A program made the position numbers and the translations under genes. A stretch of DNA of 63,163 nt, filler included, from Asterionella formosa (lineage: Eukaryota), in the NCBI GenBank assembly GCA_002256025.1. It is 20 parts of 20 records of this genome, joined end to end, with 100 filler letters (N's around TTAATTAATTAA, not from the genome) between each part and the next. Parts side by side here need not be neighbours in the genome. Positions count along the whole stretch, not along the records: positions 21,139 to 40,787 come from NKIB01003595.1; 19 more parts are not named here. One strand, given 5' to 3'. Under the pieces are notes generated by a model. The model made no database searches, was not told the origin of the DNA, and saw only the letters and a list, made by a program, of their open reading frames with translations. Positions 1 to 63,163 of this stretch are shown piece after piece. Each line of letters starts with the position of its first letter. The stretch's first letter is position 1.

Positions 1-344
1 ATAATAGCGGAGCGTTTCAAGTGAGAAGAGAGGTGCTTGATAGGTCGACATACGTTCCTCCTGGTGATACGCTGTTGCAAAGACGGACAGAATTGAAGCT
101 CGCGATCCTCAGTGTTCAAGTTTGCCACGAAGGACACTATGTACAATTCTACGTGAAGACTAAATGAAGGATATGTGCTTCAAAGATACAACAAGGAATG
201 TAGAATGTCCATCTCAAAAGGCACGCAGGAAAATGGGTTATGATACTTTGCAACGACATGATTCCATTTTATTTTTGCGAAGCGGACCATCATATATTTA
301 AAAACATATGGACATCATCATTATACATATGTAGTACTTATTAC

Positions 345-429
345 CCGGTACCTGGTACCTGGTACCAGGTACCAGGGGTACCTTGTAGGTTCAGGGTACC
401 AGGTACCTGGTACTGGTACCTACCGGTAG
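345..429. repeat. Palindromic GGTACC[A/T] array
   Basis: Perfect 26-bp palindrome CCTGGTACCTGGTACCAGGTACCAGG at 351-376, 18-bp palindrome at 396-413, and CTACCGGTAG at 420-429. Similar clusters occur at about 3352-3395, 8998-9015, 14364-14378, 22078-22168, 26352-26371, 35613-35632, 56001-56014 and 62706-62730. Confidence 0.95.
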
Positions 430-1223
430 CAGTAAGACATCATGCGGTCAACGAGTGGCTGTGTGTCACAGTAGGAAAGCAAATTGCTTTCAATCGACTG
501 AATCAGATTTTGAACGACCCGAAAGCACGACTAGCTATGGTACTGGTACATACTTTTTGCACGTTGCTTTGCTGTTTGCCTTGACTGTATCCTGTATTGC
601 ACTAATTTACTAGACAGTGTATACATCATGTAGGTACTCCACTTATCATGTATCCGAGGAGGGTAACATTCCGGCAAAACCTTATCATTGTGGAGAGGTA
701 CACGTGAGAATAAAAATGATTCTGTTTTTTATGATTCCAGCACAATGGATCATGAGGAGGACCAAAACCTCCTATACTAAAAAACTCAGGATGTGTCGTG
801 AAAAACCTTGTGAGTTTGTCCCAGCAACGAAGGTTTGGTGAAGCGCCAACTTTTGTCAATTCTCCTTCTGTGAGTCAGTAATGCCTACCGGTAACCGGTA
901 TAGTAGAATCATAACGGGGAGTACCCGGTGCTCTATGTAACACCGGAATAAAACTAAGATAATGGTGGAATTCTATAACGAATACCGGGATACTGGGTTC
1001 GTGCGTACCAAAACACCGATATCATTGTTTTCACACCAACAGCACATCTCAACATTTGAAGTTCATCACAATCAAACAAAGAAACATAGAACAATGTATT
1101 AATGCCGTCGACACTGCTAACTACCTCGAGCAGCAAGCTCCTTCAGCGAATTGGAAAACGAGCGAATTTATTTGGTAGCCGTCACGCTTTCTCCAACGAG
1201 CAGCGATTATTCTCCACGGAAGG

Positions 1224-1323
1224 NNNNNNNNNNNNNNNNNNNNNNNNNNNNNNNNNNNNNNNNNNNNTTAATTAATTAANNNNNNNNNNNNNNNNNNNNN
1301 NNNNNNNNNNNNNNNNNNNNNNN
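1224..1323. other. Artificial contig linker (N44-TTAATTAATTAA-N44), first of 19
   Basis: Identical 100-bp spacer with stops in all six frames, starting at 1224, 2547, 3870, 5193, 6516, 7838, 9160, 10482, 11803, 13123, 14440, 15760, 17080, 18399, 19719, 21039, 40788, 42108 and 43428. Adjacency across linkers has no biological meaning. Confidence 0.99.
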
Positions 1324-1766
1324 CGTACGAGGTACTAAAAACAACCATGCATGGTTTAAGCTATGCTTTAACGCTTACTTTGAACACGTTATAATATTAT
1401 CGCTGTAGACTCGGTATTATCTTTACGAGACCTGAAATGATGAATTATATCGTTCACATATTCATTGATTTTACGTACTGTATGCCCGATTTCGTCCTCA
1501 CAAATATAGTTCTCATCTATCTTGCCTGCCTTTGCTCTATTCGGGTTTGCAATAGGCAACGTTCGTCTTTCTTTTATCCCATCGTCTGCTGCTTGTTTTG
1601 CTAGTTGAAGCGGATCGGTGAGTACAACAGTGAAACACTGAATGTGGATTGTAGATCGTATTTTTTGGGCCGACTTTCCGATTTGATTGCTTCCATGGCT
1701 TGTTTTGATCGTTTCCATCGTTGTTTGTCGTTACGCACTGTCGTTTTGTTTCGACTGTACATATCT
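1324..1766 (-). repeat. Dispersed repeat family A, copy 1 (about 440 bp)
   Basis: Reverse complement aligns collinearly with 36322-36765, e.g. CTCACCGATCCGCTTCAACTAGCA and CCCGAATAGAGCAAAGGCAGGCAAGATAGA are shared. Confidence 0.92.
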
Positions 1767-3091
1767 AAATAAGAACCAATGCATTTATCAATGACTACTC
1801 ATTGAAGATGTGGTATTGTGCCGTTGTTGATCATATTTGTTGATTGGTATAGTTGTTGGCAATGATGTCAAAATTGCCGCCAAGCAATGCTTTTCTCGTA
1901 CTAACGCGCTTTGCTACATTTCTACTGCGAGTTCGTATCAGAAGCTACATGAATACTCAGCTAGAGAGAGTCAATAGTGCTGGAGCAGCGTGGCGATCAT
2001 GCTTGCTCAGAATGTGATGATCTGGGTTGCTTGTTTGGTGGGCAGAGAGGAATGACTGTGGCGGAAATACTGCTACTGGTGTCAGGTTGCTACAGCGATG
2101 CGCATGGTTGCAGCAACTAGACCATTTATGCTACATAACGATGCAGGTCTACATTGGGTTCAGCTTTTTTCCTTCTTCTTTCAGTCTTCGATTGTGTGGT
2201 GATGAAAAGTCAATGTTGCCTGTGTAAGTACTATAATGATTCACTATGCATATGTCTCCATTGGAAACTCTTATTTTTTGTTTCCTTTCTAACCCAAAAC
2301 AATTCTTTCTATTTCTCATTTGACGCTCCTTATTACATCGCATTTCATACTTTGGTTGCTCCAAACATCATGTTCAATTTTCATTGATGTTGCATGTTAC
2401 AATCACTCTTGTGTGTTTTACGCTTGTTGTACCCTTTTTATGTATTTTACCGTTATTCTGGCTGTCATCCTAAAATCGGCAATTTTCATTCTGTCGAAAA
2501 AATTGATATGCCCCATATTGCCCCTAAAAATCAATTACTTAAGAGANNNNNNNNNNNNNNNNNNNNNNNNNNNNNNNNNNNNNNNNNNNNTTAATTAATT
2601 AANNNNNNNNNNNNNNNNNNNNNNNNNNNNNNNNNNNNNNNNNNNNTTTAAAAGTACTATCAAATAATGTTGATTACTAATTCAACAACCGGTATTTCAC
2701 ATTACATGGGAAACAAATCTCGATATGCAATCAAACAAAGCTGTTCTATCAGAATGGAATCTTCAGTCTTGAGAAGGCAGGCATTATGAGACATCTGTAA
2801 GGACATTGCAAGACAAGGAGAAGCCATTCATTCAGAAGGGGGAAATTATTCACTCTTGAACAGGCATCATTCTACGAAGTTGCAACATGAATGCATCCTC
2901 ACACACTGATTTCCTTCTTGTACTTGAAATGACTTCTTCATTGACCTGCAGAGATTTTCATAACAACAGTGTGTCAGTAATGTATATGATAGAACTAGCA
3001 ACAGCAGAAAGCAACACACAGTTCATTCCGGACCTCATTGTCCCTGCCTGTTGTCAACAACATATATTGTTTCCGCCATTCTGATTGGTGG

Positions 3092-3333
3092 AGACAATCT
3101 TCGTTTGCCCGAAGATTAATCTTCGGGAAACGAAGATTGTTCAAGAAAATACGAAGATTGGGTCAATATCGGGGATGACCCTCGAAATATTCGGGCAAAC
3201 GAAGATTAATCTTCGTGATCGGGGGGGATTTGCGAGTTATTTAGCCCGTAAGGGACGAAAATACGAAGATTAAACGCCCAACAGGTATCCGGGCGACTGA
3301 ATCTTCGTAATTCGGGCACCGTAAGACGGGGCC
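3092..3333. mobile_element. Probable PIF/Harbinger-type terminus with CGAAGATT/AATCTTCG subterminal repeats
   Basis: Multiple copies of CGAAGATT in both orientations. Near-perfect 47-bp palindrome at 3094-3140. Ends ...AGACGGGGCC followed by TAA, consistent with GGCC termini and a TAA/TTA target site. The other end was not found. Confidence 0.45.
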
Positions 3334-3439
3334 TAAGTACCGTTACCTTATGGTACCAGGGAGTTCCTGGGTCCAGTACCTGGTACCGGAGTACCTGTCA
3401 AAGCTAGCGGCAGACTCAAATACGTGTTGGCATCACTTG

Positions 3440-3542
3440 GTACCCCGCAATTTCCGGTAATTTTGCTGAAACTAAACGTTTAGCTATCTTTATCCCATAT
3501 TAAATTGTTAGTTTAAGCAAAGCTACCGCAACTTGCAGGTAC
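3440..3542. mobile_element. About 100-bp TA-flanked MITE, copy 1
   Basis: Aligns end to end with 56013-56114 (shared core TTTAGCTATCTTTATCC). Imperfect TIRs, consensus TA-CCTGCAAGTTGCGG...CCGCAACTTGCAGG-TA. Confidence 0.75.
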
Positions 3543-3625
3543 TCGAAGTTTTTTTGACTTCATTCATGTATTCACTTCATCCGCCAAACCCTTCATACAA
3601 CACGGCGCAACCGATCACATCCAAC

Positions 3626-3869
3626 ATGTTTACCACTCAGAACGCAGCTGTCGCTGCTAGCTCTGCAGGAACCTTTGCCAAAGACCAGGCTGCAGAACTC
3701 ACTCAATTGGCGTCGAATGGAGACTTTTCTATTCGTATCTTGGCCCTCTTGGGAGCCATTGCTATGGTCGTGGTCAGCGTCATTGGATTCCTAGGCAAGA
3801 TTTTGACTTTGCACTTTGTTTCTGCGTTAATTGAAGTCTACGTCTTTGCTTTGGCTATTGTCATCATTA
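3626..3869 (+). CDS. 5' fragment of a small multi-pass membrane protein (COPI-associated/Tvp15-like), cut by contig end
   Basis: ATG at 3626. MFTTQNAAV...GDFSIRILALLGAIAMVVVSVIGFLG...SALIEVYVFALAIVII has two hydrophobic helices. Family call is from recalled similarity only. Confidence 0.55.
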
Positions 3870-4086
3870 NNNNNNNNNNNNNNNNNNNNNNNNNNNNNNN
3901 NNNNNNNNNNNNNTTAATTAATTAANNNNNNNNNNNNNNNNNNNNNNNNNNNNNNNNNNNNNNNNNNNNAACACTCGTACGTAGACGAAATTTCGAAAAG
4001 TCAAATGAATTATTTGAAACATCAACTAATTCAGTCTCGCGTTCAAAATTCATTGTGAAAACTTCACATGAAACAGTTAAAACTTC

Positions 4087-5192
4087 ACATGAAACCGTTA
4101 AAAGTAATCTTTTTTACGTGAAGAGTGGCATTAATGCATGTGAAGTACCACATAATTAACACTCATACGTAGACGAAATTTCGAAAAGTGGCGTATTTCG
4201 CGGCTTAGATGCAGTACCTGGTACTCTAGCTACTAAACTACTGTAGATAGAGCTGTACAGACAATCTTCACATAGTATCCTAAGTACTAAATGCATGCAT
4301 TGAGCATTGTCTAAACATAGTAACAACAGCATGTAGGCATGACAATATGTTGCAGCAATTACCAGTGTGTCACGAAAAAACCCGATTTACAGTTGATTTC
4401 AATGATAATACAAAAATAGTTTACATTTTTCGATATTCGTTTTTATTTTTCGAAACAAAAGAGTCATTTAAAATCTAGATATGAAAAATTTCAATCATTA
4501 ATAGAAACCATTTTTGATTTGCCAGATATTTAGTCAAAAAAAGTAAAACACCACCTTCCTGGACTAACTCATTGTATCCTTATTAACTCCGACGTCCAAC
4601 ACTTGTAGTCTAGAAGTGTAGTCCTGGAGAATGTAATCAGACTCAGTAGCAGTGCCGAAATTTTAATTGTATCGACACAACATGAGTCACACGTCAGATG
4701 ACAATATCCTTACGGGCAAACCAGCGCTTGATCCGTTTTTCAAGTGCCTTCAGATAAAGATTTGCGTTCCCAGGTTGCTTCCTCTTAACATCAACACTTA
4801 GCATCCTAGTGGTGCATGCCCTATCTTGAAGTCGAAGCGGGTTGAATAGAGTCTTCAAGCCTTCAAAGTCAGCAGCTCGTGTCCACAGAAAATGATTTGA
4901 TTGGCTAACCTCAATTTCTATCACGATCCAAGTCATATAACCTACACGATTTATTACAATCATAGAATTGGGTACACAAGTGTAAACACTCTATGAATTA
5001 CTATTGAACCCTTGAAAAATTAGAGCGCACCAGCATTGCACCGAAGATGGAAATTCAAATGATCCTACATCTAAGCCGCGAAATACGCCACTTTTCGAAA
5101 TTTCGTCTACGTATGAGTGTTAATTATGTGGTACTTCACATGCATTAATGCCACTCTTCACGTAAAAAAGATTACTTTTAACGGTTTCATGT
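4087..5192. repeat. Perfect 125-bp inverted repeat pair (4087-4211 / 5068-5192)
   Basis: The arms are exact reverse complements and the right arm runs off the contig. The left side also has internal direct repeats (3970-4001 vs 4158-4189) and a 21-bp tandem unit AAAACTTCACATGAAAC. Confidence 0.95.
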
Positions 5193-5552
5193 NNNNNNNN
5201 NNNNNNNNNNNNNNNNNNNNNNNNNNNNNNNNNNNNTTAATTAATTAANNNNNNNNNNNNNNNNNNNNNNNNNNNNNNNNNNNNNNNNNNNNGCCTATTT
5301 GTGACTTCCTGCGCAACACAACAAAACTTGCCACAACGACGAATCAAACGGGTTTCGAATATGAGGAGTGGTTGGAACGAAGAGACTTGTCATAAACATG
5401 ACACTTCTGTCCGACTCGGTCGATGGAGCAAAAGAAACGACACCAGCGTTTGGTTATTTGCAAATGGCTGTACTTGATTAAAAACAAATAACCATTTTGT
5501 TAGTAACTATTTATGAGTAAATAAAAATTCTTACTTCCATCTTTCCCCATAG

Positions 5553-5774
5553 GAATCAAGCAAAAACGAAACTAGTCCTGACGAGGAATACTGTGTCGTC
5601 GATCCGGAAAGTGGGGAACTCATTCGTCTCACAGTAGCCGAAAAGGAGCGTATCTTTCTGGACGCGCTTCAGTCCTACGATGCCACTGGAATGCAAATGC
5701 TCAAGGATGACGAGTTTGACCTATTGAAGGAAGATTTGCAATGGAAGAACAGATCTGAGCATATATATAGCTAA
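5553..5774 (+). pseudogene. PGRL1: Truncated exon of PGR5-like protein 1 (PGRL1) homolog
   Basis: After acceptor CTTTCCCCATAG (ends 5552), the frame reads EEYCVVDPESGELIRLTVAEKERIFLDALQSYDATGMQMLKDDEFDLLKEDLQW. This matches the PGRL1 motif E..FL.ALQS.Y..G......EFD.LKE.L.W. Similarity ends at W, and a stop follows at the junction with repeat family B. Not in the ORF track (no start codon). Confidence 0.8.
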
Positions 5775-6515
5775 AACAAGGAAAGACGACACAACAATGA
5801 ACGTGATGGCTGGTTGTTGAGGATACCGGTATGTGATATGCATCAGTCCATATCACAAATCATATTATAGTGATGTACATATCAATGCATCCGTATACTT
5901 AGATCCTATCCACTGTATAATACTATCATATTAACTGTTGACTTTAAGTGTATACATTAAACGACAAACATATATAATAATTAACATACTTTATGATTGC
6001 TTGATTTATTTTTTTATGATGTCCTGGTAACATTTGCGTACATATTTTATCGTATTTTATTGTCATGGTATTATTTTAACATGATCATATTTTGATCAAA
6101 ATTATATCATATACATTTTATAAAATCATCATAGTTTTATGATCAATTGTATCATAGCTATGTGATGTGCTTTATTCAATATTACGTATCATACTTTGGT
6201 GATGTATGCATCGATGTAACCCTATCATGATATCACAGTATCATCTTATCAATCATGATGAGATGATTGGGAAGCAAATGTATTCTGCAACGTGCTACAC
6301 AGGGTATATTATTATATCACGCAATTTAGTAGCGAAGTCACTCCGCCTGTAATGTACTAAAGTCGACAGTGCACATACCGGTACTCACACGCTAATCAGG
6401 TTTGAGGCAATGGACAGTGGTTCCAACGAGCGAATGATGATACCACGGGTACCAATTTTTCCAACGAAAGAACTTGTCTCTCTATTGATGAGGATGACAC
6501 GGACACCGACTTTTC
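5769..6515 (+). repeat. Dispersed repeat family B, copy 1 (at least 750 bp, AT-rich)
   Basis: Collinear with 44195-44945, e.g. AATGAACGTGATGGCTGGTTGTTGAGGATACCGGTATGTGATATGCATCA and GATGAGGATGACACG.ACACCGACTTTTC. Confidence 0.95.
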
Positions 6516-8051
6516 NNNNNNNNNNNNNNNNNNNNNNNNNNNNNNNNNNNNNNNNNNNNTTAATTAATTAANNNNNNNNNNNNNNNNNNNNNNNNNNNNN
6601 NNNNNNNNNNNNNNNGTCACATAGTAGAATATAACAATGTACGGACTACCAATACATGTTCGTGCTTTCGAAGATTAGCTTTACTTTATACGTATCATTG
6701 TAAAAAATGTGCACGAAAATTATATTTCATTTATTTTATGTTCGGACCCCGTATGTACGGTATGATGATGTACCGGTAAATGAACTCTTGATGCATCTAA
6801 GTTACTGGTACTTCGACTCAATTACCGACTTGTTCGACTATAAATATTTCTCTCCCTTCTCCTCGACAGTTCATCTATAGATGCATAGTTGGGGTTTTCG
6901 ATTTTGGTTCTACATATGTGGCATGATTCATTTCCCCCTCCAGGTCCCCGTAGCTGCGGCAGGCGAGTTTGCACTTTAGCCATGGGTGGGACATAGGGAG
7001 GGTGAATTTTAACTATTGACTACAAATTTTTGCACAGCTTGGATTCAACAATGTTGCTTTGCTGAATGCTTCATTCAAAGAATTGTGAGCTTTCTGCCTT
7101 GAAACCCTTACATGGTAGTTTCTTGGCTGATTGACTCTTCCATGACCTTCTCTTGCATGGTTTACTGTCATTCACTAGCCATCAAACCTCATTGTCATTT
7201 TTTGGCTAGACAGAATTAGCTCCGGTGGTTGCTAACTTGGCCTCCACCTCAAATTTCGCTTGCTCCTAGTTTGTTTGTCATTCCCTTGGTTTCAATGCGC
7301 GCTTTATGCACTTCCCCCTGTTTCCCTCGTGTATAATGAATACTAAGCATTTCCTGAGTGATGTTACCAGGTACTGGTACATTTGATTTTGTTAAGTACC
7401 GGTAGTGTGCATCATTCTGTTAGTGTAGCTATGATAGTGGTAGGTATCCACATACTGGTACCGGGTCCATTCTGATCATGCTGCACAGCCAGCATAGGTA
7501 CAACCACATGATGGATGTCAAAAGCAATATATATACCGGTAGTACATCATATAATGGTTATGAAAAAACAATGAACGTGTATGTTAATTGGGCCAATTGC
7601 GAAATATGAACATTACCTGGTATAAATTTGACTTAATCATTCAATCACTATTTGTTTTGACAGTATACAGATATTCCAGATGTTTATAGGCCTCAGCGGT
7701 AGCATAATCTGAGACTCGTTTGATAGACACCCCAGTATTGAGTGATATCACCTTACAATGATCAAACTCAGGCTTTAGGGAGACAACCTCCATATTCAAA
7801 TACCCCACTTTCACGTCAACAATGCCCTTTAGTTGCTNNNNNNNNNNNNNNNNNNNNNNNNNNNNNNNNNNNNNNNNNNNNTTAATTAATTAANNNNNNN
7901 NNNNNNNNNNNNNNNNNNNNNNNNNNNNNNNNNNNNNATGCAAGTATCGATTATTATACTCCATACTATACTCCAGCAGACATGACGAAACAACAAGAAA
8001 TCTGCAATACTGGAGACACTAAATCCAAAATGGTTGAAATAAACAAAACAA

Positions 8052-8666
8052 CTACTGCCAAACAATACCTCCAACAACCACTGCTGTAGCTGCTCCCACC
8101 CATGCTCCGAATCGCGAACTTTTGGTACTACTTGTCGGCATGCTGCTGGTCGATGGAGGACTCACTGATGGTGCAGGTGCAATACGAGTAGCACTCTCGC
8201 ATGGAATATCTGAAGGATAGACATTTGTCACGAGCAACCTTGGTGGTGTTCCTGTATAGTTAGTATCCAAGACACCCACCACCGTCGCAGCAAAGCCGTA
8301 CATTTGACCCCCAGTTGGATTGGCACATGTGTCACATCCTCCCACTTGAGTGGCGAGTGCTCGTACCATGGTATTTCCTGTCGAATCCAGTTCAACAGCA
8401 CGTTCATATTCTGAGGCATTAACATCGACTAGGACTTCGTATCCACTATCAACACAAACAGAAATTTCCACCAAGCAGTGAACCGAATGTTTCTCTGGCT
8501 GTTTCAGTGTGGGTAGGCCATTGTCGATCATGAAACCTTCATCAATGCAGTATTTGTCCATAATGTATCCATTGTAGCAGGTCTCATTTTGCGATGCAAC
8601 GAGTCTACTAATAGTCAGGGCAAGGACGAAGACCAAGCGAGACTGAAACATAATATTATATTTCAT
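8052..8666 (-). CDS. Secreted, probably membrane/GPI-anchored Cys/His-rich protein (about 204 aa)
   Basis: First ATG at 8666. Hydrophobic signal (LVFVLALTISRLVAS). Domain GYIMDKYCID...TLKQPEKHSVHCLVEISVCVDSGYEVL...CDTC. Ser/Pro/Thr stalk and hydrophobic C-terminus. Confidence 0.85.
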   Translation of the reverse strand: MKYNIMFQSRLVFVLALTISRLVASQNETCYNGYIMDKYCIDEGFMIDNGLPTLKQPEKHSVHCLVEISVCVDSGYEVLVDVNASEYERAVELDSTGNTMVRALATQVGGCDTCANPTGGQMYGFAATVVGVLDTNYTGTPPRLLVTNVYPSDIPCESATRIAPAPSVSPPSTSSMPTSSTKSSRFGAWVGAATAVVVGGIVWQ

Positions 8667-9259
8667 TCTTGACAAGGAGATAGATTCGTTGTTCTCTCAC
8701 TTTTATTAATAATGTGTCGGTTTCATCTCTTCTTTATCAAGAACCATTCCCCCTTTTATGATGTTGACCTACGCGAGCAACCTTTGCGTTTCTGCGCAGG
8801 CAGGATTAGCTAAATCAGAAATAGTGAGTGAAAATCAAACAGCAGAAGATACGTTGACCTACCCGTACTGCACTGTCCTGGTATCACAAGGTACCTCCTA
8901 CCGGTAGTTGACAAAGAAATAGCGATGCTGGGTGCTATGTAGCTGAACGCGCTCCCGCTTATGTTACAGGATCACAGACCAGTTGTAAGAACCTATCGGT
9001 ACCTGGTACCAGGTAGCTTTGTAAATAACAATACCAGTAAAACACTGCCGTGACCCATTGAACGCAGAATAACACGTTTTGCTATCAAAACTTAAGTAAA
9101 TGTAAATTCTGAGAGTTCTGGCTCCTTCTCGAGCATGTAGGCTAGTCAGCTATGTATTTNNNNNNNNNNNNNNNNNNNNNNNNNNNNNNNNNNNNNNNNN
9201 NNNTTAATTAATTAANNNNNNNNNNNNNNNNNNNNNNNNNNNNNNNNNNNNNNNNNNNN

Positions 9260-10481
9260 TTTTTTTTTGGCTGTTCCAAGGCGCCAGGAGAAAACCTATC
9301 CGGCCGCTTTGCCCGCCTGCCCCATCGATGTGGGGTGCTTGGGGGGCATCATGGGAGGATTCGAACTCCTCCCACCAGTGCATGTGTTCAGGAATGTTTT
9401 TGAGGCACCCCGTCATCCAATCATGTCCCAGTGTCCGGTGAGGCACCCCGCCCCTCTCACCTGGGCGAGGTAGTGTGAGACTTTCACTCACTAAAAACCT
9501 GTGTGCAGCCCCAGTCTTGACCAGTACGCGGTCTGCCCTACCCGTCGGGGCGTTGGCCCGTGGAGGTGTGTGGGACCCCGTCAAATGCCTCACTTGCGTA
9601 AGACCCCCAACGGGACCTGATTATGTTAGCACGAAGGCTAACAACGCTCATCAGGAACCTGGCAAGGGTGGTGGCCCCTGCCGGGTTCCGTTCCATCTGG
9701 CTACCGTCCCCATCGGATGATGAGCTGTCAACCGAAGAGTCACAGTTTTGCTGTGCTGTGACTCCGGTTGGTTCACCCATCATCCATCCATGTACCCAGC
9801 GGTTGTCACAACTCCCTCCGAGGAGCCATGCCAACCGTTGTTGGTCAAAACCGAGGGCGAAATTCGGCCCTAACGTCCGAACTTTCGCGATCAATTCTGC
9901 CATGTGTGGCTCGGTGCGTAGACCACGCCACCGACCACACGTGAACACTAAGTGTTCCAGCGTTTCTGGCTCATCCATACCACAAAATGGACACTTCCTC
10001 AAATACCTATGAGGCATTCGCTTCCACCCCACCAAGGTGGGGACAGTTACAAATGCCCCAATCCGACACCGAACTATCAGAGCCAGTCCTGCTTGGTCTT
10101 TGGGACTGCCCCCCACACGTGACCGTGTGAGTGGATGCTTGTCAAATCCGGCTCCCTCATACCACACTGTGCGGGCCCCCGACGGACGAGTCAAGTTCCG
10201 TCGGATCCCACACTCTCTCTCCAAAATGCATGCTTTCACTACCTCAGCCAGTACCTTTGGTTCCAGGCGCTGCCATCCAGCACCCAAGTACCTCTCCACA
10301 ATAGACACCGGTGCATGGGGGAGCGCATAGCGTTTCAGCCAGCGCGGAACCCCTGAGCACCATGTCCATTTCTGACTTCGGAATGGTCTTAGGACCAATT
10401 CCTGAAGCCAGGTTTTGAGACCCGAGGCCTTGGCATAAGCTCTGGCCCGTCGGGCACCCGCCAAGGCACACATTGGCAACA
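9260..10481 (-). mobile_element. 3' end of a non-LTR retrotransposon (ORF end 9538-10481, 3' UTR, poly-A)
   Basis: CPFCGMDEPETLEHLVFTC is the C-x2-C...ET..H....C zinc knuckle found C-terminal to LINE RT. About 270 bp of 3' UTR is followed by A9 (T run 9260-9268) at the contig edge. Confidence 0.85.
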
Positions 10482-10632
10482 NNNNNNNNNNNNNNNNNNN
10501 NNNNNNNNNNNNNNNNNNNNNNNNNTTAATTAATTAANNNNNNNNNNNNNNNNNNNNNNNNNNNNNNNNNNNNNNNNNNNNTTTGTCCCTACTACACAAC
10601 AGCAGAATACTGATCGCCATCACAGAGGTACT

Positions 10633-11802
10633 ATGTGCAATAATAGCAATGCTATTCATAATGACCTATTGATTATATCTCACGTCAGTCATCACCTGGA
10701 TGATATTGCTTATTTAAAGGTTGAATACACTATGGATACCGCTGTTGCTGTAATGCGGGACATATATAATTGCATCAACAGACATGACATCCTACATACA
10801 AACCAGGGTCCGATTCCAGTTTCCTGTTTTACTTCTAAGGATGCATTAATGTTAATTAACTTCTCTCTTAGCGCCACGACTGGTGGATGCTATAGCTATG
10901 CAAAAAAGACTACAAGTATTATTTGATAGTGGAGGATCCTTATCTTCAATACATGAAGTGGTTATGCCTGAAGGTATTTCTTTGTCAAACGAGACTTCCC
11001 AATTAATACATACCATAGCTGGTACTTATTCATCTCATGCCAGTGTTTTTTTACATGATATAATTGTACATGAATTCAATCAAGCTGCTCGTATTTTACA
11101 TCAAAAGTGTCAAGTTTTTGATGGGGTCTATGCACATTTGATGCTCAATGGCCAATGCACATTTGATGCTATTTTAGGACGTGCTTTCCTTCATCAAGTT
11201 GGTTTACCTATTAAACAACAAGTCTTGTATAGAGATGATTGTTCCTATTCATCCTCTCACATTTTTTGCTGATGGAAAACGTTTACACCATGATGGATTA
11301 TTATATTTTGATGCGCGCACCTATGATTGTGGAATCCTCATATGCGCTGGAAAATAAAGCTGCTGAATATAATTACATGAATATTGATACAGCCAGTGGT
11401 GGATAAACAGTTGTATTTGACAGCAGTCCAACGGTCAAGTTTACAAACCATTTTGTCTAAATATCAACAAACTTTATTTGATTGCAAATTATAAGTTTAT
11501 CCTCATAAACAAGTACATTTGGAATTATTATCAGATGTTATTCCCTGTCATCAATGAGCGTATCCAGTCGCCCATATTAATATAAAAGTTTTCAAAACCG
11601 AATTACAACGGTTATGTGATATTGGCGTCCTAAATATGTGGTGCTTCCAAATGGGCATCTCCCACTTCTATCATATTCGCAAAAAAGATGGAAGTGTCAG
11701 ATTTTCGTGAATTAAATAAATTCATCAATCGCATTATTTATTATTTACTTCGAATACAACTAGTCTCCCGAAACGTGCTGGATATGCATTTTTCACCAAA
11801 TT
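10633..11802 (+). mobile_element. Degenerate Ty3/Gypsy pol fragment (aspartic protease + start of RT)
   Basis: VLFDSGGS protease active site and FDAILGRAFL..VG. Then AYPVAH...VFKTELQRLCDIGVL, WASPT, KKDGSVR and RELNK across stops and frameshifts. Protease directly before RT is the Gypsy order. Confidence 0.9.
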
Positions 11803-11902
11803 NNNNNNNNNNNNNNNNNNNNNNNNNNNNNNNNNNNNNNNNNNNNTTAATTAATTAANNNNNNNNNNNNNNNNNNNNNNNNNNNNNNNNNNNNNNNNNN
11901 NN

Positions 11903-13097
11903 ACCTAACCAGTCCCTGGCGAATTGCCAAACTCGCAATCCATGCTATAAACAACACCACAGTGGGGAAACTGAAAGCCTACTCACTTGCAACTTTAGAT
12001 GAGTTAGTACAAGCACGATCACCCAAAGACGTCCTCAACGGTCCAATCACACTATACCACATGGCATGCCCTCATGCAGATCACGCCGCAGGTTACCAAA
12101 AACTAATGGAACACCAAACAAGGCTCACTTTGGATGAACAAGCAAACGAAGCCAATCACCACCGAATAAAGTCAACCACAAACATTCAATACACAAATTT
12201 AGGAGATGACTCCATTGAATCAGTTGCAAAAACATTGATAAACTTTTTAATCTTACTCCGAACACTTGCCAGAACACCTTCAACAATTCCAAACTCACAG
12301 GTGTCTGCATTGACAAACATTTTGTCAAGCTTGGTTGATACAACTTACTATGTCACCGCCAGTGCCCCCAGAACCAGCTTTCAAGCCATACCCAAAGCTG
12401 TACCTTACATTCTCCAGGTAGCTGCAACCACGGTTGCAGCTGTTGCAGACATCAGCCACAACCCAGAAATCCGTCATGCTATTCTTCATGGTCAACCCAT
12501 TTATGACAACCACCCTGCCTTCGATGATTTTTACAGCAGTTGTCGCACAGTGAACAATATCAACGCAGACATACAATGCAGTGCACCAACTTTTAACTCA
12601 TTGTTATGCAACACGCTTTTCATAGAACAAAGCCCCACACAAAACAAAACAAGCTCTACAGATTCCTACAAGTCTCTCCAGAGTTATGACCAGCAAACAA
12701 ACAAACAAAGAACCAAAGATCGACAAAAGGTAACTGACAAAGATGTCGACAAAAACATTCCCACACAAACAAAGAAACCAAGAGCTGAAAATCCCATCTC
12801 AACAGTAACTTACATCAGTTTAGTCCACCCAGTTCCGGCTGATTGGAAAGTACGGGACCATAATCCTTTGGTAGTCCCAGGATCAAATGATGTAAAAGAT
12901 ATTGTGTGTTTGCACACATTACTGAGCACCAAGTATGCCGTCGACCAAACTGCCGATACTGTCACCCCACCAAACCATCTGAAATCGGCACCATAGCCGA
13001 AGCCAAAAAATTCGTCAGTTGGGTTGACAATGACTCCACCATCACTTGGGTGGGAGACACAAAAAAGAAAATCATGGATTGGATCCAGCAGATGTGA
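11903..13097 (+). pseudogene. Frameshifted ORF with C-terminal Cys/His finger; possible gag-like ORF1 of a DIRS/Ngaro-type element
   Basis: Frame open from the contig start to about 12915, then a shift to ..HITEHQVCRRPNCRYCHP..FVSWV. Strong A/C strand bias. Family assignment is an inference. Confidence 0.4.
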
Positions 13098-13222
13098 GTA
13101 AACTAGAAAAACAGTTACACATNNNNNNNNNNNNNNNNNNNNNNNNNNNNNNNNNNNNNNNNNNNNTTAATTAATTAANNNNNNNNNNNNNNNNNNNNNN
13201 NNNNNNNNNNNNNNNNNNNNNN

Positions 13223-13971
13223 GCTTCTGCCTGAGCTCAACTCTTGTAATTGTGTCTTGAGGTCGATACTTCTTGTTCAGAGCTTCCATTACTAAATAAG
13301 CAAGCCCACCTGGCCACTCTGGAGTCATCGCCTTGTACACCAATCCCATTGTTCCTTCAGATGTGAAAGCCATTGATAAATTAGCCATAGCTACACCATT
13401 TCTCCTGATGGCCAGCCAATGCTTTCATCCTGCCATCATCAGTTGTTTCATCAATCAACTCATCTTCTCTTGCTGGCATCATAGCCTGTGGAGCTAATGC
13501 CTCAGCAAATCTGCTAACAGTGGCAAATGCTCTAAATCGAGTATTCCACATTTGAAATTTCTTGTGGCTGGTCTCCATCAAACATTGGAAGTCTCACACT
13601 CATCTTGTCACTATCCTTGGATCCATCCATTGTGACTTAGTACAAACTTTTGTTTTCTTTCTTTCACCGACAATCAGCCTCTGGGTCCTAACCTTTATAC
13701 TTCGAAGTATGTTGAAGGGCTCCAAAGACTAGTACCTTAGTATTCAAGTCAGCAAGGTTTCTCAGATTGTGAACTAATTGTAATTATATCTAAACCTTCA
13801 ATCCTGCCAACTGGTCCTGCCAAACTTAATCCTGTCAAATTCAATCTTACCAAATACAATTCAAGACTTCTACTCCAACTAATTTTGATCCCACTGTCAG
13901 TCCCATGAAACATTTCACGACTTGACTCATCAGACTCTCAACGTCACCCGGAGTCTTTATAGCCTCCAACA
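13223..13971 (-). mobile_element. 5' end of a Ty1/Copia element: LTR 13971-13710, PBS-like site, frameshifted gag from 13630
   Basis: LTR termini TGTTGGAGGCT...AGCCCTTCAACA. GGTTAGGACCCAG (13693-13681) resembles the copia half-tRNAiMet PBS GGTTATGGGCCCAG. Gag reads SVRLPMFDG..KFQMWNTRFRAFA...AMANLSMAF...EWPGGLAYLVMEALNKKYRPQD. Confidence 0.85.
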
Positions 13972-15632
13972 TACTACCCGTAGTAAGGTAATGTTCATAA
14001 GGTAGATGAACATTTTCTTCTCTTGCAGCAGCATATCTTCTGTTCAGCTCCTCAGTATGGCAAGCTCGTTCCCTTATATTGTAAGCAGAGAAATTGCCGG
14101 ATGTCTCAGCATAGCAGCCACTCAATGAAATATTTCTTGAATCTTTTTTTATCGAGTCGCCTATACTCAGGAATGTCACTGTCATGGAGATCCTCCATAG
14201 TCATCTGGTAGAATGCTTTATAGTTGTTGTTTGCCTGTTTGCCTTTAACATCTCTTGGTGTTCTTTGGGAACTGTCAGGTAATGACGTTCCATACGTTTT
14301 GTCATGGCTTCCTTGCTTTTATGAATTTAACTGGCGTGATAATTAGCCAGGCTGACGAGTTACTACCGGTACCAGGTAGTACGTCTACATCTTTTATCAG
14401 CACCTTTAAGTAGCACCTACGGTTATGGTGGTACTATGTNNNNNNNNNNNNNNNNNNNNNNNNNNNNNNNNNNNNNNNNNNNNTTAATTAATTAANNNNN
14501 NNNNNNNNNNNNNNNNNNNNNNNNNNNNNNNNNNNNNNNTCTTCCTTGGCGGGTGCTAGTGCTGCATTGAATGATCCGGATGGATTGCTTGGAGCAGCCC
14601 CGGCGACTTGCCCAAGCGCTGGATGCATGCCGATGATACCTCCCCCTGTTTGGAACTCCTTTGTCTAAACTCACGAGCTGGCTGCGAGTGATGACAGGCA
14701 TGGGCTGCCACTGCCATCGATTTTTACGTCATTACTGGCAGGTGTCCGATGAAAGAATTTCGTTACATGTTTCGAAACATACTAGTTCCTCTGTACAAAT
14801 AGTTTAGTATGATGATGTCACCTTTGCCTTACCTAGTACTACATAGTCCGCACTGCCGTTTTCTTTGATGAAGCACGTGCAGGTCTACCGGTGCTGACAT
14901 GATGCGAACTCGTGCTATCATATTCTTCTCATCGTGTTCTCATCTTTTTATTGATGCATCTCGTGGCGAGATGTATCAGGAACACATACGTACCGTTACC
15001 ATGAGGGCAACCTGGCACCTGGTACTGGTGAGTCTATTACTCCGGAGTAACCTGCTCCAGTACCATTACCAGGGTATCTGGAAAAACACGTTTTGACATA
15101 TGAAAAGATCAAGTTAAATACCGGTAACTCGATTGGCGAAACTTTCCAATCATGTACCGTCCAGTACCAGTAATCACATTTTTGCATTCTTATGTATGAT
15201 CTCCAGGAGATACCAGTTGTTTGTTACCTAGTAGTTGTGTTACACATTGTTCAGATTGCAGTATTTTCTAATCTGGGCGTACTAGCTGATACCAGGTACC
15301 CACCAGGTAGCGTAAATACCGGTATACGGTAAGCATATGTACCGGTGCGATAGTCATCTCGCTCGTATGAAGAGTGACACAGACCCCATGGCAGAGGGCG
15401 GAGAACCAGATTTTTTACCGTACGTGAAATGATGATACCTGTATTGAAAGTATGAGCACGGATATACCTTGTATGTATGATCATTGATGTACCAGGAGGA
15501 TACCTGGTAGCAGGGTTCTCAAATAAATGGATTCAGAGTGGGTTCTCAAGGATTTGATTTTGAATATACGGAGTATATTTATTTATTAGCTAGCAGTCAC
15601 AATTCAATTTCAATTTTGAAGAGCAAGGAAGG

Positions 15633-15759
15633 ATGAGAATTATTCCAACTGTTTTTTTGCTCGCTTCGCTGGCTGCGATGCATCTTCGCCTCGGTACGGC
15701 TGCCTTTTCCATCCAGCCAAGCACGAAGTATGTACTTGAAGCGTTACGTCCAACCCATC
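15633..15759 (+). CDS. 5' fragment of a probable plastid-targeted protein
   Basis: MRIIPTVFLLASLAAMHLRLGTAA-FSIQPST is a signal peptide with an ASAFAP-like cleavage motif (F at +1). Cut by contig end. Confidence 0.55.
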
Positions 15760-15859
15760 NNNNNNNNNNNNNNNNNNNNNNNNNNNNNNNNNNNNNNNNN
15801 NNNTTAATTAATTAANNNNNNNNNNNNNNNNNNNNNNNNNNNNNNNNNNNNNNNNNNNN

Positions 15860-17079
15860 GGAATGAAAGTGCTCAGGCGGCCACTAGCTCCAGGGGAAGA
15901 GGTGGCCTGGCTGAAGTGTTCTTTGTTTTGATTGATAATCGCTGTGAACAGTTGTGAGGATGTTGTTCAGAGCAATTTCTGCATTACAATCTGATGTTTG
16001 AGCTGCATATAATGCCCGTTCTTCAAGATGTGCGGTGCGTAGTGATTTCGAGTGGGCCAGACACTCATTAAGCTTTAGACGTGAAGCTTGAAGACAATTT
16101 GTCAGGTAATCTAGATCCTGTCTATGGTCAAGAAGGGTGGGTAGGTCTGGAAATTTAAGAGTAGAGAGATTTGATAGGCTTGCCAGAGAATCACCAAAGC
16201 GGATAAGATCGGAGCATCGCTTTTTCCAAAAAAGGTAGTCCTGTCCACAGCGCATCAGTTTGGGAGACCAGGGATAGCCATATGAAGCTCGGGCTGATCG
16301 TCGTTCAGCATTCAGAAGAGCTGCTGTGATATCTCTGTCAAGTGATTCATAAGCTGCTTGAATTTACTGTAAGGAGTTGTTTGAAAGATTAAGATGGACA
16401 AGAAGGTTGAGTCAATCAAATACTTTGTGCGAGGTAAGGTATTCGTTGACTGCCCCTAGACATTTGGCACATTGGCCTGGGTTGCTAAGACGGAGCAGGC
16501 GGTGGCTGGGAGCAGTGGGGTCTGTCGAGCTATCCTGGAAGAGTAGTTTTTCGTCGAGATCTACATAGAGCGCTCGATGATCGCTATGGGGGCTTTGGTG
16601 AAAACTCAGAATACCACCCCTTTGGACTGCTGAGAGGAGAAGTGGAGTGCCATGGATAAAGTCAATGTGGCGTCCTCTGGAAGAGGTTGATGCATGGGAT
16701 GGAATGCCGCGGGAGGATAGAAGATCAGTGAGAGAGCATGTACGCAGGAAGAGGGCGATATCAGAATCTGACGCAAGAGAGTTTGCATCCCACATCAAGA
16801 GAACCTCATGATTTTTGGCTGTAAGGGAAATAATGAATGTTTGGAGAGATTGAAGCATTGAGAGCTGTGGATTGGGGTTATTGTCTTTGTAATGTTCAAT
16901 TAAGTGGGAATGCTGATGCTCATATGCTGCTTGTGGGCCTGATCTTTGATTCTGACAGACTCGGTAAGCTGTTATAAATGTCAGGCGGTTATGAGAGTGT
17001 GATCGGAGTGTCTGGTAGCTCCATCTGCCTAGAGGATCACTACCTGTGGCTAGAACTCTTCCGCTGCATCTGCCTGTGA
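15860..17079 (-). mobile_element. LINE (Ambal-like) apurinic endonuclease region, degenerate
   Basis: DPLGRWSY..L...TFITAYRVCQ, VLLMWDAN, GRHIDFIHG and SDHRALYVD are APE motifs of non-LTR retrotransposons. Confidence 0.9.
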
Positions 17080-17179
17080 NNNNNNNNNNNNNNNNNNNNN
17101 NNNNNNNNNNNNNNNNNNNNNNNTTAATTAATTAANNNNNNNNNNNNNNNNNNNNNNNNNNNNNNNNNNNNNNNNNNNN

Positions 17180-18334
17180 TCATACTTAATATACCCAAGT
17201 CATTCACAGGTGAGAAGGGGCTTGAGCTGGGAATATCATCTGACAATGGACTTGATGATGACATGAATCTACTCTTCTTTGAGTAATACTCATCCACAAT
17301 GTTTTCACGTTTTCTGGTTCTCTGAGAAGACAGACTGTCAATCTGATTTGTAATAGATTCCAGTTTTCCATCTAAAATATCAAGCTTGGTTTGGATGTTT
17401 GCAAACATTATATGTTCCAATGGGTATCTAGCTTGTTGTTGCAGAAGACCTTTCATCCGATCACGAGTGCATGCAGCAGATTGACTCAGACCAAACAATG
17501 CATTTCCCACAATTGAATTATTAATCAAATCTTCTGATAAAGCCAGTTTTGCTGCTTCTACTGATGCGTCCTCGACTTTCAGCTGGCCTCTGCTTCCAAT
17601 GGAGCAATCAATTGACATATCAGAAGATTTTCGTTCCTCTGCAACCAATTTTCTAGCTGATGCACGGCCTGCTGATTCTTTCTTGCCATTATCAAAGACA
17701 CAATCCATTGTTAGCAAGAGAATAGATTTGAACTCATCTCTAGCAAATGGTCCAAACAATTTGAATCCAATCCAGCCATGAAAATAATAATCCACAGGCA
17801 TCCCAACATCATCATTCAATGCCACAGCAGCATCCAAGATTTCCTCCTCTCCTCATCATCATCATCATCATCCTCATCATTAGCTGGGTCGCTGTAGCTG
17901 GCTCGACCCTTCAGATATCGAAACATATGGTTTATTACATGGTTGTCATAGTCTTCAACATTGTTCCCGGAAGGCAAAGTCCCATCAGGGAGTAAAAATT
18001 GCGACCCAAATGCTAAGGCCTTCTTCCAATTCAGCAGGGCATGCTGAGCCATCTTCAATAGAGTTCAACCAGTAATTAAAGTGGACATATTTTTCATTCC
18101 AGTGCCTGCAAGAGATCTTGTAGTGAATTGAGAGCCAACAACATATCTGTTTTGATAGTCACGGGAATAGCAATCTTTTAAGACCAAATCAAAGGCAGAA
18201 ACACGATCTGCATTTCTTTCTGGGAGGTTGGTATTCAGCTCCTCTCTACTCCAAAGGTCTTCGAACTGACCCCTTCCCCTCAGCAGGCAGAGACTCCAAA
18301 TATCCAATGCTTCCTTTCACGGATGGATCGCCAT
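17180..18334 (-). pseudogene. Interrupted ORF of unknown function, possibly a DNA-transposon accessory protein
   Basis: One reading path from ATG 18334 through in-frame TGA at 18319 and 18067 and a frameshift near 17840. Contains DGTLPSG, an acidic tract, FHGWIGFKLFGP and a coiled-coil-like tail. Confidence 0.5.
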
Positions 18335-18498
18335 GATAAAGTAGATATATTTTATTCTGAAGATTTTTGATCGTCATTGTTGGCCCTCCTGCTACCTCNN
18401 NNNNNNNNNNNNNNNNNNNNNNNNNNNNNNNNNNNNNNNNNNTTAATTAATTAANNNNNNNNNNNNNNNNNNNNNNNNNNNNNNNNNNNNNNNNNNNN

Positions 18499-19718
18499 GC
18501 CTCAGCAGCACTTGATACAACCTCCTTAAGAATTTGACAGTGGACGTAAATAGCACCGTTAAGAGGAGGGATGGATGTAGTGAGGCTAGGTGGAGACACG
18601 GGTTTACAGCTGAGAAAGTGAATGCCGGCAGCGCGGGAGCGACCACGTGTTTCAGAGAGATAGGAAGCATCGCTTTCAACATGGAGGACCATGTCACTGG
18701 CAGTAAAGCGAAGTGTGGCCTCAGGATGCGTGGCACAATAATTGAGAAGGTGAGTAATAGCAGTCAAGGTAGCCACAGTGGGGGTTGCTTGTTGTGTAGC
18801 CAATGTACCAAGGGCCGGCAACATAGTACAATCAATAGCACGGGCATAATACAATAAAGTACCAAGAATCTCTTGCACACGTGTTTTATCATGGAGGTCA
18901 AGGACAGGGGTGACATCAGAAACAACAAATTGCTGGCGAGCGCCATAACTAGGTGCAGTCCAGGCATGGGGGGCATGTTGTGGGTGTGTTGGAGTGGAGT
19001 GCGTGAAGCGTTGTAGAGCACGAACAATGTAACCAGGCATAGTGAGGTCAACTGTGCGATGTTCATAGTCCCACGTCAGTGTAAGGCCAATGTATCGAGA
19101 GCCAGTCCAATCAGTTGTGAGTCGGTATTTGGTACGTAAAGTGGTGAGGAGACGGTCCACGTCACTACGTTTGGTGTAACGTACACCAAAATCATCAACA
19201 ACAAGCGTAAACATGAGATCACTGGTGGTATCCATCCATAGGCCAGGGGTGACTGGGCAGGGGAGGTAATGATGTGGTAGCAAGAACTGAGCAAGTTGAT
19301 CATTGGCAAGTTTACCAGCTTGAGGCAGCCCATACATGCCACGACGGATTTCGGCATAGAGGTGCCCATCAATGATTTTTGGAGCTAGGTTGTAGAGGGT
19401 TTGAATGTGTGGAGGAATCATCCATATAGGGATGCGCACGTATTCATACTCGGCAGGTGCAAGATGACTTTCCAGATAAAAATCAGATAAATCCAGAGTC
19501 ATGAAGCGGCCACCGGGGGTACTGATGGTGCTGTTGAACAAACATTTTGCAGTAGTGAGATCAGCAGTCTTGGTGCTGACATTGCCAGTGTAAATGACAC
19601 GATCACCCCCAGCAGTCCAACGAACGCGTTGGGGAATGGTTTTTTCAGGGCGATCGGCACACACAATGCGGATGTAAGTGGCGCGTTTGTGTGCGGGCAT
19701 TTCATGCTTATGAATGAA
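18499..19718 (-). mobile_element. Ty1/Copia (CoDi-type) RT and start of RNase H, frame intact
   Basis: RVRWTAGGD, FMTLDLSDFYL, RRGMYGLPQAG, FTLVVDDFGV and ESDASYLSE. Confidence 0.96.
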
Positions 19719-19818
19719 NNNNNNNNNNNNNNNNNNNNNNNNNNNNNNNNNNNNNNNNNNNNTTAATTAATTAANNNNNNNNNNNNNNNNNNNNNNNNNN
19801 NNNNNNNNNNNNNNNNNN

Positions 19819-21038
19819 GATTTCAAATCGTCTACGTGCCAAGTAACTGTGTGCTGTTTGCCATTAACAATGCGATTTGCAACACATGGATCATATGGGT
19901 TTACCTTGAATCCAATTGACTCAATATCCTTCCGAAATTTCTTATAATATAATAATGATGACTGTAACATGCCATATAATGCCTTGATCATCCTAACATA
20001 TAGGACCTTGTTGTTCCCTTCATAAACAACATAATTTTCATAAGTCTCGGGGCTGAGTTCTGTCAACATATTGACAAGTAAACCTCTAATCTTCATAATG
20101 ATTCGTTCCCCTTTTTCTTTCTCATCGATATCCACTTGCACAAATGCATTGGGTATATCTGCAGTCATAACATCGCGATTTTGCTTCGCATCAATTGTTG
20201 CTGTTATCATAACAGATTCAGTCATGGTAGTTGGACTAGCTGCTTCATCTCTTTCCATGTATTCACGTTGCGAACTGCCATTGGCACATGCTCTGCCTTT
20301 AATGCTCTTGTCTCTCTTTTCAACCAAAAAAATTAGACTTTCCATTGCACGTCGCTTTTCGATATCAGTTAGGTCTTCAATCCTAATCGGTTCAAACACA
20401 ACTCTATCATGTAGTTGTTTCATTTCCTTATAAGCAGCGTCTCTTCCTTTCTGGCCAAATTTCTTGAGGCCTTTCCTTAAGCTGTATGACTGAACAAAGT
20501 GAAATGCTTCTTTATCGATACACATCTCATTCATATAACACATTGTCTTTGCGATCACTTTCGCATTATCAGTCGTGTATTCTTCTCGACAGTGTGCTTG
20601 GGTATGCAAATGATTTTGGACCATAGTTAGTTTTGATGGTGGTCTTGAGACTCTTCCAGACCTTGTAGTTCTAACATTTGGGTCTGAGTCATCCTGAGTG
20701 CTTGGATTGACTTCTAACAATGCCTCTTCATTTTCAGTTTCAGTTGCTTGCTCTTCATCCTCATCTTGGATTTCATCTGCATTCATTTCAATATTATTCT
20801 CATTGTTGCCCTCGTCAGGTTCAGGGTCATCCTCTTGAGTATTGTCATTTAATTCGAGCTGTTCTGCTTCATATATTTCATCCGGAGTCATTTCATCATA
20901 GTCTTCTTCTCCGAGAATTTCATCATTGCTTTCGTTGTCACTAGCATCTTGATCTTCATAATCTTCGTCTTGTGCATCTTCAAATGCTTCATTATCATAA
21001 TCCACTCCTGCAATCCAAGCACTATCATAAAATAGTTG
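19819..21038 (-). mobile_element. Ty1/Copia (second lineage) acidic linker + RT, frame intact
   Basis: KGLKKFG, KGRACANG, TADIPNAFV, KALYGMLQSSLL, NPYDPCVAN and WHVDDLK. Confidence 0.96.
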
Positions 21039-21138
21039 NNNNNNNNNNNNNNNNNNNNNNNNNNNNNNNNNNNNNNNNNNNNTTAATTAATTAANNNNNN
21101 NNNNNNNNNNNNNNNNNNNNNNNNNNNNNNNNNNNNNN

Positions 21139-21787
21139 AACAATCTGTAAAGACCGAATCGTATGCAGGATTACCAGATCTAAGTAGAGCAGGATGACCC
21201 TTGTGGGTACTGCATCCCTTATACCACTCATCAAAGGGCATATCACGACAGTCTTGACAAGCCTGTATGTAGTTACCAGTTTGATTGTGAGCCTTATGAA
21301 TGCACCATACTGCCGTACGAAATCCCTTACGCTTTTCAGGGGCATTCCAATCCCCACGACATTTTATAAGATGCCCCATGACATCGTAAACTTCCTTTCC
21401 ACCAAGATCCAATAATGTCATACTTGGTGCATTGTATTTCCACCATACATACATTACAAGGGATTCTACCTTCATCGATGGACAGTTTGCAGGACATTTG
21501 TCCCTAAGCATCAACAGTGACTCATAATCACCAATCAACTTGAAGAATTTTGTAAGACCACGAAAGTGAACCTCATAGCTTAGCTCTGTACGATACCGGA
21601 GTGCACTTGTACCAGTCAATTTTGCCAAGCGTCGGTCAACAGATGTCTTTTTCAATTTGTCCAAAGCATTCAGAATTCCTTGGGCTACTTTATCTTCAAT
21701 ATCTGCTGTTGTATCCTTGGCATATAAGACATCCCGAGGTAGATTGGCAAGCTTTTTAGTCTCACCGCGTGTATTCTTCTTACTCAT
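21139..21787 (-). mobile_element. N-terminal part of a probable Crypton(S)-like tyrosine recombinase, cut by contig end
   Basis: T..SY..HFRGL..FF.LIGDYES...C..C...GC..H...GNP resembles the core-binding region of stramenopile Crypton-type recombinases. The catalytic domain is not in the window. Confidence 0.5.
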
Positions 21788-21932
21788 TCTGACAATTCAA
21801 GTATATGGATGCGAAATTGGCAAGTTAAGTGAACAAATTATTCATCAAATGTTGGCGGGCTGTAATTTTTAGGATCACATGTATTCCTATACAGTTATGT
21901 ATATTTATATAGTTGCACGGATTTGATATAGT

Positions 21933-22005
21933 CTGGTGCAATTCAGGTTACTCTAAGTAAAGTGGTGCAATTGGTGGTGCAATTGTGGTGCAACGGTGGT
22001 GCAAA
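21933..22005 (+). repeat. Tandem TGGTGCAA motif array upstream of the Crypton-like ORF
   Basis: Five copies of TGGTGCAA, four of them at 11-12 bp spacing. Confidence 0.9.
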
Positions 22006-22340
22006 TGCCAATGGGCAGTTGAATTTACGAATAGTTTTTCCAGTTTCATCCCGTTTTGGGAAAAGTCCCGGTATTCCAGTACCTGGTGCCAGGCACCAGA
22101 TACCAGGTAGTACATAATCTTGGTTCATCATCATGGAAGACAGGATTGATGGTACCTGGTACCAGGTATATGAACATACAGCGACAAAGAGTGTTTATAT
22201 TTTTATTTAGCAATCTCGACAAGGAATCTATATTCGTATTCGCAAATTTCCACTGAATTAAATATTTTCAAATGGAATAGCTAATTAAATTCTTAATTCA
22301 AGGGAATTTTGACAACCCTAAGCAATATATTAATTTTTGC

Positions 22341-22367
22341 CTAGGGTTTCAAATGCAGCTACCTTAA
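22341..22367 (-). mobile_element. TTAA-flanked terminus (Kolobok-like), shared with 62879-62905
   Basis: Reverse complement TTAAGGTAGCTGCATTTGAAACCCTAG vs TTAAGGTTGCTGCATTTGAACCCCTAG (2 mismatches). Confidence 0.55.
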
Positions 22368-22405
22368 TAAATAAATAAGATTGCTGTGTACCCTATAACG
22401 TCAGT

Positions 22406-22529
22406 TCACTTCTGCAGAGAAGTGGCAGTTATCCCTCATAGATATTTTGAAAAGCTTCGAAGCCCCTTTTTTGGGATCGTTACGATTCCAAGAGGGATAC
22501 CGGTAATTGCCACTTCTCTCCAGAAATGA
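22406..22529. mobile_element. 124-bp hairpin/MITE-like element
   Basis: Arms TCACTTCTGCAGAGAAGTGGCAGTTA and TAATTGCCACTTCTCTCCAGAAATGA (3 mismatches in 26), extended by TCCCTC/GAGGGA. Confidence 0.7.
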
Positions 22530-24193
22530 GGTCCTCACAATATCTGAATATAGATCATACCCCTAAGTCGAGCAATGACTGTATCTAAGCATATACAAAG
22601 TGGTTTTATTGGTGAAAGCTAATTTTACCTTTAACTATTTCATTTAGTTGTACGTACTGTGTGGATTGAAGTACATCAAAAAATATTTTGGAGAAAAGCA
22701 GACCTCACGATTTATAACTGTGGGGCCGCAACCTTTATGTTACTCCTTTCTGATTTTGGCATAATCGGCCATTGTGATACCTTTCCAGCGCAACATAGCA
22801 CAAGAAAACCACTGGTACTGGTAGCAATGTTAGCTATATCAACCAGCTGGCTGATTGACAAAGGTGGTGCTGTGGCATTGGTGAACCAAAATACATCTAT
22901 AGCTAATGATAACAAACGATAGAAATTTATGATTGGATACTAATGTATCTTTTGGGGCACTTTTATGAATCTTATGGATCTGTAGGCCATTTGCTTGCTA
23001 GGCGATTTGCATGCTATGGCATTACTAAAAATTGTTCTATTGTTCTCCCAACAATCCTTCTGTGAATCGCAATTGCCACAACTCCATTACTATACCTGTC
23101 CATTGAACTACCTGTTTCTTGCTCCCCCTGTCCCTGCTGCTCAGTTGATTGTAATGTTGCTTGAAATCTTCGCCAATTCGTTCCTTATCTGATTGCTGAT
23201 GTCTGCCTTGAAGGATGTTTCTTGGACTTTCATTTTGCCAGTTTTCTTGCAAGTCAAGGACCGCCCATTCCTCGTATTATCATTATAGCTGCTTTCACAA
23301 GAAATGGTAAAAAATGGAAAACTGGATTGAGATAGTTCTGGTGGTCAATGATGTGCTTCAATATTCAGCAGTCTGCTGGTCATCACTTACTGGTAGCTTT
23401 CTCATGTGAGAAAGCTTAAGTCTGGAGTGCTGCCAAGATTTGCCAAGAGATGAAGAAGCTGAAATCAAAACGACAACAATCAACCCCTAATTTCACAGCT
23501 AATCAATCAACATCATGAAAGAATACAAATTTAGCTGAGAAAACACAAGACTGCCAGTTTTGATACCAACTGTCATTCTTTTCCCACATCCCAGAAAATT
23601 TACCGCAATTTCGGAATGACAAGAATGCTCTAATGGTACCTAGCAGTATTTTTATTACTCTTTTTAGTATGTATGAGATCCTTCCTACATGATTTATCAT
23701 TCATTGGCAGCAGCCAATCAAAATGAAATCAGCTGCAGGGCGGCAATACAAAAAAAGCATGCAATGAATCTTAGCTTCAGAGGCTGGGCGTTTGGTTTCT
23801 TACTGGCATAACACCCAAAAATTTTCTAGTCATCAACAAAGTACACATGGAGCAGTTATCATGTGCAGAAAAATTTAGGTAAGCATTTTCAGGGATGCAT
23901 CCTGTGGTTATAGGGAGGGAGCTCAAGAAATGCTTACCAGAAAATCTATACTTTTGATGAAGACACATAATCAAGTTACCTGAACAAGACTGACTGCCCA
24001 ATTTTTATACTCTCAAGATTGGGAGAGCATTTAGGGGGTTAGCATACAAATCTACCATCTAAAGGCCAAAACATTATGTAAGTGCTCTGGTATCTGAATC
24101 CAGGTTTTCAAAAATTCAGCCACACAGGATCCTGGTTGCCAAAATATCATCAAAATTATCAGTTTTGAAATGGAGTAAGGTATATCTTGCAAC

Positions 24194-25261
24194 TCAGATA
24201 CTCCTTCTAAGGTTCAATTCAATTGTCCTCCTCCTTCTATCATTCATTTCCATCAACCCCCAAAGCTCATCCATTGACGGGTCAAGAATGAACTCCTCCT
24301 CCACTTCTTCCTCAAAATCCTCCTCATCTTCTTCTTCCTCAAAAGTACCAAGAAGCATTGCTTCAATCCTTGTTGCATACATTTGTCGAAAGGTATCCTT
24401 CCCGGTACCACTACTAGTACCTTCCACAAAACGTTCCATGATGCGAATAGCATTTTCAGCCAAATGAGTCATGGCATCATCCTCCAATCCTTCCCCTTGT
24501 TCCCAAAAGCAACAAAGTGATTTGTTGTGAACAGTGTCTTTTGTGATTCCATATTGTGTCCTTGCAATTGAATGTGGTGTAAAGATCAATGGCGGTTCAT
24601 CCTCGAAGGAGCAACTACTGGCAGTTAGCATGCATTTATACAATTCTGGATATCCTTCACATTTTTCTCGTACACGATCCAAATAAGTTGCATCCAAATT
24701 GGTCAGTCCAAACATGGTTCCAAAGTATGGTGGAAGATATTCCAAGGCTGTATTGTCAGGCCGGACTAAGGAAAAGTAGGCAAGTTCATACTCATGATAC
24801 ATGGCATGAGTCGCATGCAGAGACCATGTTGGAGCAGTTATCCATATATTCAAATCTCCCCATGATGTTGCAACCTTTCCAACGTAGACAATGTAGTTGT
24901 TCGGTACCTGTACTTTGTCGTCGTTATCATGACAATGCTGATGATAATCATGCCCTTCAAAGTAATCTAAAATGGCACATTGTTCTGAATATAGTTGAAT
25001 GCTAGTTGTTGTTTCTTTCAATTTCTCTCGCATCCATCCTAGTACATGTAGTATTTCGTTGTCGTGGTCGTCTTGTGTTTGTATTCTCGTGATCCGTTTG
25101 GCCAATTGGTCGATCCGAGCCACCAATGCACCTTGAACAATACGGGTTACACAATGATCCTTATTGCATTGCGTCAACAAAAATGTCGAAATGGCTTTCC
25201 CATCACACCAATCACAAAATATAGATGTAAGGACATCGGATGGGAGGTCAAGTAAGGACAT
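24194..25261 (-). CDS. Hypothetical protein with N-terminal F-box-like motif (355 aa)
   Basis: Intact ORF. MSLLDLPSDVLTSIFCDW at ATG 25261 fits the F-box L..LP.D.L..IF pattern. Acidic C-terminal tract. The longer 25318 start is possible. Confidence 0.75.
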   Translation of the reverse strand: MSLLDLPSDVLTSIFCDWCDGKAISTFLLTQCNKDHCVTRIVQGALVARIDQLAKRITRIQTQDDHDNEILHVLGWMREKLKETTTSIQLYSEQCAILDYFEGHDYHQHCHDNDDKVQVPNNYIVYVGKVATSWGDLNIWITAPTWSLHATHAMYHEYELAYFSLVRPDNTALEYLPPYFGTMFGLTNLDATYLDRVREKCEGYPELYKCMLTASSCSFEDEPPLIFTPHSIARTQYGITKDTVHNKSLCCFWEQGEGLEDDAMTHLAENAIRIMERFVEGTSSGTGKDTFRQMYATRIEAMLLGTFEEEEDEEDFEEEVEEEFILDPSMDELWGLMEMNDRRRRTIELNLRRSI

Positions 25262-26140
25262 GTTTTGCAACAAGTATAATATGATGCTTCGTATAAAGGG
25301 TTGTACCGGTAATTGCATTGGAAGGAGGACGCATCTTAATCCTTACACATTATTCTGACGAGGATGATTCACGTACACCCATTGTATTTGTTGTTGTGGT
25401 GCTGTATTGAAACACTGGTGAGATATACATGTATATTCATAAGATTTATACCAGACTATTTTTATGTAGAGGTACAGATGTGTATATGATACTCCTGATC
25501 TGAATATTCATATATGAATATATATACACTACAGGTATGTATACAGTACCAGGTATTGTATGATGTCAACCATAGGTCTGTGATTTTATGCTGCAGTAAT
25601 ACTGCGGGATTTTTTAGAGAAAGGCAGCATACTGGTGTACCGTATTCACTTGTCGAACATTTAAGTATTTCAAGCATACTGATACTGCTTCCAAAGCAGT
25701 ATTCTTTTTTTGTGACTGCGCAAATTTTTTTTCGGCCAATACAAAGGATGCAGCAGGCAATAATGGCAGCTACTTCAGCGCTTTGGTTCTATCATGTTAA
25801 TCAACTTGATCATCATCCATCTCTAATGTGATACTAGTCCTGCCCATTACTTTACTGACTGCAACCTCATTCCAGTAATGTCTATTCATTTTTGGAAATA
25901 GGATTGCTTCAAACACAGCAGGTGATGTTGACTTCCTCACACAAGTAAGAATGTGCTTGGCAATGGAAAAGAGCCTTTCACAACTAACATAAGTACCAAG
26001 GAGGAGGTCAAGACAACTATAATTTCTATAGTACGCCGATTTTTTCTATTTTGGTCTTGCTTAATAGCCCAAGCATTGAACGGAATTTCACTCTCCAATG
26101 CTACAAGACATGCCAAATTTTCTTAAGATTCCTACATAGC

Positions 26141-26259
26141 AGTATACTGGCAAGCTAGACCAGTATACTGGAAATTTTTGGAACAGTATGGTATTTGGAA
26201 TATAGAATGACAGTATACTGGTATACTGATACTGCAGTATACTGCTTTGCAGTATTCTT
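26141..26259. repeat. CAGTATACTG palindrome array
   Basis: Four exact CAGTATACTG copies plus variants. Related degenerate copies at about 25590-25705. Confidence 0.85.
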
Positions 26260-27320
26260 TCACCATCCTCTGATGTCAACCCTTAAATTAGCGAGGAGCA
26301 CATTTGCATCAAGAATTTGCAGCATGCATACATTCATATGCGTCCGTTACACTACCGGGTACCAGGTACCCCGAGAAATCCTTGAATTGCCTGACCAATT
26401 TGCGTTAGATGAGCAATTTAGATTTGTATTCCTGATTGTCATACAAGTACCATATTGATGGCTTCATTACCTTAAACATACTCCATCCTTCGAAGGCGCA
26501 ATGTGTCGAAGCCACAATGTTTTTCGTTGTTGTGTAAACTTTCCTTGTCATAGCTATGCTTTACTGCGATATTTCTTTTCATGAAGCAGGCATTGTTTGT
26601 TAACATGACAGAATAATTTCAAATATATTTGCCATGCATATAGTTGTAAAATTTGTAAATATATAAATATATCGAGTGTCGTACATTTACAAGATTCAAA
26701 TGCACTCTCAATATGGCACGTCTGGTAGCTAGTATTTTTGAGATGATCATATTTGCATCTAGATAATTCGAAAATATTCAATGCACCATGTGTCCATTGT
26801 CTTCCATGACTTCGTGTGCCGGCACTGTTTCTGAAATTTGTTTGCATCAATATTTTCTACTTCCGTTAGAACAAATTATCTAGACCATTCAAATGGTGTA
26901 AGTCACAACCCATTTGTATCATTATTTTTAAGCAAGGATTTTGGTAGCAAATTATTTAAGCCCCTTTTTTGGGCGGTCGTTCTTCATGTTTACATCATAT
27001 GATCATAACATTTTATCATATAAATACAGAGTACCAGTAGCAGGTAGGAAATGATATACTGGGGGTAGTCGGAGTAGTAAGACAGTAAAGCATCAAAGTT
27101 TCAGGATCATATGATTGTAAAATTGAAAACAAAATATGCTATTACTCAATCTTGGTTCTGATTGTATATGATAATGTAAATTGCACTGTCAGTCTTACGG
27201 TATCATATCTAGACAGCGTAAAACATTTTATATAGTGGCGAATTATTCATTTCATTTTAGCAACACCTGATTTTAAGATCATCGAACTTTTGAAAACAAC
27301 CACAGTTACCTGGTTGTAAA

Positions 27321-28308
27321 ATGTCTTCAAAAAACCATAAAGAGGTTCATGGAAACAAGCGACATGTGGCAAATACTACCGGTATGGAACAAAAAAGAAA
27401 GTACCAAAATGAGTTCGCAAAGAAAAAGCGAATCGGAGATTATTCAGAGGAACCCAATCGGCGAAAAGGAGTTAGTGGGATACTACCCCATCATCCATCA
27501 GCCACAAAGGCTCCTGTAATTGATACTGAAAGCGATGATGACATTTCTTTTTCAGTTGTTGATACAAGAAATATGGCTCCTGTCGATGATACCATTAATT
27601 TCTCCCGGATGGAGATGGACAACATGGTTCCATACCATAAATTTTCTAATCATACGGACAAACAAGTACATGAAAGGCTAAAAGGGAAAATCATTTTGCA
27701 CTTGCCAAAGGATATTTTCAGTTGGTCAATGAACTCAATGACTACAAAGGTCGTAATTCGGCTCAAAACTTTTCCATACGATGCTAGTATCAAGCCTTGT
27801 TATCAGAATGTCATTCCCGCTTAGCTAAAATTGAACCATCAATTGTCACAAAGCTTGTGAGTTTTTTTTTCTTTCAAGACCAAGAAGTTTCGCAGTGAAC
27901 AATATCAATCAAATGCGCTTTTTCCTGTTCCCAAAAGAGAATCAAAGCAACATTCCGCCCTATCTGGTCCAAGTAGTATGAAAGACATTTTCAATCACAA
28001 ACAGGATTGGTTCGCCCAATGTTGCCTAACTTGGCTAAACACAGTATAACCTGAGTTAGTAGGCAAAGAAGTGGAGAGTGACCCAGAGCTTGCCGATTTC
28101 ATATGGAATGGTTCTGATGCACTACTTCTGATGAATCAGACCATTGAATGTACCAACAAGGCACATTTGGATCTACATCAAATCAACATTTGGTGGCATG
28201 TGCATTTAAAAGTTGAGAGAATGTCAGAATGTATTGAATAATCAATTTAAAGGAATCTTAGGTAAGTTCTTGCAGGGGGGGGGAGATGCTCCGNNNNNNN
28301 NNNCCCCC

Positions 28309-28376
<68 letters not shown>

Positions 28377-29243
28377 ATGCTCCGAAAGGATGATGTTTTG
28401 AGTCAGTGATTATATTCTTATCAAATATGTTTCAATTCAAAAATACTAACATAATTCATGACACACCAGCTGCTGGTCTAACAGGATATAGCTAACTTCC
28501 AGACTATGGATATTGATGACTTTATTAGGTGGGCGTTCATGCTTTATCATTTTGCGCAGTCAGAGGACATTGACAGGGGAATCCATTGTCTGGCGTGATG
28601 TTCTTGCTCCAGTGTATTTTATAGGCAGGACAAGCCATGGAGAACCATTTTTAACAGGAGACAAATCTGGTGTGACCAAGCCAAATTTCAACTAAGTCTT
28701 CGTGCACAGTGTGAATTGCAATCACGTTTTGTTGGTTTGCTGATCAATGCCAGTACAGAAGCATTTTGCTTCTTGGTGCTGAAAGGAAAATTCCGATTGC
28801 AACAAAAATATTTGGGTTTCAATCCAGATACCACGCAGGAAATTTCAGAGAAGCAACGATATTCGTCATTCTACTGATTTTGTCGACATTGTTGGAAAAC
28901 CACTTATCAAAAAAGTGTGAGGGAATAAAGTTAAGTTTCAAATGGTCTCACTGATCAATGGACTGATGATTTACTTCTTGGTTATTATAAGGAAATCTAC
29001 ACTGGACTTTCACAAAGGAATCGATCTGAATATGGAAGGAATCCTAGTGGAATTGCTACTTGTTCCACAACAAATATTATCTACCCACACTCATACTTCT
29101 CATTTCCCAACGTAAGTGAAGACGATATGCATCAAAATGTTGAACCACTCTAACCAAATGTTCCTGAAAAGAATATTGCTGATTACAGTGACCGCATTAA
29201 TCAATGGGACATTGATGACGATGTTGATTTTGAATGGATCTAA
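27321..29243 (+). pseudogene. Decayed intron-containing gene X (putative CACTA/Plavaka accessory protein)
   Basis: Segments LAKIEPSIVTK..FKTKKFRSEQ, GKEVESDPELADFIWNGSDA, STFGGMCI, FIRWAFMLYHFAQ and STEAFCFLVL. Intron 28262-28469 (GTAAG...TACTAAC...CAG). Homologous to 33960-34720 on the minus strand. Confidence 0.7.
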
Positions 29244-29329
29244 TAGAATCCAATGCCTACTTAGTAGTTACATAATAAATATAGTTAGTGTGAGACTTCC
29301 ACAATTCAAAACATATCATAAATGTTAAG

Positions 29330-31700
29330 AAAACATTGACGCTGCTCTATACTATATATCAATCATTTTTATAGCGCTGTTATCCTAGCCTATTTCTAGA
29401 TTTGGCGTTATTGCGCTCCATGGCCCATTGTGAGGTGGGGCGGTGTGAGATGTGTTGGTGGTCACTCCCTCGAGTAGAAGTGTTGGTTAAAAAAATTCGG
29501 TAGCTGCGATCTTTGGTCCTTACCATGTAGCTGAGTGGTGCATGTCAGCTTGGGAATTGGATTCGTAGTGTGGATTGTTTGTAGTGGGTTCTTTTGGGCC
29601 ACACACGAGAGTTTCGACGGATTGCTGGTGTCGGAGTTCTTTTTGTCTCCTGTGCTTTATTGCTTGAGAAAAACGTGTATATAGACTCCCTGTCCCTTTT
29701 GTGACTGCTGTTTGGATGCGTGAAATATGTATTTTGCTCGTTCCAGAAACCTAATTTTTCGGTTCAGTTGGGAGTCAAGCAGATTATGTAGTGCGATTGA
29801 GAAGAGATGGGAATCCCGTCTGCATATTTCTTCTTTATGCTGGTAGTTTTTTGTAATTTGCTGATCGAGATCAGATTGTGCTATGTTGAGGTTGACGTTG
29901 CGATGGAGAATTTCATTTCTGTCTGTCCATGATCTATGGACAACAACCATCCATAGATTTGTAATAGCTGAAGGTACCCACAATTGATGTAATTTTCCTG
30001 GTGCCATGTTGTCGTCGATGTCGGAACTCTTTGCTGCCTTGTTCCAGCGCTTTGCCAAATACCCCCGAAGAGTGAGTCACTTGCCCAATGCGCCCTAATG
30101 TTTGAGCGATTGATAGATGATCTGTTTTGTTTTTTCCGAAGTAAGAGGTACAAAGTGGGGTGTGAAAGGCTTTTCATTCTGTGTCATCAAATGTCTGATA
30201 TAATCTAGTAACCATACTGGTGTCACTTTTGTGCCTGTTCTTGTTTTCTGGATGGCATTTGCCATTGCTGACAGCCTGATTCCCATATTATACCGTGCTT
30301 TGGGACTTCTGCATGTGATGATGTGTTCATTGGTTTCCTGGCACCCGCATTGTGGGCAAGAGTCCTCCCCATTGTGAATTTTTGGGGCCCCACATTGGCA
30401 GTGGATAAGTTAAATCTTGGAGCTCCCAATACCGGTTCATTTTCATATACTGTCCATACTTTTGCGTCTATCTCCTGATGTTTCCATGATCTTTTTGTAA
30501 TTTGATCATAATAATATTGCCAGTGGCTAGTAGGAGTGCCTGTCCACCTCCCTAATTGTTGACGGAGCCTTAGGTGCTTTTTGGATCCTTGAGTGATTAG
30601 ATGTTTAGTAATTGCTTCTTTCCAGTTGTCTTGTTGTTGGAGCGTTGGTTTTGGTTGTTGTGGCCAGGTCCACTGTGAGCTTCGTTGTGCAATTCGATTG
30701 CACTCCACTATTTCTGGTCGAATGCATCTGCCATCCGCTGTTACTATATCTGCTAGTGAGGTGACTTGGAGATACATCCTGCACGCGGCCGTTAAGGTGA
30801 AAAAGAAGATAATCTGATATGCCTTTGTTAATGAGGAAGAGAGACATGATCATCTGATCATGTGCACATTGTGTCCTGGGTTGCCAGCATCCTCTTGTAC
30901 GTTCGATACGGAGATTGTGCATTTCCATGAAGTTCCTGAGTTGAGTTGTCCATGTTGATGTAGTATAGCCAATGGGAATCTTTGGGTGGAGGAGTAATTC
31001 CTCCTCCCTGTCAGACTCAAGCTGGGTGATTCCGTAGTGAGATATCCATCAACTTCGATATTTGGTCTTGTGCATATTGGTGAAAAAGGTAACTGTCCAT
31101 GGCTCTGATTCCTTGTTCGATTGTAAGGTCAACTAGATTCAGTGCCCCCAGCCACTGTTGAGGGACCATAAACACTGCCCGCAGGAAATTTTGATTAAAA
31201 CCCATCTTTCCCAGGCTGGCCCTACGCGCCTTCCTCTGAATTGTCTCCAATTTTTTGGCATTCATTCCCGTGATTGGGAGGGTGTAGGACATTTAGCTAG
31301 CCCAAATGGTTCGATGAGCCTGATGTGCATCCATACTGCGCACATGATTTGACATGGTTGTGGTAGCATGAATATTGCTTTTTGTGGCCAGTCTTCTGAA
31401 TTCGTCATCCCAGTTCCCAAGAGGTCATGACACAACCCCAAGTGATTTTGAGCGTATTTGGGGTGCTTTGTGATGGATCTTAGTGTAGTGTGTCTTCCTC
31501 CCTGAGATCAGTTTGAGGCTGTTGAATGTGTCTGTTGATGAGCTACACTCTCCTGGATCAGTCAGATGTGGATTCAGTGTGGATATCTTGGGGTAACCTA
31601 GGACATCCCAGTGCCAGTGAAGGATATGATAGTAGCATTTGGAGAGCTCGATGGCGCCACCTGTAGAGAATAATAAGCTTTCCCATAGTTGGGCGCATGC
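29330..31700 (-). mobile_element. Degenerate, 5'-truncated LINE (Ambal-like): end of RT and C-terminal region
   Basis: WESLLFSTGGAIELSKCYY, SYTLP...IQRKA..ASLGKMGFNQN and MYLQVTSLADIVTADG...WPQQPKP. Multiple frameshifts. Boundaries approximate. Confidence 0.85.
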
Positions 31701-32379
31701 TGCTCTATCCTACTAGTAGTGCCGGCTATACTATATGTAGCAATATTCCTCCTTTTTTACTACTATGGTGGAGTGATAATTTCACGACTCTGTATTGTCC
31801 AGCACAGCATGTTGGGAGTGATGCCAAATTAATTATTATTATTTCATTTTTATTCTATCCTGATCATATCCTGACTTGGTCATCATTTGAAATTTGCAAT
31901 GTCTTTGCGGACATAGCAATGGTGTTATATGTGTAACTGCAAATTTCGGAAGAGCAAGACCCAATCTGAGTCTCACAATCGAAATTGTAGCAACCGTGGC
32001 TGGTTTTTGTGAATATGGTCACTAGTGACATTGCATGCAAGAACATCGGGTTCCTGGAATACAAAATGAAACTATGTATTGCGGTAGTGCATCGAATCAT
32101 TCAAGGAAAGAAGTTAATGGCAGTGTGGTAACTGCTGCAGCATTTAGGGAGACTAGACAAGAAGAGGAGATTATGTGTCCTATCCTTGAATCAAGTTGCC
32201 AGCGACAATTCAGCTTATAACAACAACATTCAGTCACAACAAGACGAACAATTGAGATTAAAACTTTCCAAGGATAGAATTCAGAAACCATGCAATATTC
32301 AGATTTTCAAGATCACACCGGCTTTCTCCCTGAAAATGCAATGGAAATGCCCCTTCCTCCTCAATTTCAATTTCCAAGT

Positions 32380-33800
32380 AAACATTCTCTGAACATGCAT
32401 CCAATTGAAATAGAACTCATGTTATTCCTCAACGAGAATTACCTTGCTTCCACCAGTTTACTTTGATCATCTAATGAAATGGCTGTTCAAGGCAAAAGCA
32501 ATGAAATATTTTGATGGAAGGTATCAAGCTCCATCCTACAAGAATTTGAAAAAACGCAAGGATATTTCATTTCCACCAACATTAGCTGGTGGTCAACTGT
32601 TGACAAAAAAAATACAGATTGATAACAATTCAAATATGATCATCCCACGCACACTCCATTTTTTCGAACCACTACAGCTGATGGCAGGATCGCTACGTGA
32701 TTCCGATATCATGCAACAATTTGTATGTTACCCACAAGTGAAACTTAAAACTTGTGGAGAATGCATATATGACGAACTAACTTCCGCGACTTGGTTTGAA
32801 AATGCATTCAACAATTCTCCTGCATCAGAAAATGGAGTGTTGAAGTCAAGACAGGGTGTTTCTTTGTTGCCCTAGCAGTTTTCAGTGATGGTTCACCTAT
32901 TGATAAACAAATGAAACATTCCGAGCATCCGTTTTTGTTGAACTAGCAGTTTTCAGTGATGGTTCACCTATTGATAAACAAATGAAACATTCCAAGCATC
33001 TGTGTTTGTTGACAATGTTAAACTTAACGTTAGAATGAAGGAAGAAAGTTGATGGATGGAAATTGGTATGCATCTCTTTTGCCAGACATTGAAGTCAGTG
33101 ATCTGGAGAAACAAATGAAAAATAAGTAATCTGGTGACGACTTGTCCTTATGAAGACTCAAGTTATACCATTTTGTTACAGGATTTCTATGGTCGCCTTT
33201 CGAAGATTCAAACAAGTCATATGATATTTGGGTTCATGGTCTTGGTATGACAAAAGTTTATTTCCAGATTGGAATGATCATTGGTGATACAGAAGAGCAT
33301 AACAAAATTTGTGGTTTCAGGGGTGGTAATGGATTGTATCAACGATATGTTTGTCGTGATTGCTTGGTTTCAACTGAAGATGCTGAAAATCCTGATATTG
33401 GATGTGAACGTCATAAAGTGTCAGATGTTAAAAAGGTTTTAAACAAATTTCTTGACAAAAATGCATATCCTGATGGAAAATTACCATGTATCCCACCTGA
33501 GTATTGTGTCTCCCAATCTGATGGCAAATATGCAACAGCAAACGAGTGGTGCTGTGTTATATCGCATAATCCTATCATGCCTGCACTAATAAATCATTTT
33601 TTTTGGTGGTGACTTAGAAGGATTATTTGGTGCAACTCTATTTGAGGTTCTTAATCAATTACTACTTGTAATATTTAAGTACATTATGGAATCATTGTAC
33701 ATTTATCGGACTTTCCCTGAAGAATGGACATGTTTTTAAACAAAGAAAATCACCAGATAGTCCAGAGAACATCTCTGATCAGAATCGTAGAACTATAAAT
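32380..33800 (+). mobile_element. Plavaka/CACTA-like transposase pseudogene
   Basis: YDELTSATWF, LAVFSDGSPID...HP..LTMLNL, IIGDTEEHNKICG...CRDC and GLFGATLFEVLNQ occur in the order expected for Plavaka-type transposases. Many stops and frameshifts. Confidence 0.75.
32872..33013 (+). repeat. 71-bp tandem duplication inside the transposase
   Basis: CTAGCAGTTTTCAGTGATGGTTCACCTATTGATAAACAAATGAAACATTCC... starts at 32872 and again at 32943. Confidence 0.95.
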
Positions 33801-33959
33801 TTTGTAATCATTGGCAATCTTCTGTAATCTCGGGCTGAAACACAACTTACTCACCTGGTGCCATTGACTTGCCAGTGTATTGGAATCGCGAGGCTGTTGT
33901 AATTGTCGCTTGTGCCATTGACTCGCCAATTTATTGGACGAATCACGGGGCTGCTGTAA

Positions 33960-34720
33960 TTGTTGAACGAGAGAATGAGTTAGAACGGTGCAATACGGGT
34001 GAAAAGTAAATTGCTCACATGAATCCATAGGTGATAGGAATTGCTTGCTCTATCCATGAAACTTACTTGAGCAAATGCACACAACTTGCATGCCCAACCC
34101 ATAAACTTCGACGGACCAAGCTTGTTAAAGTTATCTTCTGTAACACCAACTAAAACAAGAAAATGTTGCTTTAGAACATCAAAGTAGAAGAATTAAATGT
34201 TTTAACTGTAGAAAAAAACATCACAATTGACTTGCTTCAAATCGATTTTAAAGGATCGTTGAATTTATTTTGTTGTTCTCGCATTTTATGAATGCACATA
34301 CCTCCAAATGTAGAGCTGATATATTCTAAACGTGCTTTGTTTGTAAGTTCCATTCTATAATTATCCAGAACTTTTGCATCACATCCATTCCATATGTAAT
34401 TTGAAAGTTCAGGATCACTCTCTGCTTCTTTGCCTAACTGCGGGTTTATTTGAAATAACCGGGAGATACATCGGTTAGCAAACCACCAATCAGCATTCAC
34501 ATCCGATATGCCTTGGTAGTTGCAACTCGCAGATATGGCTGGGTGTTTTATAGCAAATGAAAAATTACGTTTAAGTGTCATCCTTTTAGTAACAAAACAT
34601 CCATAGCAAGTCTGATGTATAGCAATACATCACTTACCTGTTCACAGCGAAATTTCTTGGTTTTGAAAATATATCTAACAACTTTTTCGACAACAGAGGG
34701 ATCCATTTTAGCTAAAAACA
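33960..34720 (-). pseudogene. Decayed gene X', paralog of gene X, convergent with the transposase
   Basis: LAKMDPSVVEKVVRYIFKTKKFRCEQ, GKEAESDPELSNYIWNGCDA, STFGGMCIHKMREQQN and GVTEDNFNKLGPSKFMGWACKLCAFAQ. Confidence 0.72.
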
Positions 34721-36321
34721 AACGTCATGCTGAAATTGCTGCTTAAGAGGATGAATCTTCAAAACCACGTGAGGATGAAACTTGAACTGAATGTTGCCCT
34801 TTGTAGTGATTCAGGTCAGATGAGATTTTATAGTAAGAAAAAACAAGGTCATTGTGGATTTCTTGAAGACTGGTGTGCTCATCTTTGAGTTTGTCATACT
34901 TCACCACTCAAGTGTTGCTAAAAATTAAGGGAAATGGGAGATCGTACATGCTCTTACAAGTACCGTTGCGATGGACAAATAACAAACCGATAGCGACTTA
35001 CACACTTATGGATATAAAGATGTATGCTGCACACAAGCGGAAAAAGATTGTACTACCAGGTACGTACATCATTATATCGCGTCCTTCAACAAGATGGACG
35101 CAGTTGTTCATAACTACCAGTACCTTGTTACTAAGTACTCCTAGTAGTCCTTACTTGTGAACATGGTAGATGTAGATGAAATAGGGCTCTACTTACAACA
35201 TTGCATGTTGTAAAATGCATTACTGTACACCACGATAATACAAACACTAGAGTTGAGATCATAAAACAACTAATCGTAAGATCATTTTACGTCAAATTTT
35301 GTACAATCGCAGTACTCATACTTCGCATTCTAACCCTAACCCTTTTTCACGTTTATGTCACGTCCATGATGGGGCTTAATTAATTATATCATTAACTATT
35401 ACTCTGTACCGAATTGTTGTACAACCTATATTTATACTCTATATTAGGTCGTGGTAAATAATGAGCTCATACAGCATTGTATATATTCCAATATCACGTA
35501 CTGAAATTTTTACAGCTTAAATCCAAAACAAATGAAATCAGTCATAAAATATTGAATAAAATCAAATTAAGTAACGGTAATATTGATGATATTCAGATCT
35601 TTGTGTACGATAGTACCGGTACCCTGGTACCTTGTACTATTTGATCGAGTCGGGAATTGAAAACGGCCGCTGGCTGGTGGTCTAGAATATCAATTACCTC
35701 CTACCTGGTACTGCGCTACTGACATTGTACGTCCACAAAGCACACCCAGATAGTTGAAGTAGAAAGTATACACTTGAGTGTATACTTTTGTACGGCTACC
35801 TGAGGAGCATCGTGGAACCTGGTACGTGAGAGGAATTGAGTAGAGTCTAAAAGTATACAAAAATTGTAGACTAACCACCAGATAACTGCCGTTTAGTGTA
35901 TACCATTTGCGGGTATGTACCGGTAGTTAGGACTCGAAGTCAAACGAGTCAAACGATTCGAATGAGTCAACTTTGATGTACCAAGCTCTCATCAACCACA
36001 CATTATACCTTGTTACTCCGACTATAATGAGCCAGACAATATAAGCTATTTCGGAAGACCGATAGTTTGAAAATGAATGATCATGGTTAAAAACTCATGA
36101 TCAGTAAGTGTGAGATAGACATGGGTCTATCTAAGATTGTATGTTTCTAGAAATGCAAACAGCATTTGGAGAATAGTTAGTTAGTTTGTTCAAACAGAAC
36201 AACCTAAACTAGATTAGTAAACTCACAATAAGAATATTGAAACGGAAAGAGAAACGAATGTCTCCATCTATAGTCTTCTTTGTCTAAAGATATAGATCTA
36301 TCAAAAAGGTAATACTTTAAC

Positions 36322-36765
36322 AGATATGTACAATCGAAACAAAACAACAGTGCATAACGGCAAACAACGATGGAAGCAATCAAAAGAAGCCACGGAAGCA
36401 ATCAAATCGGAAAGTCAATAAATACAATCTACAATCCACATTCAGTGCTTCTCTGTGGTACTCACCGATCCGCTTCAACTAGCATAACAACCAGCAGACA
36501 ATGGGATCAAAGAAAGACGAAAGTTGCCTAGTATTGCAATCCCGAATAGAGCAAAGGCAGGCAAGATAGAGTGAGAACTATAATTGTGAGGACGAAATTG
36601 GGCATAACAGTACGAAAAATCAATGAATATGTGAACAATATAAGCTAACATTCTGATTTCATAAAGATATTACTGAGTCTACAGAGATAATATTATAACG
36701 TGTTCAAAGTAAGCATTAAAGTAGAGCTAGCTTAAACCATGCATGATTTTTCAGTACCACATACG
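36322..36765 (+). repeat. Dispersed repeat family A, copy 2
   Basis: Reverse-complement homolog of 1324-1766. Confidence 0.92.
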
Positions 36766-36884
36766 TATGTAGACTAGATAACTGCTGGTACTGGTAGAAT
36801 ATCCGTTAAGCATCAACACATCACCACATGCATGACCAGAGCAAAAACTTGCCACCAACATCAGATGCATTGATATCATCGTTC

Positions 36885-37335
36885 GTCTGACGAAATTGCG
36901 ACTACATGAATCCCTCAAGAAGACAAGCAATCCAACAACCAACCGCATCTGTTAGACAACGAATCGCTACTGGCATCATCACGGAACTGATTTCGCTTCA
37001 AACCGGTCATGATGGATGAAGATTGGCATGGTGAAAGGTGAATTGCCAGAGTCCACTTTTCAGGAGACGAACAAAAACGAGGTGAATTCTAGATATAAAT
37101 TACTTAAATCTGTATAGTATGTAAAATGGTGTCCTTAAGTAGACCCCTTGCCGATTTCGGCAATGCCAGGGCTGGTAAACCAAGGGGCAATTGGCATCTG
37201 TTGTCTTGCCAAAATGCGAACATATGAAATACACAAAATACATTTTGATGATGGGCAATATCGGACCTTCGGCAATTTTCGAGGTGAAGATAGGAAATAA
37301 AGAAAATATATTTTATATGATGGGCAATAGTAGGC
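36885..37335 (+). repeat. Diverged repeat family C, copy 1 (DNA-transposon-like remnant)
   Basis: TGCGAC.ACATGAATCCC, ATCCAACAACC, CATATGAAATA and TTTTATATGATGGGCAAT occur in the same order as in 47203-47710. Confidence 0.6.
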
Positions 37336-37449
37336 TAAAATTGACATTTATGCTATGGCGCTGCCAGACGATAGCTATCTTCCTCGGGTGGGGATTGCCG
37401 GTAGCAGGTATCATCCATCCCCTGCCCCACATCACTGCATGCCCATGTC

Positions 37450-40400
37450 TGTTGAGGATAAACGACTACTGTTAGCAGACAGTAGTATATCTAGTACTGC
37501 AATGACTGCACAGTCTGCGCAACCGACAGTCATGGTGAGGAATACCATGGAACAAGAAGGTCAGTTCAGGAAAATATATGCGGGATTCGTAAATGGAATA
37601 GCAATTCCTACAGAGCAAGTCCAACATGCAAGATTAAATGATAAGACTGAGACGATTGGAATTGCAAATCGTATGAAGTCGACCAATGAGAAAGAGTGGA
37701 TTGAGGTGAAGAACAAATCCAAGAAAGTAAGATTCGTGAAACAAGATCAATTTGGTAAGACCAAGTAATTTGGCAGGATTGATAGAATTTGGTAAGATTG
37801 ATAGAAAAAGTAATCTGAAGTAATCACAACATTGAAAGAGGTTAATCTAAAAGTAGATTAAAGTGTTGTCGAAAACTAGCTAGTGGAGAACTAGTAGTAC
37901 TGGACACTAGACGTGTAAGTACTATCAAGGAGATCTGGAACATCTCAACATGTTTTTAAAAACGATTGCTTGTGGAAGTTAAGGTCAGGAAGTCAAGAAG
38001 TGATTGTGCAAAGGATGAGTGAAGCAAAGAAGGCTGGAACAGTCCTGGAGTCGGTCAAGGTCATTCCTTTTATGGAACTGACACTACAAAGGGGGGAGTT
38101 GAACCCCGAGAGTTTTTCAAGAAGGCTGAGGTATTTGCTGCAACAAAGGGTTTCAAGAAGGTGTCACTCGAAGAAGGAGTTCTTCCAAGTTGGGCAGAGA
38201 AAGAAGATTTGACAAAAGAAGAGATGGAGTTGGTGAGACAAGATGATGAAGCAAAGCATTTTCTTATTATGTCATGCAGAGGTGATGCTTTTGCAATCAT
38301 TGAATCATATGAAACAGCATACCAAATGTTTCAAGCTCTCAAGGACCGGTACGACTCAAAGAAGACAAAAGATTTGGTAAAAGCAACAACCAAGCTTGAA
38401 AAGTGTTACATGAAATCAGACATAGATTATCCCTACCTTTGGATTGTCGAAATGGAACGATTGAACAGAGAAGTGGAAAAGTGCGAAAATGGATCAAGAC
38501 GCAGTGAAGAGCAAATGCAAGCAACTATATTAGCAAGACTACCAAAACGAAGATATGAATCAGTAATTACATCTCTAAATGGAAAGATTGGTACAAAAGG
38601 ATTTGACAATAAGGACTTCATTGCTGAGATCATTGGCCATTATGAGATGTTTGTGGAGCCATTCAAAAATCGTCAAAATGGCGAAAATCAAGATCAAAGA
38701 GAGAACAAGGAAAGAGGAAAGCATCTGGCTCTGAATACTACAAGTGGAAAAGGTGCCTGGAGAACCTTTAAAGGTAATGCAACAAGTGTGGAAGACAAGG
38801 CCACAGAGAAAGAGACCGCAGAAGCACTGGCAACAGCAACAACAGTGGAGAGAAAGACATTGAAAGACCGAAGGTGAAGTGCTACAGCTGCGGGGGATTT
38901 GGACACATTGCAAGAGATTGTCCAAAGAAGGAAGAGTCTGGTATGTTTGTTGGTATGACAATCCATGGACCTGATATCCGGGAGGATGATGTCAAGAAGA
39001 ATCAAGAAGCTAAAACAGAGTATTTTTACACAAATAAATTCGCAATTGAACTTTTGCAAGAAATTGCAGACTATAACAGGAAGAAGAGAAGTGTCTTGAA
39101 AGACATAAGAGAATTTAAGTGGAAACCAAGAAAATACAACAAGTTCCAACAAGTGAAAAGCCAAAAGAAGAAAGTAGAGAAAAAGACCATGAGCTGGGCT
39201 GATATGTGTGAGACAAGTGATGAGGAGGAATATGACGATGTCGACGAAAATGAGAACAAAAGAATTGTTGATGAGAAAGATGGAGAAAACAAGCAATGGA
39301 GCAGAGTGGATGTGGGATGAGGAAGTTTTTGCTACAAATTCTTTGAAAACCATGAGCCCTGTCACAGAGATTGGACATGAAAGCTGGCTTGTTGACTCAG
39401 GGGCAACAACCCATGTGTTCATCAACACTATAAAAATGAGTAATTTGCAGACTGCAACTGAAGGTGAGCATGTGAGGGTTGGAAAAAATGAAACCCTTAA
39501 GGCAACAGCGATTGGTGATTTAACTCTGGAGCAGAAGGACACAAAGAAAACACTGAAATTGGAAAAAGTGATGGTTTTTCCCGGTTTTGCTCGAAATTTG
39601 ATAAGTGTTGGCAGGTTGACAGAGAAAGATATTAAATGATTCTGGTGGCATCATGAGTTTTGAGACAGGAACCGATGGTATGGCTTATCTGATTGCACAG
39701 CGTGTTGCTGGAGCAAAAGAGGTCTACAATATTGAAGAAATTAAAAATGATGATGGAATGATTAATAAACAGAAGAGAGAACTAATGAACATTAATGGGG
39801 CACACAGAAAATTCGGGCATGCAACAGAAAAAGTGGTGCGAAAAATGCTGCAAGCACTTAAGATCATACCAGTTGGAAAGATGATGGTGTGTGATGGCTG
39901 TGCACGAGCAAAAGCTACCCAGAAACGAACAAACAAGGTGACTACAGTGGTAGCAGAAAAACCTGGCCAGAGAATCTATATGGATACAAGTGGCCCATAT
40001 TCAGAGACAGTGATGGGGTCACGTTATTGGTATAAATTTGTTGATGACAAAACAAGAAAGTCATGGGATTTTTATGGAGCAAGAAAGAATGGCATAACAA
40101 AAGTACTGAAGGAAATTTTGGACAAGTTGAAGGCTGCTGGGAAGCCAGTAAAATATCTACGGTGTGACAATGCAGGCGAGCATATGTTTGAATTACGAAA
40201 AATATGTGAAGGAGAATATGGAATTCAGTTGGAGTACACAGCACCTCACACACCACAGCACAATGGAGTGGTGGAAAGGATGTTTTCACGTGATGCAAAG
40301 CGTGCACTGGCAATGATGATATCTGCTGCATGGACCAAAGAGATGCAAGCTAAATTATGGGCTGAAGCGACAAAAACAGCAGCAATACTAGGAAATTCCC

Positions 40401-40787
40401 TTCCAAACACCCGAAGTGCAGTACCACCTGATGAGTTATTTTATGGAAAACCAAGTGACATCTACACACACTTGATTGAGTTTGGAAGAGTTGGTTATGT
40501 TACAAACAGGTCCACAATGAAAGGGAAGTTCAAAGAGAAAGCAAATCCCATGGTAGTGATTGGCTACTATGGTGAGAACCATGCCAGGGATGTGTATCGT
40601 ATGTACAATCCAGTAACCAGTAAAGTGGTTGAAACAAGAGATATTTATGCTTGGGCAGACATAACGAATGCTACCAACGATATCAGATTGACTATGAGTG
40701 AAATTTATGACCCTGAGTTGATTTTGGAGGAGCCAGAACCTCCAGAAGTGATTGAAGAACCTGATGAGGACAGTCCTCCTATCCAAA
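37450..40787 (+). mobile_element. Ty1/Copia element, 5' part: LTR 37450-37950, gag from 38015, protease, integrase; frameshifted and cut by contig end
   Basis: LTR termini TGTTGAG...CTCAACA. Zinc knuckles CNKCGRQGH and CYSCGGFGHIARDC. Protease WLVDSGATTH. Integrase HHCC (HRKFGH...CDGC) and DDE (MDTSGP, RCDNAGE, NGVVER). Confidence 0.95.
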
Positions 40788-40899
40788 NNNNNNNNNNNNN
40801 NNNNNNNNNNNNNNNNNNNNNNNNNNNNNNNTTAATTAATTAANNNNNNNNNNNNNNNNNNNNNNNNNNNNNNNNNNNNNNNNNNNNAGGTAGAAAACA

Positions 40900-42107
40900 A
40901 TGAAGGTTTGGTTCCAGTTGTTTCTTGGAAACGCAGGACTATTGCCAGTTTATGTCACGTTGAATCAGAATGATGTCATTGCTGACTTGATGGAAGCTGT
41001 GAAGATTAAATGTGGTGACGATCTTCAAGGTGTTTCCTCAGCGCGGCTCCGTGTGTGCCCACCTGGAACTCAAGTGCCGGTTCCTGAGGGAGCTGATGAT
41101 CCAACCATGGATCCTGGAGGTCTGGTTGTTCATCTGAATTGGGGAACTAGCAGCAAGAATGCGTTCGTGATCGTGATCCTGATCGTGGTCATCCAACCTG
41201 ATATTGGTACGTGTTTTGATCTCATGGAATACCTTCTATTGTATTGTAGGTCACAGCTCCTAATACTCACGTATCATTTCGTATCATTTATCCCATACAA
41301 ATACTCGCTACTGTTGAAAAGACCAAGGAACGACGAAACGCCAGAAACAAAATGATGAGCAGGAGGAAGCCTCGACCTTAATATTGCTTATAAAGAAGAA
41401 GCTCAACGTTCATTTCAAGCGCTTGAAGGTGGATCAGGAAAAGCGAATCGTTCCACAGACAATGCATATCTACAAGATTGATCGAAACGAGCTTCCTTTT
41501 GAACCTACTTTATCTGATTCTGACGATTCTTTACCTCCTTCTGATCCCATTGTTCCCGTCTTTTCCCCCGAAGATAGTTACTGGATGAAAGGGCTCCGAA
41601 AAGTGCGGTTTAATGATTGCAAGAGACGGGGAATCTTATATCGGCCTGAAATTGTGAAGGATATGATGAAAGCGGTTGAAGATGCCTTCAATATAGGTGG
41701 TCCGGCTGGAATCATGATTAAGGGACCGCAGGGAATTGGCAAGTCGCACTCACTTGTTAACTTGATTCGTACGCTGCAATATGACAGTAGCTGCAAGTAC
41801 CTCGTAACTGTCATTCCAGACTGTCAACATTGGAACGACATTGACCATTTGTACACTGCGATCTGCAGTTCATTTGGTACTTCATTATCGGCTCTCTCAT
41901 GGTCGAGCAGCCCAGGTTCGGTTTCGCAAGAGGAACACCTCAAAACCTTTGTCAATGCGATTGACTTGATTCTTCGACGTATGAAGAAGAAATGGGTTCT
42001 GGTATTCGATCAGATCAACAGATTGTTTACTCGATTCGCGTCAGTGGATGTCAAAGATCTGCGGTCGCTTCCCTTTCCCTTTAAGATCATCAATGATATC
42101 ATGCAGG
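40900..42107 (+). CDS. Crinkler-like protein: ubiquitin-like header + P-loop NTPase, 3' truncated; exons 40900-41206 and 41322-42107
   Basis: VWFQL...VIADLMEAVK.K....L..V.SARLRV header. Intron GTACGT(41207)...AAG(41321) joins the two ORFs in frame. Walker A GPQGIGKS and Walker B-like VLVFDQ. Confidence 0.75.
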
Positions 42108-42219
42108 NNNNNNNNNNNNNNNNNNNNNNNNNNNNNNNNNNNNNNNNNNNNTTAATTAATTAANNNNNNNNNNNNNNNNNNNNNNNNNNNNNNNNNNNNN
42201 NNNNNNNAGGTAGAAAACA

Positions 42220-43427
42220 ATGAAGGTTTGGTTCCAGTTGTTTCTTGGAAACGCAGGACTATTGCCAGTTTATGTCACGTTGAATCAGAATGATGTCATT
42301 GCTGACTTGATGGAAGCTGTGAAGATTAAATGTGGTGACGATCTTCAAGGTGTTTCCTCAGCGCGGCTCCGTGTGTGCCCACCTGGAACTCAAGTGCCGG
42401 TTCCTGAGGGAGCTGATGATCCAACCATGGATCCTGGAGGTCTGGTTGTTCATCTGAATTGGGGAACTAGCAGCAAGAATGCGTTCGTGATCGTGATCCT
42501 GATCGTGGTCATCCAACCTGATATTGGTACGTGTTTTGATCTCATGGAATACCTTCTATTGTATTGTAGGTCACAGCTCCTAATACTCACGTATCATTTC
42601 GTATCATTTATCCCATACAAATACTCGCTACTGTTGAAAAGACCAAGGAACGACGAAACGCCAGAAACAAAATGATGAGCAGGAGGAAGCCTCGACCTTA
42701 ATATTGCTTATAAAGAAGAAGCTCAACGTTCATTTCAAGCGCTTGAAGGTGGATCAGGAAAAGCGAATCGTTCCACAGACAATGCATATCTACAAGATTG
42801 ATCGAAACGAGCTTCCTTTTGAACCTACTTTATCTGATTCTGACGATTCTTTACCTCCTTCTGATCCCATTGTTCCCGTCTTTTCCCCCGAAGATAGTTA
42901 CTGGATGAAAGGGCTCCGAAAAGTGCGGTTTAATGATTGCAAGAGACGGGGAATCTTATATCGGCCTGAAATTGTGAAGGATATGATGAAAGCGGTTGAA
43001 GATGCCTTCAATATAGGTGGTCCGGCTGGAATCATGATTAAGGGACCGCAGGGAATTGGCAAGTCGCACTCACTTGTTAACTTGATTCGTACGCTGCAAT
43101 ATGACAGTAGCTGCAAGTACCTCGTAACTGTCATTCCAGACTGTCAACATTGGAACGACATTGACCATTTGTACACTGCGATCTGCAGTTCATTTGGTAC
43201 TTCATTATCGGCTCTCTCATGGTCGAGCAGCCCAGGTTCGGTTTCGCAAGAGGAACACCTCAAAACCTTTGTCAATGCGATTGACTTGATTCTTCGACGC
43301 ATGAAGAAGAAATGGGTTCTGGTATTCGATCAGATCAACAGATTGTTTACTCGATTCGCGTCAGTGGATGTCAAAGATCTGCGGTCGCTTCCCTTTCCCT
43401 TTAAGATCATCAATGATATCATGCAGG
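42220..43427 (+). CDS. Second assembled copy of the Crinkler-like gene (exons 42220-42526 and 42642-43427)
   Basis: Contig 42208-43427 matches 40888-42107; the only difference seen is a synonymous T/C at 41980/43300. Confidence 0.75.
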
Positions 43428-43527
43428 NNNNNNNNNNNNNNNNNNNNNNNNNNNNNNNNNNNNNNNNNNNNTTAATTAATTAANNNNNNNNNNNNNNNNN
43501 NNNNNNNNNNNNNNNNNNNNNNNNNNN

Positions 43528-43993
43528 CTTCAGAAGTGATGTCTCCCACATTTCCGCCGGTATTTTCATTCATCGCATGAGCTTGTTCATCAAATAAATG
43601 AGAATCACTGAGTTCTTCTTCATTATCAGCGATTTCAGGAGAATGATTAGCAAAGTACGACACTGGATGGAACTGTGACTCTGTAAGAAAAGACGAGTCT
43701 TCATCCGCGAAGAACAACTGTTTGGGTTTCCTTGGCTATTCGAAAGCAATCTTTCCTTCTTTTCAATCTCTGCCACTATTGAATCGGGATACTTGATTCA
43801 TTATTTTTTCTGGAGTATTATGAATCTGTTCAAATTCATTTGTTATTTGAGTGTATTCAAAGGAATCTTCGATTGATTTCATAAGTTTCTTCATCTTCTT
43901 TTCCGAAAACATTAAGTTGTGTAGTGTAAACAATTGAAGTAAGTCACGTTTCTTGTTTGACTGATACTTTGCATGAAATCCATGAAATGCCAT
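43528..43993 (-). pseudogene. Frameshifted ORF fragment of unknown function adjoining repeat B
   Basis: ORFs 43763-43993 and 43528-43717 read outward from repeat B and run off the contig. Confidence 0.3.
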
Positions 43994-44194
43994 TTGGAAA
44001 GCAAGTTGTCAAAGGACCAGAAGACTATGATGTAAAACAGTGGAAGGGAAATGCTGAGCTTTTTGCGGCGCTTGTGGAGGTGCAGCTGGTGTGATGGTAA
44101 CCAAGTGTAGTAATTGTTGAACAGAGCACAGCAGTGTAATATGCATGTTCCGCCAGTGTAGTGTTTACACAATACACATGCCGGCATCAATACA

Positions 44195-44945
44195 GCTATA
44201 ACAAGGAAAAACGACACGATAATGAACGTGATGGCTGGTTGTTGAGGATACCGGTATGTGATATGCATCAATCCATATCACAAATCATATTATAGTGATG
44301 TACATATCAACGCATCTGTATACTTAGATCCTATCCACTGTATAATCATACTATCATTTTAACTGTTGGCTTTTACTGTATGCATTAAAAGTCGAATTTA
44401 TATACAATGTTACAAAATTATAATTTATTTATTTATTTTCTATGATGTATTGATAACACTTGCGTACATCTTTTATCGTATTTTATTATCATTGTATTAT
44501 TTTAACATGATCATTTTTTGAACAAAAATATATATCTTAAACATTTTAAGAAATCGTCACAGTTATATGATCAATGCATCATAGATATGTGATATACTTT
44601 ATACAATATTACGTATCATACTTTGGTGATGTATGCATCGATGTAACCCTATCGTGATATCACATTATCATCTTATCAATCATGATGAGATGATTGGGAA
44701 CCTTAGTATTCTGCATCGTACTACAGAGTATGATATTATAACACGCACTTGAGTAGCTAAGTCACTCCTGTAATGTAAACAAGTCGACAGTGCACGAACA
44801 CCCACGCTAAGCAGTTGAGGCAACGGACAGTGGTTCCAAAGAGCGAATGACAATACCACGGGTACCAATTTTTGCAGCGGCAAACCGCAATGATGAAGGA
44901 CACTTGTCCCTCTTTTGATGAGGATGACACGAACACCGACTTTTC
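44195..44945 (+). repeat. Dispersed repeat family B, copy 2
   Basis: Collinear with 5769-6515. Confidence 0.95.
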
Positions 44946-45210
44946 TAGGAGCAAACAACAATGAAGAGACCCACTTGTCCCTCTATTGATGGTATCAAAG
45001 ATGCGGACAAGTTCAATAGTAAATACAAGTACAGCATGCCAAATGCAGAAACGAGCGACATGAAAAAGAAATTGTAATCAGAATCATTCTATAACTATAG
45101 CTATGTGGACTGTAGTCTGTTACATTTTCGTATCTCCTTCTATGCTGAATCTCAATAATAGATGATGTATCATGTGAGAATTTAAAATGTCAACAAGAAC
45201 AAGTAGAATG

Positions 45211-45786
45211 TGTTTGTTCAGGGGTTGATTGGCGAGATTGGAATGCAGGTGGTCGACGAAACGGATTTACAAGGTGCACTGTATGCGGAACCATTACGAG
45301 TTTGAATGATTTCTTCTCTGTAAACTCTTAATTGAATGATTATGAACAAAGGTTCACTGCACATGACAATTACTCAAAGATATAATGATCACATGACCAA
45401 CAATTGAAGACGTCATTATCGCAAACAATCATTCCACTTGTCATTGCTAGAATTTCGTTAGATGATCACAATCCTATGATGCATTATGGAAATATCATAG
45501 TTTTTATTTGCAGACATACGGTAAAGCCGGTACCAAGCTGTACCTGGGCTGACGTGGTAAAAGGTACAACGCAAGCAAAAGCAATCAGAGGCCAGGAAAT
45601 GTTAAAATGCAATGTGAGTAATAAGAGTGTTTTGAGACCATTACCTCGAAACAATCCAGTTAGTAAAGTGAAAGTTTAAGTTGACAACTTCTTTGTTGCT
45701 ATCAATTTCATCAACTGTATTCAATTGACACAGTAGTACTAGGTTCAAGGCCTACAATACGGTCGATTATGGTATTTGAAACAACA
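45211..45786 (+). mobile_element. Possible decayed LTR
   Basis: TGTTTGTTC...GAAACAACA imperfect termini, preceded by purine-rich AAGAACAAGTAGAATG. No TSD and no partner LTR. Confidence 0.3.
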
Positions 45787-47202
45787 CCGGTATCCGCATG
45801 AAAAATAGTCACACAAGAATGATTGTACCAAGCATCGAAAATTCGACACGATGTTGTTAAGAAACTAAAGTATGAAACGGAAATCGAAAGGGAAGAAGTG
45901 AAAATGACAAGCAGGGAGTAGAATAAAAAGTGAAAAGAAAATGGGTCAGCGGAAAAATGTTGTGAAAAATTATCAACGCATTTTCATTAACAAGAAATGT
46001 CAACTCACACCTTTTTGTCATTGCAACGAAATTTCAGAAATGTTCAGATTGGGCCTGGAGCAGCAGAAACCGATGCATGAAGAGATTTGTAGGGAGTGGT
46101 TTCTGGATTGATTTCGAGTTGTGGTGGTGGAGGTGGCGGAGGAGCAACAGCTTGTTGATAATGGAGGTTTGGTGCTGGGGGTGCAGGCTGTTGGTACCAG
46201 GTAGTATCCAGCAGGAGGAGGAGCAGGATGCATCGAAAAATTTACTGGCTGATGTGGGCGTTTGTGGCTTTGTAACTTTAGGAGGACAAGTTTGAGTAGG
46301 ATGACAGGGAGCAATGGAGTGATTTTTTTGGTGCTGGCAAGATATGTTGCCAACATTGTTGGCATCCTGAAGACTTTACAATCTTTGTGCGAGTTTCGAA
46401 TTAAGTGGCTTTGCTAGTGTTGGGAAGCAAGAAATGGAAACAAATAATGTCAGTGCGTGTATATTATACCTTGTGAAAAACAATAACAATCAACTGGCAA
46501 TATACTTCACCTCATTGGACAAGGGTTCGACTAGTGGATGGTGATTTGTTGGCATTGTCAGGAAGTGGAGGAGTAACATGACAGGTGCCTTGCTTCATCA
46601 ACGCTCTGAAGAGAAAGAGATACTATGTATTATAATTAGCATGCTCAACCATGGCGGGAAGTCAAACATGACAACAACAATCAACAAGCACATACTACCT
46701 GTCCTCTCTTCCGAGTTCATGCAGAACACTGGTTCCATCATGTTCTGGGTGCTTTGCTGAGTTCGCGATAGCTCATTGAGATTGACAACTTTTTGTTGTC
46801 ATTGTAGATGATTATATAGAAGTAACAAAAGTAATACTGTGATTAGAAAGCAATGAAACAATACTACTATTGTAGAGCAGTGGAAAAAGCCAACACATGA
46901 GCACTAAAACTTGCTGCCGAGATCTGATTTGAGATAGTGTAGGACACGTCGAAAACATACTACAAATTATAATTAAAATTTAACAGCTGATCATATCTGA
47001 CGAAAATATCGGTTCAATGACGAGATGCAAGCCTAACTTTGACCTACCATAACGTTTTGAGTTTTGATACTCAAAGACTGATTGAGGTCGCTTTTGAACA
47101 ATCATTAATTTATTTATCACTACATATCAAATCTAGCGAAGTAGTTGACCGGAAAGGCTATCGGAGATCAACAGAAAGGGGAACCGAAATTTTGGCGCCA
47201 CT

Positions 47203-47710
47203 GTGACGAAGCAAGCATGATGCGACCACATGAATCCCATAAGAAGTCGAATTATCCAACAACCACCCAGATCCATTTGATACAGAGTCGATGTTTGAGA
47301 CATCAATGAACAGAGTTGTTATACCTTGGACCATGCTGGAAGATAGCAGGGAGGTAAATTATGAAATTGCCATTGACACTTTACAGAAAACCATCATATT
47401 GTGCCTTCACGTAGCTCATCCTAGTCCCTTCCAATTTCGGCAGTCCATTTTCCTTAAGTAAACGGCAGTCCATAGGGGGCAATAGCTAGATGTCAGTAGT
47501 CCATTTCCCTTAAATAAACGGCAGTCCATTTTGGTAGGCAAATCTAGGAGCTATTGAAAATATTGAAGGTAGTTTGGCAGTCCAAAAACGGAGCATATGA
47601 AATATTCACATGTGTTTTATATGATGGGCAATTGCAGGATTGAGTAATTCAAAAAACTGTACATGTGAAATATTCAATATATGATTTTTATGAAGGGCAA
47701 TTGGATAGTT
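47203..47710 (+). repeat. Diverged repeat family C, copy 2, with GGCAGTCCA subterminal repeats
   Basis: Homologous motifs to 36885-37335. Repeated CGGCAGTCCAT and CCTTAA.TAAACGG units at 47438-47585. Confidence 0.6.
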
Positions 47711-48153
47711 CGCATCCAACATACAAACTATCTAAAATAGGTTTTCAATGTTAACAGAAAGGGCCATGTAGTCGCGAAAAGCTCGCCGATAGCTAGTTTG
47801 TGAATTGCCTACCGGTAGTTAAGACCCTACTCGGGAGGAGTCTGTCTACTCCTAACCTTGTGTTCGAGGCTTGGGAGGCGCGAGTAGGTTGACCGAACGA
47901 GTGGCGCCCGGCCCGCAGGCACTCTCCACCCTCGGTCGTGTCTTACCTTCAGCAATCGAACGATCCTACCCCGAAGCAGGACTAGAATAGTACCACAGGC
48001 AGTATCACATCAATCAATAATGATCCAGCAACGAAAGGAAGCCTCCTGGTGGTAGATCGGCACGGAAGCTGAGTATATCAACGTAGGGATAGAAAGACTA
48101 CCCAGTATCCAGTTTCCTTCAGCGCTTCCACCAACAAGACAACTCTCGAAGTC

Positions 48154-51100
48154 ATGTCAGCTGCTGACACAGCATCCGCCGCGGCCCCGTCTCCGAACAA
48201 GAAGCGGCGGTTCGTTCCACCAGCAGTGGCGCCCAATCTAGCAACTGCCGCTGACTTACGTGTGCTGCATCAGAAGATCAACCTCTCCACTGTTCTTGTC
48301 CGGTCCACTGGGAAAGATCCGCAATGGCACTTCTACGGGTCTACAGTTCTGTATGTAGTCGACGAAGCCCCGGAGCCGAGTCAAAACATAGCTCTTCATC
48401 TTCGGGGCTTTTGTGTTATTTCGGAGCTTCATGTCGAGTGCCCGGCTAAAATCACACCGCCTGGAGAAAGCGTAGCAACTGTGGGACTCACCAAGTTGCC
48501 TGTCAGTTACCAACACGCAGATCCACTGATGCATGTGTTACTCAAGCCTCCGTCATCGTATACAGAGGACGATATTACCAACCTTCATAAGGACGCAGAT
48601 GCACAATGCAGTCGGGGGGCACAAGGAATGATGACCGGTTTGAGAGTGGCCAGTGTGGCCAGCAACATGGGAGAACTGCGCATGATGGTGTCGCATCCGA
48701 ACAAACCCAAAATTAGGATAGGACAGCCAAAACAAGAGGACGAACCAACTATTGTGCTTGATTTTACCCTGGAAGAGGCGCGGGCTGCATGGCATGACGA
48801 CTTAGTGCAAAATGATAACGGATCTGCAGTCAGAAATCTGCAAACAGAGCTTTGGAAGCGCTCAGAAGATCTCAGACAATCAAGAATCAAACGGGTTTCC
48901 GATGGAATGGCGGAAGCTACTGTCCCAACCGAGGGAGTGAACAATATTCGAGCTATGAAGATAACTGTGAATTACGAACTTCCGATTCATCATTTAAATT
49001 CACATTTAGCTGGTATTCACGTACATGCAAACAATACACCCCATATCTATACCACTGCTGGAGTTGTGGGTGATCATGAGGGAACACGCAGCTGGTTGCC
49101 ATGTTTGGACAGTGCCAATACGAGACATAGAGCATCTAGGGAAATTACCATTATGGCGACTGCTCCATTTAGAGATGGCATTCTTGTTGTTGGATGTGGT
49201 GAGGATTTCGGAGCGCGTGCTGCGTATTTGCATGATCAAAATATTACAGAAGCGACCACTTTGCATTTGGGAGACGAACATGTTGGTATTTTGAAGCGAA
49301 TTTGGGACAAAGAGATGTCAATCGAAGCGCTTCAAACAAAGCAGGGTTCGTTAACGCATGTCATTCCCCCAGATCAATCCAACAATGCAACAATGGACTC
49401 CATCTTGGCTACTTCTGTCTATTGTTCATATAATTGGACTCGTTGTCCCGCCAGATCCTTGGGTTTTGCCATTGGTCCTTTCCGCATTCTTGAGGATCCT
49501 GAATACTTTTCAATTGATGACAATGAAGGACCAGCTCAAGACGAGCGTCGAGTCGGGAAAGAAACCTTGGAAGTTTTGGAGATGGCGCGATCAAATGGCG
49601 AAGGTATTCGACAAGCTTACTTTGCTCCGTTATGTCTACGAAAGCATATACACAAAACGGCTAGTATGACTTTGCTTCCTGATGCTAAAATCATCCTTGC
49701 TCCACTTACTCGAAAACAAAAAGAAATCATCGAGACGTATGATGAAATCATCATAACATCCACGGTTGGAGTTCCACATCGGGCATTATCACTACTTTGT
49801 GATGTTCTGGCTCTTCCCGCCTATCGAACAGCTGCCTACACTCAGATTTGGATCCCAAACGCAGTTCATGGTGGTTCATCAAGTGGGGCTCTCCATTGTT
49901 GTGCTGATGTCCTCGTCAATCCTTTCTTAGGTGGTGCCATTATGGACTCAAGGTTACTGCCACCACCTGGTCACCGTCTTCCATTTCACGCTGGTGGACG
50001 AGTGCTCCAGTTTCTTCAAGCTCGTTGTGCGATTCGAGGATGGATTACGGCTGCTCTGCCCTTGGGAGGACGAGATGATGTCGGTTTCGGTTACATTTTC
50101 TCGCTTGTCGAGAGCTTCTTGATGAGCTTGTACGAACGAGGACACGGCTCCAATGGCGAAGGTGGTGCAAAGGGCGGTGTTTTCTACAACAAGCGTTATG
50201 CCCTTAGCAGTGGCTTGAACAGCCCGAATCTTGAATTCCTCCCACTAAACAATGTTGAAGAGATTGAGCTGGATCCCTTGGTGGCAGAGATGCTTGGTGC
50301 TGTGCCAATAGGTATGTGTATTCCTTACATTGTCCAAAGTTCCATGGATTTTACTAAGCTTTGGCTGTTCTTTTAGAGGATCGAAATAATGATCAAATGT
50401 GGCGAACAGCTACTAACGGAACTGAGTCTCATACTTCATCCATGGACGAATTCAGTATTCGCCAACTTTTGTTCAGAGACTCTGTCGAGGCACTTGAACG
50501 AGGCGACAAGTATGTGCCACTACCCTCGCCGGGGTGGTTGGGCTCGCATTTATCTCTTTCTTTCCTCTCCAGTAATTCGACCTCAAGTAGCGAAGTAGGA
50601 TGTGGTGCTGTTGAGTTGGTCCATCCAGTAGGTGGGCTAGTATACCGAGCACTGAAAGGTGAAGTTTTACGACGCATAGTCGAGGGCAGAGCGGGCGTCG
50701 CCAACTTTATACGATTTGTCAGAGCTGGATTCATTGCAGCTCATCTTGAAGATATTGGCCAACGGAAGCTCAATTGGGATGATCAGGTGGATAAGAAGCG
50801 AAAAAAAGAAAAGGAAGTCCCAGAAAACAGCGCAAAGGAAGTAATGAGGCCACCTAAAGAGCGACCAAGTATACGGCCATCTTTTGTCGTGTGTGTCGAT
50901 GAACTTATGAGAAAGAAGGGATTCACTCATAACTTGTGGACACGGGCGTTGCGCATTCTTGCTGGACCGATTCGTGAGCCAAACCTGCGTGGAACTCTTG
51001 TTGACGTCGAACGTGAAGTAAAAAGTACAACCACTCAGCGTCAATTTGTTGAGCCTGAAGGCTTCCCGAATTCTTTTGTCCGGGGTGCGTCGCAGCTTTA

Positions 51101-53926
51101 TTTGCGTGTTGGTGCGCATGTAGAGCAGGTAGGCGAAACAGCTGGCAATGCCTCCGGAGCGGGTGTGAAAGGAATTCAGCTTCATCTTTTATCAGAGCCT
51201 GTTATCCCAGAGGGAGGAATTTCTTTCGATGGCCCAATAACAGTACGTGTTGTCGAGAATGAAGGACAACTACGAGAATTTGTCCGGACCTTGTCTAGCG
51301 ATGGCAGTAGGTGTGAATGGGGACCAATTTTTCTTCACGCAAAACCGGTAACGACAGCAAGACAGCAAACTGCTGCAAGTGGTGCGATTGAACCAGGCAC
51401 AGCGAGCACAAAGGACGGCAAAGAAAAGGTGACAAGCGGAAATGAACGAGACACTCCATTGCCAAAGTCGTTGTTTGCTGACAATACCTCTGGGGGAGTA
51501 TTTACGGAAGCGTTACTGCATTGTGGAGGTTATCAAGCAATTGAGCTTGTTCGCCTAACCAACAGAACGCCCCTTCTGTGGGTTCGCGTTGATCCGATGG
51601 GGCTCTTTTGTGGTCGAATCTCTGTTTTCCAACCCGACGCTTGTCTTGCAGAGCAACTTTTTCATGATGGTGATGCTGGTGCTCAAGTCGACGCAATAAG
51701 ATCACTTGCTGAAAGACCGCTACGAATTCAAGGTTCGGTTAAAATTGCAGCTGTCTTCGATGCTCACGTTGCAGAGCTTCCTGTTCGTCTTCTTGGTGAC
51801 TGCTTACGAGGCTCGCCAGCCCTTTGCAATGCACTGCCCCATACTCCCGCTGTAAGGGTTCAAGCTGCATATGCCATAGCGCAATGGCAGAACAACAAAG
51901 CACCTGCATCTAAGGATTCTACTGGGGCAGAGTTGTGGCTTGGAGTCAACCTTTTGATTCAGTATTTCAATGAGCGATTCAACAACAATGGAATAATTGT
52001 GCCAATAAAATTCAATCGAATTGCTTTGAAGAAGAACGAGGAGGAATCAAGAACTGCTGCTGGTGCTGAAGGTGGTGCGGGACAAGGGAATGCTGCCATA
52101 CAAGATGAATACCATTATCTTGATTCAGTTGCTGAGGAAGACAAGATCAGTGCTATCCTTGAGGCGGAAGAGATAGACACTGAAGAGGATGAGGAATATC
52201 GTGTTCGGTCCGCGGTAGTGACAGCAATTTCTTCGGTACGCGCCAAAGATGGCATGACACCAAAGGTGGTCCTTCAATTTCTTGAAGCTGTCTTGAATTC
52301 TGGGGATGCTTCAATGGTTGGAACATTAGAAACGCAAGAGGAGGACGAAATGCTGAGTGAAGTGGCTCAACAACGAAAGAAAAAGAAAGATGGGGCGATG
52401 CTGCATGCGAAGGTCGATGTTCGTGATGGAAAGATAAATAGTTTGACTCATGTATCAAGTATGATTCTGGCGGATGCCTTACTCTCTCTGTGCAATATCA
52501 ACGTTTCCCCTGATACTATTGTTGATCCAATTACCGGGAATCAAATTCAGTCAAAAGCAAAGCATCCAGTGACTTCGCTTTTGGAATCCAGTCGTCGCTG
52601 GCTTGAATGGGAGCTCTATCGAGAATCGATAAGACTAAAAACTTCACAGGATACCTTGACAGGTGTGGGTGGAGGCTGCCATGATGCAATTGCCGCATGT
52701 GCCATCATAGCCTTGAGTTCACTTAACATCCTTCGCCAGTGTACCACTGATGCTAGTAATGCGAAAGAGATCATTGGTGATGTTGATAGAGTTGACCCCG
52801 CATCCACAGCTCAGTTTTACATCAACATTTTTGATGAGAAACCTTGCCGATCTGATGTAACTAGAGCTGCCGCTGCACAAGCTGTCGCATGCGTATGTTG
52901 TGCTGCTGACAGGGACGACGACGAAACAACTGTCCCACTTGGGTTACTCACTAGTTTCGAGTTTTTATTAAATCGCATCCTTGGTAAGCTCGCTTACGTT
53001 CCATTTTGCAACGAAAACAATGGTAATGCCTTCTCCTTCCTAACCCCTCCTTCTTTTCAGATCCAAGCATATCTCCTGGATTGCGACAAACTCTTGCACT
53101 TCTTATGCTCGACACTTGCACAGGGAAGGTGTGTTCGATGCAACGAGTGGGTGTAATTGGCGGACGGGGCGATCTTTGCACAACAGCAGCTCGTTTTTTC
53201 GGTGGCCCCTTGGGAGGCACTAATGGTGGTGACAATGGAAGTACGATGCTTACCGCTGTTTCGGCTGCTTCATACCCTGCGGCCAATGCTGTCAATGACG
53301 GGGCACGTCGAGGCCTAAGAATGCTCAAGTTAGTTGGACGACATGATGATACTACTGACAAAATCGTTGTTCGGGTTGCGATTTTCGCCACAAAGTTTTG
53401 GCGCACCCTCAACGGTGATTCTTGCAGCGATGGCACTGCAGTTGATGGTGTGTGTGCTGGAGATGCGCAGCTTCGGTGTTCGCTTTTAAGCCTGTGGCAG
53501 TGGATTTGGCCGAAAAGCTGTTTTGCGCTACTCCGTGTTCAAGGTTGGAAGTCCGCCGCAAGCACCCCTCGCTATAAAGAAATCGGCGCACATTTCGTAA
53601 TGAAAGTGTCGGAAGAGGAACGACAAGCATCCAGTATGGAAGAAGCGGCATATGCTCCCTTCAACAAGGTAGTGCAGAGTGAAATAGATCGACAACTGTG
53701 GCGTGGAGAAATGGCAATACAGGCATATGAATATCACGGTACTGACAAGAGAGGAAACCAAATCAAAGATGATGGGATCGGAGAGCCACTACCACCGGTC
53801 CAACGAGATGAGGCTTTCAAAAGCGGAGGTTGGTTAGCCGCAACTGCTCGGCAACGACGAGCTATGGCTCTTGATGGTGGTCAGGCTATGACAGTTAAGC
53901 TGTCGGTAAAACGATCTGGTGATTGA
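48154..53926 (+). CDS. TAF2: TFIID subunit 2 (aminopeptidase-fold); exons 48154-50311, 50377-52983, 53061-53926; 1876 aa
   Basis: Two GT-AG introns (50312-50376 and 52984-53060) join three long ORFs in frame. TAF2-type motifs RSWLPCLD, LLWVRVDP, EQLFHDGDAGAQVDAI and VRVQAAYAIA. No HEXXH. NLS-like PNKKRR. Confidence 0.88.
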
Positions 53927-53995
53927 TAACCACTTCCTCAAAGTGTGTTCGCCTGGAGAGTCATAATCCAAATCTAGATTTCTTCATTACATACC

Positions 53996-55708
53996 TTATA
54001 CCGTTTTCTTCGTGCTGTCATTCAATAGGATCGACGCAAATTCAAAGCCCATGGCGGCGCATGTTATTCCAGTTGGTCCAGTAATAGTGGAAGGGAAGAC
54101 GGACGCGTCACAAACACGCAAACCCTTCAAGTTCCTCACTTTCAAGCTGCTAGTAACAACCCAATCGACCCGTCCTTCAATTTCCATTGAACACGTCCCA
54201 CACCAATGAAAATATGGGAGGCAGGAATTGATTGCAAAATGCCGAAACCAGTCAGTTCCAAATGCGTCTTTGATGACCTTCCCAGGTAGCACTTCGATCC
54301 CTTGTTGAAGCCAGGCGTTGCAGTATTTATGGCAAAGAATCCATCCTTTCTGTAGTGCTTCTATATCAGCCACGTCCGTAAGGTAGCAAGAGTTAACATT
54401 CACAATAACGTCCTTTCTCCTCAAGGGTTCTGAGGAGGAGCGAGTCTGTTTCCTTTTCAGCCAAACATTTCCTTTTGATTTTGGATTCATGAGCTTAACA
54501 TTCATCCCGAAGGTACAGTGACGTGAAATATAGTAAATTGGTCCGTATTTAATCACTACACGAAACACAAACTGCATTATGTACACGAGGACATCCGTCA
54601 GTCGGGTCAGAAATTCTGATTCAAACTTCCGTCGAAACTGGTTTGCGAGTATGTATGGTGCTAATTGCGTCAAGCATGCGGAATCAGTGAGCGCCATTTG
54701 AAAGCGGTTTTCTCCGCAAGATAATTGCATCAAAGCCTGAATAGTATTGGGGGATTGAGAATATGATGTCCATTGTGTTAGAATAATCTTTGGGACTATT
54801 GGGTGGTCCATCAAGTTTTGCCCCACCCCCATCGCCGATCCCTTCATATGAGCCTTGATGCCAGCCTTGTCTAGATCTTCATCCCTACCAAGCCCTGAAA
54901 CTAAAAGTAGAGCTGCCGACTCAAAGGCTCCAGCGCAGATAATTACTTCTCGTTTTGCATAAATGTTAAAAATGCCTTCCCTCTTCGAGTAACATTCAAC
55001 TCCGGTAGTGCAGTCGCCCTTGAAGAGCAAACGTTGCGCTTCTGTGTTTTTGTACCAGCTGATGCAGCTCTTAAGGCAAAAGTTCGCATTGAGCAGCGGT
55101 TCAATCAAGGCTTCGTGGTAGTTCTTCCTTGTGAATTTGCCTCCTTCTGTCTTGCTGGCCGTGAATTGCAAGTTGGTCACCAGTTGCGGATAAAGCGCCT
55201 CCGTCCACAGTGAATTCCCCAGAGGCTCCATCAGATCCGCGTTCGATTCTAGAATAGATAGCATGGAAGGAACTGAAGTTTCGTGACGCACCACGGCCTC
55301 GTTATCAAACATAATATTAATGATCGACTTGACTGAACCCATCATGGATGTCTTCCAGGGATCGGGCCACACTTCGAAATCAGCAGATGCCGGAGGAGTG
55401 CACAAGCACGCATTGATATTCGTTGACCCGCCCAGGCCGCTGCCTGTTGGAATTTCAACTACACGGTTGCCAATTGTCGTTGTTAATAGTGTCACACTTG
55501 ATGATGGAGTTGTCGCAGCGTCGGGCCAGTCTTTGGGTGACATCGTCGTCGGGCTATGCGGGGGTCCATGCCCTCTTTCGATCACAGCGATGGTGAAGGT
55601 AGGTACTTTCGTCTCAGCTTTCGTCAAGAGACCGAGCAAGAGACCCATCGATGACGCTCCTGCGCCGACAATTACAAAGTCGAATTCATTCTTCTGTTCG
55701 TCCTTCAT
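53996..55708 (-). CDS. GMC (glucose-methanol-choline) oxidoreductase, 570 aa
   Basis: FDFVIVGAGASS FAD motif, GSGLGGSTNINA, VGQNLMDHP, FHWCGTCSM and GLRVCDASVFP. Confidence 0.95.
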   Translation of the reverse strand: MKDEQKNEFDFVIVGAGASSMGLLLGLLTKAETKVPTFTIAVIERGHGPPHSPTTMSPKDWPDAATTPSSSVTLLTTTIGNRVVEIPTGSGLGGSTNINACLCTPPASADFEVWPDPWKTSMMGSVKSIINIMFDNEAVVRHETSVPSMLSILESNADLMEPLGNSLWTEALYPQLVTNLQFTASKTEGGKFTRKNYHEALIEPLLNANFCLKSCISWYKNTEAQRLLFKGDCTTGVECYSKREGIFNIYAKREVIICAGAFESAALLLVSGLGRDEDLDKAGIKAHMKGSAMGVGQNLMDHPIVPKIILTQWTSYSQSPNTIQALMQLSCGENRFQMALTDSACLTQLAPYILANQFRRKFESEFLTRLTDVLVYIMQFVFRVVIKYGPIYYISRHCTFGMNVKLMNPKSKGNVWLKRKQTRSSSEPLRRKDVIVNVNSCYLTDVADIEALQKGWILCHKYCNAWLQQGIEVLPGKVIKDAFGTDWFRHFAINSCLPYFHWCGTCSMEIEGRVDWVVTSSLKVRNLKGLRVCDASVFPSTITGPTGITCAAMGFEFASILLNDSTKKTV

Positions 55709-56012
55709 TTCAGATTCCGTTGTCGTTCCATAGGGGACGATGCACTTCGAACTGATGTTTAGAAATCGCGCTGCACCTACAGTGTGGAGTCAGACAAGCG
55801 CAGTCGTAAATACTACCGGAATTCTTCCGCTTCTCAAGAACCTGATATTGATCAACCAGATCAATGATCTAAACCTGGTGTCGTGGTTTGTGAATACACT
55901 ACTGTACTTACTACCGGTTTTAAAATAGTTATTAACATCATTATTTTTTGTTCCAAGGGTAAATGTGGTTCGTTTTGAACGATGAGATGCATAACCTTGC
56001 ACCTGGTACCAG

Positions 56013-56114
56013 GTAACTGCAAGTTGCGGTATTTATGCTGAAAGGAAAGGTTTAGCTATCTTTATCCGAAATTGAATTGTTTATTTAAGCGATATGACCT
56101 CAACTTGCTGGTAC
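56013..56114. mobile_element. About 100-bp TA-flanked MITE, copy 2
   Basis: Homolog of 3440-3542. Directly abuts the palindrome ACCTGGTACCAGGT (56001-56014). Confidence 0.75.
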
Positions 56115-58031
56115 TTCCTATGTACAACTATTGTTCCGACACGATGAGCGACTAACCTAGCTCGATCCACGTGCTTCAAAGAAGCCCTCTGTAGAAGCAA
56201 TAAATATTTTCTACGCGAGTCGGTTAGATTTGTATATTTAGGTGAGTACCGGCATAACGCTAAATAGCAATACATGAGCAGCGTTTAGGCTTTTGAATTT
56301 ACTTGAATTTCGCTAGCCAGCATAATTGTTGTGCTCTACATGGAGTAGTATGCAATAATCAAGATTGGCTGACTGCAAATGCAACAAACAAGAGTAAAAA
56401 TACTACCTTGCTAAATGAAAATTTGGCATCACGGCCACACAAAATGAACATCGATGGGCAATCTTGGGCCTCAAGGCCAACAACAATGGCCATTCTTGTG
56501 ACCTTATCCATGGAAGTGGCCGAAATATAGTGCCAGGCAGCATAATTGGATTTCTTGAAGTCAGTGTTGTCAATGAATTGACAGACAAAGGAGAGACTGC
56601 TATTGCAGTTATTTTGTTGAGGGACAACAGAGAAGTCACAAGGGAGAATGGCAAGGCTTGTTTTGTTGTGTTGGCTTTCTTGGCAGAAATTTGATCAAAT
56701 ATGCTCCTCTTTACATTGGGAGGTATGCTGAGGTGCAGGAGTTGTTGGAAATTTTCTTTGGATGTCTCTATGAGATGCAAGAGCAAACATGGATTTGGAG
56801 TAGGAACTTTTTCTTTTTCCAATGAAATTATTAAACTGGATAAGGTTAAACATGATGTTATTGGCGATGAGAATATCAAGCCATCTAGGAAAATTAAGAA
56901 TAAAGAATACAAAGTACTGGTAGAGGAGGTTGTAGAAATAGAATAGTATATTAATCTTAATGAATTAGACTCATACTTTTCGACTTGAAGTTTTCATTCT
57001 CTATCTTTCATAGTATGAAGCAAAGTAAATCTATGGTAGATATAAACATAATGTACAGACATAAAACAAAACCATTCTATTTGTTCATGACGGGAAGGTA
57101 GGTTGTTCCTTTGCAGCCACTAGGGCGCCAGGTGCCAAAACCCCTCAATCGTAGAATGAAAACAAAAACAATAAACTAATCCTCATTGTGAATCGCCAAA
57201 ATCCCACCATTGTCCTCAATTTAATTCTAACTGACCATCATTTCACCCAGACAAATCAAACAGGGGGCACCCTCCTCCTGCCATCTGCCCATGTCGACCT
57301 CCATTCCACTGGCCCTTCTTGACCCCTGGCTCGACAACCCTCTCGATGTACGGGGGAGAACCTGTTATGGTAGATCAGCAAAATTCACTTTTATGCTACA
57401 AGTTCTCAGCTTTCCACAACCCTTACTGACCTTATGGCTGCTGCCAGCATTATCGACTTCTTCTTCCTTGAACACTTCATCACCAAGCCTTTCTCAGTTA
57501 AGATTGACACTATCAACCTTAATGCTTTCTCACTCCACTGTAACAACATGTTCAAACTTTAAGTCATCCCCAAAGAATGGAAACCAGATCAGAGCCTTGC
57601 CGACTTCCCCATTACGGATTTGCTGAAGGCAAGACACGCCAACGATGGTCTTTTGCCTGCAAGTTTACATGTGTGCGAGGCTGGGTGGCGAAAGTAGGTT
57701 GACCATATAAGTGGCGCCCCCTGTCTACAAGCTCATAATCTCTCTTTAAGGGTCCGATAACCGAATGAATCAGCCGGTGCGAAGTCCGACTTGATTACTT
57801 ACATGGATCAATTATCAAAAAGGAAAGGTATAAACATATAATCCTTAGATAAGTGATCTTAAATGCAGGCTTCTGATCCATCGCTAGCGCCTCCTCATTC
57901 AAACAGCCAGTCACCCATACCACAACAGATAGTAGGCCAGTCTACTTCATTCAATTTTACTTAGTAGGGTCCAGGAATATGGTGAAATTTCCCTTATATT
58001 AGACTTGAGTAAATTTTACTAGCTCTGCAGG

Positions 58032-58740
58032 ATGGCGCGCTTTCTTCCGTAAAGTGGAAAATGAGAAAGCTTTTCATCTTGCAAGAAAAACGTGACACCA
58101 CGGATGAAGCATGTGAACTCCCCAGCAACATCAAGGCTGTTGCATGTAAGTTTGGCATTGGCGCCACCCAAATTCATTGCTGGAAAGCAAACTTTCATGG
58201 TTTCAACAATCTTTATTCCAATGCAGAGGCTTATTGTCAGATGTGGGTTGTCTTCAATTGAAAAGCAGACTTTTCATTTAGGCAAGCCACATAGCATTAA
58301 TGCAGCTGAATTTGCTGCAATTCGTCTTGTGTATGATCAGCTTTGTGCTGACAATCATGATTGTTTGGTCATGTTGCTTGCTGCTGAGCTGAAGCGCTTG
58401 TCATAACATGTTGTTAGCTTGAGCATCTTTCAACAGCATATCTTGTTGGTGTGCATCTCAAAACATTGTGTATTGCCATATTACCCACAAGGCGAAAAAC
58501 AAGTGCAGTGAACTGAGCATCATGCAGAAGTATCTCCAATACATAAAAGCGCAGTTTCTTGAAGGATTGTATCGTCCTCCTAATATCATAAATATAGATG
58601 AGACAACATTTACATTGATATGGTGGGTGGGTGAGCTCTCACTAGCTGATAGAGGTGCAAAAACTGCCTCAAAAACCATCAGTGTATGCACCAATGTGGG
58701 TAGTAGTAGCATGCTTTCAACAGAGTTTTTGGTGTTTCCG
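58032..58740 (+). mobile_element. pogo-like (Tc1/mariner superfamily) transposase pseudogene
   Basis: HTH-like NIKAVACKFGIGATQIHCWK, then ITHKA and IINIDET (first Asp of the pogo DDD domain). Frameshifted and truncated. Confidence 0.72.
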
Positions 58741-59093
58741 GGTCTGTCTCGTCTAATAGGGACCTGGTACCATGATAGTAGTGTCTAACATTGAAAATTA
58801 AAGTCTATATCTTTTAAGAGCTTATGATATTGAGGAATAAAAAGTAAGGTATGTTAGCTCTGGTATACATGATTGAGAATATTATTTGTTGATGAAGGAT
58901 TTGCATAAACCTTTCATACGAAACGTGATTTCAAAAAGACGGAATTAGTTATTCCATTTTCAGGTAGCAAGTGTCACAATGACGAAAATATGTGGTATAA
59001 TACAGAGTGGACCTCAAGAAATCATAGATACGAATAATGTAGTGTTCCATTTCAGTAGCAGTATCGACGTAGTGTCATGCACAATCACTCAAG

Positions 59094-61652
59094 TCAAGAT
59101 GATCGCTGCTGACGTTGATCCGTTGGCATTGCAGTTGGTTTCACATTAATGGCGTCGCCTTTTGCAATGCCCCAATCGTCACCGAAAGCACTGTAAGTAC
59201 AACTGTGAATTGGGACGTGCAAATGGGCTCGGACCACAGCGCTGTGCCTTCGGAACAAGCTCTGAAGTCCAGGCATTGTGAGCTGCTTTTCAAAGTTGGA
59301 GAGTGGAGCGGGATGAACATATAACATTGGGGCTCCTTCAGGTATTGTACTACCGACACTTCTTCCTTGACTGGAGTTAGAATGAGAATGATGAGAACTA
59401 TGGCGATGACGTTGATGGCGGCCATCTAGGTGCTTCTTGGTTTGATGAAGAATAGAGTCGGAAGAATGAAAGTAAGGACAAATATCGCCCAAGATACATC
59501 CATGGCCTTGTGGGCTTGTGGCAACGCAGACGTTGACCTTGTAATGGTCCGGGTGGTACAACATTTCTTCCCTCGAATGGCAAAATTGACAGTCTACGCC
59601 TCGTCCACATGCATTGATCATGAAATCTTTATGGCCGGGACGCTTATCCCCGACGGTAATCAGTGATTTGCATAATTCATGAAAATAGTTGTGCACAGAT
59701 GGATCTCGGCGAAGCCAGCCTCCGTTAACTTCAACATGAGCAAATCCACAAAGGCTGTGATCATGGTCGTACCGTTTGGCGCACCATGTGGTACGAAAAT
59801 TCTGAGACTCGTCTTGGTTCATACGACCGAGGTGGTCGTATTGCTTGGTTGTTGCGGTTTGCCCCTTGATTCCTATTTCAGACCCACCCCACATCATTGG
59901 AGTGTCCAGAGCATCTTTTCCAAAGAATGCTCGCCATTCATGTGCAGTGAGCTGCAACTTGGACGCATTTGCGGTGTCTCGAATGAATTCATTGTGGCAT
60001 CGGAAGACATCTTCGGCAGAGCGGACGTTCTCATTGAAGCACAATAGCACAGCTCGCTTCCCTTCGGGATCCATATCCCCAAGCTTCCCATCGATTGGAG
60101 AAAAGCGAGGGGACGCTTGTGGTGAAGAAGGCATGGTCTTCTTGTCATTTTCGTCCTCCGTGTCTGCTGCATTCAACACTGTTTCTTTATCAACTTTGAT
60201 ATCGTTCCAAGGTGGCGGGAGACTTGAAAGGAGAGTCGCACTATCTCTAGCACCTTCTCCAAACACGGTAATGAACGCTTCGCCATTCTCTTCCGAACCA
60301 TCTGGACGAGGGATAATGTAGTGGAAGCAGCTGTTGAGAATTATCTGCATACATCTATTTACTTTTGTTCGAGTAATTGTGCCTGAATCAATCTTGCTGG
60401 CCACACATGCATGAACTCCCGACTGCAGCTGTTGCCTTGAAAAGTACCCATAAGCCAAAGCAAGCTCACGTCCAACAAGCCATGTCACCAAAGCCACAGC
60501 GCGAGATGTATCCGGCTCATACAAGCATGCCTTCTTCCTGAGCAGAGTCTTCAAAATTTCGGAAGCAGACCGAGGTGGATTGGCTCCACCAAGTGGTCCT
60601 ACAGCTGGGTTCATTGGTGAAGCTCCGGTTGGTAGACGATTAGTAGGCTGTCCTGGGCGAGGATTACGAGAACGAGGTGGTGTCATTGAAGCAACTTGAG
60701 CATGGGTAGTGTACTGAGCCTTCGCTCGAGGAGGAAGACCTTGCGGACGGTATAGGTGACTATTGTCTTGTTGGATGGTATGCCCATGAGCATGCTGTCC
60801 CATAAAATGCTGCTGTTCTCCAAACCTCCGTTGCTGATTCCATGCCTCTGTATGTGCGAGTTGCGAATGGTTATAGGAATCTAGTTGTCCTTCTGGTCTG
60901 AAAGTAGCTACTCTTGCAACAGAGTTGGAAGACGTGCCCCATGCATCGTGTCCATGTGGTGAAGGAGCAGGTCCGAACTTCGGAGATACGTTTAGAGTTT
61001 GCCTTGCCCACTGGTTCCGTTGAGGCAAAGGATGAACAGATTGAAAAGAAAGCGCCATAGTATTTGCATCATGTTGATGCAACCCGGCCGCAGAGTCCCA
61101 TGATGCGCTCCGACCATGCCCAGTGTTGACATTAGACACTGTCGTGGGAGTTGGTTCAATCCTCAAAGCCGACATAACAACAGAATTTCTGGGGACGATC
61201 ATGGGTGGATTCACTATCAGTGATTCATCCATCTTCAGTGAAAGCCTCTCCAATAGTGCGAAGTCGTCTGTTCCGTCCGCTGATACATCATCTGTTGAAA
61301 AAGCAGTTGACACTGTGGATGGAGTTCCAATTGCTGTCAAGCTATGTCGGCCCCCAGGTTCCATGAGATCGGCATATAGAGGAATGAAAGTGGGACTCAT
61401 TGTAGTGGCACTAGCTGTTGATGCTGCTGAACACCCGTCTTCGTCCCGGTCCTTTCGCTCTGAATTTGCTTGAAATGGTGTAATATCTGCTTTCATTGCT
61501 GCGCTTTGTCCCCAAGGTGCTGAATGAATCGTATTAGTATATCCCATGTCTGATCCCGGCTTCTGGTCTACCGAGTCCTCAAAATCGTTGATGTCTATGA
61601 GTGCCTGCGTCGTTTCGTCCTTATAAACCGCTTGGTCGTCAAGCTGATCACT

Positions 61653-61683
<31 letters not shown>

Positions 61684-62204
61684 GTTGATGATGATGATGA
61701 TGAAATATTATCCATCCCTCTTAGTGAGATCAATCGTGAAGAATCGAGTGCGAGACGTGCTCGGCGCTCGTGGTTCAAGAATTCGTCCTCTTTCTGCCAG
61801 GTGTCACGCGTAGTCGTGTTTTCTGACCTGATCGAAGGCTGTCGTGAAAGAGAACAGCAGAGATAGGCGTCGTCGCCTTGCTGGTGCTGCTGCTTGTAAT
61901 GCTGGGCGTTGCTGGTGTCAACGTTGTGAGAAGTTTCTGTTGTCAGTTGTGAAGTGCGTGGATGAGTTCCCTTTTGGGCTTCTCGAAACGGGATTCCCGC
62001 GGAGTCTTCTGGAACGAAGTGTCTTGCTGGTATTCGAAAAGCTCCGAAGTTCAACATGTCCTGGTGCAGAGCGGCCTGACCGTGAAAACAGCTGCCGGTA
62101 GACGCATCGGCTGTAGAGTCTCCAACTTCAGCTCGTCGAGGGGAGAATGATTGCAGCGCCATTGAGTCAACGCTGATGTCAATGTTCGCTCGAACTCCTG
62201 ACAT
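59094..62204 (-). CDS. Tandem CCCH zinc-finger RNA-binding protein (Unkempt/TZF-like), about 1036 aa
   Basis: FRTTWCAKRYDHDHSLCGFAH..WLRRDP, CGRGVDCQFCHSREEMLYHPDHYK..C and CILGDICPYFH. Long low-complexity N-terminus. First ATG is 62204, with an in-frame stop shortly upstream of the GTG at 62237. Confidence 0.88.
61652..61702 (-). repeat. Coding microsatellites (TCA)n and (CAA)n giving poly-Ser and poly-Gln
   Basis: TTG and TGA triplet runs on the plus strand within the zinc-finger ORF. Confidence 0.95.
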
Positions 62205-62878
62205 TTCCTCGTCAGCGAGCTCCGTAGTAGCTACCACGAGCAGGCAGTACTTCTACACGAATTTCCGTTGAGACGAGCACTCACGAATGAACGAGTCAAC
62301 TCCTTGCAATTACTTCGGGTCGAATAGAGTATATTAATGCCTCTCACAAGAATCGTCGACAAAACAATTGATTCGACGAATCGTTGCACTGATTGGGTCT
62401 CAATATCTTCGATCAGTGAATTGCGGTTGGTTCTTTCCTTGCCTTGTCGACATTCGGAGATTCAAAGATAACTACCAGTATCTCGGAGCCTGTACAGTCA
62501 ACGAAACAATATTTGGTGGTTGGCGAGAATGGGTGGGAACGACAGCGTACACGCAAGCTATTTTCTCTACATACAGGCACATAATACAAACAAGTGCCAA
62601 ATGTTCAATTGAAACCGCGTGACATTATACCCATATATACCGGTATATATATATTATGCAGCATAGAAAATGCCACATGGAATACTGGTTGACAACCACA
62701 TCTGAGGTACCTGGTACCTGGTACCTGGTACTAATCATCGTGCATGACCAAATGTCCACCGAAGGACTATACATATACCGGTATACATATATATTCTTCA
62801 GAAACAAAATTATCAAGGCTCACAAATCGACATCATAGAAAAGCCATATTTCTATGTACAAACATTGCTGGACTTCGA

Positions 62879-62905
62879 TTAAGGTTGCTGCATTTGAACC
62901 CCTAG
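62879..62905 (+). mobile_element. TTAA-flanked terminus (Kolobok-like), shared with 22341-22367
   Basis: TTAA-GGTTGCTGCATTTGAACCCCTAG matches the reverse complement of 22341-22367. Confidence 0.55.
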
Positions 62906-63163
62906 CTCGAGGTAGGGTTTTGTAAAATAATATTGAGTCAGACTAATCAAACACATACTCTCCACATACAAATCAAATATGTTTAACGCTCAATGGAGCT
63001 TTCACCAATACACACCCTTTCCATATGCTTACATACAGTCTTCGGACAAAGTAGGGATGTAGGTCCACTCTATATATTGTCAGCATATAGGATCTGGTCA
63101 GAAACTGCAGAAAGGATCTTCGGTTTTTTAACCTTGCTAAAAAGAATCGAAAATTCGGGGGAA

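What the first reader, a model, noticed from the sequence alone, without database searches (positions are those of the whole stretch)
22406..22529. A process that writes short palindromes into TA sites: six readable events
Seen by comparing copies in the window: (1) in this hairpin the right arm has TA-CCGG-TA (22498-22505) where the left arm has a single TA. (2) Repeat B copy 1 has TACCGGTA (6376-6383), 6 bp longer than copy 2 at about 44796. (3) Repeat A copy 2 has TAGTA (36529-36533) where copy 1 has TA (1553). (4) In gene X, removing GCTA from TAGCTA (28489-28494) restores GLTGYNFQTMDIDDFIRW, gap-free against paralog GVTEDNFNKLGPSKFMGW. Inferred from frame or family motif: (5) in the Gypsy fragment, removing GCTA at 10893-10898 joins two ORFs into TTGGCYMQKRLQVLFDSG. 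(6) In the Copia integrase, TACTA (40565-40569) adds an extra Tyr to the GY-x-x-NH motif. Every event has the form TA + (C/G, GC or CCGG) + TA. Established: Tc1/mariner elements duplicate TA and leave TA-N(2-5)-TA footprints on excision. Inference: this genome carries a very dense record of insertion-excision cycles, or some other TA-targeted cut-and-repair activity, acting as a major mutagen of non-essential DNA.
Basis: partly seen in the sequence, partly recalled or inferred. Interest (0 to 1): 0.8.

Follow-up and report, generated by a model that had tools for sequence, protein, structure and literature searches.

The report
Two kinds of transposon excision scars
The tiny insertions that pepper this alga's non-coding DNA are real but come from at least two processes, one confined to TA sites and a commoner one that hits almost any base pair step, and each has a resident jumping gene as its likely source.

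Summary
Five of six events hold against other genomic copies; event 5 is not an insertion. The single TA-targeted process is wrong. Of 314 polarised insertions in repeats, 14 are TA-only with CC..GG-type fillers, and 158 are a duplicated dinucleotide around C, G or GC, 113 of them not at TA. TACCGGTA (44-fold enriched) fits annealing of CCG overhangs from resident Passer-like pogo elements with TA|CCG ends. The larger class is enriched in repeat and unmatched non-coding DNA, not coding DNA. Its ends are C..G while the filler is G|C, and 1 of its 30 half-sites is TA against 28% of scars, so this link is about even odds. The scan earlier noted TACCGGTA, NN-GC-NN and the Plavaka family on other pieces of this genome; the listed notes did not link the last two.

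The parts
22498..22505 (.). Class 1 scar TA-CCGG-TA (event 1) in the right arm of an internal hairpin (22406-22529) of a TTAA-flanked 1.14-kb non-autonomous element
6376..6383 (.). Class 1 scar (event 2), inherited by a young subfamily of repeat B
36529..36533 (.). TA-G-TA (event 3), class 2 form at TA
28489..28494 (.). TA-GC-TA (event 4), class 2 form, shared by about half of the copies
40565..40569 (.). TA-C-TA (event 6), class 2 form but also a perfect tandem repeat
10893..10898 (.). Event 5: TAGCTA made by substitutions, not an insertion
28470..28474 (.). Non-TA class 2 form CT-G-CT (also a perfect tandem repeat)
31997..32002 (.). Non-TA class 2 scar TG-GC-TG
   Evidence: 13 of 15 homologous copies lack it
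32125..32129 (.). Non-TA class 2 scar GT-G-GT
   Evidence: 12 of 14 lack it
43999..44004 (.). Non-TA class 2 scar AA-GC-AA
   Evidence: 7 of 8 lack it
44345..44349 (.). Non-TA class 2 scar AT-C-AT
   Evidence: 33 of 33 lack it
26434..33790 (+).
43528..45516 (+).
57953..58746 (+). Decayed fragment of a pogo family whose full-length copies end in TA|CCG
   Evidence: 72-78% identity to L194, L185, L174
56017..56110 (.). 88-bp MITE with CTG duplication, sitting in a TAC|CWG|GTA-like site; a user of the 9-mer, not shown to be its maker

Best explanation
The insertions are mostly scars left when cut-and-paste transposons excise and the break is end-joined, from at least two unrelated superfamilies. 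Class 1 (TA only): Passer-like pogo elements insert at TA, duplicate it, and on excision leave 3-base 3' overhangs CCG on both flanks; these anneal by their self-complementary CG tips and are filled in, giving TA-CCGG-TA, or overlap by one mismatched base, giving TA-CCSGG-TA. Shown: the scars, their derived state, the elements, their ends and TA duplications. Inferred: the overhang length and the annealing. Class 2 (any dinucleotide, about ten times commoner among polarised insertions): a 2-base staggered cut plus one G:C pair contributed by either or both sides. The most likely source is the abundant Plavaka (CMCT) family or its relatives, which duplicate 2 bp at almost any site. Shown: the scar rule, the element, its 2-bp non-TA duplications. 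Inferred and untested: that the terminal C is caught in a flank hairpin and opened so that its complement G is written, which would turn C..G ends into G|C. TA-CCWGG-TA is a third TA-only scar, two thirds in G-TA-C context, whose element was not found.
For: Insertions of 3-7 bases outnumber deletions of 3-7 bases 245 to 23. 53 of 54 three-base insertions with an exact 2-base duplication have C or G as filler; 48 of 52 four-base ones with a 2-3 base duplication have GC; none has CG. CCGG and CCWGG fillers are enriched between TA pairs and hardly between other pairs. DDE_1 search gave 93 matches; ten loci of one family are at least 99% identical with different flanks and end TA|CCGTA; five loci show both CCG ends flanked by TA; one sits in a repeat with 32 empty-site alignments. 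TACCSGGTA, predicted from a one-base overlap, is 13-fold enriched. Passer leaves 0-4 bp footprints (PMC9976928, passages); Tc1/mariner leave 3-base 3' overhangs (PMC7827188, passages). Plavaka family: 622 exact terminal 15-mers against 0 for the control; 2-bp duplication in 6 of 7 both-end copies, none TA; non-TA dinucleotide spectrum of its 29 half-sites does not differ from that of the scars (chi-square p=0.76, low power); fungal Plavaka also make 2-bp duplications and share motifs with RAG1 and Transib (PMC12730594, passages), which cut by flank hairpins (PMC5499845, passages).
Against: No site was found where one copy holds the element and a sister copy holds the scar (0 of 30 Plavaka ends, 0 of 29 pogo ends). 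TA is 1 of 30 Plavaka half-sites but 45 of 158 scars (Fisher p=0.002). The Plavaka ends are C..G, the filler G|C; the hairpin geometry needed differs from that described for Hermes/Ac (PMC2921059, passages). A pogo family with TA|CAG ends is resident yet TACWGTA is not enriched (1.1-fold). CCG-ended relatives in other organisms had no TACCGGTA in 25 short loci (little flank). Class 2 three-base events run at about 22 per 1000 substitutions in three of four identity bins (pairs not independent), which looks clock-like. Only about 1.3% of the genome was examined.
Confidence: 0.62

Rival explanations
1. Class 1 as above, but class 2 comes from another, unfound element with 5'-G..C-3' ends and a TA-biased 2-bp duplication (for example ISL2EU- or PHISTA-like) that leaves a one-base 3' G overhang on each flank.
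For: One G per flank explains G, C and GC with no special geometry. ISL2EU makes 2-bp duplications (PMC4122938, passages). The genome has 423 DDE_Tnp_4 candidates, 150 scored, and ends were read for one family only.
Against: That one family has 3-bp TNA flanks. Three structural screens of about 0.9 Mb found no recurrent G-ended family with 2-bp duplications, although the same screens also missed the Plavaka ends.
Confidence: 0.2
2. Class 2 is a host process: a topoisomerase VI or Spo11-type cut with a 2-base 5' overhang is filled in, and a repair polymerase adds one untemplated G to one or both 3' ends before joining.
For: Any dinucleotide is hit with an A/T bias; the signal is equal in repeat and unmatched non-coding DNA (1.54 and 1.52); the rate tracks substitutions. 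That these enzymes leave 2-base overhangs is recalled, not checked here.
Against: Plain 2-base duplications, the expected main product, are 14 against 158 with filler. I know of no polymerase that adds exactly one G so strictly (recalled). A resident element already supplies 2-bp non-TA duplications.
Confidence: 0.13
3. One reading: one TA-targeted Tc1/mariner-type process writes all the fillers.
For: 59 of 314 insertions are TA-flanked and TA is the favoured class 2 site; TA-C/G-TA could include one-base pogo scars.
Against: 113 same-form insertions are not at TA; XY-GC-XY is enriched with TA left out, z about 10.8; all pogo ends seen are flanked by TA and begin with C.
Confidence: 0.03
4. 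Replication slippage with later point mutation, or alignment artefact.
For: 48 of 101 three-base and 9 of 57 four-base class 2 events are also perfect tandem repeats, event 6 among them.
Against: Simulated slippage gives the GC form in 9.5% of four-base and the CCGG form in 0.6% of six-base insertions against 76% and 50% seen; the alignment-free word counts agree.
Confidence: 0.02

Closest known systems
Passer (DD35D) family of pogo transposons and their 0-4 bp footprints (PMC9976928, passages read; figure with the letters not seen)
   Same: DD35D spacing, Brk/HTH-like N-terminus, about 421 aa, 2.46 kb, 26-28 bp terminal repeats, TA duplication; a 4-bp footprint is within the reported range.
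   Different: Algal host; one scar dominates and has accumulated to about one per 2.3 kb of non-coding DNA; no phylogeny was built.
Sleeping Beauty / mariner canonical footprint (PMC7827188, passages read)
   Same: TA duplication around bases from 3-base 3' overhangs, repaired by end joining.
   Different: There the filler equals one 3-base overhang; here the main filler is 4 bases, as expected if CCG overhangs anneal by two bases.
Plavaka elements of the CMCT clade (PMC12730594, passages read; red algal Plavaka, bioRxiv 10.1101/2025.02.11.637652, one passage read)
   Same: Plavaka-type transposase with C(2)C and H(3)H motifs, terminal inverted repeats, 2-bp duplication, accessory genes.
   Different: Ends are 5'-CGT..ACG-3', not TGT..ACA or CATCA..TGATG; I found no report of their excision footprints.
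CACTA (Tpn12, Tgm9) and hAT (Ac) footprints (bioRxiv 10.64898/2026.08.24.746626, PMC4015899, PMC2921059; passages read)
   Same: Tpn12 leaves 3-5 bp with a 3-bp duplication, that is 0-2 extra bases, as class 2 has 1-2; Ac footprints show exchange of a base for its complement, ascribed to hairpin opening.
   Different: In Ac the exchanged base is a flank base and so varies; here the extra base is constant. The CACTA footprint letters are in figures that I could not see.

Membership tests
Passer-type pogo (source of class 1) | DDE_1 transposase with 35 residues between second and third D | tested here: met
   Pfam DDE_1 E=1e-21; spacing counted by me on the translation
Passer-type pogo (source of class 1) | Short terminal inverted repeats and TA duplication | tested here: met
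   L182, L183, L185, L193, L194
Passer-type pogo (source of class 1) | Clade membership in a transposase tree | not tested
   no tree built
Tc1/mariner-type excision footprint (class 1) | TA duplicated, filler derivable from element ends | tested here: met
   CCGG and CCSGG from CCG ends; CCWGG not derivable from any end found
Tc1/mariner-type excision footprint (class 1) | Scar seen at a former donor site | tested here: inconclusive
   0 of 29 ends, 5 with homologous sites
Tc1/mariner-type excision footprint (class 2) | Restriction to TA | tested here: not met
   113 of 158 not at TA
Plavaka (CMCT) | Plavaka transposase domain | tested here: met
   Indirect: the genomic fragment had no Pfam match itself; its two homologues (41% and 38%) match PF18759 over the cut-off and align to window 32227-33748
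Plavaka (CMCT) | C(2)C and H(3-4)H motifs | tested here: met
   read by eye in the translations
Plavaka (CMCT) | Terminal inverted repeats with 2-3 bp duplication | tested here: met
   6 of 7 both-end copies
PlavakaA or PlavakaB subgroup | Termini TGT..ACA or CATCA..TGATG | tested here: not met
   terminal base C in 20, T in 8, G in 2 of 30 ends; T read as CpG decay
Plavaka excision footprint (class 2) | Scar dinucleotide spectrum equals the element's target spectrum | tested here: inconclusive
   non-TA part agrees (p=0.76), TA share does not (p=0.002)
Plavaka excision footprint (class 2) | Flank-hairpin cleavage that includes the terminal base | not testable with these tools
   needs biochemistry

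The most novel reading that the evidence does not exclude
The commonest small insertion in this alga's non-coding DNA, a duplicated dinucleotide around G, C or GC at roughly 3 per 100 substitutions, is made by a chemistry not yet described: either a Plavaka transposase that folds its own terminal base into the flank hairpin and so writes its complement into the host, or a host nuclease and polymerase pair that cuts with a 2-base stagger and adds exactly one G per end.
Probability: 0.45. Interest if true: 0.75.

Novelty: new variant of a known kind. Interest (0 to 1): 0.55.

Why it matters
Excision scars are textbook, but here they dominate the insertion spectrum: 172 of 314 polarised insertions have one of these forms, so they break genes in repeats and reshape intergenic DNA. 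My estimate is about one NN-GC-NN scar per kb of non-coding DNA, beside one TACCGGTA per 2.3 kb. If class 2 is Plavaka-made, the genome holds a very large natural read-out of target choice and cutting geometry for a RAG-related transposase group for which my searches found no footprint data. It also warns that enriched palindromes such as TACCGGTA upstream of genes may be mutational scars, not selected promoter motifs.

Tried and rejected
Tc1/mariner DDE_3 search: 0 of 16 candidates. Young Harbinger-type family (over 40 near-identical hits): 3-bp TNA flanks, does not fit either class. Repeat A: its two ends both read GC but in a fixed R|GC..GC|A context with no duplication, so it targets GC and does not explain the filler. 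MITE with CWG duplication: uses TAC|CWG|GTA-like sites, not shown to create them. My early idea of a 3-bp duplication plus one base: the GC reading covers the same cases and those with only 2 bases duplicated. Repeat-specific cutting: the signal is equal outside matched repeats (unmatched DNA may hold unrecognised repeats). Structural screens for G-ended elements: none. Filled-site versus scar pairs: none. Contigs of four runs on 43528-63163: other isolates differ by a few substitutions per 10 kb; among the 12 of 20 indel rows shown, one 4-base gap (46589) has class 2 form but lies in a repeat; uninformative. Viral contig scan for the Plavaka protein: nothing. Rfam on the hairpin: nothing. Atlas hit for the Plavaka fragment was below its recognition threshold and served as a lead only. 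Papers without usable footprint letters: PMC3193017 (passages and section 18), PMC4773125, PMC4219821, PMC4423477 (passages). In one search alignments of 99.5% identity or more, under 120 bases or under 78% were dropped, and events needed at least 5 covering copies and 75% support, so shared old insertions such as events 2 and 4 are not counted.

Full report
Setting. The window is a string of contigs joined by artificial N-TTAATTAATTAA-N spacers from a 68-Mb fragmented eukaryotic assembly that occurs in freshwater samples. Earlier scan notes call it a diatom; I did not test that. I held about 0.9 Mb of it.

The six events. All strings are present. Against other copies, events 1 and 3 are private insertions (2 of 47 alignments, both the window's own site; 1 of 37), events 2 and 4 are old insertions carried by 30 of 37 and 17 of 35 alignments, and event 6 is present in 5 and absent in 7 of 13 copies but is also a perfect tandem repeat. 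Event 5 fails: 13 of 13 other copies have the same length there, and the window copy is instead 10-11 bases shorter near 10862. The hairpin at 22406-22529 is real (z = -6.4), has no Rfam match and is internal to a TTAA-flanked element of about 1.14 kb; it is a bystander.

The insertion spectrum. I polarised indels in repeats without a consensus: an insertion counts if at least 75% of at least 5 homologous copies lack it. In 241 kb of covered sequence this gave 314 insertions and 126 deletions; at 3-7 bases the ratio is 245 to 23. Classification: 101 three-base insertions of form NN + C or G + NN, 57 four-base of form NN + GC + NN, 14 TA-only events (9 CCGG, 2 CCWGG, 1 each CCSGG, CCG, CTGG), 41 single-base, 22 two-base (14 duplications), 13 other tandem, 66 other. 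Among three-base insertions with exactly two bases duplicated the filler is C or G in 53 of 54; among four-base ones with 2-3 bases duplicated it is GC in 48 of 52; none is CG. Simulated random insertions give the GC form in 1% and slippage with 8% mutation in 9.5%, against 76% seen. Only 45 of the 158 are at TA, a 3.75-fold excess; AA/TT is next at 1.3-fold. An alignment-free count agrees: XY-GC-XY with TA left out is 1.54-fold in repeats, 1.52-fold in unmatched non-coding DNA (z about 10.8 each) and 0.93-fold in long ORFs, while other fillers reach 1.27 at most. In contrast CCGG is enriched only between TA pairs (119 sites against 2.7 expected in 275 kb), more so in unmatched non-coding DNA (0.59 per kb) than in repeats (0.24). 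So there are at least two processes.

Class 1. A DDE_1 search gave 93 matches. Ten loci of one family are at least 99% identical, have an open frame, different flanks and the end TA|CCGTAAAACC; that 12-mer occurs 135 times against 44 for the control. A second family ends TA|CCGTATACTT; five loci show both ends with TA on each side, and one sits in the hairpin element at a TA with 32 empty-site alignments. The catalytic spacing is DD35D (counted), the mark of the Passer family, whose footprints are 0-4 bp (PMC9976928, passages). Tc1/mariner-type enzymes nick three bases inside the end and leave 3-base 3' overhangs on the flanks (PMC7827188, passages). Inference: two CCG overhangs pair by their CG tips and give TA-CCGG-TA; a one-base overlap gives TA-CCSGG-TA (13-fold enriched); a three-base overlap gives TA-CSG-TA (1.7-fold). 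Against: a TA|CAG family is also resident and its expected scar is not enriched (1.1-fold); CCG ends are conserved in relatives from other organisms but their 25 short loci hold no TACCGGTA; no filled-versus-scar pair was found. I put class 1 = pogo at about 0.8. TACCWGGTA is TA-only, 66% in G-TA-C context, seen twice as a one-step insertion, and unexplained by any end I found; since it recreates GTAC, repeated hits would build the GGTACCW arrays of the window (inference).

Class 2. This needs a 2-base stagger at nearly any site. Harbinger, repeat A and the CWG MITE did not fit. Of 7 copies with both ends, 6 have a 2-bp duplication (AC, TG, TC, AA, TT, AA) and one has AC/AG. Its transposase has two homologues at 41% and 38% that match Pfam Plavaka and shows C(2)C and H(3)H motifs. 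Fungal Plavaka also make 2-bp duplications and share these motifs with EnSpm, Transib and RAG1 (PMC12730594, passages); Transib and RAG cut through flank hairpins (PMC5499845, passages). The filler is the complement of the terminal base on each side. Inference: if the first nick falls one base inside the end, the terminal C forms the hairpin tip; opening on its 5' side leaves a 5' C that is filled in as G, giving NN-G, C-NN or both. This geometry is my proposal. It differs from the Hermes/Ac model (PMC2921059, passages). The non-TA target spectrum of the element matches the scars (p=0.76, 29 half-sites, low power) but TA does not (1 of 30 against 45 of 158, p=0.002); other Plavaka families, which earlier notes suggest exist, or pogo-made TA-C/G-TA could fill that gap, but this is untested. 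Class 2 three-base events stay near 22 per 1000 substitutions down to 88% identity and 16 below it (pairs not independent), which fits long-running transposition or a host process. I put Plavaka or its relatives at about 0.5, an unfound G-ended element at 0.25-0.3, a host cut-and-add process at 0.15-0.2.

What is known. Searches of the paper library for diatom with TACCGGTA gave one Phytophthora promoter-motif paper (listing only), and for diatom with transposon and excision footprint one unrelated paper (listing only); searches gave no genome-wide scar report for an alga and no Plavaka footprint. Subscription papers are mostly missing, and footprint letters for Passer, Tpn12 and Tdv1 are in figures that I could not see; bioRxiv supplements were not available. 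Within this scan, TACCGGTA, NN-GC-NN without a source and the Plavaka family were each noted on other pieces; a word search joining the last two found nothing, and the pogo end sequence found no look-alike note. I had derived both scar classes before those look-ups.

Verdict. A real and striking mutational signature, mis-framed as one TA-targeted process. Class 1 is a known kind of footprint with a matched resident element. Class 2 is larger, not TA-specific, and now has a concrete candidate source with two stated mismatches. New variant of a known kind; interest 0.55.

Noticed in passing
window 56017-56110 and 3447-3540; L004, L123, L139, L148, L154, L155: A MITE family of about 90 bp with ends CAAGTTGCGG and a CWG duplication that prefers (G/T)AC|CWG|GT(A/C) sites, so it may home to TACCWGGTA scars.
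   Followed up: partly
window 36322-37354 and 1330-2500; L062-L089: Repeat A is an element of about 2 kb with no terminal inverted repeat at one end, an internal inverted copy of the other end about 110 bp inside, a fixed RGCA-like target and no duplication; 569 exact end motifs against 0. Helentron- or recombinase-like; unclassified.
   Followed up: partly
L229-L248 (G000:C584 and others): A very young Harbinger-type family with over 40 near-identical transposase hits and TNA flanks; contigs break at the same internal point.
   Followed up: partly
window 4087-5192; L067, L114, L019, L022, L027: Many long, nearly perfect inverted duplications of 1-4 kb; fold-back rearrangements or assembly artefacts.
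   Followed up: no
window 40888-42107 and 42208-43427: Two near-identical contigs with an AAA/STAND-like ORF behind a ubiquitin-like N-terminal piece of Crinkler-like layout (label recalled; only the AAA match is).
   Followed up: no
window 349-428, 62708-62730: Tandem GGTACCW arrays; a contig of run X2 across 62695-62905 has 8 gap letters, 1 of them listed at 62860, so the array length may vary between isolates.
   Followed up: no
window 40565-40569; L205-L208, L213: The in-frame 3-base gain in the Copia integrase region is shared by five copies, four identical, so that lineage kept multiplying or is split among contigs.
   Followed up: partly
window 28294-28377: An 87-base insertion made mostly of a C run, absent from 22 or more homologous copies; possibly an assembly artefact.
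   Followed up: no
L275: A metagenome locus unrelated to the query with 18 TAGCTA in 2.7 kb.
   Followed up: no
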